Below, in pieces: positions 1 to 64,000 of a DNA stretch of 64,000 nucleotides (positions are counted from its first letter, which is position 1; each line of letters starts with the position of its first letter). The DNA comes from Yuukianura sp. NJ FZ-2021 (Eukaryota), in contig CM102286.1 of NCBI GenBank assembly GCA_046563655.1, forward strand, positions 15,066,001 to 15,130,000. The letters are read 5' to 3'. Under the pieces are notes generated by a model. That model was not told the DNA's origin. It saw only the letters and a list, made by a program, of their open reading frames with translations, and did not search any database. Made by a program: the position numbers and the translations under genes.

Positions 1-1675
1 GAAAAAGTGTAGTTTCAACTTAAGTTAGTTCCATTTTTAGCTTACTCCTAAAAGTAGCGTTTACTATTTCTTTTTTGACCAAAATGTTTGAAATTCTTTT
101 TTGTTTTGTCAGAAGTAGAAGTGGTACAAAAGTTTAGTCAGAATTTTATTTAAGTCGGAATTTTTGCTGTAAAGTTGTTTCGGGTGTTTCAGGTTTTAGT
201 TTTCATTTTGGTAGAGTTTGGATAAATTCAAAATACTGTTTTCTGAAATTTTGAAGATGATGTTTTTTCAAATTTTGGAAATGTTGTTGATTGGATTGGT
301 TTGAATGGGAGTTCCGGTGGAGAATTATTGGCGTAATAAAGTTTGTTTCCATCTTCTGCCTGCGCACATCTGTTTGGCCGACCGTGAAGCAGATCAAGCC
401 GAACAAAACGCAGGAACTGCCGGAGTCTGCTAAAATCTTCTACGCCGCGCACAAATTTCCCATCAAAGCGTTTTTCATACATTTCAAAAGTTGGAGAGCA
501 GCCAAAGTCCCGGTTCAGAAGTTAACAAAACTATTGATTTACTCCACCACATCTTGATTCACAAACCAGTTTACAAACAACTCCACTTTTACGCTTAAAA
601 TACACAAAGTTCATTTTCAAATAGAAAAAACGATGTGATTCGAACGAATTTTGGATGTAGATATTTGTTGTTTTAAAAATTTTAGTTTAAAATTGGCCTC
701 TTTTCCTTATATGTTTAAACTTTATTTGTTTTTGCTTTTTGTTAAACTTTAATCTTTTTTTGCGAGTGGAGAACAAAGAGTTTTTTGGCGTTAGAAGGTT
801 CCTGTGATTTTGTTTTGACTCAGATGTCACAATGTGTCATCCTCACTTGATCTCCAGAGAGAACCTCAAAAACAACACTTCATCTTCCTCTAATTGCAAT
901 TAAAGTTCTCTTTTGGCGCCAGTCGCCATGACCTCTCAGGTCATTCGAGCCTCACCAAAAGTAAGAAGTTGACACGTACAGAAATCCAGAAGAAAATCAA
1001 TAGACGCCGCTCCTTAATGAGCTGTATTCTGAGCTCCCTTTTTTCAGCCTAATAGTTACTCCCTCCAAAAACTATTTTCACAAAGTAATAGTTACTCCCT
1101 CCACAAAGTCAAAAGTCAAATGATTCTTACACACGACTAAGGCACAAAATGGTCTACTACTCCCCACTCAAAACTTATTTTGAATCCAGTTTCACACGTA
1201 ACCACCCAAAAACTATCGTTAAAATGCATAACCACCCAAAAACTGTTAAAAAGCATAATCGGGAAGGTTTTTTTAGTTCCTACCACGGCGGGGGGACTTT
1301 GTGTTGTTTAATTGAAGGATTTGAATTCGGTGCGTGTTGAAATGGGTTACTTCCTCGTTGGCAGTTGTCAATTGGATACAAAGTGTTCTGCTTTTTAACT
1401 TTTTTCAACAGTTGATGGGGGAGAGTAATGAACTCTGTTTTACACTTTGAGTCTTGGAGATTAGTCTGTTAGTTTTGGATCCACAAAGTAGAAGATGCGA
1501 TACAAAGTGAGCGATAAAAGAAATGAGATACTTGTGTTTGATGAATGAGATAAATTTATGAGTGTGCTGCAATAATGTGGACTTAAAAGTCATGTGCCAA
1601 GTCCCATTAATCATGAGCTCTCCAAGTCAATTTATCCTATGAGTTTTAACTTTTGAAGTGCGTGTTGATTTGTAG

Positions 1676-4600
1676 ATCTGCGACTGCAACTCCAGGAACA
1701 GCTCAAATGCTTCGACGCACGCGTGGAGACGCAAGTTCTTTTGACGAATGAACTGCAAGACTACTTCCGGAAGAAGGCTGAAATTGAGCTGGACTACTCC
1801 AGGAACCTGGACAAACTAGCCAAGTCACTCGTCCTCAGGCAAAAGGAACTCAAACAAAGGCAAGTTATGAAAAAGTGTCTGAGGTCATTGACCTTTCCCA
1901 AAAAGAGAGGTCACTGGTACAATGAGGTCAACTGTCCATCTTCTCAAAGTTAGCGCTAGTTTTGACAAACGTTGTTTTTAAATATGTTTGATAAACGCAA
2001 TATTTTACCGTTGCGTTCCAAATTTTTGATGAGGTCAAAGATTAAAGATAAGTTTGACCTCGTTTTTAGACAAAATATTTGACTGACTTCCTTGTTGAGC
2101 ACAAAAGTGTAAACAAAAGTATAAAATGCTTAGCACCTATACAAAATATTTATGTTTTATAATAATATAAATATTATGTAATTAATATTATAATTGAATA
2201 TGTTTTAGGCGGGAACAGCTCCACTTGTTTTCTCTGTACAACTGCTGGCAGGAGTTGATTCAGGAGACAAAGAAGGAGAGTCAGGAGCATGGCGTCCTGG
2301 CAGAAGTGTACAACACGCATGTCACCACTAGACTCAGCATGGTCATGGAGGACCTCCAGAGAGTCTACAAACAAGTACTAATATTATATTAATGTATTAT
2401 AATATATTAATATATTAATGCATTTTATTCAATAGTGCCATGAGATTGGAACTGATTCTCACGAGGAGTTGCTCAAAGTTCTTCATGAGCTGCACACTTC
2501 GACTAAAACGTTTCACTTGTACCAGAGTGAGCACAGACAAACAGAATCCAAATTGAAATTGGTTGAATCTCAGAAAAAGAAACTGGAACTGATCATCCCC
2601 AAGGAAAAAATTGAAAAGTCCAAGAAAATCCGTCTAGTCGACAAGGAAATTCAAAAAGTAAGAAATTTTTAGAAAAAGGGATCTTTAAAAGAAATTTTTA
2701 GAAAAGTTGTTTGAAAATGATTTTGTTTTGTTTTCAGCGGCGTAACAAGTACACAGATGCTCGTTTCAAAGCACTAAAAGCGAAGAACGAGTACGTGCTG
2801 TGCATGGATGCGGCCAATGCGGCTGTTCAAAAGTACTTTGTGGATGATTTGTCAGACTTAATAGACGTAAGGCACGAATTTCAAAAAAAGAAGCACTTTT
2901 TACACGAATTTCAAAAAAAAATTAAGTTCAACACATAAATTATTCCTGAGGAAAAAATGTTATGTCCGGACCACGCCCAAGGTTCATTTTCGTGCATAAG
3001 TGGCTCGTTTCTGGTCGGTACTAGACCGTGGTAGATGAAAATGAAATTTTTATGAAATGAAAATTTGAATTGAAATTTTGAATTTTGGAGATGGGAATTT
3101 TGAAATTGTATTCCAGTGCATGGACTTGGGGTTCTACCAGTGCATCTCCCGTGCTCTCAACATGTACATCTCTACACAAGATCACATCCGAACTTCCACC
3201 GCCACTAACATGGCCACTCTTTCAAAATGTATTCTTGGGCTTGACTCGCGGCTGGACAAACAAAAGTTCCTGGAAGCAAACAACTCTGTTTTCATCATGC
3301 CCAAGAAAGTGGAGTTCCAGGCACTTAAGGGAGAAGAGGTAAAATTCAAATTCAAAATTAAAAAAAATGCATTTTTTAAAAACATGTTAATTTCAAGGTC
3401 CGTAAACAAAAAGAAAACTTTTTCTACACCAGGTTGTCCAATAACTCGAAGTTTTAAATTTTGTTTGAAGTAATAAATCTCTCATTCTATGGTAATTTTT
3501 TGGATGTTAATCTAAATGGGATTGGTGCTAAAAGTTGTTGGAAGCAAAATTTTTGAAAAGTCTGAGTTATTGGACAACCTGTTGTAGGAAATACAATCCG
3601 GTTGTCAAGGAACCTTGGTTAATTTGATTCAATTTTTGCCTTAGTTGGATCCGAATGAAGCAAATGCAGAACTGGAGACGATTGGATTCATCCGGCAAGA
3701 GCTGGAGCAGCGTCTGATTCAGCTCCACCGCCGATTAGACTCTCTCCGAATAGAGGCTGACGAAGCCTGGAAGACGCTGGAAACTGCAGAGTCGTCTTTA
3801 CTCCAACTGCTGACTGTGAATGACTACAGTGCAGAAGAGCACTTCCTGGAATCTAGTCACAACAGAACGTCCAAAACAGAATACTTGTTCAACACACAAC
3901 GACTCAGAGCAGAGACTGACGAGTTTCACTTATCCGTAAGTCTTTTTCAAAAAAAAATACAAATGAAGACTTTTGAGTTTTTGGATTTTTAAATTTTCCA
4001 GAAATTCCGGGACTACATGCTAGGCACAAACAGAATAGCAAGACTCCAGGCAAAGTACGACCACATTCGGAAAGTTCTGGGTGATTTGGATCCAAACAAT
4101 TTGTCACCCGGACTAGCCCAGACTTTAGCGGGTTCGAAGTTTTGAAAATGTTAAATTCAAAATAATTTTTTTTGAAAATTTTTTATGTTTTGGATTGTAG
4201 AACCAAGGAAAGTTATCAGGAGAAAGAGAATTGGACATTTCCAGAACAACAGAAATCCGCGTCTCTTCGGCGGTAGCTTGGAGGAGTACATTGAGTTCAC
4301 CAATCAAGAAATTCCAATCGTTCTCAAAAGTTGTATTCGCGTTATAAACTTATACGGTAAGACTTTTTTTAAAGTGAAAGTTAAAAAGTGAAAGTCTTGA
4401 GTTAAAAAGATAAATTTTGCAATGTTAGGGTTGCACCATCAAGGTATTTTCCGTGTGTCGGGATCTCAGATTGAAATTAACAATTTCAAAGATGCTTTTG
4501 AGAGAGGCGAAGATCCACTCATTGACATCAACGATGCTTCGGACATCAACAGCATCGCGGGAGTTTTAAAATTGTACTTGCGAGAACTACGAGAACCAAT

Positions 4601-7600
4601 ATTTCCCATCGTCTACTTTGAACAGTTCATGGAACTAGCTCGTAAAACACTCAAAGAATTTTCAGAAAACTGGTTTTTCAAAAAAAATTTTGAAAAAAAA
4701 ATTAAACGTTTGTGTTTTTTAGAATTGGAGTCCAAACATTTGTTTGTGATGAAACTACGGGATTTAATTACTTCTCTCCCTCGTCCAGTCTACATCGTTC
4801 TTCGCTACTTGTTTGCCTTCCTCAATCAGTAAGATTGACACCAGTTTTTAAAATTTGTTAAATTTTCAAAATTTAATGATTTCATAATTTGAAAATTCTT
4901 TTCGATAGCTTGTCAGAGTATAGTGATGAGAACATGATGGATCCATACAACATTGCCATTTGCTTTGGACCAACACTAGTCCCCGTACCGGAAGATAAGG
5001 ATCAGGTTTGTTTACAGTTTTTTTGTCGACCATGTTGTTGTTGACAGAATTGAATGTATAACATTTTGTTTTTGACGGAATTGTAGGTGCAGTACCAAAA
5101 TCTGGTCAACGAACTTATTAAAAACGTCATTGTGTACATGGAAGACATTTTTTCTGGAGACGAAGATTTTGGGGGAACGAGATACGAAAAATACATAAGC
5201 AAAGAACCAGATGAAGTGTAAGTACAATCTTAAAATTAAAAAAAAAAAGCACGCGTTAAAAAAGGATGGTTTCGGATTTTGGACATGACTTTCAGCGTGG
5301 AAAAGAGCATCAACCCGATAACACAACATTCTGAAATTTAACAGACGTCATGTAGCCTTAGAGTAGAATCGATGTTCAAAAAATTGGCGTGATGTGTTTT
5401 CGGGTTCTAGTCCAAAAGGGACGCCAAAGTTGACCATATTTTGATGGAAAGAATCACAATCTTTCATTTATTCTCGTGCAAAATAGTTTTTAACACTTGG
5501 GTTTTAAACACGTGCACATTTTGAAAGTTTCGATTGCAAACGTTGCACAACTAAAAAACAGGTTTTACTTTGTGCACAATTTCAAATTTCGGGTTTTTAA
5601 TTTTTATTTTGCACAATTTCTAACTTTTAAGCGTATCCGCTGCACATTTTCCTTGTTTAACGTTTTTAGAATGCACAATTTCTAGATTTTGTGTTATTCG
5701 CAGTGCACATTTCAAAAAGTTTACGTTCGAACATTGCACAACTTTCGTACCTTTTCTGCAGTTGTGTTGCACAAGATCAAACTTTCTGGTTGTCACATTG
5801 CACAGTTTCGAACCTTTTGTTTTTAAATTGCATATTTTCATAAGTTATAATAATAATGAGAATCAACCGATTGTAAACCGGATATACGTAAGTAACGTAA
5901 GCCCTGCTCAAGTCCGGCATAAAATAATTATCGGTGTCAGACAACGATAAGTATTGATTTTGGTAAATGAGATCCAATTCTAAATGAGGCCATTTTGTTT
6001 TTCATTGATTTCGAAGAAAGAGTCAAAAGTTTAAAGTATGTAGCAGTTTTAAATTTTTGAGGCAACTTTCAGCTTTTTGAAGAATTCATACTCCATTTTC
6101 TTAAGACAATTTTGTCGTAGAACGAAAATGAAATATTTTTTTTTAAAGAATTTTATATGAAGTCATATGAAACTAAAACTTCTATACAACTTTTCATACG
6201 AAACTGTGCAGGAAAATCGAGCATAAATTGGGGTTAACAGGTTAGGTTACCTTGGAGTTTTTAATTTGTTAGGGAAAATCATGAAAACAACAAAAAAAAG
6301 CGTGTTTTTGTTGTTTTCATACGCGGGATTTTTTTAACAATCGGTTTATTGCCTAACCTGTTGATGAAACAGTTTCCTGTCAAAACACCTTGGCTGCACC
6401 TGTTGACTGTATAACTGTGTTGTAGATAGTTCACGTTAATGCACTGACAAAAGAAAGGTGACTGACTACAGAAAGTCTGATCCATGAACGGCCAGACAGA
6501 CAGACAGGCAGGGCCATAAAGTAGCTTACGCTATTTAGAAATAACAGGTGTTTCACAATTTCGAGCTTTTCGAGTTTTGATGCTGCACCAGGCCGAAAGA
6601 ATTGTGCAACATTTTGCACATTTGTGAAAAAAACAGGCGATTTAAAACGTTTTATAACGTTATTAATTGGGCCGGAGAAAATACAAACAAACAAATGGCG
6701 CTGGGCCGGATTTTCTACAGAAACCCGAAACCATCCTTTGTAGTAAAAATTCAAGTTTGCCAATTTTTGAAATTTTCAGTGATGTAGACACTCCTGGCGA
6801 CGACTCCCATGACGATTTGGGTTCTGAACTTCTTTGCCCCTCTGAAGACGGTAAAAATCTCAACGTTTTTGAAATTCTAAAAAATCTGCATTTTGTTTAA
6901 AATTTGACGGCAATTCTTTGATTTGCAATTTGTTTTAGATTCTGTGTTTTTAAAAGAACGCGACATCAGTTTACAGGTTTTCCAAAGTGAGAAAAGAACG
7001 CCACCATTTTGTTAATTTTAGCTTTAGCTTTGCCTAGTTCAACTTTTTAGTAACTTATAATTTTTTTAGTTCTTTAAAATTTGTTCTAAAAACTTGTTTT
7101 AGAATCCGAGTACTTGGAGGGAATCGCTCAGTATGATTTTAAGGCTCGTTCAGACCGCGAAATCAGTTTTAAAAAAGGTGATGTCATCACTTTGTACTCT
7201 CAAGTCTCCAATGATTGGTGGAAAGGATCCTGCAATGGCATCAATGGCCTCGTGCCAGACAAATACATCATGCTCAAAATCAAGTACTTTTTTTTAAAAT
7301 TTAAAACAATTTCTAAGAAAAATGAACTTTTTTCAAAAAAATGTCAACCTTGTTTGAACAGAGACGAGGAACATCGTGAACGCCTGCTCTCTTCTCCATT
7401 TCTATTTGAAAAGAAACAGTCTATTCCGACACACCACCACTCCAGAACAGCCAGCGACTCTTTCTTGACCTCAAGGTCACTTCCCTCCCCCAGTCCAAAT
7501 TTAGCACTCTCAAAACTTCAGTTGACCACTTCAGGAGACTCTATGACCAGTTCAAATTCAACTGGGAGCAGGTCACCCGGAGTAGAGGTCAAAGAAGCTG

Positions 7601-8379
7601 AAATTTCAAGGTCACGGCTACCCCAAAACTTAGTCGAGGTTGCCGTCACCAACGGCGCCTTTCAGCGCGAACTAACGCCTCCTTTAGCAAATACCGTCAC
7701 GGTTTCACCCGAAACGAAACCGACCTTTGAAACCGAACCGGTTCAAGTCATCACGCAGACGCAGTTGGACGAATCCGTCGAAACGAAGATCATGGACGAT
7801 GACCTTGAGGGGTCAATCTCCATTGTCACTTCAGAACCAAAGTCTATAGACAACGACGCATCTTCCGAAGACGCCCGACACACTTTCCAGATCTCTCCCA
7901 CCCCAAAAGTCAATGTCCCACCAACCAGTCAGCCAAAAGTGGACCGACCAACAACGACAGCCGTACCGGTTGCCATGGCAACCACTACGCCTAAACTCCA
8001 AAATAACATTCAGTTCTGGGAGGCCAAGGCTAAGTTCTCCTCTGCCGCGGCCACTCCTGATTTGGTCATGGACCTTCCCATGGTTACTTCTTCGACGACA
8101 GTCGACGAAACTCCGGAGAGTCCCGATTCGGTTGAAACTGCTGCCGAATGCTTTGCTAAACAAAATCAAAGTACTTTGAAGAAGAACTACAAAAATCCAC
8201 TCAAAAAAGAAACTCCGGAGCAACAACCTTCGACATCATCTAAACCGCAAGTAAAAGTGAAACCGATTGTTCTGAAAAAGCCTAGTGTTCCTATCCACCT
8301 ACTGCCCAGAGGGAGTAACTATGACGAAGAGGAGTCTTCCAAAAGTTTCTCAGATGATGAAAAGACAACAAATTTGTAA
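1676..8379 (+). CDS. srGAP: SLIT-ROBO Rho GTPase-activating protein (F-BAR, RhoGAP, SH3); multi-exon, first coding exon not identified
   Basis: Exons encode an F-BAR segment (LQDYFRKKAEIELDYSRNLDKL), a RhoGAP domain (GLHHQGIFRVSGSQ, AGVLKLYLRELREP, ENMMDPYNIAICFGPTL) and an SH3 domain (AQYDFKARSDREISFKKGD...WWKG...GLVPDKY), separated by GT-AG introns; stop at 8379. Confidence 0.9.
3394..3617. mobile_element. Non-autonomous DNA transposon (MITE) with CAAGG termini, in an srGAP intron
   Basis: Ends caagg.../...ccttg; inner inverted repeat caggttgtccaataactc/gagttattggacaacctg; 8-bp duplication gttaattt on both sides; a related copy lies inverted at 43145-43371. Confidence 0.8.
5261..6739. mobile_element. 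Probable composite non-autonomous DNA transposon filling an srGAP intron
   Basis: 15-bp inverted ends aaaggatggtttcgg/ccgaaaccatccttt; internal run of TGCACA motifs (about 5510-5830); nested inverted pair aacaggttagg/cctaacctgtt (6236-6362). No clear target duplication. Confidence 0.4.
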
Positions 8380-8822
8380 AAATGAATGCCAACTTTAAAT
8401 TGCCAATTTTAGTAAACTTTGGACAGAATATTGTAAACTGGATAACTAACTATAGGTTTTAGATTAAGTGTAAAAACTGTTGTTGTGTTTTGTTTTGCTC
8501 AAATGTGCTGTGGCTGATTTTGCACAGAAAACTTTCTTACAAGAACAATACTTTGGATACGATGTCTTCCTCTTCATTTTTCTTTTAGGCCTATGAAACT
8601 ATTTAATTTCTGCCACACGTCTCTACCTCCTGTTAGTTTTTAGAAACGTTTTTAAAAATTGAAGTTACGTTTTGCTTTTGAAATTTTTAGAAAAATGGTT
8701 GTCAATTACAAGCCAAATAAAAGACGTTTGGAGTTTAATTGTATCAAAAAGGACTGAATCTTTTTTGAGCAATTAACAGAAACACTAGTTAGTTTTGATT
8801 CAACGTTTAGATTAATTGAAAA

Positions 8823-10005
8823 TCACAACGTTGACAAAAACTGGTTGATGATTGGTGCAACAACTTGTGGTTGCAGCATGTGAATATGGTGAGTCCCAGG
8901 TATTGTGGTGTAATTGTAAGGTTTTGCATTTTTAGTCAGTCTCGATAGTACTTGTTTGATCTGTGGAACATCTTCAGGGTTCCAGGAATCTTGACAAGTG
9001 ATTACTTGCATGGGACATGTCACTGCATCGGCCATTGACAAAACCCTGTCCAGGGTAAGACGAGCAAGAAAAAAGAACTGATGATTCCTAGGATCATGTG
9101 TAAACTGGAGTTTCCCATCGACTAACTTCCTTGAGCCACGGTCAACCAACATGTCACATCCTTCCAGTGACAGACCTCCTTGTGGCTCTCTTCCTTTGGC
9201 CATCTTCTGCACCATTTCCTCACGAGTGTAAGACGGCGCTGGACGATTAGAAAGTAGCTTCTTCTCCGTTTCTAATAATCCTTCGATACAAGTATTTGTA
9301 ATAGCAAGGCCAGTTTCACCGTCGACGTTTAAAAACAGAGGGTGGAACATGTCTATTCCAATCAAACTTCGGACTAAACTGAAATAAAACAAGATAAGAA
9401 TGTGAAACTATAAGTTTTTACTTGAAGTTATCACATTTAGTAGTTACTTACTCAGGAAAGGCAGATGTAAATGAAAGACCAACTAATCCTCCGAAAGAGT
9501 GCCCAAGGATTGTCACTTTGTCCCAATTCATGTGTCGGATAATCCTTAAGACAGACAGGAGTCCCTCCATGTGTAAATCAGAGTACGGGCCGGGAGTGTG
9601 GTAAGACAATCCATGACCGGGGAGGTCAAAGGCCAAAACAGCTTGTCCAGGACGATCAGCGACGACTAGTGGAGCAAGAGGTTCGAAGGCGGCGACATTG
9701 TCTCCCCATCCATTGATACAAATTATGGGTGCTGGTTTTGAGCCGGATGTATCAGCAGAACGATTTTCCCAGACTTTAGCTGTAATTCAACAAAAATAAA
9801 ATACTGATTACGTTCTGAAAACGTCTAAAAATAAGGACCACTTTTAGTTGCCGCTTACATTACCAGCGATACGACCCTTTACAAATGGAACTGGAACGTC
9901 AACGTCTTTGACACTGTAGCTGGAACTCCATCGATGCTGATCTCGGACTGGTAACTTAATAAACGATGAACAGCGGACAGTACAACGAAATGTCCTCCAC
10001 AACAT
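8823..10005 (-). CDS. Serine hydrolase-like alpha/beta hydrolase (SERHL/kraken family), 3 exons
   Basis: Spliced translation MLWRTFRC...VPVPFVKGRIA|AKVW...GWGDN...AFDLPGHGLS...GHSFGG...FTHDPR...IPGTHHIHM shows the nucleophile elbow and catalytic His motif. Confidence 0.85.
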
Positions 10006-10297
10006 GCTGGACTCGTATTTTTAACGTTTCTTTGAAGAAATGAAAAATTAATGAAAGTTACTGTGGAATAATCAGCTGTTCAACTCTTTTCAAGTTCTTA
10101 CCGCCCCGACCGTGATTGCGGATTTCTCGGCATAGTCAGATCGCTTTGCGTCACATCATCCGTCAATAATTAATAATTTAATTAATTAATTATGAAATTC
10201 ATTATTAATTTCAACTCGTTTCAGTTGGGCTAGCTTCACTGAATGGAATGAATAGAAAGAATAGACTTATTTATGGACATAACAACACCGGTTGTTT

Positions 10298-11389
10298 TTA
10301 ACCTTTCCTTTTCTTCTTTCGTCGTTTTGATGCCTTCACCGGTTCAGAGTAGTCCTGCAAGTCGTCCAAAACATGGCTGTTTTGCTTGATGTGTCGAACA
10401 GACTCGGGTTGGGTGGAAGCATTGTTAGCTTGCTCCTTTTTCTTGCGAATGGTAGGCTTCCGTGTTATAAATGGAAGTTGAGGCGGGCGCTTCGGCATTT
10501 TCCGGTCCAGATTCATCCCAGACTTCCGTAACTGCTCGTTGATGTGCTGTTCGTCAACTTGTGAAATATCTACACTGTTGAACAGGTCAATGGCGTCTTG
10601 ACTGTTTTGTGGCAACAATCTATATATGGCGTCCTTAACTACGAGAATTTTAAGTTTGTCGTCAACCTCTCCAAGGATGAAGATTTTGCCTCTCTCCCTC
10701 AATGCCTGTCAGTAATAAATAAGAAAGCAAAATGAAGTTCACCTAACGAATAATTCCCAGAACTTAGATGATTTTCAATCTCAATCCAACTTACGTTGAT
10801 GGCCTGTTCGGCTACTCCTTCTCCTGGAATCGAATCCAGCACATCACTTTGCAGCATTCCTATTCGTGTAGTTTCGTATTCTTGTAGTAAATCCCAAAGT
10901 GACGAAACTCCCCGGCAAGGTAATGGCGGCTTATAAACGAACTTTCCGTCCGATGTCACCTCAACCCGATCCACTCCCCGAAGTCCTGTTTGGTGAACCC
11001 ACTAAAAGAATACATAAAAATAACATAATTTATGTCCTCTGAGAGGCTCTACTTTCATTAATTAACTTCTCACCTCCTTGATGGTGGGGTATGCATCCGT
11101 ATTGTACGTTTCCTTCAGAATTTCTTCAAACGATCTCGGTCTGGGATCGGCTTTACGCAAAAATAAGTCTTTCAGGTAACTTATACACCTTATAAGAAGA
11201 CGTTTCCTGGCCTCGTCATCCCCAGCGCCTCTAGACTACAAATTTAATAAAGTAAAGTTACTAAAAAGTTGGATTAATGTTACCTTTTAGTAACATTAAA
11301 GCGCTACTAAACACTCAGCGGATTTAATGCCGAATAGCGTAGCGATTGTCTATTTTGTCGTAGCTGCTTACCGTTAACGTTGGCGACAT
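10298..11389 (-). CDS. Divergent transcription initiation factor IIE subunit beta-like protein; N-terminal exons uncertain
   Basis: Spliced segment RSFEEILKETYNTD...WVHQTGLRGVDRVEVTSDGKFVYKPP...LFNSVDISQVDEQHINEQLRKSG...KQNSHVLDDLQDYS resembles TFIIE-beta (LDEILDET...KYAFKP...HNxHLxxVLxDY). Confidence 0.65.
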
Positions 11390-12183
11390 GGTGCTCCTGC
11401 TCGTTCCCTACCTCTTTGGTCCTGATGCCAAAGCAAGGACTAGAAACTGGAGTAGCACTTCGACCGTGCGATCAGCGGTTCTTAATCGATTGAAATTGAA
11501 TTAAAACATCAACAAATGAGTAGGAATAGTTGCATCACATATTAAAACGTTATTTATTTTGAGTTTGGAAAAGAAGTTGGGGGGTTTGGAGTTGGGATGG
11601 TCCCCACATGCATTTTTCCCATTGCCACCTCACGTTCTTCACCACCCCCAACTCCAAAAGAGTAAAATCTGCCTTTGGTTTACTCCTTCCGTCTTCATAT
11701 AAAAGGGAACCTCAACAAAAATTTTCTCATTCACTCTTGTCTCTTCGTAGGGAGAGGAAGGCAGTGGAGACAAGGTTTCCTTGTAAACAATAAACATACT
11801 TCATCTGTTTCTTCTGTACATCTCTTTTAATTGTCATCTTTAATTAACTTTTCTTTTTAGTTAAGTAATCGATTGAATTACCAATCAAATGATTCAGGGG
11901 ATAGGTTCAGCACATATCAAAATAAGATCAAAGTAATTTGGCACAAAATGCGCGGCGTCATATTCAGAACTTCCAAATTCAAACCACAATTACTTCAGAA
12001 TTTGAAAATTCAGAGGGTTTAACCCAGTGTTCCCAGTTTCAGTCACTGGACATTCCGGCCGTCCGCCAGAAAACGTCTTTTGGACATTTTGGTCCAACCC
12101 CTTTCAGTCGACCGAAATGACCAAAACTAATTTTAACCCTACAGGAGGCCCGGGAGATTTGAAAATTTGAGAGGCGTGGCCAG

Positions 12184-12311
12184 TGTTAAGTGATGCTCGT
12201 ATCCTCGTTTCGCTTTCACTTGCTTCTTTTTATTGGTTCATTTCTACTTATTTTATACTAACTCTAATGTGGTGTGCGGTTAGGTGGCGGGCAGATAGAA
12301 CAGCCCTCACA
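12184..12311 (-). repeat. 3' LTR (128 bp)
   Basis: Identical to 20324-20451; preceded on the minus strand by a short purine run (TTAGGGAG), the probable polypurine tract. Confidence 0.95.
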
Positions 12312-12894
12312 CTCCCTAACGCAAAAAAAATTTTGACTTGTCCATAAGTGATTGTGTGCAAAAGAAGTGATGGAACGTGTCGTGTGTTTTGTGTAACAGC
12401 GGAAGTGGATTAAAGATTATGGCTGTCTCAAGGATTGTGTGTCTTGAGTAATGTAGTTTGTGGGACAGTGCAGTTGAATCCGTGAAGTGGAATGCGATGT
12501 ATCCTGGGGTGACTATCAGATACGTGTCTGATTATTAATTTAAATATACTTTACAATGGTTGTGAAATTATAATTCTAAAAGGTGTTAAAATTGCAGATT
12601 TTCATAAGGCGGGAATTTACATGTTTAGGATACGTGCATCATAACGTAAAGCATTACAATTTAAAATTAAAATGTTAATTATAGAAAGTTCAATTTAAAT
12701 GTATGTGTTTTTGTTTTTTACAGGTGCTGTGTAATGTGTATGTGGGTGAGAATGAGTACCTAAAACTTGTATTGAAACAAGTTTCCTTAATTGTAAGATG
12801 GAGAAAATTGGTAGCGTCCTTCAGTGGATTAGTCCACCTTTTTTCACATCTCCTAGAGTGAAAGTGCGTGTTGTGTGTTTGTATCCAGTGGTGA

Positions 12895-14886
12895 TTAGTA
12901 GAATATTTGGCTTTCCCTGGGTGGTTGAGGTGCTGGTTGTCTTTCTCTGTGCAGAGCAGGGCGAAGTATGGGTGAATGTTGAATAATCCGGAGAAGTGAA
13001 TGCTTGAGTCTGCATAAAAGCAAAAAAATGAAAATAAGTGTGATCAGGATCAAGATTAAAATCATGTCATCCAGTAGGTTGACAACAAAATTTGGTATGT
13101 CAAACGCTCTGGCTCCTGGCAGAAGATTCAGCATCGGGAAGAGTCCTCCTAGCATGTTGGGTTTTAGAACCATGAAGGTCATCCAGAGGGCCCATACATA
13201 GAAAATGATTTTCAAAATCCAATCCAAGAGAGAGGTGTGCGCCACAGTTAACGAGAATTGATTCATGATGGGCTGGATGTCTTGATGTGTGAGTACGGTG
13301 GTCTCATTAATTGGTGGCAGTGAAATGTTGATGTGATGGTTTAGTAAATGCCAATTTGGATTCAGGATTGAATGTGTGGGAATGTCATCGCAGCATTCGT
13401 CTTCTGTAATATTCGCGTGGGTCCACTGTATTGGAATTAGTAGTGTAGCATTGCTAGCGTCATGTTCTTGAGTACAGGGAAACGGTGTTGGAATTATGAT
13501 CTTGCCGTTAGCAGTAATTATGCAGTTGCATCGTAGTTTAATTAGAATTGTGCCGTAGGGTGTCGTGGTATTAATTGCATTGGGTGTTTCGTGCCTGCAT
13601 TCCTCTCGTAATCGTGTTGGTGGTTCTTGTTTTGGTAGCGTAATCGCGACGTAGAATTGACTGAGTTGTTGAATGTGAATTTGGTTGTCATGGAGGATAC
13701 ATTCAAAGAGACATGCCTTTTGAATTGTCTCAGTAGTGATTCGGTTTTGAAAAAGTGCTTGAATGCATTGTGGGTGTTGGTTGAACTCTCCGGTTTGGGT
13801 GGGAATGTGGCAAAGACGTGACTGTTTTAAATCGCATCCTCCGTCTCTGTTAACTGGTAGGTAGTTGTCCTTGACTTTGACGATGGTCATTTCCTGTAGT
13901 TTCACCGTGCATAAGTTGTCGTCATATCGGAAGATGATTGGCTTGAGATTATAGTATGTAGGTCGAAGATTCACAGGTATCAGGGGAATCTTGAGTCGAA
14001 TGAAAATGGACTTACTTCGAAATTGGCAAGATGTGAGTGGAGATTGGTAGTACCAACTTAGTGCTGAGATTGGGATTGCAAGATTATATAGTTTTGGGTA
14101 GACAATTTTGTGTAGTTTCGTGAGTTCTGTGTTGAGGATTGTGATCGGTACAAGGCTTCTTGGTAGCAAATGTTGTTGACAAGAGATTGTAGCCAAATGA
14201 AGTTGAAGTGCTCTTGCTAGTTTGAGTGTACTGTCCGTTATCAATAGAAGAGTAGCGTTGAGGTGATGATTGTGGTCTAAAAGTTGAGTCAAGTTGTTGA
14301 GGATAACGTCATGGAGTTGTTGCATGTTGGTATCAATTTCGTCGAATTTGGAATTAACAATCTTCGTCATGTTGATCTCGTGTTCATGTTGTTGGTGAAA
14401 GTTGTCGCGTAGCATGTTTGTGTAGTTCTGTAGGTTGAGTTCTTGAACTTCCATTTTTTGAACGGTGTTGAGAGATGCGAATCCGCAGCACCATTCATAA
14501 AAACTCCCGATGATGTCGATTCCGCGTTTACTTCGTTTGTAACCCTCGACAGGCATGAGGATGTCGTTGATTGTGGTAAAAGCTTCTTGAATGACTTGAT
14601 AAATGCCGCCAATGTTAGTTCTGGAGCGAATTTTTAGGTCGGCTTGATAGGGGATTTCAAAGAAAAGCGCATGACTAGTAGTAAATCCATAAACGTCTTG
14701 TATTTTTGTAATATGTGCGCCTCGGGATAACTCCGGAAAAATATCTTCAGATGAAGTAAGCAGTACTGCATTCCCCAGTAAAAAACAGATAAGTAGAACA
14801 GCAAAAGTATTTTGTACGAAACGTCGTTTCAAGACAATTTTGTTTTTATCAGCGGTGGCAGTAACTCTCTCTACTGCCAGAAGCAT
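12895..14886 (-). CDS. env: Env-like class I fusion glycoprotein (baculovirus F / errantivirus Env-like)
   Basis: N-terminal hydrophobic signal (FAVLLICFLLGNAVLL), furin site RSKR followed by a fusion-peptide-like GIDIIGSFYEWCCGFAS, heptad-rich region, Cys-rich ectodomain with NxS/T sites, C-terminal transmembrane segments; lies 3' of pol inside the LTRs. Confidence 0.85.
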   Translation of the reverse strand: MLLAVERVTATADKNKIVLKRRFVQNTFAVLLICFLLGNAVLLTSSEDIFPELSRGAHITKIQDVYGFTTSHALFFEIPYQADLKIRSRTNIGGIYQVIQEAFTTINDILMPVEGYKRSKRGIDIIGSFYEWCCGFASLNTVQKMEVQELNLQNYTNMLRDNFHQQHEHEINMTKIVNSKFDEIDTNMQQLHDVILNNLTQLLDHNHHLNATLLLITDSTLKLARALQLHLATISCQQHLLPRSLVPITILNTELTKLHKIVYPKLYNLAIPISALSWYYQSPLTSCQFRSKSIFIRLKIPLIPVNLRPTYYNLKPIIFRYDDNLCTVKLQEMTIVKVKDNYLPVNRDGGCDLKQSRLCHIPTQTGEFNQHPQCIQALFQNRITTETIQKACLFECILHDNQIHIQQLSQFYVAITLPKQEPPTRLREECRHETPNAINTTTPYGTILIKLRCNCIITANGKIIIPTPFPCTQEHDASNATLLIPIQWTHANITEDECCDDIPTHSILNPNWHLLNHHINISLPPINETTVLTHQDIQPIMNQFSLTVAHTSLLDWILKIIFYVWALWMTFMVLKPNMLGGLFPMLNLLPGARAFDIPNFVVNLLDDMILILILITLIFIFLLLCRLKHSLLRIIQHSPILRPALHRERQPAPQPPRESQIFY

Positions 14887-14990
14887 TTTGAATATAGTGT
14901 GGAATAAGGAAGATCTGGTTCTGGTGGAAGTGTTCGTGGGGCAGTCTCGCAGCTGCTAGAGACTGAGTTCGCCAGACTGACTTCGATTGA

Positions 14991-17900
14991 TTAATGGTGG
15001 ATTGTCCTGGTTCGTCGTGGCCTTAAGTTATATCCTGTTCGTTGGAGATCTTCGAGTGGTGCACCTGTTTCAGGGTATAACGTAGGCATACGGCGATATC
15101 TGTGGTTGGTGACTTCAATAGTCCGTTGGTCAATTAGTTGAGGTAAATCCGTATCTAACCCGTCGCTGGCCAGGCTTGGGGTTGGTGATGGATCTTCTGT
15201 CAATTGTGGTGAATCTAAAATTGTTGAACCAAGTTCTTCTTCCTGGTGGTGTTGCGGTTCTTCTGTGATTTCGGCGTCATCCGGATAAAAAAATTCTTCT
15301 GTGATGTCCGGGTGGTCATTTTGTGAGCGAGGGTGATAAGGTTTCAATCTGTCCACGTGTACGGTTTCACGTAGGATGTCCTTATTAGCTTTGAATTCAA
15401 CTGTAAAGTTGACTGGCGATAGTTGCTGTACTATAGTATATGGTCCAAAGAAATACGGCATGAGCTTGGAAGAAAGACCTTTTTTCTTTTTAAATTTTCG
15501 GACCAATACTTTGTCGCCAATTGTGAAAGGATGTGGGGTCATATTGGAATTGACCCTGTCAGCATATCGCTTCTGGGCTGCTTCTATTCTCTGTTTAACA
15601 TCCTGTCGAATTTGTTTGAGTCTGTTTTGCAGGTCCCGGATATATTGGTGAGGTTGTATGATTGGGAATTGAGACTCATCAGGGAGAATAGCTTCGTATC
15701 CGAAAAGTACAGAATATGGCGTTCGTCCTGTGGTACTCTGGACTGATGTGTTGTATGCAAGTTGGATATGCGGAATGAATTTGTCCCAATCGGATTGGTT
15801 AGAACGTACATACATGGAAATACTGTCTGTGATGGTTCCATGTGCACGTTCGATGAGTCCTTGAGCTTGAGGGTGGTATGCTGTGCTAACTCGATGTTCG
15901 ATTCCTAGTGTTTTGTTCAAAGTCTTGATTAGGTCCCCTGTAAAATGAGTTCCACGATCCGATTGAATGATACGTGCACATCCGAAACGGCAAAAAATGT
16001 CATCTGTAAGGAATTTGGCAATGGTAGGAGTAGTGATGTCCTTGACAGCTTTCATCTCGATCCACTTGGATAGGTAGCATATAACTGTTATGACATATTT
16101 GTTCCCCTGCGAGCTACGTGTGAATGGTCCTAAAATGTCAATTTGTAAATGTTGAAAAGGTTGCGTAGGCACCTCTATTAATTGCATGTCCCCGTATGGT
16201 TTTCGTCTTGGAATTTTGCGAGCTTGACATTGGTTACAAGTTTGAACGTGTCCTTTGATATCCGACGTCATCGATGGCCAATAGTACCGTTGATTGATTT
16301 TAAGCAACGTCTTGTAGAATCCTAAGTGTCCTGCGATAGGATCATCGTGGTGATCTTTCAAAATCTCTTCTCGTATTTGCTTGGGAATAACCAGTTTGGG
16401 CACATTATCACGATCAAGGTGATATAATGTGTCCTGTAAAATGCAATAACGTCTGGGTAATCGGCCATTCGAGTTGGACAATGTTTGAATTATGTTTAGG
16501 AGTTCAGGATCTTGTTTCTGAAATTCTGTGATTGGATAGTGTTGTACGTTCATGATCTTGACGGTTTCCATGTTTGTTGGCTTAACCGGAGCTCCTTCGT
16601 CTGCGCTAGGACACCGCGAAAGTGCGTCTGCGACATGATTATTTGCTCCCTTGATGTAGTAGATGCCCTGAATGTTGAATTCCGATATTTTCAGCGCCAT
16701 CCTGGTGAGTTTAGGACTAATTTCGTCCTTTTTGGCTTGTTGTATCCAGCATAAGGCGTGATGATCTGTGAAGATTTTAATGGGTTGTCCATCCAAGAAC
16801 TGACGTAGTTTTTTCAGTGCAAATACAATGGCTAATAATTCGAGCTCTGTCGTGGTCCATTTTTGTTCCGCTGGAGTTAGCGTACGAGAAATAAATGCGA
16901 TCGGACGTTCGACATTGTTGTGAATCTGACTTAGTGTAGCTCCAATACCAATGTTACTTGCGTCAGTCGTGAGGCGAGTTTCTAAGCCTGGTTGGAATAA
17001 TGCTAAAACGGGTTTGCTTAAAATTGCTTGTTTCGCAAAGTCAAAGGCACGTTGGTGCTCATCATTCCAATGGAATTTGATTTTCGTAGAAAGCAGTGAC
17101 GTCAGCGGTTTCATTTCTTTGGCGTAGTTTTTGATGAAGCGGCGATAATGGTTGAACAGGCCAAGTGATTGTTGTAATTGTTTTACTGTGGTTGGTCGTG
17201 GCATTTTTGAGACTCCCGTGAGAACATCTTGATCCATTTGAATGTTACCATTTCCAATAAGAAATCCAAGAACCTTTGTTTGCTCGTAAGCGAAGTGACA
17301 TTTTCCAGGATGTAATGTCATCCCTTCTTCCGTAAACCTTTGTAAAACTCGTTCCAGCTTGACGAGATGCTCTTCGAATGTACTGCTGAAAACGATTACA
17401 TCATCAATGTAGCTTAGCGCGTACTCAGGTTTGAGTCCGGCTAAAATAATGTCCATCAGTTTACTGAAATGACCGGAGGCTCCAGAAATACCCATAGGAA
17501 GCACTTTGTACTGATATAATCCGTCTGGAGTGGCGAAAGCAGTTTTTTCTTTGTCTTTGTCTGAGATGGTTGACTGCCAAAATCCTGATTTTAAATCCAT
17601 TGTTGTGATGAATTTGGCATCTCGGAGGGTGGATAGAATGTCGTCGATGCGTGGAAGTGGATAAGCAGTAATGTTGGTTGTGATGGTGTTGAGAAAACGG
17701 AAGTCGGTAACTACTCGTTTGGCGTTTGGATCGTCTTTCTTTGACACTAAATGAATCGGACTCGACCAAGGAGAATGGCTGGGTTCTATAAGATCTAAAT
17801 CCAGCATTTTCTGAACTTCTCGTCGGATAATTTCTCTTTGCTTTTCTGATGCTGGGTAAGGTCTGATTTTGCGGGGAGGGTGATTTCCTGTATCAATCGT

Positions 17901-19013
17901 GAATGGCAATTTGTCGGTGCGTCCCATGTAGTCGGGTTTCCATGAAAATGATTTGGGATATTTCTGAATCAGTTGCAGTAATAAATCCTTCTGCGCATGC
18001 GTGAGGTTTGGATTGATATTAGTTTTGAATTCCATTGGGGTAGTGGAGACATTATGAACGGAAGCATGAGAAGATGATGTTGTGACATTTGAATCTCGTT
18101 CTTCTTGTCCTAGTAGCATGTTCTCGTGGAGACGTAATTCGTCGTTGCTAGGGTTGATAACTTCAATTGCTTCGGTCTGCCTGGTTATCAGCATGTGTGG
18201 CACGAGAAGTCGGTGTTTGTCGTACACGGAAGCAACAGGCTGAATAATGACGTCCGTATCGTCTTGAATGTGGTTGGTAATTACTGGAATCAGCACTCTG
18301 GAACGTGGAGGTAAAATTGTGGTTTTCCGTACTCTGATATTGGCAATTGGTAATTGAATTTGAGGTGACACGTGTGATATCGTTGGATAAGTGCGGTTGA
18401 GGTGAATCCCATGGTCTTCCCAGAAGTTTATCTTTGGATTGCAATATGGAATTTCACCTGCTAGTGGAGAGAAGATAAGTCGGCGTGTGGAGTCAAGGCC
18501 AAAAGCATAAGCTTCTAGGAAGTCCAGTCCCAGGATCAAATCAAAGTCCATGTCGTCTACAATCATGGTCGGGTGCTTGACTTGAAGTTTTCCGAGTTGG
18601 ATTGGAAGAAAGCAGATTCCATCATCTTTGAGGGGGTCCTTGAGCTGTGCTAATTGAATGAAGGTGTTGGGAATGGTGTAATGTTCTTGAGCAATATGCG
18701 GTTTGATGAGAGTGAGTGATGCTCCGCAGTCCACTAAGGCTATGACTCGTCGTTTGAGAATATCAACGGCAACCAGAATTTTCGGTCCAGTTTGGGAATT
18801 TTGAAGTGAGTTTTTGTGAATTTCGATTGTAATTTTAGGATTGGAACTAGAGTGATTGCTTGAAGAAATTGAAGTGAATGAATTAGGTTGGATTGAGTTT
18901 GAACGTTGGTAATTAAAGATGGCGGGCTCTAGTCCCGCCGTGGCATGTTTCCCTGTTGCGTTGAATATGAAGGAGCGTTTTGTTGTTGTGCAGGATGATT
19001 CTGATCGTTCCAT
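14991..19013 (-). CDS. pol: Pol polyprotein (protease, reverse transcriptase, RNase H, integrase); probably translated by -1 frameshift from gag
   Basis: Protease ALVDCGAS; RT PWSSP, LPRIDD, DLKSGFWQ, YIDD; RNase H TDAS, ELELLA, TDHHAL; integrase H...H...C..C, IDILGP, SDRG, GLIERAH, GPY module. Confidence 0.97.
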   Translation of the reverse strand: MERSESSCTTTKRSFIFNATGKHATAGLEPAIFNYQRSNSIQPNSFTSISSSNHSSSNPKITIEIHKNSLQNSQTGPKILVAVDILKRRVIALVDCGASLTLIKPHIAQEHYTIPNTFIQLAQLKDPLKDDGICFLPIQLGKLQVKHPTMIVDDMDFDLILGLDFLEAYAFGLDSTRRLIFSPLAGEIPYCNPKINFWEDHGIHLNRTYPTISHVSPQIQLPIANIRVRKTTILPPRSRVLIPVITNHIQDDTDVIIQPVASVYDKHRLLVPHMLITRQTEAIEVINPSNDELRLHENMLLGQEERDSNVTTSSSHASVHNVSTTPMEFKTNINPNLTHAQKDLLLQLIQKYPKSFSWKPDYMGRTDKLPFTIDTGNHPPRKIRPYPASEKQREIIRREVQKMLDLDLIEPSHSPWSSPIHLVSKKDDPNAKRVVTDFRFLNTITTNITAYPLPRIDDILSTLRDAKFITTMDLKSGFWQSTISDKDKEKTAFATPDGLYQYKVLPMGISGASGHFSKLMDIILAGLKPEYALSYIDDVIVFSSTFEEHLVKLERVLQRFTEEGMTLHPGKCHFAYEQTKVLGFLIGNGNIQMDQDVLTGVSKMPRPTTVKQLQQSLGLFNHYRRFIKNYAKEMKPLTSLLSTKIKFHWNDEHQRAFDFAKQAILSKPVLALFQPGLETRLTTDASNIGIGATLSQIHNNVERPIAFISRTLTPAEQKWTTTELELLAIVFALKKLRQFLDGQPIKIFTDHHALCWIQQAKKDEISPKLTRMALKISEFNIQGIYYIKGANNHVADALSRCPSADEGAPVKPTNMETVKIMNVQHYPITEFQKQDPELLNIIQTLSNSNGRLPRRYCILQDTLYHLDRDNVPKLVIPKQIREEILKDHHDDPIAGHLGFYKTLLKINQRYYWPSMTSDIKGHVQTCNQCQARKIPRRKPYGDMQLIEVPTQPFQHLQIDILGPFTRSSQGNKYVITVICYLSKWIEMKAVKDITTPTIAKFLTDDIFCRFGCARIIQSDRGTHFTGDLIKTLNKTLGIEHRVSTAYHPQAQGLIERAHGTITDSISMYVRSNQSDWDKFIPHIQLAYNTSVQSTTGRTPYSVLFGYEAILPDESQFPIIQPHQYIRDLQNRLKQIRQDVKQRIEAAQKRYADRVNSNMTPHPFTIGDKVLVRKFKKKKGLSSKLMPYFFGPYTIVQQLSPVNFTVEFKANKDILRETVHVDRLKPYHPRSQNDHPDITEEFFYPDDAEITEEPQHHQEEELGSTILDSPQLTEDPSPTPSLASDGLDTDLPQLIDQRTIEVTNHRYRRMPTLYPETGAPLEDLQRTGYNLRPRRTRTIHH
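18921..18953 (-). promoter_or_regulatory. -1 programmed ribosomal frameshift signal (gag-pol)
   Basis: Minus strand caG GGA AAC in the gag frame (18953-18947), 7-nt spacer, then hairpin GGCGGG-actagag-CCCGCC (18939-18921); pol is in the -1 frame. Confidence 0.85.
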
Positions 19014-20263
19014 TGAGAATCAACATAATTTTGTGTCATGCGAGAGCGGTATTCGTTGCGTTGATTCTGGTTAAATCCGTTTTGACCTCCTCGTCTTTGT
19101 TGTCTTTGTCGATAGTTGAAGGATGCCCTCATGTTTTGTTGTTGATAACAATTGGTAGAGTAATGGCCTCGTTTTCCACAGAAATAGCAAGTAGGTACAA
19201 AGGATCCATTTCTGTACTGCTGATTGTTTGATTGGTTGTTCCTGTTGTAGCCACGCCCTCCAAAGCTTCTGTTTCGTCCCCGATAGTTGCTGCCACGGTT
19301 GGATTGAACGCCTGCGAAATGAATTTTAAGTTCTTTGACAGCGGTTGTGAGTTGCTCAATTGGGTCTGTAGCGGTAGATGTAGCAGTAGCCACTTTTGCT
19401 GGATTAGCTGAAGATGTTTTGGGAACAGCATCGATGTCCTTCATCCCCTTTCCTTCGTATTCCGTAAGCATGTTGAGTAATGCTGCATAAGTCTCGGGAA
19501 TGCCACGATATTGTACGTATCGTCTGACAGCAAGGGTGCATTGCTTCACTATAGCTTCACAAAGCTCATTTTCGTTGTATTTAGTCCAATTGTCGCCAAA
19601 GAGATATCGAATTCTCACAACGAATGTAATAGAAGATTCTTCCGGATCTTGCGTGTGAGTGTGCAAATTGGTCAGAAGAAGGTCCTTCTCGTCTTTGTCT
19701 TTTGGGCAGTGTTCTGTGAAACTTGTTTGAAAATCGCGCCATGATGTCCCTGTGTCACTAATTTTATCCTTGTAAATGGAAAACCATTGATCTGCTGCTG
19801 GATGTTCAAACGAATTAACAAATTCGCGTTTCCTTCTAGCATCATCGTAATTGAGTCCATCTGCCCAAGTGTCGAATTTTTCAATGTGGCGTTTGATGGA
19901 TTTGGTAGTAAGTTTTTGTTTGTGTGTTGGTCGCTTATCACCTTTGATAACTAACGTTTGAGACGCTGGAGGTTGTGATGTGGATTGTGACATGATGTTA
20001 AAATTCAATTCTGGTGTTGTTAGATTATCTTCTAATTGGTTGATTGGAAAAACAGGATCGTCTTGGAAGTCAATGGAATCAACAAAGTGATCTTCTTCTG
20101 TAATGGATCCTTGAGGCGAACGTTCCGGGTTGGAATTTGTTGACCGAATCCGACTGGAATTAAGTCCTTCGGGGAACTCTAATTGTTGACCGCTTCCTTT
20201 TGTAGCACTACGTGTTTGAGGTTTTTGTTTTGGAATTTTAGAATTTTGCATTCCATTACACAA
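18929..20263 (-). CDS. gag: Gag polyprotein with CCHC zinc knuckle
   Basis: First ORF after the 5' LTR and primer site; capsid-like region (WRDFQTSFTEH...QDPEESSITFVVRI) and CYFCGKRGHYSTNC (CX2CX4HX4C) flanked by RG/N/Q-rich sequence. Confidence 0.92.
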   Translation of the reverse strand: MCNGMQNSKIPKQKPQTRSATKGSGQQLEFPEGLNSSRIRSTNSNPERSPQGSITEEDHFVDSIDFQDDPVFPINQLEDNLTTPELNFNIMSQSTSQPPASQTLVIKGDKRPTHKQKLTTKSIKRHIEKFDTWADGLNYDDARRKREFVNSFEHPAADQWFSIYKDKISDTGTSWRDFQTSFTEHCPKDKDEKDLLLTNLHTHTQDPEESSITFVVRIRYLFGDNWTKYNENELCEAIVKQCTLAVRRYVQYRGIPETYAALLNMLTEYEGKGMKDIDAVPKTSSANPAKVATATSTATDPIEQLTTAVKELKIHFAGVQSNRGSNYRGRNRSFGGRGYNRNNQSNNQQYRNGSFVPTCYFCGKRGHYSTNCYQQQNMRASFNYRQRQQRRGGQNGFNQNQRNEYRSRMTQNYVDSQWNDQNHPAQQQNAPSYSTQQGNMPRRD

Positions 20264-20311
20264 TTTTTATACTAAATTGGGAAACTAAAAATATTCAAAA
20301 ATCTTGGAGGC

Positions 20312-20322
20312 TTTCGGCACCA
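20312..20322 (-). promoter_or_regulatory. Primer binding site complementary to the tRNA-Phe 3' end
   Basis: Minus strand TGGTGCCGAAA, 1 nt after the 5' LTR; complements the ...UUUCGGCACCA end of eukaryotic tRNA-Phe. Confidence 0.8.
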
Positions 20323-20323
20323 T

Positions 20324-20451
20324 TGTTAAGTGATGCTCGTATCCTCGTTTCGCTTTCACTTGCTTCTTTTTATTGGTTCATTTCTACTTATTTTATACTA
20401 ACTCTAATGTGGTGTGCGGTTAGGTGGCGGGCAGATAGAACAGCCCTCACA
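20324..20451 (-). repeat. 5' LTR (128 bp)
   Basis: Identical to 12184-12311; contains TATAAAA and AATAAA on the minus strand. Confidence 0.95.
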
Positions 20452-23400
20452 CCAGGTTTGGCACACGGCGCATGTGCATACCGTGTATGCATTTTGGTCG
20501 GACATTGCGGTCATTTAAGTCGTTTCAGACATTTCAGACCAAAATTTGAAAAAGTGACCGAAACTGGGAACACTGGTTTAACCTTAACTACCAACAGATT
20601 TTTGTCTTTGCAGTACACAGAGCATGCGAAAGTGTGGGAATGAACCACTTGCAGTTTAGCAACTTTGAAAAATCGTAAAAAGTGTTGTTTTTTGGAAAGT
20701 TTTTTTTTTGTTGGTAAAAGTGTAGGGATTTAGGGATTTGCATGTAAATGAGTGAGAGAGACAATGGAAACCACAGAGGAAGAGAAAGCATCTGAAATGG
20801 AGATGTGTTCAAATGTGAGAATTAGAATTCAACAACACTGGCTCAAGCATGGAGCATGGCTAATTGGAAATCCCAAGCGATCCGCTTTCATCTTTAGCAC
20901 AAACTAAAACGCCCCGGGAAATCAAAACGAATTTGAATTTTCATCTTCACGACTTCAACAGTTCTCCAATTTCAGAAATCGAAATGACCAAACACGCTGG
21001 AAACGTCTGCAGGTTTTTCATTTCTTTAAACATGAATAAAAACTTCAATTTGTTTTTACTTTTTTTGAAACTGCAATTGGAGCTTTGTTTTTTTAAATTG
21101 GAAATTTCATTGCTGCTTTCAGTTGAAAGTGGCTGTGCTTTTACCTTGTAATTTCCAAAAGACGAAATCACTTCGATGGAACTTCAAACATTTCACACTT
21201 TCCCTTTTGTTTACTCAGGAAACTAGTTTCATTATGCTACAAAAACCCTACAACTTCCTCTTTCATTTATTCCAACTAACAGTGATCAACTTTTTTCAAA
21301 ATGTTTCAAATTTGAAAATATACATTTTAGAAAACGATTTGAGACTCAAAGTGTAATTTCCGTTCTGGAATTGTAAACTAATCAAATTATGTCACGTTTC
21401 TCATTACTCAATGTCCTCATATTCCGAATTCATTCGAAGCATGACACAGTTGAAACAAATTTAAACTAAACAGCAAATATAAAATTCAGCAGAACAAAAA
21501 ATGTTTTTAACTGTAGTGAGTTTTCGGAAGCTTTCACCGGAAGCCTAAGTGTTCGTGAATTATGAGTGAGTAAAAAGTGGTTTGTGGTGAAAGTGATTTG
21601 GATGGTGGAGGATAAGAATGTTGAGCTGACCATTCCTCTGCCAAATCGGATATGTCCGACTCCTCTATTATGAATGAGTCCATTTCGGATTATTTTCCAT
21701 GTAATGTCAGTGACCAGAGAAAGTGGAGACACAATTTGTGCTTTCTTCAGGGAAACGCAGTGGAGCAGAGGAGAATGGAGATGGAAGTATTTTCTACTTG
21801 GAAGATTCACAAAAGATTCCAATTAATTCATCCATCTTACCACAAAACACTATTTTACAATTCACAAATTTCAAAACTTCATCATCTTTCAGAAAAATTG
21901 GAAAATATTTTATCATCCCTCGAAATGAGATGAAAAGATATTAAGACTGAGAAACAATTTTTCAAAGTTTTCACTTTTTTAAACCCAAAAACGATCAGAA
22001 GAAGAAAAAATGTCCATTAAAATGGCCATCTCTGGTCTGAATTGGTTTCAATTTGTTCCGCCTGTCAGTTGGACATGATCAAAATGCTTCCTTTCCACCT
22101 CCACAGTGTCCATTAAGACAAAGTTACTCCCTCTTCCTGTCAAGCCTCACCAAACACCAATTTCAAACACAACCAAACTTCTTTTTAGAACAAAAACACT
22201 CCTGTTCAAAGTTTGTGCAAAAACGAACACGTTTAGGCCACCGATTTCTAAAAATTCAACTTCTTTTTAGAACTTTCTCTTTCGTTGCACTTTTGTTTCT
22301 GGTTAGGTTATTTTTGAATGGCTTTCCAAAAAGCTAATTTTTGTTAAACTGTTTGAACTTTCTTTGAAGCGGGAAAAGAGAGAAGTTGAGGAGTTAATTA
22401 CTGAAGAAAGGCCTGGAAGTTGTCACTGTCAGCCGCTTTTAGGAGAAAAGCAGAAGAACAGTCACAAGATTTCCCCTGGGCTTTGGCTTTTGGTCAAAGA
22501 AATAATTAAAACCAACGCACAAAATTCATTAACAAAAACCTCATCTTCAACTCTTCACTTTCCTTTTCAAATTGTTCCAAAATTGTCATTTTCATTCTAA
22601 TTTCTACTCAAAAGAATCTTCGTTTCAAAAAGTTTATTTTTCAAGAAGAATGTTAAAGGAAATACGTTGGACTTTTGAGTTTTGTAAAAAGCGTGTCTTG
22701 TTAAAGTGTCACCACTTTCTCTTTTGGAGGCCAATTAAACGCTTTCCTCCACCCTGGGGGGAGAGTTGTGCTAAAAGTGAAAGTGTGAAAGTGGCTCAAA
22801 TGAATTCGAAGACGACAGGAAACCGACAATAAATTTACCAAAAGTCTCCCCGGAACTAATGAAAATTCTTCTGCGCATGAAAACAAATTATCATAAAATT
22901 AAACTCTAATTCTAGTCTTTTCTTTAGTCGGCAACTTTTACCTTTTAGTCAATAAAATTTTTACAGAAAAGAGACAAAAAAAGACAAAGAACCAGAAAGT
23001 TTAACTTTTATTTTACACTTTGAAGTTTCCACGTTTAGGCAAAAAGACTAAAAAAAAGTTTTGATAAAATTTTTTCAGCTTGCTCTAGATTCTTGAAATA
23101 AAAATTTTGAAAACATTTTCGGATCTTGCAAGGGTTTTGTATGAGAAAATTGTTTTATTATTTACTATTGTCTGAGTTTCTTGTGTTCCTTGGAGATTGC
23201 TGAAGAAGAGAGCAATTTGAGTGTAAATTATGAAGAGATTTGAAGTTTTAGCAGTAGAAAGTTGTAGCATAAGGTGAAAGTTAAGGAAGTGCTCGGTGGG
23301 AGGTGTGAATGGGAGAGATTGCTTAGAGATTAGAATTGTGTTGATGGTGATGAGGAGAGGAAGATTCATATTTCATCCCTCCACTTTCTCCCACTTTCAC

Positions 23401-25864
23401 TTTTAAACTGCACAAAGTTACTCAAATTAAGAAACATTTTCAACATGAATCCTCATTCAGGCCCAAGATTACAACCATTAAAAATTCATTTCACCCTGCA
23501 CATGTTTTGTTAAGGGCATTACACCATAGTTACTCCCTCCATCCTCCAAATGACCCCAGAAAATATTCAACTGTTGAATTTCTAAACTCACAAAAAAGTA
23601 AAATAAAACACTAAAACTAAAAATTTCAGCGTTGCTTAACCTACTTTCCTAAAAGTCTGTTGCTAATTTTTGAGTTCCTCTCTCGGATTTAGGTTCTTTT
23701 GAAAACTTGTGCCCCTGAGACTCGTTGTTGAGAGCCTCATGTTGTACCTTACGTTAGGTTGGAGTCAGGATACATTAGGTTTGTTAGGCTGAAGTTGGGC
23801 TACGTTAGGTTGTGTGCCATTTCACGGTGGAGAGTCAGAAGATGGAAAGGTGCTTGAGACTTTTCCCATTTTGAGGGTGGGTTTTCAGCTTATTAGGTCC
23901 ATGATCTCCTTTCATCTTCTGTGCTCAGCCTCCCATTCAGCATCTCACTAATTAACTCACAGCATCTCCACCTCTCCAAATGGACCAATCAACCGCCAAT
24001 GGCTTAACACTACCAAATCGTCCACATAAAAACTACTCAAAAGTACGCTTTTACTCCTTCCAAAAGTCAAAAGTCGGCTTTCATTCCTGCTAAAAGTCAA
24101 ATTTCTAAAAGTTTAAGTCTTTTTTAAAAAAAAAAGTGGATGTGGGACGTTGAATGGAGAAAGTGGCGTTTAGTATGCGAGTGGGAGAAACATTTGTCAC
24201 ACGGAAGACAGCCTCTCTGCTTTCACTTCTCACACGAAACATTCAGGAAGGAAGACATTATCCAAACCACAAATCTAACAACTCTCAGTCACAGTACAAA
24301 AAAAAAGAACAAAAATCTCTGTTTCGAAATTTTGAAAAAAAAATGTTTTTGAAAAATGTAAATGGAGGTTTCTTGAGACAGAGGTAATTTTGAAAGTGTC
24401 ACATTGTTCATTACCCCAATCCAGAAAGTCACCGTTCATTTACAGTTTCTAAGCCATTAAAAACTTTTCGTCAAAAATTTTATGTTTTGCAATGTTTTTG
24501 TAATCTAAAGTTTTTTTCCCCCCAACTGACTACCATGGGTTGAAAATAGTTGCTGATTTTTTTTTTTTTTGTAAATTTCAAAATTCTTGCTGCTTTTGGA
24601 AGTTGTAGGAGAAAGTTGTGAAGAATTTATGACTTTTAGATTGAAGTGTTTTGTTTTGTTTTAAGTTGTGTTTAAATTTTAAGTTGTACTTAAGTTGTTT
24701 TTGAGGTTGGAGGAAGATGTATCATGTTCTTTGTGAGTAATCCGACACTTTAATTCCCACATTAACCCAACCTTCCTCTCAAGAAGGAACTTTAAATGGG
24801 ATCATCCATCATCACACCAACTTTCTCCCGCCTTCCACCGCAAAACTAAAAAATAAACAATATTTTATAACATTCTATAAAAAGTAAAACCCATAATCTG
24901 TAACTCTTAGATTGAAATGAAATGGATCCCAAAAAATTGGCACTAACCTTTGTACTTGGCTCCTCCTTTTGTAATGGATAACCTTAAGACGATGCTGCCA
25001 ATGTACTGAAAGATGCTGCCAGTATTGTCTTGTGCTGAAATTGATGTGTTCATCTCACCTTATCTCTTCTGCCCCACTGGACTTACATGTGAAAGAAAAT
25101 CCTCACTTTTTGAGCTTCCCAATAACTTTCTCCTCTTTTTTTCTAATCTCTCGCAATTTCCTCTCCCTTTTACCTCATGTATTCTCAAAAAATTATGACA
25201 TCAACAAAATAAAAATAACAAAAGTTAGGGTAACATTTTTTCTCAAAACACAATTCCTTCTACTTTTTCTTACAAAAAAAAAGTTACTACTTTGTCAAAA
25301 ACGAAAGAAAAGCAAGATCCTGATTTTGTTCAGGGTTAGTCAGGCCCCTTTTTTCTCCGCAGAGTGGGCATTACACTTTCTTTCTAAATTCGTACTTTAC
25401 ATTGTTGCTTATTGGTTTGAAAAAATCATTTTGAAAGAAAAGTGAAAATTTGGAAAAAAAGCAGAAATTTTCAAAATTGCTATAAATGTCTATTGGTTTA
25501 TTACGTTTTGATTAAAAGTTGTAGTAACGATATGACGAAAGAGGGTACAAGAGGGGGTTCCCTCTGAACCCCGTTACTACTGAACCCCGTTACCCCAGAA
25601 CCCTGGTTTCTGTTAATTTCCTGGTTTGCTTAGCTCAGAGTCAAATCCATTAGTGGGAACAAAAGATGGCGTGCTTGTAATAACGTGTCGGTGGAGGTTT
25701 TTATTGTTTCCTTGCACGCGGGAGTCTTTAAATCTTTCACTTTCCTTTCACTTGGACTTTTGCACAACATGCAAGGAAACGTAATCTACAAGGACATTAA
25801 TGACCAGGGTGGACTTTTCCTCTGATTTCACATAATCAGCTCCATGTACAAAGTGTTTGTGGAG

Positions 25865-27824
25865 TCACCGACAAACGTCGTTGTCTGCCACACAGTCTCC
25901 ATCCGGTGGGGCCAGGAACAGACGCCCCTTTTGGCAAATGCACACTTGGTACACCGTGGGACTGGAACTGGGTGGCTTCTGGTGGGTGGGGCCGGCAGTG
26001 GGTCTCCGCACTTTGGCGTAACTAACTGTCTCTAGTTTCGGCAGATAAATATTCGGAGCCTCCAAACTCACCTCAAAAATCAAAACTTTAACTTAAAACT
26101 TCAATTTTTTAAATTTTTTCCACTTTAAAATTTTTTTTTGTGTAGAATTTTCAAAAAGTTACCGTGCCACTCTGTGACATGAGTTTGAGGTCACAGAGCG
26201 CATGGGCACTGATGTCTCCTGCTCCAGAAACTAGGTTGACCCCGAACGTGCCGAAGATGTCGAGTGACCTCGTGGGAGACTCCAGTCTAGAAAATATAAT
26301 ATAATATATATAATTTAATGTAATAATTAAATAAAGTTAAGAAACATTGATGGAGCAGTATCTTTTGTTTCTTTGTGAGTGGCCAAACTTATTCCCATTG
26401 GGAAGTAATTTGAAACTCCCGCGAAATGTGATCTCTCCAACATCATCTTCTGCAGGGGGTGGGAGGGGGAGAGAATGGAGAAAGTTTGGGACTTTACCTC
26501 AGTTCGTAGCCAGACTCTGCTTTCACTTTCGGTGTTTGAAGAGAACCCCCGAAAATGGCACCCCCTTCACCTGATTTCGTCCAAATTTTGGTTTCAAAAT
26601 TTCACACAAAATTTCAAAATTTTGAATTTTGAAAAACGCATGAATTTCTATATATTCCTGACCTGTGACTGCAAGCGATTCGGCCCCAATGAGCACCTCC
26701 TTTTTATCTGCCGAGAAAAGCGTTTTGCCTTGACTGTCGCTGAATTTCACCGAAGACGAGGTCACGTCCAAGGACTTATCTCCTAACACAAAAGGTCAAT
26801 CAAGGTCAAAGGTCAAATTTCGTCAAGTCAAAGGTCAACTTACCAAGAAGTAGTTGGCTGACCAGTCTGCCACTGATTGACCTCGCACTCAAACTAATGT
26901 TTTTACTGCCCTCGATGTGGATTGGCTGGCCCTTCCTGGAACGAATTTTTGAAGCGATGAGTTTGTCCAGTACTACTGCTTCACCCCGCAACTGAATTCC
27001 GCCAGCCAGAACTTTCATAGGTCCAAGTCCATTCTAAACGAAAACTTCTTTTTAAAAATTCCAAAAAACTCTGAAACTTCGGAAATTTTTAAACAGATTC
27101 AAAAAAGTTGTCAACCACCTTCGTTTGCTATTCTTTTGAGGAGTAAATTAGTTTTGGAGTGTCTGTGAATGAGGAGAAAGTGAAGTGAAAGTGTTGAATT
27201 TGTTTTGAATTTACGCGCTCCATAGGATTCCAATGGAATTGAGAATCTGAATGGAGTCTTTCTATGTTTTCTAAGAAACTCCGATTTGTGTGGAGGAAAT
27301 GGAATCAGTCAAAAGAAAACAAACTCCGCCGGCACAGGAGGGAACGCCAAGCTTTAATCTTTTAAATTACAATTTCAAACCTCCCGCCTCACATTCCTTC
27401 ACTTTAGAAATAATACGACCAAATTTTTGAACAAAAAAAAAACCATCTACATTCACTTTTCCTTGATTTTCTGCTTGTAAGATTCTAAACCCACCGATTT
27501 TTTAGTAAAACAGTTGGAATTAAAAAAGTAGAAATGGTAAGCCGTAAATTGTAAAAATGTAAATGTAAATGTAAAAACGTAAATGTAAATGTAAAAATTT
27601 AAATAATAACGTACTGTAGAGAATTCCAGAACTTTGAGTATCCACAGCGTAAGTGTGAGGTTGAGAATGACGAATGCGAGTAGAATGGTGACGACGACGA
27701 GGAGACAACGTCGCTTCCAGCCGTACAGGCCCAAGTGACAGCCATTTCTGTACTGATCCAGCAGTCGCTTGTCTCTTTCTGAACTGAGCCACTCCGAACC
27801 AGCATCACTCCTCCGACTCATCAT
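25865..27824 (-). CDS. Sarcoglycan (gamma/delta/zeta family), about 5 coding exons; start uncertain
   Basis: LGLYGWKRRCL...ILNLTLTLWILKVLEFS transmembrane segment, GKTLFSADKKEVLIGAESLAV, and Cys-rich C-terminus VYQVCICQKGRLFLAPPDGDC...C. Confidence 0.88.
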
Positions 27825-30800
27825 TAATCTGTTCAAACAGCACCATTTTTAAAACAAAGTGAGAACCTGAGATTGAATTTTGAAAATTAGATTTTTATCA
27901 AAACATAAAGTTGGAGAGACAAGGTTGTAAATTGAGTTGGATCGAACTGTGCTTTCTCTCTTTCAGAGATCAACTTTCTCCAGCAGCTGCTTAAGGACGA
28001 AGGAAATTGGCCATTTCCTCCGTCGATTGAATATGAGAAGGCACAAAGTGAATGAAATCTAAAAGAGAGTTTCTGTAAGAAGACTTTCTGCACAAGAGTT
28101 TCAAAATGGACTCGTAAAATTTTAGAATCTTTTCACTAAAGTTTACAATCTCCTTTCAGAATTTCAACCTTTTCCGTTTCCTGTCTCAAAAAGTGCAATT
28201 TAGAAACTGTTCTCTTCTATTTTTTGAAAAGTGTTTTTTTAAAAGTGAAAGTGTGAGTTTTGCATATGAATGTGTTGGATGAATGGGAGTTTTATTTGCG
28301 GGAGATTTGAAGTATGTTGGGGAGTCATTTGGAGACAAAACAAAGTTTATCTTGGCAAATGCTCTCTCCCGGGTGAAAGTTTGAATAAATCAAACTTCAG
28401 TTCATGTTCACTTTCATGTTCAAACACAACCTGTTGGACACACAACAAAAACATAAAACTCACTTTTTGTTTTATGATTCAAATAATGGCGCTTCTAAAA
28501 CTAAAACGCTTCACTTTATTTTCATGACTTTTAGTTGCATTTTAAACACACTCATTAAACTCTCGCCAAAATGCATAAACTTTTCAAAATATTAAAATTT
28601 TGGAGAGTTGTGGCTAAATCCGGCGTTTTACTTTGTGTTCCTTTAGTTTTTGAACTGACGAACTTAAGTTTTTTGTAAGTTTGAATTTTTTTTGAAATGA
28701 CATGATTTATTTTAAACTGAAAGTCAATAAGTTCCGTGTGTTGCCTTGTGCCGTGTCAAAGGTTGTTATTTTGTGATGTGAAAAATATTGACATGTCGCT
28801 GCGACATTGTCGCTGGAGGAACAAATTGGAAGCATCTGGCGACACTGCCTCCTGCCACCCTCCGTCTCCCGAACAAACTCTTATTCAATTTGACACAAAT
28901 CTCATTTCAAATTCCCTCTCTTTTTTCAAAAAAAAAAGAAAGGTAATTGACCTTTGACCTCCCACTGACCAAGTACCGTAAATCCACAAATACATGGTGT
29001 GTCAAGGAAAAAAGAATCTATTGTTTTAGTTTTTTTGAGATGATGACAAAAGTGAGTGACTAGAAACGAAAATCTCCCGGGATACAGTGGAAAAGATGAG
29101 TTTTAGTTTTAGTCGGAGAGGTTCGAATCCACTCAAAACTCTTCTTTTTTTGTAAAAAGTGGAAACTTTTGTGTAACTTTTTAATTGCATCTCCCCAGGG
29201 GAAGTGGGATGTGTGAGGAAAGTATTTAATGACGATCCGTATCTCCTCGATGAGTCTTAAAAAGGAATTACAAAACCTGAAAACTTTTCTTTTCAACACG
29301 CTTTTTAAAACTCGATTCCAGAAAAAAATCCTTTCATCTCGCCGCTCCTAAACTTTGTTTCCACTTTTGTTCAAATTGACAATTTTTAGAAACATGTATC
29401 CGAAAATACAATTTTCAAAAAACAACACTTTTGAACACAACGTAGAAATTCCAAATTTCTCAACTTTTCAGTTTTTTTTTTGTTCTAATTGTTAGACACT
29501 TCTCGCTTCAAATTTTTTTGTACCACTTTTTTTTGAATTTTTTTTTGAAGTTGTAGCGGGCGGGTCCGACAAGATCTTGGTCATAAATCGCTGTAGGACT
29601 TAAGAATTGACATGAAAGTGAAAGTCTCATGAAACATGGAACTGCACACTTTCTCCAGAAACAAGGAAATTCCAAGTTCAAAAGATCCCGCTTCATTTCA
29701 AAATCCCGCCATTTGGTATGCCTCTGCAGAACACATTTGTCACTCCACCTCCACCTCTTTCTCTCTTTTTAAAAAAAGCCTGTTCTAAAAAGGAATTAAG
29801 ATTTAAAAAATCTGAACCAATTGATTTGAAACTCACGCTCTCTCTCGAATGTGTCTAGAATGTCCATTGCTTTCTAATTGGATGAATCGGAGAGTGAGTG
29901 GCCCAACTTAGAAACTACGCACTTACAAGTATTTTAGTGGATTGTCCCACCGGGAGAAAGTGTTAGAGTTGAGCGCCACTTTTTTAAATTCCACTCCACA
30001 GTTGAACATCAATTCTCAGGAGACACAACACTAACCAACCAACACTCACGTACCACTTCCCGGGTCTCTCGCGGGAACAAAACGTCCATTTGAAAAAGAG
30101 GAACCATCAGCAGTTTTTGCATTTTCAAAAAAACATTCCCGGAATACTTAAACCTTTGCCGCACCTTAGGAGGTGCGGCATGAACATGTTAGATGTAACA
30201 TGTCAATTTCAAAAAAAAGAAAGAAGAAAAACGATTTTTTTTTGAAAATGAAAAGAGTAGTTGTACAAGGTGTTCTTATGTTTCATATTAATTGGTGTGA
30301 GTTGGGCAGTAATTATTTGTGAGAGGAAGTGAAAGTGAGATGGAGAAACTACGATAAAAATGGGAGCAAAGCCCTCAAAGGCGCCAAGGAGAAAAACCAC
30401 CCTCCAGAGAAACATGGATCTTTGACTGTAGTGGCCTTAACAATTCTACTTTTCTCCTTAGCGGTGCACAACTCTAAACCTCCTTTCCTTTTCTCCTGAA
30501 CGGTGCACAACTCCAAAGCTCTTTGTGGCCGCACATGACTCTCATTTCCTTTGACAAGATCCGCCAACAGTAAGTAAAAAGGAATTTGTCCGGCTTGGGA
30601 ACAAGTTCTTATCAGAGAAGTGCAGGAGAAAGGAATTGTAAAGAATTTTATTAGCACACCAAAATCACTTTCTCCAACACGATTTCATAACCTTAACAGA
30701 AAAAAAACATAACATGAACATAAAAGAATTTAACAAAGTCAAGTGGTCAGAGAAAACTTATTGCTTTCACCTCTGCTTCCGTCTACCGTCTACTTCAAAG

Positions 30801-32937
30801 AAGTTTCCTAATTTGTTTTTCTTTTGTAATTTTTTTTATATATTAAAACTTAAAAAAAATCATTTTTTCTTACCTTTTGTTCTAATTTTAAGATTTCTTC
30901 ATCTTCTTAATCTTTTCTTTTGGAAATCCGTTTTAGATTTTTGTTGTTAAAATTCCTCGAAATTTATCGGAAATTAATTTTGAAGAAAAACCAACATGGG
31001 CAAGATGGCAACTACTCCATTTTTTGTGAAAAATTTGTTATACTTTTCAAAAAATTTTCAAACGGCTTTGAAATATTTTTGAAACACTAATATTTTTACT
31101 GAGAGCAAAAGAAGAGACGTGGATGGCGTTTGAGTGAAAGTGGAGAACTGAGCAGAAATCGAGGGAGAAAGTTCCTTTTTCTACCCAAAATCCACAAATT
31201 CCGTTCACCCTTTGGGGGAAAACCAAAATTTCCAAAAGTACCTTCCCACAAACCCTTGCTTTCAGAATTTGAAAATTATGAATTGGAATTCATCATAAAG
31301 TAAATATTATTGTGTACTTGTGCTTGATGGTGATTGACATTTGACATTTGTCCAATCAGTGAAAGTGACACTGGACACTGACTAAAGCACAGACTGTCAC
31401 TGTCACTATGTCAATTTCACTTTGACACACTGACACTCCTCAAATCATTAAAATCACTTTTCATATTTTGGATTCAAGAGTTTCGAAAATAGCCAAGGGT
31501 GACCTTTACAGGTCACAGGTCACAGAGATTCAAAATTTCATGAAAAAGTATTTGAATTTTTTTTTAAATTTTTGAAATTCGATTACGAACAGATGCCGAG
31601 AAGAGTTGAGCAGGTTGCTGGTGGACATAAATTTCCATCCTCCGTCCAATTTCCCTGTGTCGAATCTCCATTTTGAAATGGGTTTTTGAAATTATTTAAA
31701 GTTTCCCTCTCTCATTTCGTTGACTGATTTAGTGTAAATCCAAAATGGTCCAATTCACACTTTCTCTTTAGGAGGAAATGGAGAGGCTCATTTTTCAATT
31801 GGATTTCCATCCAGGGCTCTTTTAAATTTCAGTCTAAGCTTTTTATGAGAGGGAGCGTGCGGAAGAGACAAATTGAGGGATTTGTTCTAGAAATGCAGGA
31901 GCTATTTGAACAGTGTTTGAACAGAGCACTTCACATGTAACAGTCTTTGCTTTTAGTTCTAAGGGGTCAGTGGCCCCTTAAGGGTCACCTAATGGAAACT
32001 CAAAGGGTACACGACGTGAGGCTCAATGGAACTCAAATGAGCAGGTTTTGGAAGAAAAGAGAAAGTAGGAAGTGGTAATGAATTTGGAATTCCTTTGACA
32101 ATTGGTGAGGCGGCAACTCCGGTGGGAATTTGACTTTCTCCAGATGAAGAATTAACGGAGAGACACAAAGGACAAAGTCACAACACAATTAACCACACTC
32201 TCCTTACTTTCTCTTTTCTTACTTTCTTACTTCTCCTGTCATCTTGACTTTCTTTTGGAAAGAGAACCTCATTTCCTTCCACATGGACTCATCCCACACT
32301 TATTTATTAACTACACAATTAAATTAGGCTCCCATCCATCTTCACGACTCCATCTTACCACTGAACTTTAGCAGTTCAGTTGAAAAAGTATACATTTTTA
32401 TAGTAAGTTTTAAGTTCTAAATGCGTTTGGATACAAATTACTTTTAAATACAATGATTTTTTAGTTTAATTTACAATTTAAGTTAGTAACCAAAGGAGAA
32501 AGTGGAGAAAGTTGATTATTGTTCTAAACATTTTGAGGCATTTTTTTTACGTCTCACTTTGGCTTTTGACTTTTGTCAACATTTGAATTTTGTACGCGGG
32601 AATACTTTCAGGTCTGTCATCTGTTTTTTTTTTGAAAATTTTAATGTTTAGCTTTTGAATTAGTAATTTGGGAATTGTGTTTAAACTTAAAGTTTTATGT
32701 TAATTAGGTAATCGATCATACGTTCTTGAAGAGTTGCTGTCAGAAGATAGGAAGATACCGACTGGACGCTCCTGCCAAACGATTTGCCAATTTTCAAAAC
32801 GTTTTGAAAATTGCATCATCCAGCTGCAAATCACTTATTAGGACGTAAGTAAGTAAGTAGCGTATAAATTCTGCACAATTTATATTGTTTACCAAAGGTA
32901 TCGAAGATCTGACATAATTTTTGGTTCAGATTTGGAG

Positions 32938-35113
32938 ATGTTTGTGGCAGTAGTTGGATGTACTCATGGAGAAATCGACAAAATCTTCGAGGTGGTTGGA
33001 GCGATTGAAGAGAAACGAGGAATCAAAGTGTCCTTGGTCCTTTGTTGCGGGGACTTCCAAAGTGTGAGGAACATGACTGATCTCCGCTGCATGGCATGTC
33101 CAATCAAGTACCAACAAATGCATGACTTCCACAGGTAATCAGTTCACAATCATCACTTCATCATTAATTACCAGTTGTAATGTTGACTTTGTGTTGCAGG
33201 TATTACAGTGGAGAGAAGGTGGCTCCGATTCCTTTGATCTTCATCGGTGGCAACCACGAAGCTTCCAACTACCTTCAAGAGCTTCCTTACGGCGGATGGG
33301 TGGCTCCCAACATCTTCTTCCTCGGAACAAACATTATTCGAGTAGGATCTGTTCGTATTGGTGGTATCTCTGGAATCTTCAAGGGCCACGACTACTTGCA
33401 AGGCAAGTTCGAGTGTCCACCATACACAGACAGAAGTATTCGAAGTGTCTACCACTACAGAAACCTGGACACTTTTCGGCTCAAACAGGTAAGTGTCGTT
33501 CTAATTAAGAAGTTGTGGTTTTAGACAGAACGTTTAACTTTCGTTTTTGATTTTAGGTAAAGAGCAAGATTGACATCTTTCTGTCACACGATTGGCCACT
33601 CAACATTCACAGATATGGAGACACACTCATGCTGCTTCGCAAGAAACCATTTTTTAGGTAAACTTTAATTTTTTTGAAAACATTTTTCATCAGATTTTTC
33701 ATGAGGTATATTTTTCATATTTTTTATTTATTTTTGTAGACAGGAGATGGAGAATGGAACTCTGGGAAGTCAGCCGCTGGAGCAACTTTTGCATCACCTT
33801 CAACCATCATACTGGTTCTCAGCACACATGCATGTAGCTTTTAGCGCTGTTGTTGGACATGATGAAAAGGTCACGGAGGTCACTGAAAGTGGACCAAAAG
33901 TGACCAAGTTCCTGGCTCTGGACAAGTCATTACCAGGACGTCACTTCCTCCAGATCCTGGAGATTCCAAATGCAGAAGAAGAGATGAAGTTCCAGTATGA
34001 TCCAGAGTGGCTTGCCATTTTGAGATACACCAACTCCTTGTTGAGTGTCAAAAGCAATACGTGCTACATGCCTGGTCCTAATTCCATCGGAGACAGGTAC
34101 ACTTTCAGGAATTTTACAAATTTTCCACATTTCAACTCAAAATGCTGAAATTTTATGCACAGGCATGACTTTTGTCCGACAGACGAAGAAATTGGAGAGA
34201 TTGTGAAGTTAGCCGATGGAAATCTGGAGATTCCGCTTAACTTTGTCCAGACTGCTCCCCCTTATGAACCCGGTGAAAAACCCACAACTGCTTACCCACT
34301 GGTACACAAAATCTCAATAGAATTAACAATTTTAGATGGATTGACTCTGACTGAAATTGAATTGTTAATTTTCAGGAGAATCCGCAGACAACCGTCTTTT
34401 GTGATAAATGGAGTCTGTCTGACCCTGTTCGCCTTCTGCCTGGCTATGTCAATGGACTGGGCAGCGGTCAATGGGAAAATGGTTCACCGGATGCTTTCGT
34501 TGAATTCAGATCAGACATTGACCAAGAACCAAACACAAACTCTGGATCACTGGGAAAAACTACTGGATTTACAAGGGTACAAGGTTTATAACATCCTAAC
34601 TTCACTAAATTCAATTGAAAATTGGCACAAAAGAAACATTTTACGAATCTTTTTTAAAAAATGTTTCATTACCATTTTGGATTTGGAAAATATTTTGTTT
34701 CGATTGGAGCAATGGAGCATATTGTGCAATTTCAATTGGGCAATTTCTTGACAAAATATAATCACGTGGATTTTTTTTTTGCTTAGAGTACTTTCAATCC
34801 GGATGAGATTTCTCTGGAAGAGGATGATGATGCTGAAGATTCAGAAGCAGTAGGACAGTCCAGTCGATCCAAAATGAATCTGCCACTGCCAGTACACGAA
34901 GGTCACGCAGAAGATGAACAAAATGCAGCATTTGGAACTAAAGAAGACGAAGCTCTGAAGTTCTTGACCTCTTCTTTCGAGGTCAACTCCACTGAGCCAC
35001 TCTTCGTCCTGGACACAGTAGGGGCCGAACCAACCGGAAAGCGACGTCGCAGAAACTGGAATGCGGAGGAAAACTCATCCGAAGACGAATCCAGCGAGAG
35101 TTTTCCCTTGTAG
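32938..35113 (+). CDS. DBR1: RNA lariat debranching enzyme, multi-exon
   Basis: [65 protein letters not shown] motifs. Confidence 0.95.
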
Positions 35114-36765
35114 CTTTCAGAGGTCAGAGGTCAAGGTCAAGAATTTAGATTAACCATTAGTCAGGTTATATTTTGAACTGAAGTAAGTGTAGATTTTGAA
35201 TAATTTGCATTACTAATCCAGAGTGAGGTTAATAATTTTTATGTGGAGCTTTAATACTAAATTACTAAAGTGGTATTACTAAAAAGTGGATAGTTTCATG
35301 AGGAAGTGAACTTTGGTTTATGGCGTTACTTTTTAAGTTCAATTGAAATCGTTTAACCCCAATCAAAAACCCATTACTAAATTTTCAATTTTTCAAGTGT
35401 TTGTCATAATTGGAGTCTCCAGACGGATACACTTGTGATTTTGATGAGGAAACTCTGAAGTTGGAACCAACATCAGAATCCTAGTTGACAACTCATCTCA
35501 TATTTTTTGGTTTAGAAAAGAGTGGAGCGTTGACCTGACCTTGAACAGAGGCTGACATGAGTGTTTATCATAAAAACTCAACTTGTGATATTTTCATGAT
35601 CTAAATGTCCATTTTTACTCCATGGGTCAAAGTCAAGGGATTCTAAATACACATGTCTATGCAGAGTTTAGAAATTTCAAAAAAGAGGAAAAAAAGTTAT
35701 GTTCCAGAATCTGTCAAAAAAAAAAAACTTAATATGTTCGAGACACGATCTGGAAGGATTTTTTGTAGACACGCCGAGTGGGTTTGATCCTGCGCTGTAA
35801 TTGCTATAATTTGGATCAGATCCAGTCCTTGGTATGTTTTCACTTTTGTTTGTGACGGGAGAGAGATTAGAGCTCCAGTTCTCGTGAAAATTACATCATA
35901 TCTTAAGCCTAAGACAAAGAGAAGCATACAAGCTTCACAGTGACAGTTGAAGGTCAAAGGTCAGTAAGGGAGAGGCAGCCTAGATCATCTTCTGATTGTG
36001 GTTATCTTTGGCCTTGCCCTCCTACTCTTCATGCATTGCATGTGAAAGCACACCAGGGTTCGAAACTCACTCGGTTTCGTATAAAGTCCGGGTAGAGGGT
36101 ACCCGTAACGGGTACCGGGGTATCGGCAAATAAATTTTCTGGGCAACAACAGAAAATTTGAAAAATAAATATTTAGATTTAAAAAAACATGTGAAAAACA
36201 TTTAATGTTTGTTAAATATTTTTGCTTAATTTTTCTTTAAATTAACTTCTTAGAATTAAAGCTGCAAATTAAATATTTGAATTTAAATTGATCGATCCAC
36301 TTGAAAATTTATCTGGACGGCACTTAACTTTCTATTTCCACTTGAAATCTATTGATTAAATTCTAACTTTTTTTATAGAAATTTTTGAAAATACTTAAAA
36401 AGAAGTATTGTAAACATGTTTTGAATGAGCCCGGCAGTTCATGACCCGTTACCGCTACCGTGGGTACTTGAGTGGGTAGTTCGGGCGGGTGTCGAGGTCT
36501 GGAGGGGACTGGCCAATGGCGTTTAATTTTAATTGAGCCACATTTGACTGAGACATTGAGCCACTTACCGCAGAAGATACAAAAAAGTGAGGCTGCCTGG
36601 ATTGAGCATTCAGACGACGAGAGAGAGTCAGAGGAGAGTCACGCACTGCTGAACTTGCCGTTTTTCAATTCAAGTGAGACACTTTTTAAAAAAAAAATCA
36701 AAAAAATCTGTCACAGACCTTGAAACTTTGAAATTCACAACTAATTGAAGTTTTTTTTTGTCTAG

Positions 36766-38467
<1,702 letters not shown>

Positions 38468-38618
38468 CTAAATCAACTCTCCATCTCTACTCTTCATCAT
38501 TTTATTTCACATTCGGCAAAATAAAAACAAAATTTTTAAAATTAGAATTACTTTTTATTACTTCTTTGGAAAAAAAATTGAAAAAAAGACAAAAACTGTA
38601 ATTTTTTTGTAAATTCGT

Positions 38619-39289
38619 TTATCCATAAGTGAAGAAGGGTAGTTTGAATCCACCATTTCCATTATTGTTGTTACCAAACAAGCTGGTCAAGTTGAAAACT
38701 AAATAATTATAAAATATAATTATATTATTATAATTTATAAAAATTGTTTAAGTTATTATATTTTAATCCTGAACTCACTTCGACCCCCATCTGCTGGATC
38801 AACAGGCATGTCCTTGGTCAGCTTCACATTTTGACCTTGACCTGTACCGTCCTCCTCCGCCTGAAAATCAAAACGAAAATTTTTTACTTTCGATTTTGAG
38901 AATTTCAAAATTTTGAAAATGCTGAAAATTTTGAAATGCGACTTACAATTGCGGAAGTTAGCGACAGGAGAGTGCCTATGAAGCCAATGACCACGAGACA
39001 ACTGACCAAATCTGCTTGGAATCTGCGCATGATTTTTTCTCGGTACAAGAAAATCGGAATTTAGTTGGAATTTCAAACTTTGAAAGCAGAAAGTGCTGTG
39101 CTGAAAAGTTCCCGCTCAAGCGTCATTTTAAGCAAAATTTGAAGGTTACACAGATTGGTTACTTGCTGGCGGGAGATACAAAACCGCAAATTTACATTCT
39201 ACACGCGGAAATTCCAAGGTAAAGGTAAGCAAATACCACTTGTGCCATTGCATTGACTTACTGGTTAAACACAACTGTCTACTTTCCAT
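38619..39289 (-). CDS. Small secreted peptide precursor (84 aa, 4 exons), reconstructed by eye
   Basis: Exons 39289-39262, 39011-38947, 38860-38779, 38698-38619 joined at GT-AG sites with consistent phases give MESRQLCLTNLVSCLVVIGFIGTLLSLTSAIAEEDGTGQGQNVKLTKDMPVDPADGGRIFNLTSLFGNNNNGNGGFKLPFFTYG*. Confidence 0.6.
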
Positions 39290-39649
39290 TTGAAACAAGG
39301 AAATCCAAAATTTCGAAATTTTGAAACTGAAAAACGAAAAAGAACATTTTAAGAAATTTTATAAATGTAGGAATGCGAGTTGAATTTTTGCCCATATGTG
39401 GGTGATTTTTTAAAAGTGGGTGTCGTGTGGGAAGCTGATACACAAACTCACAAATTATCACATGATTTTTTGTGTGTATAAAAACATGTGCTATTGTTTA
39501 CTACCGAAAGTCTAAAGTTAATTAATTAGTTAATTGATTGGCAATTAGTTAATTATCGTTAGTTAAAGATGCAGGTAGTTTTGGTTAAGGAGGAAGGGAT
39601 GGAGTGGGGTGACCAAGGTCATGAAGAAGAGCAATTTAAACTAATTAAG

Positions 39650-40803
39650 ATGGAGAAAGTGACGAACACTTCTGACCACACGAACCATGCAGAGTTCCCG
39701 ATGACCTTCTTCCGCTCAGTGTCATGTCAAACGGGACTCTTGACCTGTCCGCATGGTTCCGTCAAGTTATTCCAAGGTAACATTAATCGATTAATTTATG
39801 TGGTTCTTTACTGGGTGCTAATGTTAATGTTACTGTGATTTGCAGGGGATACTTGCGTAGTTGCAGCAGTATTTGGACCAACAGAAGTTCGGATGTCGAA
39901 GGAAGTTCCTCATCGAGGGGCGGTGGACGTTTTGTACAGGCCGAAGGTGACCGGCATGTCACAGCTCGCTTCTCCAGTCATGGGTAAACGTCGTTCGAAA
40001 AACGTTGATCCTCTGTAGTTAATGAAAACATGTACATTTGATAATTGACATTGTCAAAAATTTCAGATCCTATACTTGGTGAAAGGACAATGGAGAGCAT
40101 CTTGATCTCAATCTTTGAGTCGTCAATTCATCTGGAAGATATCGTTGGTCTGGGCTACAGCATCATTCTTCATGAATTCGAAGACGATGGAAACGTAACG
40201 TCAACGTCAGAGATATCCAATCCTGTTTCAAAGTTATAATCAGTTTCTTTTCTCATTTTAGCTTCTGAGTGCATGTGTCAATGCCACAACGATTGCCCTT
40301 CTGGACGGTGGCTGCTCACTTCGTCACCCGGTTGCTGCCGTTACGCTGATTCTAACAAAAGACGACAAACCTACGCTGATTGTGGATCCTTCATCTACCC
40401 AACTCAAAAAAGTTAGACTGCCCACGAAACGAACTAGCTTTGTATTTTGAACGTTGGAGCTTAAAGTTGAATAATTGATTGATTCATTTCACAGGGTTAC
40501 AAAGCCATCTTTACTTATGCGATATCCAATGGGATGGAGATCCTCTATGCCAATGTACTGGGCCATGTTAGTCCTGAAGTTCTAAAACTTGTTCAAACGA
40601 AGGCCTGTGAAGCAGCCAAAGAAATGTTCAACTTCTTTCATTTCCTGGCATTGAAAAAATCCAGGAATCCAGTCACCGGGTATCACCGGTCCATCCCCAC
40701 TTCCTTCAAAATGGACATTAAGACTGAACCGATGGACATAAAGCAGGAAGTGGACGACTATTCAGCAGAAGACGGAGAACTGACAAACGAAAGTGACGAT
40801 TAA
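39650..40803 (+). CDS. EXOSC5: Exosome complex component RRP46 (RNase PH fold), multi-exon; start uncertain
   Basis: GLLTCPHGSVKLFQG|DTCVVAAVFGPTEVR...VDVLYRPK, EDDGN, CVNATTIALLDGG. Confidence 0.8.
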
Positions 40804-41122
40804 TCCATTAATCCATCCTATTTTTCCAAGTTTCGACTATTTAAGGGTATGACATTATTTAAGAATTCTGAATAAAAAGTAACATTCTGGTTAGGAGTGA
40901 GTTTTGAGGTCAACCAAGGTCAAGTCATAAAAAAGTGTAGTGATTTTATTGTGTTTTATTACTTGCCCACGCACATGTAAGGTGATGAGCATTTCCTCGT
41001 GACGTGGCGCGTAGGCGTAAGTGGTGTTTGAATCTTCAGCTGATTTAGTTGCTCACTTTTCAATTAACTTTTAGCAATCGGTGGCGATTTTCCAGGATTA
41101 AGATTAATCAATTGATTTCACG

Positions 41123-41628
41123 ATGTCGTCCGCAGTGTATCTTCGGTCCATGGCCTTCTTCGAGCGATTCGTTCCACAGAAAATGATGCCGCTCTGGAAA
41201 CATCCTGCTGGTAAGCCTAACTTAACATTTAATTTAATTACAAATCAAAATCGATCAAGTGTCGTTTGTTATCTAGGTCCACAAACAGTATTCTTCTGGT
41301 CACCTTTGTTCAAATGGGTAAATAATTAAAAAACTAAGCAATTAAGTGCAGTTTTGGGCATAATTTATGAAGTAGTTGTCGTAAATTTTGTTTGTAGGGA
41401 TTGGTAATGGCTGGAATCGGAGACTTGCAGCGACCGGCAGACAAGATCAGTATACCGCAGACAGGGGCATTGACAGCAACTGGATGCATTTGGGCCAGAT
41501 ACTCCCTCGTCATCATTCCTAAGAACTGGGCGCTGTTCTCCGTCAATGTCTTTGTGGCTCTCACTGGACTCTACTCTCTACAGAGAGCAATTAGATACCA
41601 ACATCAACAGAAACAACTCAACAACTAG
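41123..41628 (+). CDS. MPC2: Mitochondrial pyruvate carrier 2, 3 exons
   Basis: LWKHPAGPQTVFFWSPLFKWGLVMAGIGDLQRPADKIS...ALTATGCIWARYSLVIIPKNWALFSVN. Confidence 0.95.
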
Positions 41629-42681
41629 AACTTCAACAATTAATAGCTCCACTACAATCCATTTAGAACTGAGTACCTGTGTTCTATTAAAAATTTAGTC
41701 AATGTACGCACAAGGTTGTGAAGTTACAACTTATGGCCACGTTTCAGGATTTTTTAGGCAAATATCAAAACATCAACTCATCCGACTCCGTAAAAACGAT
41801 TAAAATCCGACTCTACTAAAATGCTCTTCGTTTGAAATTATGAATTTAGAATTTTTATCGTAATGGTGACAGCAGGGAGGATGATTCGTTTACTCAATTT
41901 GAAAATTGTGGTAGAAATACAGGGACTGACTAATCCGCTGAGCCGCGGATTATGGTCAATTCGTGTACAATGCATAGAATTAACGAACTTCTGAAATAAA
42001 AATGTTCATCTTTTCGCTTGTTTCTAATTTTGTATTGTGAATATTTTGAATTGCTTTAGATTGTTTTGTCCTCTGTGTGTCAAAGGTCACTTGGACTCCC
42101 AACAACTTTCAATTTATTTTGCTTAACTCTGACTCATTTTCCTTTTATTTTGGACCTCTCTTTTCGCACTGTCCTCATTTTTTGCTGGTGCAGAGAGATC
42201 AATTTTTGGGGTTTCTGCGTAGATTTGTGTAGATATATGCTTAAGCTTCGGCAGATTAGTTCCAGTTCCTTTGACTCTATGTTACTCCCACCCCAACTTC
42301 CGTTACGCTTCTAGCTTTCAGCATCAGCACAAAAAACTTTGCAAAAAAAAGTTTGCAAAAACATCTCACATCTGCAATGCTAAAAGGAATAAAGTGCCGT
42401 TGAGAGGAAGAAGTCAACGCAGAGAGCCTTCTGGGTGTGTCCAGTCGCCTAACAGAACTCAAGCCAAACATTCCCTCCACATTCCATCCCATAGACAATA
42501 CAATCTTTTCTAAAACTTATTTCAAAACACTATTTTTCAAAAAGGTAAGCTGAAACGCTTCAAATTTTGGTCAAAGTTGAAAACAAAGTTGAAAGTTTAA
42601 CAAAAATTGAATTCGAATGTGAAGTTTAAAAAAAACGGTTGAAAATGATTTTTGGTTGTTTTAGGATCAAGTATTTTGGAA

Positions 42682-43128
42682 ATGGCGCCTATCGGAATGC
42701 TGGCAACGTTGATCCTGGCGGTATCCGTCACTCTGGCGATTGGTGGAACCCCTGCTCCGGGGTTTCCATGTGCAAAACCGGAAGAGTGCAATCCCACCAC
42801 CACTCGGATGGTTTGCAAGGGGAGAGATGGGGTTCGCACTTGCAATTGCGACGGGTTCAAGGCGGGGAACAGCCCCAAGGTCACGCCCACCGAACCCCAC
42901 TTTGAGGGGGGCAAATGTGTGGTCAAGGAGGGGGATCACTGCGAGGTCAAGGTCAAAGGTTGGCTCCCTCCCCCCATCGACTGCCAACCTACAACTGTTT
43001 GTGAGGTCAAAGAGGGGGAAACTGAGATTGGGATTTGCACAAAGGGGGGGTCAGGTCAAGGTCAATCCACAAATGCCCCCCTTCTGGCAATTCTCACCGC
43101 CATCGTGGCTCTGCTTCTCAAACAATAG
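42682..43128 (+). CDS. Secreted, Cys-rich, probably GPI-anchored protein (148 aa)
   Basis: Signal peptide MAPIGMLATLILAVSVTLA, 10 Cys including CxC, Gly/Ser spacer and hydrophobic C-terminus (PLLAILTAIVALLL). Confidence 0.75.
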   Translation: MAPIGMLATLILAVSVTLAIGGTPAPGFPCAKPEECNPTTTRMVCKGRDGVRTCNCDGFKAGNSPKVTPTEPHFEGGKCVVKEGDHCEVKVKGWLPPPIDCQPTTVCEVKEGETEIGICTKGGSGQGQSTNAPLLAILTAIVALLLKQ

Positions 43129-43144
43129 ATTTTGCCTTCAAATG

Positions 43145-43371
43145 CAAGGTTCGTTGGCAACCGAAGTGTATTCCTATAACAGGTTGTCCAATAACTCTGG
43201 ATTTTCAAAAATCTTGCCAAAATCATCCCCCCCCCATTTCCATTATCCAACACATAAATAAGTAGAAAGTAACGGGAGAAAAAATTTTGCGAATTTTTTA
43301 ACAATTCTTAAAACATTGAGTTATTGGACAACCTGGTGTAGAAACAACTTTTTGTTTGTTGACGAACCTTG
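43145..43371. mobile_element. MITE of the same family as 3394-3617, opposite orientation
   Basis: caaggttcgt/acgaaccttg ends, the same inner inverted repeat, flanking direct repeat cttcaaatg. Confidence 0.8.
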
Positions 43372-43775
43372 CTTCAAATGCTTCAAAACCAAAGGTAGGC
43401 AGGAAATTTTGACCACAGTGGAAACTTGCGTACAAAACTGTTGAATAGTTAACAAAACTTGTGTTCTATTTTGGCAGCTTTTTTAAAAAGTTTAGCTTTT
43501 AAAAAGTTTCTGTGCTTTCAAATGATTGTTCAAATTTAGCATAAATATTTGCAAAAGTTGTTTTAAACATCTTAGACCGTAAAGATTTAGATGATCTCTC
43601 TACTGTGAACAATAAATGCTTTTTCACAACAAATTGTCGGGAAATCAAAAATTTCATTGTAAATGGAGTTTCGGAAAATTATGGATGCAATATCAGTTAA
43701 ATTCAAAACGACTTCTTGTTTGTACAAAAGTATCACTTTTTAACAAACCTTTTTTAATGGAATAGAAGTGAAGCT

Positions 43776-45011
43776 TTAAAGTTCTGTTTTCGTTTCGGAT
43801 CCGGTTTCGAAACACGGTATTTCGACATGAAAGTTCGGATCGAACCCCAGTTCGTTGAGGTGTTCCAGAATTTGGCGTTTGACTTGAGCGGAAAGAGGGT
43901 TTGTATTTGGCGTCCAAACCAAAAAGGCCCCTTCGTCGTCATCCCAACATGTCACCCCAGCCACAAAATTCTTGTTGTCCGTCAACGTCACGACATGCGT
44001 CGCACTCCTAGCTGTCCAAATGTCAACATGAACTGGTTGCTTGGTAACCAACTGACAAGGTTGCTATAGCACCCATTTATACAAATTCGCTAACAGGTTA
44101 TGCCATATCTCACTTTTAAAATAAAATACGAAAAGAAAAACAACTTTTGTATGAATTTTGTCCAAATCCCATTTGGCTTACATCGCGGGAGCATAGAGTT
44201 GTCAAGAGGATTTTCGATTTTTTTCTCTATTTAACTAGAAATAGAAAAAATAATTTTTGCTAATAATTACAATAATTATTAGAATTAATTATTATTAATT
44301 ATTATTAATTATTATTAATTATTATTAATTATTATTAATTATTATTAATTATTATTAATTATTATTAATTATTATTGTATTAGTTAAATAAAAAAAATGG
44401 AAAATCCCTGCACAACTCTATGGGCGCTGGGTCAACAATACAAACACTTTCTTTAAAAAGAAACAGGAGTTATGGCATAACCTGTTAAGGAAAAACAGAA
44501 TTTAGATTTAAGCAACCTTGCCAAATGAGCTGGAGGTCAACGACCCCATTTTCTTACAGTATTTGCTGTGTCCTTTAACAGTAAAGACAAGGTCATGGCC
44601 TCGGGCAACGTCTGCATACTTGGTTCTTGCTCTGTCGTACTTTCCTACCGTTTTGGAACCAAAACCGATGGCATTGTAATCCTTATCTAAATGAGGACAG
44701 GACTCCTTGAGAACCGACTCCGGAATGTCGCCAACTTGTCGCTCTAAGATGTCGCTTGCAAACCGAAACGCCTCCAGTCTACTGGACATCGGAAAGTACC
44801 AGTGCTTTACACTTGTAAACTCAAAATTCAAACCAAACACTTTACACAGAATTTTGAAAAAACTTGTAAAAAACTGCAGTTTTACCCATTCGAGGTCTAT
44901 GTTGTGATACGCTTTAGGGTGAAAGCAGCGACGCTCCTTGAGAGATTCTTCATCTACGCTACCAACTGAAACTGCAACGACGACAACACAGCATACAATC
45001 CGCAGGTCCAT
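43776..45011 (-). CDS. Secreted lipocalin-like protein, paralog A (3 exons)
   Basis: Signal peptide MDLRIVCCVVVVAVSVGS; CFHPKAYHNIDLEW...KHWY (SCR1-like); TDNKNFVAGVTCW (TDY-like SCR2); C-terminal helix ending LGFD...C. Confidence 0.6.
44093..44485. mobile_element. MITE in an intron, with nested inverted repeat and central (TTAATTATTA)n array
   Basis: TIR acaggttatgccata/tatggcataacctgt flanked by TA; inner pair catagagttgt/acaactctatg; 10-bp tandem array at about 44285-44375. Confidence 0.65.
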
Positions 45012-45435
45012 TTCGTTTTTCAAATTGAAGTCAAATTCAAAATTTGAAGAAAATTGTAAATTTTCAAAATTTTGAACCTGATCAGCGCGTAATTTGTAGA
45101 GTCTTGATGACCGTTCGTCTTGAAACTGAGAGATTCTTACGTTACTCAAAAGTCCGCATCAAATTGAGGCAACACAGATGTTGAAAACACAACAAATGGA
45201 GGAAATATTTTTTTACTACAGAGAAAAGTCAAAGTCCAGAACTAAAAAAAAACTACTTTTTGTGACATGACCTTGTAGAAATTATAATCACTTTAGCCTT
45301 GTATTTTCATCATGGAAGAATAACATTTGATGGAGTTTGGAAAAGTTGTTTAATAAATTTATGCAACTCCAACAAAAAAAAATAGGATTTTTTAGGAAAA
45401 CCTGTTTTGAATGGAATGGGAGTGAGGGGGCCTGG

Positions 45436-46478
45436 TCAAAGGTCGATTTTTGTTTCGGATTTTTGGAAACACGGCATGTAAGCACGAAATTTGGGATCGG
45501 ATCCCAGTTCGTCGAGATGCTGGTCAATTTGACCTTTGACCTCGGCTGGAAACGGGTTTGAAGTTGCCGACCACACGGCAAATGTCGCTTCGTCGTCGTC
45601 CCAGCATGTCACTCCAACTGCAAAGGTCTTGTTATCCGCCAAGGTCACGACATGCGTCCCACCAATAGCTGTCCAAATGGAAACAATCTGGTTAATAACC
45701 AAGAGTGACCTGGAGGTCAATGACCTCTCAGAGTGCTCGCTCAAGGTGAAAACCGGGTGGGAAATATTGTGGTAAAAACCGCTAAAATTTTTGGCTAAAA
45801 CCGGGAAATATTAATTCTGGACTTGTAAGAAATCAGATAATTTACAGAGAAAAAATTAATAGGAAAAAAATATATAATTAACAGGGGAAAAATTTCGGCT
45901 TATTTTCGCCAAAACTGCATTTCCGTTTTGCCGAATTTGTTGTAAAATTTCCCTATTTTGCCCGGTTTTTACCATGTTCTTCCCACTGCCCGGGAAAAAA
46001 CGACGGCATCCGGGAAATACCGAACTCTGACTTGTTCTTACCGTATTTGCTTTGTCCTTTGAAAGTGAACACAAAGTCCTTGCCGAGTGTGATGTCGTAC
46101 TTTCCGACCGTGTCGAATCCGAAACCGTGGGAATTGAACTTGGCGTCACTATAAGGGCAGGATTCTTTAAGAACCGACTCAGGAATGTCGCTCACTTTCC
46201 GTTCTGAAATGTCACTTGCATATCGAAATGCTTCCAGTCTACTCAGCATTGGGAAGTACCATTGTTTCACACTCCCAAACTCAAAATCCAAAAATATTTA
46301 CAAACATTTTGTTCAAAATTTCAAAAAAAGTTTAATAAAATTGAAGTTTTACCCATTCGAGGTCCAGGTTGGGATACGGTTTAGGGTGGATGCAGCGACG
46401 TTCCTTGAGCGACTCTTCTTCTACGCCACCAACTGAAACGGCAGCCAACACAACAAAGCACACAATCCATAGCCTCAT
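45436..46478 (-). CDS. Secreted lipocalin-like protein, paralog B (3 exons)
   Basis: Tandem duplicate of 43776-45011 (WYFPMxSRLEAFR, DIPESVLKESCP, GVTCWDDDE) with the same intron positions. Confidence 0.6.
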
Positions 46479-47405
46479 TTTTTTTTCAAATTGAGGTCAA
46501 ATTCAAAATTTAAGCCGAAATTTTTGGAAAATTGGCAATTTAAACACCCCTCTTCCAATATTTTTCAAAATTTTGACCTTGTCAGCAGTAGTTTAGGTGT
46601 AGTATCCCGGCGACCGTTCTGTTTTCAACAGAACCCGATTCTCTTCATTCTCTCAGAAAAAGGCAATCATTGCCTCAAAAAATTTTTCAAAAACAGGTTT
46701 TTGGTAATAGGCAACCAAAAAAGTTTCAAAAACAGGCTACTGGAAAAACAAATTAAACTTTCCTTCAAACTTTTACTTTAATTAAAAGATCTTGAATAGA
46801 ACCATCTTTGTTTGCAGACTAAAAACGAGTTTGGTAAAGAAAAAATAGAGTTGATGTTTTCTGGGAATTTTGATATTTTTTTTTTGGCTTGTGAATTTTA
46901 AAAATGTCTCCTCATTTTGTTAATTATTTACTAAGAATTGCCCTTCAATTGTTTTTATCCCTTGACCCTGCCCTTCACTGGTCATAAAAATATTTTTCAA
47001 GGCTCATCCGTGAACTTTTCAGTCTCTAAATTTTGAAAATCGTCAAAATTTCAAGGAAATGGAAATATTCTGATGGATTTTTAGGTCACATGACAAAAAT
47101 TGTAAACCTTGAATCCGCCAGTTTCCTAGCAGAATTTGCATTAATCCACGCCTCTTTTCTTTGTTTCATGGGATAATCTGGATGAAAAATCTTAGTTTTT
47201 CTGAAAAAAAAAAAGCAGAAATTGAATTCACTTTGGAAAATTAGGGTCAAAATGACTCAAAAAAACGTCTAATTATGCCTTAGTGATAAAATTCGTTAGG
47301 TTCATGTGAAAAAGATAAAATCCCGGATGCAGTATAAAACTGCGCAGTGGGATTTTCTACTCGGCAGTCGTCGGAATTCCTTCGTGAGTAACTTTAACTG
47401 TCGGC

Positions 47406-49475
47406 ATGAGTGTCTCTCTGGTCATTCCTTTTGTCTTTGTTTTCACTCTCTACCTCCATCTCTGGAAAAGTTGGCGCCAAGGATTCAAAATTGAGCCCCC
47501 AGGTGAGAAAATTCAAAATTTTGGAAATTAGTGATTTGGAATTTTCTGGAAAACCTAATTCGAACAGCTGTGGCGTTTGAGATGGTGTAGGAAGGAGCGG
47601 GTAGCTCAAGAGTTAGAGCTCTTACTGGATTGAAAAGACGTGGGTTCGGATCTCACTCCGTTGAAGTATTTTTTTCACACTCTCTTTCTCTAAATAACTT
47701 TATGTGGTAGGTCCACCAGAGTGGCCTGTGATTGGTAACTTGATAGAGTTTCGAAAGAATCCGCTTGAGGCGCTGACAAAATGGCGCCGTGAGTACGGGG
47801 ACATTGTGAAACTAAAGCTTGGTTCCTACTCCGTTCTTTTGCTGAGCAGCGAAGAGTTACTCAAAGAGGCTTTTCAAAATGAGCAATTCAACGCTCGAGC
47901 CATTTGGAGACCAACAGTCGTCTTCTCGGGTGGAGTAGGTCAAGGTAGCTCAAACTAAAATTAAGTTAACTAAAATACCAAAAATTGTTTTTTTTTTAAT
48001 TTTTCCAGAAACATTTAAAAACCTCCAATTTTTCGTTTTTTTTTTTCAGGAACTTTGACCTCGACGAGTCACGAGCAGTGGAGCGAAGTTCGGAAGTTTA
48101 CGTTGCGAGGTCTCAGCATCGTCGGTTTCGGTCGACGTTCGTCGGAAGACGACTTTTTACAGAACGTGAAAGTGACGGTGGACCAACTAAAATCGACGAT
48201 TGGCGCGACCTGTCTGCACGACGCTTTAATTGAACCAGCAGCGAAGTACATTTGGCACTTGATCAACGGAACAACACTTTCTCCAGAAGAGTCACTCAAG
48301 GTCACCAAATCACTCACACTTTTCAGAGAGTAGGTCAATTTAAAAAAATCAAAATTTTGAAAAATAAAATTTCATAAATTCAAAATTTTGAAATTTTGAA
48401 TCTCTTCCTCAGCACTTGGTTCCTGCCAATGGGGAGCATTCTGTGGATGATTCCAGCCATCGTGGATTGGTTTCCAGCGTGGTGTGGATTCACGGCGCTG
48501 AAAAACGCGGCGAACAAAATTCACGCCATGATGGGAAAAGCAGTGAGTGACTCCAAGCAGGCAAATCTGGACATTCAAAAAGAAGATGTCAACATGTCCA
48601 AAACTTTTGTACAAGTTTGTCGGTCTTACATTTGGAACAATCGCACGAATGAGCGCTCCACTTTTTATGGCGACGGAGGAGGTTTTATATAAATTATTCT
48701 ATTAATCTAATTTATTAGATTTTAGTTTGTTTTATTTAATTTGGTAGAAACAAACGCAATGGGGACTCTGTTTAACATTTTTGTGACGGGAGCCATCACG
48801 CATGCCAATTCACTCAACTGGGCCTGCGCATACATTGCTGCCCGTCCACAACTCCAGAAAAAGTTGCACGACGAAATCGTGGAGGTCATGGGCCCTGCGT
48901 GTAGTCGCGACGTCAAGCTCACCGACATGCAAAGGTCAAAAGGTCATTGACCTTTAAAAAATTTGGGGTCAAAGTTCAAAATTTTGAATTTTCAATTTCA
49001 ATTTTGATTTTTTCTTAAATTCAGAATGCCATACACGATTGCCTTCATGAAAGAAGTTTTCCGAATGTCTTCTTCGGCCCCATTTGCAAACTTCCATGAA
49101 ACGTGTGAAGAAGTATTTTTCCATGGCTACTGGATTCCGAAAGGAACCGTCGTCATTGGGAACCTGTACGGAGAGAACCACGACGAATCGGTATGGGGCG
49201 ATCCGGAACGGTTTCGACCGGAACGGTTTCTGGAGCAAGGTCCGATACCACCGGTACTCTCTTTCTCTGTTGGACTCAGAACTTGTCCAGGTCAAGTATT
49301 TGCCAGGAACTCCTTCTTCCTCTGCTTAGTCACACTTTTACAAAATTTCAAAATCACCTTTGACCCCGCCTCACATCCAGTTCCTCCCACAGAAAAAGAC
49401 ATCAGTACTCAGTCACTCGTGTCACTTTTTAGATTTGCTAAACCCTACAAATACTGCCTGGAGGAACGAAGGTGA
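47406..49475 (+). CDS. Cytochrome P450, probably CYP2 clan, about 6 exons
   Basis: N-terminal anchor, PPGPPEWPVIGNL, WSEVRKF, KEVFR (ExxR), PERFRPERF, heme motif FSVGLRTCPG. Confidence 0.93.
47595..47662 (+). pseudogene. tRNA-like element in P450 intron 1, related to 37302-37373
   Basis: tagctcaagagttagag ... gacgtgggttcggatctcactc, followed by the same kind of tatttttt..actctc tail. Confidence 0.6.
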
Positions 49476-49602
49476 AAGGTCATTGACCCCACTTGACCTG
49501 CCAATGCTCAATATCAACACTACTCTTTTTTTTTAAATGGACTGTAAATTTTATTACAACTGAAATATTAAAATTTGTATTTTCTGTAAATAGAACGATT
49601 CT

Positions 49603-49848
49603 TAAGTAGCGAAAGTAGTTTTCTGCTTTATGTTTTTCGCATTGTCCGTCTGTCTGTCTACGAGTCACAATAACTCCGGAACCGCTGTATAGATTTTCAA
49701 TTTGTTTTCACTTATCGATGCCTCATTGTGAGATTTCTATTGTAACGAGAAATGCAAAATTTCCGGGTCAACGGTCAATGTCAAATACTTTTTTTTAATG
49801 AAATCGTAAAACTATGATACACAAAAGTTGTTCACTATTCGCTACTTA
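49603..49848 (+). mobile_element. DINE-1/Helentron-like non-autonomous element
   Basis: Sub-terminal inverted repeat taagtagcgaa/ttcgctactta with a tgtccgtctgtctgtc microsatellite near the 5' end. Confidence 0.55.
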
Positions 49849-49864
49849 CATACGGCGTTTTATT

Positions 49865-51497
49865 TCAAACTTCTTTTGAATCACTGATTTCTCCCGCCGA
49901 GTCAAACAAATTTGTCAAAGTTGATTCAAAATTGTCTACAAATCGGGAAAAGTCGGTTTCTTTTTCAAATAAATTTGACATTGCGGTGAGAGTGATGTTG
50001 AACATTCCGTTGTACATCACAATTACAACAAAGAAGAGCGGGTGATTGTTGGTAGGAAGTATGCTGATGAAGAAGTCTTCTACCAAGTGCTTGTCGAAAA
50101 AGCGACATGCCCCCGCGGGGCCGGGAGTGTTTGAAATCAAGACGGCATCAAGGTCAGAAGGTTGCACAAACAACTTCTCAAATACCACATACGGAAAAAG
50201 CGTTCCGAATTTGAGAATGGCGGCATTCAGTTTGGGTGAAACTGAGCTCCTGGCTGTGGCCAATCCCTTCCGACATTGCTGCATTCTCTGGTTCAAGGTC
50301 ATTGACCCCAAAGGAATGTTCACAACTCCTAGCATGCTAAAAAACAAAAACGAAATAAAAAAAGTGAACAAAACGAAAAAAAAGTTATAAAAAAAAGTCA
50401 GACAGACAGACAGACAAAGTCGTATCAACAGTCTTCTTCAGCATGCAAAAAGATGTTTTTTTTTTAAAGCCGCCTTACAAATTATTTCCAACTGCTTCCG
50501 TTAGAGCTGGCGGTGGAATGGTGAGATTGATGGATGTCGTTTTGAGTCCGATTTTTCCTAAATTTGTTTCGCTCATTGCATAAGACAGTGCAGTCAAAAT
50601 TGATTCTGTAAACACAATTCCATGGGCTTTGAGCGATTTGAATTTTTGAACAGGAATTTTGAGCGGGAATTGAATAAGGGGTCCTCCGGTAGTTTTCAAT
50701 TCTGGCGGTATAGTTCGAGATGCTCTTTCGAGAAGGAATTTGCGTGGAAGTCCAATTGTGTTGCCATAGAAACTGGCCAGAGATTGGGCAAAGGTCATTG
50801 ACCTTTGAGGGTCCGACGTCACGGTTGACGGAAGTACAGGCGTGGTAGCACTTCCTGGACAACAGTGCTTAACCATTTGCAATCCGCTGAGTCCATCCAT
50901 TTGAATGTGGTGAAAACGGTGTAGCAGAAACGTTTTATTTTGGCCATTGTAGTTGGGAATGAGCTTAATGCTCCAAAGGGGCGCATTTGGCGCGAACGGA
51001 GCGTCCGTTTCGCGCCTCAGAAAATCCGCAACAGAATTGTCGTCAAGTGAAATGTTAAGCTCTCGAATATGATTTCCTATTCGAAAATTTTTAGCCCGTG
51101 CCAAAAAAATAAAACCGAACTTCCTCACTGGTTTTTTCAAAACTCGTTCAAAAATCAGCTGACCCCTTGAGTTTCGCGCTTCCAAAACACTTTTTTGAAA
51201 ATTCGATTGAAATTCACTTTCGCCTAAATGTCCTTCGATAATTGCACTTGCGAGGACGGTAGTCTGCGGGTTTGCATGAAAATCACCTTCCCCCTCCGAT
51301 GCACAGATGAAAGCCTCCCCTGGACCGATGAACTCCATGGACCAAGACCGATAAAAAGTCGACACAAAACCAGCGACAAAGAGTTTCCAGAGTGCAAAAA
51401 CAGCGACAACCGGACAAATGAGGACAGCACACAACAAAAACAAGACAAAAACAGTCACGTCCTTCAAAACGTCAAAAACACCTCTGAAGATCGTCAT
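49865..51497 (-). CDS. Wax-ester synthase/DGAT-like O-acyltransferase (HHxxxDG condensation fold), 2 exons
   Basis: N-terminal hydrophobic segment, PFAPNAPLWSIKLI, catalytic HRFHHIQMDGLSG, AVGN motif, LISNTPGP, YNGMFNITL C-terminal motifs. Confidence 0.8.
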
Positions 51498-52606
51498 TTT
51501 TAAAAAGTTGAGCTGCGAAGTGGCCCAGAATTCAAAGGAAACTGAAATTCACGTTCGCTAAAATCTGCCTAATTTATCACTTCTCGTGAAAAATGAAAAA
51601 ACCCACGAACACATTTTGCATCAATTTGTGAATTTCGCCATGTTTTTTCAAAGTGAATTTCACAGGAGTTCTTTGTGTTTGGTTCACAAGGTTTTACAGA
51701 ACTTTGGGAAATTCTATTAACTCCAATAAATCATACTAATTAGCTTAACTATTTTTCTAACTAACTTTCACACGCTAATGAAGGTTAACCCTTGACTTAA
51801 ATTACACAAAAAAGAACATTCAAAAGTAGCAGAAATTCCACATTTAAAACAATACTGATTAAATTCCTAATTTAGTTCCCACACTTCTGCCTTTTAATTA
51901 GTTTTCCAATTAATACAAACAACTTCCAGCCAAGCACGTGCAGAAAACGTTATCAGGTTTTTCCAAGTAATTTACTGCATAATTAAACTCAAAATTTCGA
52001 AAAATGTTAAACGATTATGACACGATTTCAGTTGGTGGAAATGACCTTGAAGCGGTCATGACGCGGCGTTTATTTTTTAATGCAAATAAATCTATTAGTT
52101 AATTATTTTTGAGGCTGTTTGTAAGTAAATGAGGTCAAAGGTTAACGATTTTTGAACTTAAGAATTAAGTTAAAACTGTTATTGTTTTTAAAAGGTTTAT
52201 GACACGCCGTAACGCCAAGCGAGACAAAAAGTTAGAAATTTCAAAGGCGCCAAAGAGTTCGAATTTTTTGATGACACTTTATTTTTGTGCATGTCACATG
52301 TTCTTATATTTTGGTGATTGTCATTCAAGTTTTGCTTGCAACTGCAACTACTAACTAAAAAGTAAACCGCAACAACGCATTACAATTAGTTAGTCAAGAA
52401 AGCAGATTAATTGCGGCAATTTAGTCCAAGGACGAGGTTTTCGCACAAGACAAGGAAATTACTCAGACTTCCCATCATCCCGTTTATTGTTCAAGTCCTG
52501 TGGGAGCAAATGTAAGTTTGTACAATTTTGTGAAGTTAGTTACTAATTGTGATTAAACTTAACTATCCCATCACTTGTCATTTGTGTTCCAGGGTTGTTG
52601 GCCACC

Positions 52607-53943
52607 ATGGTTTTGGTCCTTGTCATTTCACTGGTTGCCGGAATGGTTGCCATTGTAGCTTACATCAAATTCTTGCGATATGGTTCCTCTAGGGAGGTCA
52701 TTATGAATTTGTTTTGTCACTTGCAAGGAAGGAAGCCTCGCTGGGTACGAGATCCAGTCATGGCCCTTAAGGTTCTCCAGTCTTCGGGGGCCAAGGGCAT
52801 CGGCATTGAGAATCTAATCAGTTGCCAAGCATTTCTGCCAGTACTGTCTCTGGAGTCAGTGGATGGAGACCAATGGAGTCGCATGAAGAGGAACTTTTTA
52901 CTATTCAGAGCCCAGTTGCCACCACTGCTTGACTTGGCCGGCATCACTTCATCAATCTGTAAACAGTATTTGGCCAAGGAGGAAGTGATTGACAGTCCGC
53001 GTCTGGCCCAGATCATCTTCTACTCTATGCTCAAGTGGATTTTTGATATTGACGGAGCCGATCCTTCCACTTTTGACTTTGTACTTGCAGCCATCTCTGA
53101 GTGGAGAAAGGAATTGGCTATCAAGAACAAGGGTAAGATTTACAGATTTCGCACATTTAGGTGAATGTACTTCGATTAATTGAATGTATTTTTCATAAAA
53201 CAGCTGATTGGACGCTGAAACTGAAAGCAGTTGATTGGATCAAGAAGCTGCTCAGAAGTTCAAAGTATGAAGAACTGTTTGGCGACAAGTGGGAGGACCC
53301 CGAGTACTGGTCAATCGTCCTCCAACCATTTTTCATCAGTCCAATCATCAACATTACTGACATCGCAGTAACCCTCAAATCAGAGCCCTTCAGAAGTCAA
53401 CATCTCAAGGGCTTTAGTCCCTGGAACGAACAACTATTGGTTACAGCCATCAACCTCAACCACCCATTTCCAGTACTGGAACGATGGTTTCCCGATGGAC
53501 TCACCGAAAATCAGTCTGGAACTACTAAACCCCATTTCATAATCCAACCAAACACTCATGTATTTATGCCGATGGACAACATCGGGAGGGAGCTGTGTCA
53601 CAATACAAGTACTTCTTCCTCTTCCAGTGCTTGGGCAGCATTTGGAGCTGGGAAGAGAACATGTGCTGGACGGGACATTGCATTTACTCTGTCATCCTCA
53701 CTGTTTCAGCATTTGGTGACTTCTGACAAATTCCAACCAATGGAGAACCACTTTTACTCTGGGAGGGACAATGACTCAAAGGAGTCCCTTGCGGAGTCTC
53801 TCTTCCAAGTACAACTTCTGTTCACAATCAGCTGGAGACTGATACGCAAGCGACTCAACTTCAAAACTCCATTTACACGTTCGTCATACTCTCAACTGGC
53901 TTCCAATGAGCAAAAGTTTACAAATTCTTCCCTCCTTCTCTAA
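52607..53943 (+). CDS. Highly divergent cytochrome P450-like protein (~420 aa, 2 coding exons)
   Basis: Kozak GCCACCATGG, N-terminal anchor, DGDQWSRMK (WxxxK), HPFPVLER, heme motif FGAGKRTCAG; no ExxR, PERF or AGxxT motif. Confidence 0.8.
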
Positions 53944-54248
53944 AGTGACATCCAGCAGTCCAAAATACTCGTACCGTATTTTCCCAAATAATACACCCGG
54001 TGTACTAATTTTGTTTTCGACTTCTGGGGGTGGTGTACTGTTAGGGACCTGGTGTACTATTAGGGACGGTGTATTAATTCTTTTTTCCAACAAGCATATT
54101 ATTTTTTTACTAACCTCTCATTGAAATTACGCAAGAAATATTCGAATTTTGCTTGCAAAAATTTTAAAGAAGCCTCTAAATGATGTGTATTATGTAAAAT
54201 TACTTGTGTAGGAGCAAGATAGAAAGAACACTAATGTTTTTTCTGTTT

Positions 54249-54440
54249 CAGTGTTGGTGGGTATCCACTTTTTGAGCACTTCGTCCAGGATATATCCACT
54301 GGATAAATGGATAAATCCGGATGAAATCCAGTTTCAGACAGACGAAATTGAGTTTCGTCCGAAAGAAACCAAAAAAATCCGGATATATCCACCACTTTTG
54401 AGGGAAGTGGACGAAATATTTTATCCATCCACCAACACTG
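54249..54440. mobile_element. hAT-like MITE (nested)
   Basis: TIR cagtgttggtgg/ccaccaacactg with internal atccac/tggat motifs; no intact target duplication. Confidence 0.55.
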
Positions 54441-54680
54441 TATTTAATTAAATATAGCTAAACTTTTCCAGTAGGCATATACTCAGAGTTGCTGGTAATC
54501 GAGTTTTTCGATATTCGTCAATGGGTGCGCATATCAAGAGACGGTTTAAAATGTAAATAAATTATTTTATAATAGTTAACTTAGATTTATTTGAACTCCG
54601 CTGAATTTTTAATTTGTTGCATTTACCGTCCACTACAACCCCATTTATTCTACTGGATATCCGGATGGATTAAGCCACTG

Positions 54681-55670
54681 GGGCCCAATTATGATTGAGA
54701 GTGACAGGGAAAGTTACCCGAAAGTGACACCTTTTTAACTCCAAATCTGCTAACTCTAACTACGATTCAGAGTTCACACCAACTCCACAGTTACCCCTGC
54801 ATACTCCGACGAAACTCCAGATACACCCTATCGGAACCCCTCACTCACACTATTTTAACCCTTTTTTACAAATGTTGATTATGATCCGGATCATCATACT
54901 CTAAAATGACCCGAAAAGTTATCCTGCTCTTAGAGGGTTCAGTGGGGGTAAAGTTCCAAAAACATTTCGAATTAATTGCTTCGGAATCGGTTGTTACTAC
55001 GTAATTCCAATATTAAGACCCTGCGTGTCAATGCCAGTGCAGCTGTGCCAACGCCGCAGGGTCATCCATCACACTTGGGTCATTTTATAGCTCATCTAGC
55101 ATGGTATAGTCTGAACTCGAAATAATTTCTAAAACGGGGTCGCTATGGTATCATGGGACTAATCGTTCATACACCCATTGCGACAAATTTAACTTAAAAC
55201 ATGATTGAAATGCATTTACATGAGCTCTCAGTGACTAAACTATGGAAAGCAACTAAATTTAGGAAATAAACGTACTTGGTAGTCATAAACACACCGTAGT
55301 GTCAACCCCTGACCCATGAGGAGTGGCAACGCCTACGGTGTGTCTGGATTCTGTGAAAGAATTGCATCTTAACGTTTTTTCAATACTTTACACCTTATGT
55401 CGATGTTAGAACTGATGTTGTAAGAATCAAATCAAGAACAGCTGACCGGGACTTATTTGATTTGAAGTTTGAATGCGGCTTGTTTGTTTATGTTTTTAAA
55501 ATTTGGAGTTAGCGCGGAGTATAGAAAGTGTAAAGCGGAAACTCCAAAGTTACACTTTTCGAAATTACTCCAAAAAAGTTCGTAATCGGGGGTAACTTGA
55601 GGAGTAATCAAGGGGTAAACGCTTTACCCCAAAAATACCCCAACTGTCACTCTCAATCGTAATTGGGCCC
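54681..55670. mobile_element. PIF/Harbinger-like MITE (nested)
   Basis: 27-bp TIR gggcccaatta(t/c)gattgagagtgacag and 3-bp duplication CTG (54678-80, 55671-73). Confidence 0.8.
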
Positions 55671-56426
55671 CTGGATGTTTACGCATATAGCAACACTGGG
55701 CATACTCCTTGGGTGTATTACCAAAGACCAAATACCCGGTGTACTATTGGAGACCCGGTGTACTATTTGGGACGGTGTACTAATTAATTTTTGGGGCCCC
55801 GACCCCGGTGTACTATTAGGGACCCGGTGTACTATTAAAGTACGGTGTACTATTAGGGAAAATACGGTAAGTGGAATTGTCTGACACAGACACTATCTCC
55901 CGTACCTTAGGTTTAGGCATGCTGATGCTAAAGCCTGCAGGATCTTATTGTGAAGAGACGCTAAAGTGCGAATCTCACTTTTGGAGGCATATCATTTCGA
56001 AACGTACCGCGAAAACGCGTAGATTCTCGGACTTTTTGTTTGTTTTGTTTTATCTTTACTATTTTTGTCCAGTCATGGTTTTACGCACCAACAGATAACG
56101 TTTTAGCTTGAAACTTTGAAGTTGAAACTTTAAAATTAATAAGCTTTCACTGGTGCGGTGTTGGTGAATTGAACAATGTAAAGTTGAGTGGCGTGACAAG
56201 GACAAGGTCAACTGGTTTATTACGTTTTCATAAAAAGATTTAAATCTGATTTATTCTGACTATGGGAAAAACTAAAGTTAATTTGGCTTCTAATTGCAGG
56301 TGGTGTACATTATTCTGTGATGTCTGCATCGTCACTCCGATTCCGACGATTGGCCATCTCCTACCAACACAACTTCGCGAATGCCGGAGATCTCTGATTT
56401 ATTTCATCTTGATTAATTAATCACAA

Positions 56427-57113
56427 ATGGAACCCAGTGCCAGAAATGATCGTCTGTACAAATATGGATTTGGATCCGTCCGTCTTCTCTTCCTCTTCAT
56501 CTCCCTCCTGTCACTCCTCCCGCACTTTGGATCGTCGTCACTAACGATCGACTGGAAAACGTTCTTTAGCTACACTTCTTTCGGAATCGGTGGAGCTGTG
56601 CTCAACCTTCACGTTCTATCAAAACGTTTTGAATTCGTTATCCTCGCAATGCTAATTATTAGTTTTCTGACTCAGCTGATCCTGTCCTCCGGTGCTGGAC
56701 CAACCGTCCTCGTCATGTACGGTGTCAAGACGATAGTTGGAGATGGACTGGCGGGGAAGTTGGATCGAGCGGTGTGGTGGCGATCTCTGGCGATTGTGCT
56801 TGTCCTCTGGACTGTCCTCAGTACCTACTTATCTGTAGTTCCTGATTTAGTTAGTGTAGGTCAGTGGCTCAGCGCCAATTCACTTGTATTTCTGTCCCAC
56901 CTACTGGCTCACTGGCTGGTTGAGGTGGGAGACAACGTATACGTTCGAGTGACGTTCTTTAGACACCGTTACTCATATGAAGTGCTAGTCTTAGTCCTCC
57001 TCGTCAATCCAAGTCCACTTAGTGTTCAGTTAGTTCTAGTCGACATGCTGGCATCTCTTAGCTATAGACTTACAAATGCTCTATGTACATTTCTATTTTG
57101 GACCACCAAGTAA
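56427..57113 (+). CDS. Orphan polytopic membrane protein (228 aa), intronless ORF
   Basis: ATG-initiated ORF with about 6-7 hydrophobic segments and a polar motif EVGDNVYVRVTFFRHRYSYE; family not recognised. Confidence 0.6.
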   Translation: MEPSARNDRLYKYGFGSVRLLFLFISLLSLLPHFGSSSLTIDWKTFFSYTSFGIGGAVLNLHVLSKRFEFVILAMLIISFLTQLILSSGAGPTVLVMYGVKTIVGDGLAGKLDRAVWWRSLAIVLVLWTVLSTYLSVVPDLVSVGQWLSANSLVFLSHLLAHWLVEVGDNVYVRVTFFRHRYSYEVLVLVLLVNPSPLSVQLVLVDMLASLSYRLTNALCTFLFWTTK

Positions 57114-57364
57114 AAGTACAACATTAGCGCCATCTTGTTTTTCGGTTCAATTTCCTTTTTCAGTACTTTTGAAAGCGCATCGTTGGAGATATTTTGGATT
57201 TTAGGCTTATTTTGACTTCGGTTGCTTAGCAACACGAATTTTTCATGTAGATTCTCAGGAGGGCATACTTTTTTGAGCAGAATTTTGGAACATAATTTCC
57301 GAAATTTCATTGATCAGTTTTGGTTTTGAATTTATTTTGGGAATTTAGTTGCAGTTTTTAAGAT

Positions 57365-60300
57365 ATGGAGTTGAATTTGAGTCGAATGGACTATTTCCAT
57401 GTGGGGCCATCGTTTCCATCTTGTGTCAAAGTGCTGCCACAAAGTGGCAACCTCAAGGAACAGGACAAGGTATGCACTAACATATTTTATATTATTATTA
57501 AATATACATTTTTAATACGATTTAGTTGTAAATGATTTAGATTGTGATTGGAAATCGGGATGGCGTTGTGCAAGTGATGGGCTGGAAGAAGCATGAGGCA
57601 TTTCCAGTGGCCAGAATTCCCATTCCAGCTCCAGCAGTCAGTTGTCTCCAGTTGGGCGGAGCCTTGGGTAGGTCAAAGGTCACTCTAAAATAGACACATT
57701 ACTTTACTTTTTTTTGTTTTTGTTTCCAGGAACTGTTAAAGACAAGATTTTCGTTTCCTCTGGAACGACAGTGCGAGGATTCACGAAGAAGGGCAAGATG
57801 TTTCTCGAATTTGACACCAAACTGCCAGAACCAATCAAATTCATGTAAAAACTAACATGAATTAATCATTAAATTGTGTATTAATTAGTTAATTAATTAA
57901 TTACTTTTGATTGTTCAGGTCAGTGGCGGGAGGTCATTTGCTTGTGAGTGGAACCAACGTTTGCACCCATTTTGAAGATTGTCAGGAAACTGGATTTTAC
58001 GTGTCAGATGAAAATATCAACGCAATTCTCGTTTTGCCACTTGAAAAGGTAAGTAAAAAATTTAAATTCAAAATTAAATTTCAAAATTGACATTTTATTT
58101 TGATCAGGTGAAATCCTTTGTGCCTGTTTTGGCGTGTCAAGATCGGAGACTGCGGATTTTGGAACGCGGGAAATCGAAGTTCAGTTTAAATTTGCCCGCC
58201 ATTCCGACTGCTCTTGCGCTGTTTAACGGAGATGGCGGTGACTCTGGGTGGGAAATCATCTTCGGATCACTCGAAGGGAAATTCGGATTTGTCAAAGTCT
58301 CACCGTAAAATTTCAAAATTCCTTCAAAATTGTGTATTTTTGCAATGAATTTTCGTTTTTGTTTCGTTTTTAGGAGTGATGGAGAGGTGAAGTGGGTGGT
58401 TGAGGGAGAAGGGAATGCTGGGGTGACTTGTATGGATTTCTATGACTTAACTGCTGATGGAAACAAAGAATTGATTGTTGGATTTGACGATGGAAGTGTC
58501 AAAGTGTACTTTTTTGACACCTCTCCCACCGTCACTCCCGTCCTCGTGTTTAGTCAGTCGTGTCAGGAGAGCGTCACGGCAGTAGTTGGAGCCATGTTTG
58601 CAAATTCTGGATTCGAAGAAGTACTCGTCGTCACTTACTCTGGTTCGCAATTTTGAAAAATTTCAAAACAAATTGATGAAAGTTTCAAAATTTCGTGTTT
58701 TTTGGTAGGCTGGGTTCTTGGATTTTCGACAGAGACGAGTGACAAAAGAGTTCATGTTGACGATGGGATGCTCAGTATCTCAGATGATACTAAACACAAA
58801 CTGTTGAAGCTGAAGTAAGTCCGCTTTTCAAAAAAAAAATTTAAATTTAATTAAAGTTTTTAAATAAAATGTTAATTAATTTGGAAAGTAAAATTTTTAT
58901 CTCTGAAACTGAAACTTTTTGAATTTTGTAGAGGTGAAATCGATGAACTGCAGACGAAAGTGAATCGAGAGAGGGACAAGTATGAAAAGGCGTCTCAAAA
59001 TAATTCAAATGGATTCATTGCCATTCCTGTCTTTACGGTCAACGACAAGGTCAAAAAACATCAGAAAAATGTTGTCAGAAATTTATTTGGAGTAATTAGT
59101 ACTTAATTAGTTTGGGCGATGGGTTTAAAATTGCTCTTTTTTTGTTAGATGGTGCTGAACCCTGAAGATGCTTCGTATCTTCTCACAATTGAAGTGGAAT
59201 CGCCAATCGATACGATCTTGATCCAGAGGTAACTTTTAACTTCCCCGCTCAAAATTAAAAAAATATTGGAATTTTTTCTACTTTTCAGCGACGTACCAAT
59301 TGATTTGCTGGATGTTGAAAAGAATTCTGCCGTGGTCAGTTTCAGCCAATGCGATCCAGAAGTTAGTTTAAAATTAAACGTTTAAAAACTAAAGTAAATG
59401 GCTTAGTAAAATTCTTTTATTGGCGCATGCGCAGAGTGGAAATTTCCTGTTGACGACATTCCGATGTCAAGCGAACACGACGAGAATCGAAGTTCGTCTG
59501 CGCACTATTGAAGGCCAGCATGGCTCCATCCAGATCTACATCACTCCACGCATTCAGCCGAAGTGCTGCCAAGTGAGGTCATTCCCCATTCGACCTCTGT
59601 CGCTCCACGTTCGCTCTCACTCATTTGACCCCAACAGGTTAGGCCATTCAACACAAAAATTCTAAGTTTTTTCCAAAAGTTTCTAAAATTGTGCTGTTTA
59701 GACCGTACAACACGCTGAATCTGAGCGGAACTTTTAGCTTTGCTGAGATCCACTCGTGGCTCTGCTTCTGCATTCCTGAAATGCCTGATCGAGTGCCCTC
59801 GGGCGAAGAAGCTTCTTTCACTTTTGTGTCATCGTTCCTCGATACTCTACTGCACTGCAGCTACAAGTAATTCTCTACAATTTAATTATATTTAGTTAGT
59901 TTAATTATTCTTAATTCATTTTAATGCTTTTTAATATTTTATATTTAATTAACAGAAGGGGAGAAGCCCAGTTCAAGTCGGACAATGTGTCAACCATCTC
60001 AATTCTCAAGGAATTCTTGAGCAAGGAGGCTGCCAAGAGAAGAATCAACCTCCAAATTGAATACGGTACAAACTGGAAACAGCAAAACCTAACATTTTGT
60101 AATGTTTTTATTATATTTATTATTATATTTTAATTATTTTATATAGAATTCAATGAAGAGAGTGTTCTTCACACTCTGCAACTCATAAGACCAAAGTTAG
60201 AGGGATATTTGACCGTGGCAAAACAAGTAATTCCACAAAAATTGCTATTTTACAAATTTTTTTCTAAAAAGTACAAGAATGCTTCTCATTCTTGCCCGGG

Positions 60301-60850
60301 CTTCGCCGCAAACAATTTTTTCTTAATTTTTTTCTCAAAAAGGGTTCATCTTTCCTTGATTTCCGAAAAGTTCAGAAAGCCAAAGTTCAAAAAATGCAAA
60401 GAGGGCCCTTGATGTTGTTGCCTCATCTAATCTAGAGGGCCCTTGATGTTTTGTAGGTGTCGTTGATTGATCCCTTGAAGGAAATCCAAACACATGACCC
60501 CGAAGTGGAGGAAGTTCTGTCGTCAGAGTACAAGTACATTCTGGAAAATGCAGAAAAACTGAAGGCTTTGCTCAAACGACAACCTTCTTATGTCAACCGC
60601 CTCTATGGTACCACTAACTCTTAATTATTATAATACAATTAATTATATTATAGTATAGTGATTATTATATATTTTCATATTTGTAGGAATGATCACTGAT
60701 CTGTACATTGACAAGCACAAGTACAGTGGGCTCAATGTCAAAGGTCGAGTTCCTCTGCTCATGGAAGTGCTGGAGAGAGAGGACTTTGATTCCTTGGTCG
60801 ATTTTTTCCAGAGTCCACCCACCGCCAATCCCAGCAGTCGACACAAATAA
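57365..60850 (+). CDS. BBS7: Bardet-Biedl syndrome 7 protein, many short exons
   Basis: [14 protein letters not shown] start, [90 protein letters not shown]. Confidence 0.95.
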
Positions 60851-61107
60851 ATAAAATAAAATTCTGCTTTCTCCAAAAAAAATCGTTTTCTGAAAATTTT
60901 GAATGAAAAAAGCTGTGGTTAACCACAAAGTTTAGTTTACCGGTGGCCGTTTCCTGTTTCCTACAATTTTGGTTAAAAGCATCAGTACAATTTCGGAGTT
61001 AACTTTTATATTGATTTTAACACTAAACTGACAATATCGGTGCCTCTACTTAAATTTTCTTTGAAAATCAAATTCCTACAAAAGAGGAGTTAAAAGTCTA
61101 ATTTTTA

Positions 61108-62548
61108 ATGATGAGCAAGGTGTGCTGCGGTTTTTCCCTTCGAGGTGGAGTTAAAATCATTGCTGTCACGGATGTCGTAAGTTACGCTGACTTTAAATAA
61201 AAGTTTACATAAATGTGAAATATTCGTACTGGGGCTTCGCCCAAAACTATCCCAAACGATTTAAATCAAGATTAGACTGAGAAATTCACTAAAATGTAAC
61301 TTCCTTATTCATGGCAAATTGAAATTTTCCAAAATATTGTTTTTCTCAAACACCATCACACCTTCTAACTTTCTGGAGGAGGCATTTGGGAAAAGTGACG
61401 ATTAGGCTGAGAAATTCACTAAAGTGTAACTTCCTTTTTCATGACTAATTGAAATTTTCCAAAATATTGTTTTTCTCAAACACCATCACACCTTCTAACT
61501 TTCTGGAGGAGGCATTTGGGAAAAGTGACGATTAGGCTGAGAAATTCACTAAAGTGTAACTTCCTTTTTCATGACTAATTGAAATTTTCCAAAATATTGT
61601 TTTTCTCAAACACCATCACACCTTCTAACTTTCTACAGGAGGCATTTGGGAAAAGTGACGATTAGGCTGAGAAATTCACTAAAGTGTAACTTCCTTATTC
61701 ATGACAAATTGAAATTTTCCAAAATATTGTTTTTCTCAAACACCATCACACCTTCTAACTTTCTACAGGAGGCATTTGGGAAAAGTGACGATTAGGCTGA
61801 GAAATTCACTAAAGTGAAACTTCGTTGTAGAGTTGTAAATTGTTGTTGTTTTTTCAAACACCATCACATAACTGAAATTTTTCCAAATTTTGAACTAGAG
61901 TTGAGTGAGGTGACGATTACTATAAAGTCTTTTGTATTTTTAGGTTGTAGAACTTGCTACAATGGCGTTCATGATACTGGCAATTGTTCCTCGGGCACAG
62001 CGGCTTTCCCGAGGTCAAAGTTCAGAACACAACCATTACCATGAACATTCCAAAAATAACATGGAAGAAGGGAGAAATGGTAATAAATATTTTTAAGTTT
62101 AAAATTATAAAAATGAAAATTATTTAAAATGTAATTAAAACTATTTGAGACGTGGCCATGATTTCTCTGGAGTCGACGAGTCTCCTCATCCATGTCGTTG
62201 AATTCTGTGTCGTGTACCTCGTGTTCCAAGGAGCTCAACAGGTCACAAATTGTTTAAATACATTTCCTATTAATTAGTAATTAAAATTTGTTAGTTAGTA
62301 ATTGAGGTTTGACTATTTAGAGGAGTATGCCAAAGTCCAGGATTTGGGCGAGGCTGACTGAGGTGCTGACGGGTGTTGACGGGATAGTTTTTGTGACTTC
62401 TATGATTGTAGAATTTAACGTTGGGATGGTCGTGTTTATGCTGCTGGATCTGGGCTACAAGTCATACAGTTGCGCAGTCGTAGAAGCATTCATGAGGGAA
62501 ATCCAGACTTACGAAGTTCCACAAAACGAACGGACAGAACTCAACTAA
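61108..62548 (+). CDS. Small four-TM protein, DUF4728/LAPTM-like, 4 exons
   Basis: Exon 1 MMSKVCCGFSLRGGVKIIAVTDV|gtaag (CC..SLR.G motif), followed by hydrophobic exons ending YSCAVVEAFMREIQ...*. Confidence 0.55.
61270..61870. repeat. 130-bp tandem repeat, about 4.5 copies, intronic
   Basis: Unit starts gattag(a/g)ctgagaaattcactaaa at 61270, 61400, 61530, 61660 and 61790; units are near-identical throughout. Confidence 0.95.
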
Positions 62549-62740
62549 ATTTCATTAGTTTCAAAAATGGAAACACAAAAAAACAGAAGTTTTTGGAAAT
62601 GGCGTTGAAATAAAACATTAAAAACAAGTTAAACCACCAGGAACTTACACTGCCCGTTTAATTTTTGTAATTTTTTGTTGGAAATTTGTTTTAAACTATC
62701 CGATTGCTACAATTGACCTTTGACCTTTGACCTGTGTTGG

Positions 62741-64000
62741 TTAGCTACTGAAGTATTTAGTCATTTTTCCAGTTCCAGTGCCATATTCCTCTGGAGGAAC
62801 ATCGGGATGAAGTGTTTCTGGAGAATAGTAGGAGACTGCATAGACAATTATAAAAAGGAGGAATAGAATGGGGTATGCCAGCCTGGCTACAAACATGACC
62901 TTGTCCCCCAGGGGCAGTGTTTCATAGGTCTGTGTCAAGGTCATACTAGTTGTCCACAGTGGTCGTAGCTCCACCTCCTCAAGGTCACTCTGCACAGGTT
63001 CCACCACTTTCTTGCTCATGACCTTGGACAAGACGCAAAGTAAAAAGGAGGAGAGGGCAAAGGTCAAGCAGACTCCAAGCCACACGTCGATGGCAGTAGT
63101 GTAGGACACTAGTGGGCGCGACCCCTCCGTTGCCATGGTCCCCAGGGTCAAGGTCACCACAGTGACGAAGGAAATGGTCACTCCCGAATTTCGGATCCAC
63201 AGAGCCATGTAAGCAATGATCACAAACATGGTAGAGGGAATGAACATTTTGATCAAGTAGTGCTTGAACTCCCGTTTGAACAGAAAATCTGCACGCAAAC
63301 AACTGTACACTCCTAAAAAACAACAAAAAATGTAGTTTCTTTTTAATTTTACTTTTTTTTATTTCTAGTTACGTTAGTATATGAAGCATTAGTTTTACCT
63401 GCAGGTTTGGATATTTAAAAAGTATAGTTTAAAAAAAAAATTTTTAAATGTGTGCTGACCTGTGACAGTATGTGAGTCGCAGTAGTCTGTGGAATATTGG
63501 CGCAGAGTGAATTGATTCAAGTGTAAATACGGCGTCATCTGAACAGGATTGTCTTTTTTCCATTGGAAAATTATGTGAGCAGTTGTATAAGCATCTGAAA
63601 TTTTACACTTTTTGAATTTAAAAAAATTTGACCTTTGACCTTTAACTTACAACTGGCCAGTCGGAGACTGCATGTTTGTTTGTCAAAAGGAAACAAACGG
63701 AAATCCATTCCACAGAACAGAGTTAGCGACAATCTAAAATCAATAAGGCACGTTATTTCACAATGTAAAATTTTCAAAATTTCAAAATTTGTGTAAATTT
63801 TTGAAATTGTGGTAAACCTTGCACTGTAGAGTATACTTCCGTCTGGAGAAATGCGAAAGTAGGAATTTGGGCCAATGAGGGAGTGGAGGTGGCCATCAAT
63901 TTCGTTACTGAAGAAAACGTCAGGCATCCACATCTCTGTGTGGTCGGATTTCGCTAGACTTATGTACGGCGGACCTTAACAACCAAAAAACTCAAAATTT
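62741..64000 (-). CDS. Cys-loop ligand-gated ion channel subunit, GluCl-like but divergent; 5' end lies beyond the window
   Basis: WMPDVFFSNE, Cys loop CGMDFRLFPFDKQTC, second loop DYCDSHTVTGVYSCL, PLVSYTTAIDVW, four TM segments. Confidence 0.88.

Follow-up and report, generated by a model that had tools for sequence, protein, structure and literature searches.

A full-length Ty3/gypsy element with its own F-type envelope gene, probably of the non-classical 'ancient errantivirus' type

Introduction

Elements of the gypsy group carry gag, pol and env in that order, encode an F-type Env and generate a 4-bp target duplication. An element of this layout lies on the minus strand of the 64,000-nucleotide stretch of Yuukianura sp. 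DNA analysed here (the window), and the question it raises is whether it represents an envelope-carrying lineage of its own, as the original prediction proposed, or a further member of a kind already known. A compact animal genome is suggested by the host genes in the window (RhoGAP/SH3, DBR1, P450 and a Cys-loop receptor). A search of the Atlas with a glutamate dehydrogenase exon gave clusters with bacterial labels only, and Rfam gave 0 matches at gathering score over the whole window.

The proposal of a distinct, novel lineage has been overtaken by the literature, since a published catalogue across Metazoa lists Ty3/gypsy lineages that carry env and lie beyond the errantivirus clade of insects, several Ty3/gypsy lineages having given rise to such elements according to the available parts of that study (Chary & Hayashi, eLife 2026, preprint 2023; PMC13524379), and some non-errantivirus Metaviridae carry env, with Osvaldo cited in the ICTV profile (PMC7879559). 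The element is probably a full-length, apparently replication-competent Ty3/gypsy with its own F-type Env, of the non-classical 'ancient errantivirus' type rather than of the Drosophila gypsy/17.6/ZAM clade.

Element boundaries and insertion site

The features of the element and of its insertion site are collected in Table 1. One direct-repeat family, with copies spaced 8140 bp, corresponds to the LTRs, which start with TG, end with CA and show 0/128 mismatches, and the CTGG duplication is intact at both ends. Contigs from public sequencing runs contain the empty site, connecting 12179 to 20452 with 8272 bases skipped and 4 letters shared, which is the form expected for an 8268-bp insertion with a 4-bp duplication, and this joint fixes the ends of the element. 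The target was a high-copy, MITE-like host repeat, and a 29-bp inverted repeat pairs 12019-12047 with 20553-20581. Independent run contigs also match long stretches with 0 differences, over 4125 bases for example. Read depth does not equal copy number, and the uncovered parts are uninformative. The runs listed for the element comprise 5 DNA rows from 2 studies and none of RNA.

Table 1. Features of the element and its insertion site (positions in the window).
Feature	Position	Strand	Basis or remark
Whole LTR element	12184-20451	minus	8268 bp
5' target-site duplication CTGG	20452..20455	(-)	Flank letters and empty-site joint with 4 shared letters
5' LTR, 128 bp, TG..CA	20324..20451	(-)	Direct repeat
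Primer-binding site TGGTGCCGAAAGCC	20309..20322	(-)	One base past 5' LTR; tRNA-Phe-like
gag, 440 aa	18929..20251	(-)	ORF; 30% identity to L001 ORF1
Single CCHC zinc knuckle CYFCGKRGHYSTNC, Gag 355-368	19148..19189	(-)	Canonical CX2CX4HX4C
Candidate -1 frameshift heptamer G GGA AAC	18947..18953	(-)	In gag register, within gag/pol overlap; putative function
pol, 1340 aa from first ATG (frame open from 19019)	14991..19013	(-)	-1 frame relative to gag
Protease active-site triplet D-C-G, Pol 95-97	18723..18731	(-)	Replaces usual D-T/S-G
'Mini' domain bridging RNase H and integrase, Pol about 828-875	16389..16532	(-)	AlphaFold model, pLDDT 87.4
Canonical GPY motif FFGPYTIV, integrase C-terminal module, Pol 1190	15438..15446	(-)	Motif and Pfam SH3_Tf2-1, Integrase_p58_C
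env, 663 aa, predicted F-type class I fusion glycoprotein	12895..14886	(-)	ORF, relatives, AlphaFold, Foldseek
Furin-type cleavage site RSKR, Env 118-121	14524..14535	(-)	Fusion peptide GIDIIGSFYEWCCG (GIDIIG start) directly after
Putative polypurine tract GTTAGGGAG	12312..12320	(-)	Short, purine-rich; adjoins 3' LTR; putative function
3' LTR, 128 bp	12184..12311	(-)	Direct repeat; same sequence as 5' LTR
3' target-site duplication CTGG	12180..12183	(-)	Flank letters and empty-site joint
Host repeat, left half, high-copy, MITE-like	12025..12183	(.)	Insertion target of element
Host repeat, right half	20452-20575	(.)	Other flank of element

The first 11 nt of the primer-binding site complement the 3' end of tRNA-Phe, TTTCGGCACCA, taking the tRNA end as given in the available parts of the eLife supplementary table. 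The element combines TG..CA LTRs, a short target duplication, a tRNA primer site and a purine tract, as is characteristic of Ty3/gypsy. The Troyka superfamily was considered and rejected, as the portion of its description at hand gives 3-bp duplications and CG..CG ends, against the 4-bp duplication and TG..CA ends found here.

The element had also been called very recent. The absence of differences in 128 bp bounds LTR divergence only at below about 2.3% (95%), and LTRs of this length are a weak clock, so that it is the intact frames, more than LTR identity, that carry this part of the claim.

Gag and Pol

The element has three ORFs without interruption, 440, 1340 and 663 aa long, in agreement with the original prediction. 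In Gag, the zinc knuckle scores 19.6 bits against Pfam zf-CCHC, slightly under the 20.8 cut-off, and no capsid match was found for the protein in Pfam. The domain order of Pol according to Pfam is protease, reverse transcriptase, RNase H, integrase (HHCC and DDE core) and an SH3/GPY tail, and its best solved relative in a PDB sequence search is the Ty3 Gag-Pol 7q5b (E 3.7e-122, over Pol 371-1226). By this order and by its similarity to Ty3, the element is a Ty3/gypsy (Metaviridae) LTR retroelement. The D-C-G triplet of the protease also occurs in two relatives, the metagenome contig L001 and P0004, which argues for a variant tolerated in the lineage. The CCHC Gag, the GPY tail, the tRNA-Phe-like primer site and the 128-bp LTRs noted in the original prediction were all seen, on the minus strand.

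[quoted passage not shown] In the available parts of Chary & Hayashi (PMC13524379), classical errantiviruses are described with an RNase H followed by a five-stranded 'pseudo' RNase H, and 'ancient errantiviruses' with an RNase H and a 'mini' domain made up of an N-terminal helix and three small strands. In the AlphaFold model, the stretch leading from RNase H to the HHCC domain shows only helices followed by three short strands, a pattern that agrees with the published description of the 'mini' domain, the class being called from secondary structure rather than superposition.

The envelope protein

Env contains a hydrophobic segment at 23-47 (signal or anchor), 9 N-X-S/T sites, 18 Cys, a long helix, and two hydrophobic segments near the C-terminus (556-575 and 596-635). 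A search of the representatives library yielded 406 relatives at E<=1e-3, and in at least 90% of the 105 that were aligned R121 of the cleavage site and C133/C134 are kept. No Pfam model matched Env itself, even at E<=10, neither Baculo_F (PF12259) nor Fusion_gly. The Baculo_F cut-off was passed by 7/46 scanned relatives, and the direct phmmer matches P0123, P0126 and P0131 (E 1e-35 to 5e-31) are themselves above it; in the absence of a Pfam match of its own, the link between Env and Baculo_F is transitive only.

Structural comparison extends this picture. The AlphaFold model of Env (pLDDT 77.5) gave 177 Foldseek matches in the PDB at E<=0.001, the best at 2.4e-07, and all PDB matches among those listed are paramyxovirus or pneumovirus F proteins, aligned at 8-14% identity and with low TM-scores (0.2-0.45). 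In BFVD a glycoprotein that bears the label 'megalopteran chu-related virus 119' ranks first (E 1.9e-22), with baculovirus F behind it at about 1e-12. Model and relatives together support the assignment of ORF3 as an F-type class I fusion protein. The original prediction had read the frame as F-like from RSKR|GIDIIG and made this depend on a class I fold; the predicted structure has the F fold. Influenza HA2 was rejected as a homologue, being represented only by weak, coiled-coil-like PDB profile matches (E about 0.005-0.03). Word-indexed protein searches returned 0 matches among 8000 candidates with the single Env and 0 among 7997 with the Env alignment A1.

Relatives and the origin of env

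The nearest relative found is L001, with identities of 48% in Pol, 30% in Gag and 29-30% in Env. Its ORFs stand in the same order, its Gag has a CCHC, its protease reads DCG, its pol lies in the -1 frame and its Env is of the F type. Its primer site differs (TGGTGGAGGCGC...), and its 5' LTR measures at least about 205 nt against 128 bp here. A second relative, P0220, is a Pol-Env fusion protein with 35% identity in Pol and 24% in Env. In the Pol tree, the element groups with P0001/P0002 (support 96), and this group falls in a clade of 8 rows (support 100) to which P0220 likewise belongs. The named Pol relatives are arachnid proteins with 37-40% identity, with no Drosophila element among them. 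An F-type env ORF occurs on only 1/60 related metagenome loci, 13 of the 60 being at least 6 kb long.

In a bolder reading, which we consider unlikely, the element, L001 and P0220 would form a retrovirus-like lineage of some small invertebrate, not yet described and active at present. It would be marked by a conserved D-C-G protease, by LTRs of a minimal 128 bp and by an Env of the F type that is structurally nearest to the arthropod 'chu-related' RNA virus glycoprotein, not to baculovirus F. If true, this branch would have seen an exchange of glycoproteins by negative-strand RNA viruses with Ty3/gypsy elements.

It is also unlikely that a CCHC-Gag Ty3/gypsy recently and independently took up an F-like glycoprotein gene from an arthropod virus, for instance one of the baculovirus or negative-strand RNA type. 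The scarcity of env among the related loci is in keeping with such an event, as are the rank of the chu-related glycoprotein above baculovirus F and the several Ty3/gypsy lineages that contributed env-bearing elements in the available account (Chary & Hayashi, PMC13524379). Against it, the closest Pol, Gag and Env all share one contig, L001, and the separate env capture entertained in the original prediction is contradicted, if meant as recent. Env identity also falls along with Pol identity from L001 to P0220, so that any capture would be older than a split of 35-48% Pol identity, and the closest Env relative, only 30% identical, leaves no recent donor in sight. A deep, ancient independent env capture may nonetheless have taken place.

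It is improbable that the element is a divergent member of a classical named insect family, either Errantivirus sensu stricto or an Osvaldo-like one. The gag-pol-env order, the F-type Env and the 4-bp duplication are shared with the gypsy group, and Osvaldo is itself a non-errantivirus with env in the ICTV profile (PMC7879559). Errantiviral Gags, on the other hand, are described without CCHC arrays and with the GPY/F motif lost in the available sections of Llorens 2008 (PMC2577118), and this element keeps both. LTRs of the Zam group average 318 bp and have AGT.. ends with no TG..CA in the parts of Benachenhou 2013 (PMC3601003) at hand, against TG..CA and 128 bp here; both sources agree with what the original prediction stated of classical errantiviruses. 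The bridge, moreover, has a 'mini' domain and no pseudo-RNase H of the kind described in the available text, and the named Pol relatives are arachnid. An inert relic or assembly chimera with frames open by chance is very unlikely: the lack of RNA runs among those listed and the non-canonical protease motif might suggest one, but chance does not account for three long open frames over about 8.3 kb together with identical LTRs and a perfect duplication, independent run contigs agree without differences, and DCG is conserved in relatives.

Proposed replication and significance

Taking the element as a replication-competent, env-bearing Ty3/gypsy, a replication cycle may be proposed. The 5' LTR holds a TATA box (TATAAAA, position 55) and an AATAAA signal (position 78), and transcription would both start and end in the 128-bp LTRs. 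Gag would be translated directly and Gag-Pol produced by a -1 frameshift at G GGA AAC, while a host tRNA-Phe would prime reverse transcription and the integrase would make the 4-bp duplication. Env would presumably be expressed from a subgenomic (spliced) RNA and routed into the secretory pathway by its N-terminal hydrophobic segment, after which a furin-like protease might cut it at RSKR and free the fusion peptide. Particles could then fuse with other cells through Env and might be infectious.

This copy, intact and with identical LTRs, is a candidate invertebrate endogenous retrovirus that may still move, in a host other than Drosophila, and a possible test case for F-type envelopes on Ty3/gypsy cores that keep the ancestral CCHC nucleocapsid, GPY tail and 'mini' domain. 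The current picture is unchanged, since env-bearing Ty3/gypsy lineages are already held to be old, widespread and co-diverging with env. What the element adds is a divergent family, whose nearest sequences found reach 48% identity in Pol and 30% in Env, along with some unusual details, namely a DCG protease and LTRs that are very short.

Comparison with known systems

The predicted Env resembles the F proteins of paramyxoviruses, pneumoviruses and baculoviruses (Ld130) in its fold, in the furin site right before a hydrophobic fusion peptide, in its long central helix and in its C-terminal anchor, and differs from them in having two C-terminal hydrophobic segments. As for the retroelements, we know of no Mag element described with env. 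The element resembles Mag-type elements, by description only, in its short LTRs, in their termini and in its CCHC Gag. In the available parts of the sources, Mag LTRs have training-set means of 174 and 213 bp, a TGT.. start and an ..AACA end (PMC3601003), and Mag usually has two CCHC arrays (Llorens 2008, PMC2577118), in contrast to the single array and the env gene found here.

With the classical Drosophila errantiviruses (gypsy, ZAM, 17.6 and Idefix) the element shares three ORFs, a baculovirus-F-related Env and, by its predicted coding capacity, a retrovirus-like life cycle. It is set apart from them, as far as the available descriptions go, by its Gag CCHC, canonical GPY, TG..CA termini and far shorter LTRs, by a tRNA-Phe primer in place of Ser/Lys/Leu, and by a 'mini' domain in place of the pseudo-RNase H; the CCHC-free Gag, lost GPY/F and pseudo-RNase H bridge that characterise errantiviruses are all missing from it.

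As regards the catalogue of Chary & Hayashi (PMC13524379), the tRNA-Phe primer does not distinguish the element, as the label Phe_GAA occurs 9 times in the available part of the supplementary table. The 12-nt primer string of the element has 0 occurrences in the element table, Env motif strings from the fusion-peptide region gave no match in the eLife supplement, and Gag CCHC and GPY have 0 occurrences in the main text. The 128-bp LTRs are shorter than the minimum of 189-190 bp in 2/34 table parts, and shorter LTRs, or the same element, may stand in the other parts.

It is to the 'ancient errantiviruses', as the available text describes them, that the element is most fully comparable. Like them, it has intact gag, pol and env in that order, its env being of the F type where F-type or gB-type is expected, and the Env carries a furin site and fusion peptide. 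The RNase H and 'mini' bridge, a primer among varied tRNAs that include Phe, and an Env diverging with Pol are further likenesses. The combination of CCHC, GPY, TG..CA and a 'mini' domain fits this group as described, so that the kind is one already described, and the element, judged by its features rather than by a named reference tree, is a new, divergent member of a known env-bearing Ty3/gypsy group.

Element Structure and Insertion Borders

The window repeat comparison revealed only one direct-repeat family bracketing the element region, corresponding to a pair of LTRs that are identical to each other (0/128 mismatches), have TG..CA termini and carry TATAAAA and AATAAA, at LTR positions 55 and 78 respectively. 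CTGG is present at both borders as a target duplication. The primer site TGGTGCCGAAAGCC begins one base past the 5' LTR, with its first 11 nt complementary to the tRNA-Phe 3' end TTTCGGCACCA, as given in a portion of the eLife supplementary table (Chary & Hayashi, PMC13524379), while a short purine tract, GTTAGGGAG, directly adjoins the 3' LTR. The interior is composed of three open frames of 440, 1340 and 663 aa. The original prediction of identical 128-bp LTRs, an intact target duplication, a tRNA-Phe primer site and three uninterrupted ORFs was therefore confirmed.

Many contigs from public sequencing runs end at 12025 and 20575, near a 29-bp inverted repeat. Together, these indicate that the element is nested in a host repeat of very high copy number, with summed contig depth in the thousands, which looks like a MITE given its copy number and the inverted repeat near its ends. 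Three runs (X1, X3 and X4) have a contig in which 12179 is followed directly by 20452, with 8272 bases left out and 4 letters shared at the joint; this empty-site form independently confirms the element borders. Since flank depths are in the thousands, these contigs represent other, uninterrupted copies of the MITE-like repeat; the joints fix the element ends and carry no information on insertion polymorphism.

Features of the window, with Env features given as residue positions
Feature	Position	Strand	Remarks
Env-bearing element	12184-20451	minus	8268 bp
5' LTR	20324-20451	minus	128 bp, after trimming shared flank
3' LTR	12184-12311	minus	128 bp, after trimming shared flank
Host repeat	12025-12183 + 20452-20575		~285 bp
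Inverted repeat	12019-12047, pairing with 20553-20581		29 bp
Env hydrophobic segments	23-47, 556-575, 596-635 (residues)		
Env R-x-K/R-R site	118-121 (residues)		RSKR, single occurrence, then GIDIIGSFYEWCCG
RhoGAP-domain and SH3-domain host exons	3069-8376	plus	upstream of element
DBR1 C-terminal domain exon	33705-34145		
Glutamate dehydrogenase (GDH) gene	36766-38464	plus	at least 3 exons, small NADP type
tRNA-Pro call (ARAGORN)	37302-37374	plus	anticodon GGG, between two GDH exons
Cytochrome P450 exon	49008-49472		adjoins WS/DGAT ORFs
WS/DGAT catalytic + C-terminal domain ORFs	49868-51548	minus	wax ester synthase / acyltransferase type

Gag and Pol

Gag contains one canonical CCHC knuckle, CYFCGKRGHYSTNC, scoring slightly below the zf-CCHC Pfam cut-off (19.6 against 20.8 bits). 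The pol frame overlaps gag in the -1 frame, and the heptamer G GGA AAC, in register within the overlap and 25 nt upstream of the gag stop, is a candidate site for -1 frameshifting. Pfam domains in Pol occur in the order aspartyl protease, RVT_1, RNase H, Integrase_H2C2, rve, SH3_Tf2-1 and Integrase_p58_C, with YIDD, an HHCC finger and FFGPYTIV also detected, and the closest solved structure by sequence is Ty3 Gag-Pol (7q5b, E 3.7e-122). The predicted combination of a CCHC Gag with a GPY integrase tail is thus present.

The protease triplet is D-C-G instead of D-T/S-G. A simple motif screen over residues 1-700 of the best 120 of 2054 Pol matches (among 6879 candidates) found DTG in 54, DSG in 21, DCG in 2, DIG and DGG in 1 each and none in 41; the protease of the sister element on metagenome contig L001 reads VLDCGA, and is also DCG. 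From these sequences, DCG is read as a lineage variant and not as damage, with putative protease activity. A model of Pol residues 600-940 (pLDDT 87.4) comprises a five-strand RNase H, a disordered linker, and helices with three short strands, followed by the HHCC domain; the modeled bridge between RNase H and the HHCC domain has a mini-domain pattern.

The Envelope Protein

Env has 9 N-X-S/T sites and 18 cysteines. No family match was obtained against Pfam up to E<=10, with a CCG hit only, at chance level, and a word-indexed protein search returned zero matches. Scanning all 1.84 billion representatives with phmmer yielded 406 relatives at E<=1e-3, 220 at <=1e-10 and 11 at <=1e-30, the best being 30% identical. 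Seven of the 46 relatives scanned with Pfam, which include a Pol-Env fusion (P0220), pass the Baculo_F cut-off, and an eighth matches the model at a score under it. In a 105-sequence alignment, the furin arginine, a CC pair and 12 further Cys/Pro/Trp positions are conserved in at least 90% of rows.

The AlphaFold model built on this alignment (pLDDT 77.5) has a central helix of 62 residues. Foldseek gave 177 PDB matches at E<=0.001 (best E 2.4e-07), those listed being all paramyxovirus or pneumovirus F proteins with TM-scores of 0.2-0.45, low values that are unsurprising for a protein able to adopt more than one conformation. In BFVD, the top matches (E 1.9e-22 to 3e-16) are glycoproteins whose labels name chu-related or other arthropod RNA viruses, with baculovirus F ranking after them at ~1e-12. 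The motifs, the Baculo_F-passing relatives and the fold matches identify ORF3 as an F-type class I fusion protein, in agreement with the F-like, RSKR-bearing ORF3 proposed originally; the refuting case named with that proposal, an ORF3 lacking the class I fusion fold, does not apply. The best BFVD match is labelled 'megalopteran chu-related virus 119' glycoprotein. Chuviridae-like glycoproteins are described as gB-like in a section of Chary & Hayashi (PMC13524379); either two glycoprotein types occur in chu-related viruses or this record is itself retroelement-derived.

Relatives and Env Acquisition

The best Pol match (P0001) is 48% identical, followed by unnamed metagenome proteins and arachnid proteins (37-40%). 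P0001 is encoded on contig L001 (8238 bp), whose three ORFs (581, 1170 and 745 aa) follow the order seen in the element: the first has a CCHC knuckle and is 30% identical to the element Gag, and the third, 100% identical to the best Env match (P0121), is 29% identical to the element Env. L001:1-8238 runs from within the 5' LTR to just past env, with the second LTR absent. Its primer site, TGGTGGAGGCGC, differs from that of the element, and close relatives therefore use different tRNA primers. In a FastTree Pol tree of 62 rows, P0001 and P0002 are the nearest neighbours of the window element (SH-like support 96); the further relative P0003 joins next (96), and this group lies with P0220 in one 8-row clade (support 100). 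P0220 is 35% identical to the element in Pol and 24% in Env.

The L001 and P0220 identities indicate that Env similarity drops in step with Pol and that the three genes travel together, which argues against a recent env capture; the separate capture considered in the original prediction is unlikely as a recent event. An F-type env ORF of at least 150 aa occurs in 1 of 60 related metagenome loci (L001 only), and since just 13 of the 60 reach 6 kb, this count is a weak guide to env patchiness.

Age and Activity

The insertion had been proposed to be very recent. The LTRs are indeed identical, but 128 bp bounds their divergence only to below 2.3%. Runs from the same sample contain contigs with 0 differences to the element over up to 4125 bases, beside contigs ~8-10% diverged over env and gag (12213-14270 and 19073-20101), suggesting that this genome also houses an older subfamily. 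A copy of gag plus the 5' LTR comes from a run whose label names a different organism, and shows 56 differences and 18 gaps across ~1.6 kb. The coexistence of these copies indicates that the family has older and younger members.

Other Genes in the Window

The host genome appears compact, as introns look short. The best solved relatives of the glutamate dehydrogenase are Plasmodium and bacterial enzymes, and its neighbours in the Atlas are clusters with bacterial labels. Such a gene is unusual in the company of animal-type ones (a Cys-loop receptor, for example), and could stem from an ancient transfer or be a trait of the lineage. The tRNA-Pro call is doubtful, since no tRNA in the whole window reaches the Rfam gathering score.

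Comparison with Known Elements

Errantiviral Gags are described as devoid of CCHC arrays, and errantiviruses as having lost the GPY/F motif, in a passage of Llorens 2008 (PMC2577118), and portions of Benachenhou 2013 (PMC3601003) report a mean LTR of 318 bp without TG..CA for the Zam group, and Mag-type LTRs averaging 174-213 bp with a TGT start and AACA end. These statements back the errantivirus features assumed originally. In contrast to classical errantiviruses, the element has CCHC, GPY, TG..CA and 128-bp LTRs, and its proposed distinctness from them is upheld.

Novelty of kind is not. Sections of Chary & Hayashi (eLife 2026, PMC13524379) describe Ty3/gypsy elements with intact gag, pol and env in most animal phyla; their Env is F-type or gB-type, several Ty3/gypsy lineages contributed to them, and Env divergence tracks Pol; env genes outside genus Errantivirus had also been noted in the ICTV profile (PMC7879559), where U3 alone spans 200-1200 nt. 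In the same sections of Chary & Hayashi, 'insect errantiviruses' combine RNase H with a pseudo-RNase H, and 'ancient errantiviruses' combine RNase H with a mini domain, in which an N-terminal helix is joined by three small strands, the pattern seen in the modeled Pol. The main text of that study makes no mention of CCHC, zinc or GPY. As the label Phe_GAA stands 9 times in its table, the Phe primer is not new, while the shortest LTRs within 2 of 34 table parts are 189-190 bp, making 128 bp short for the env-bearing class as represented in those parts. The element is a new, divergent representative of an already described kind.
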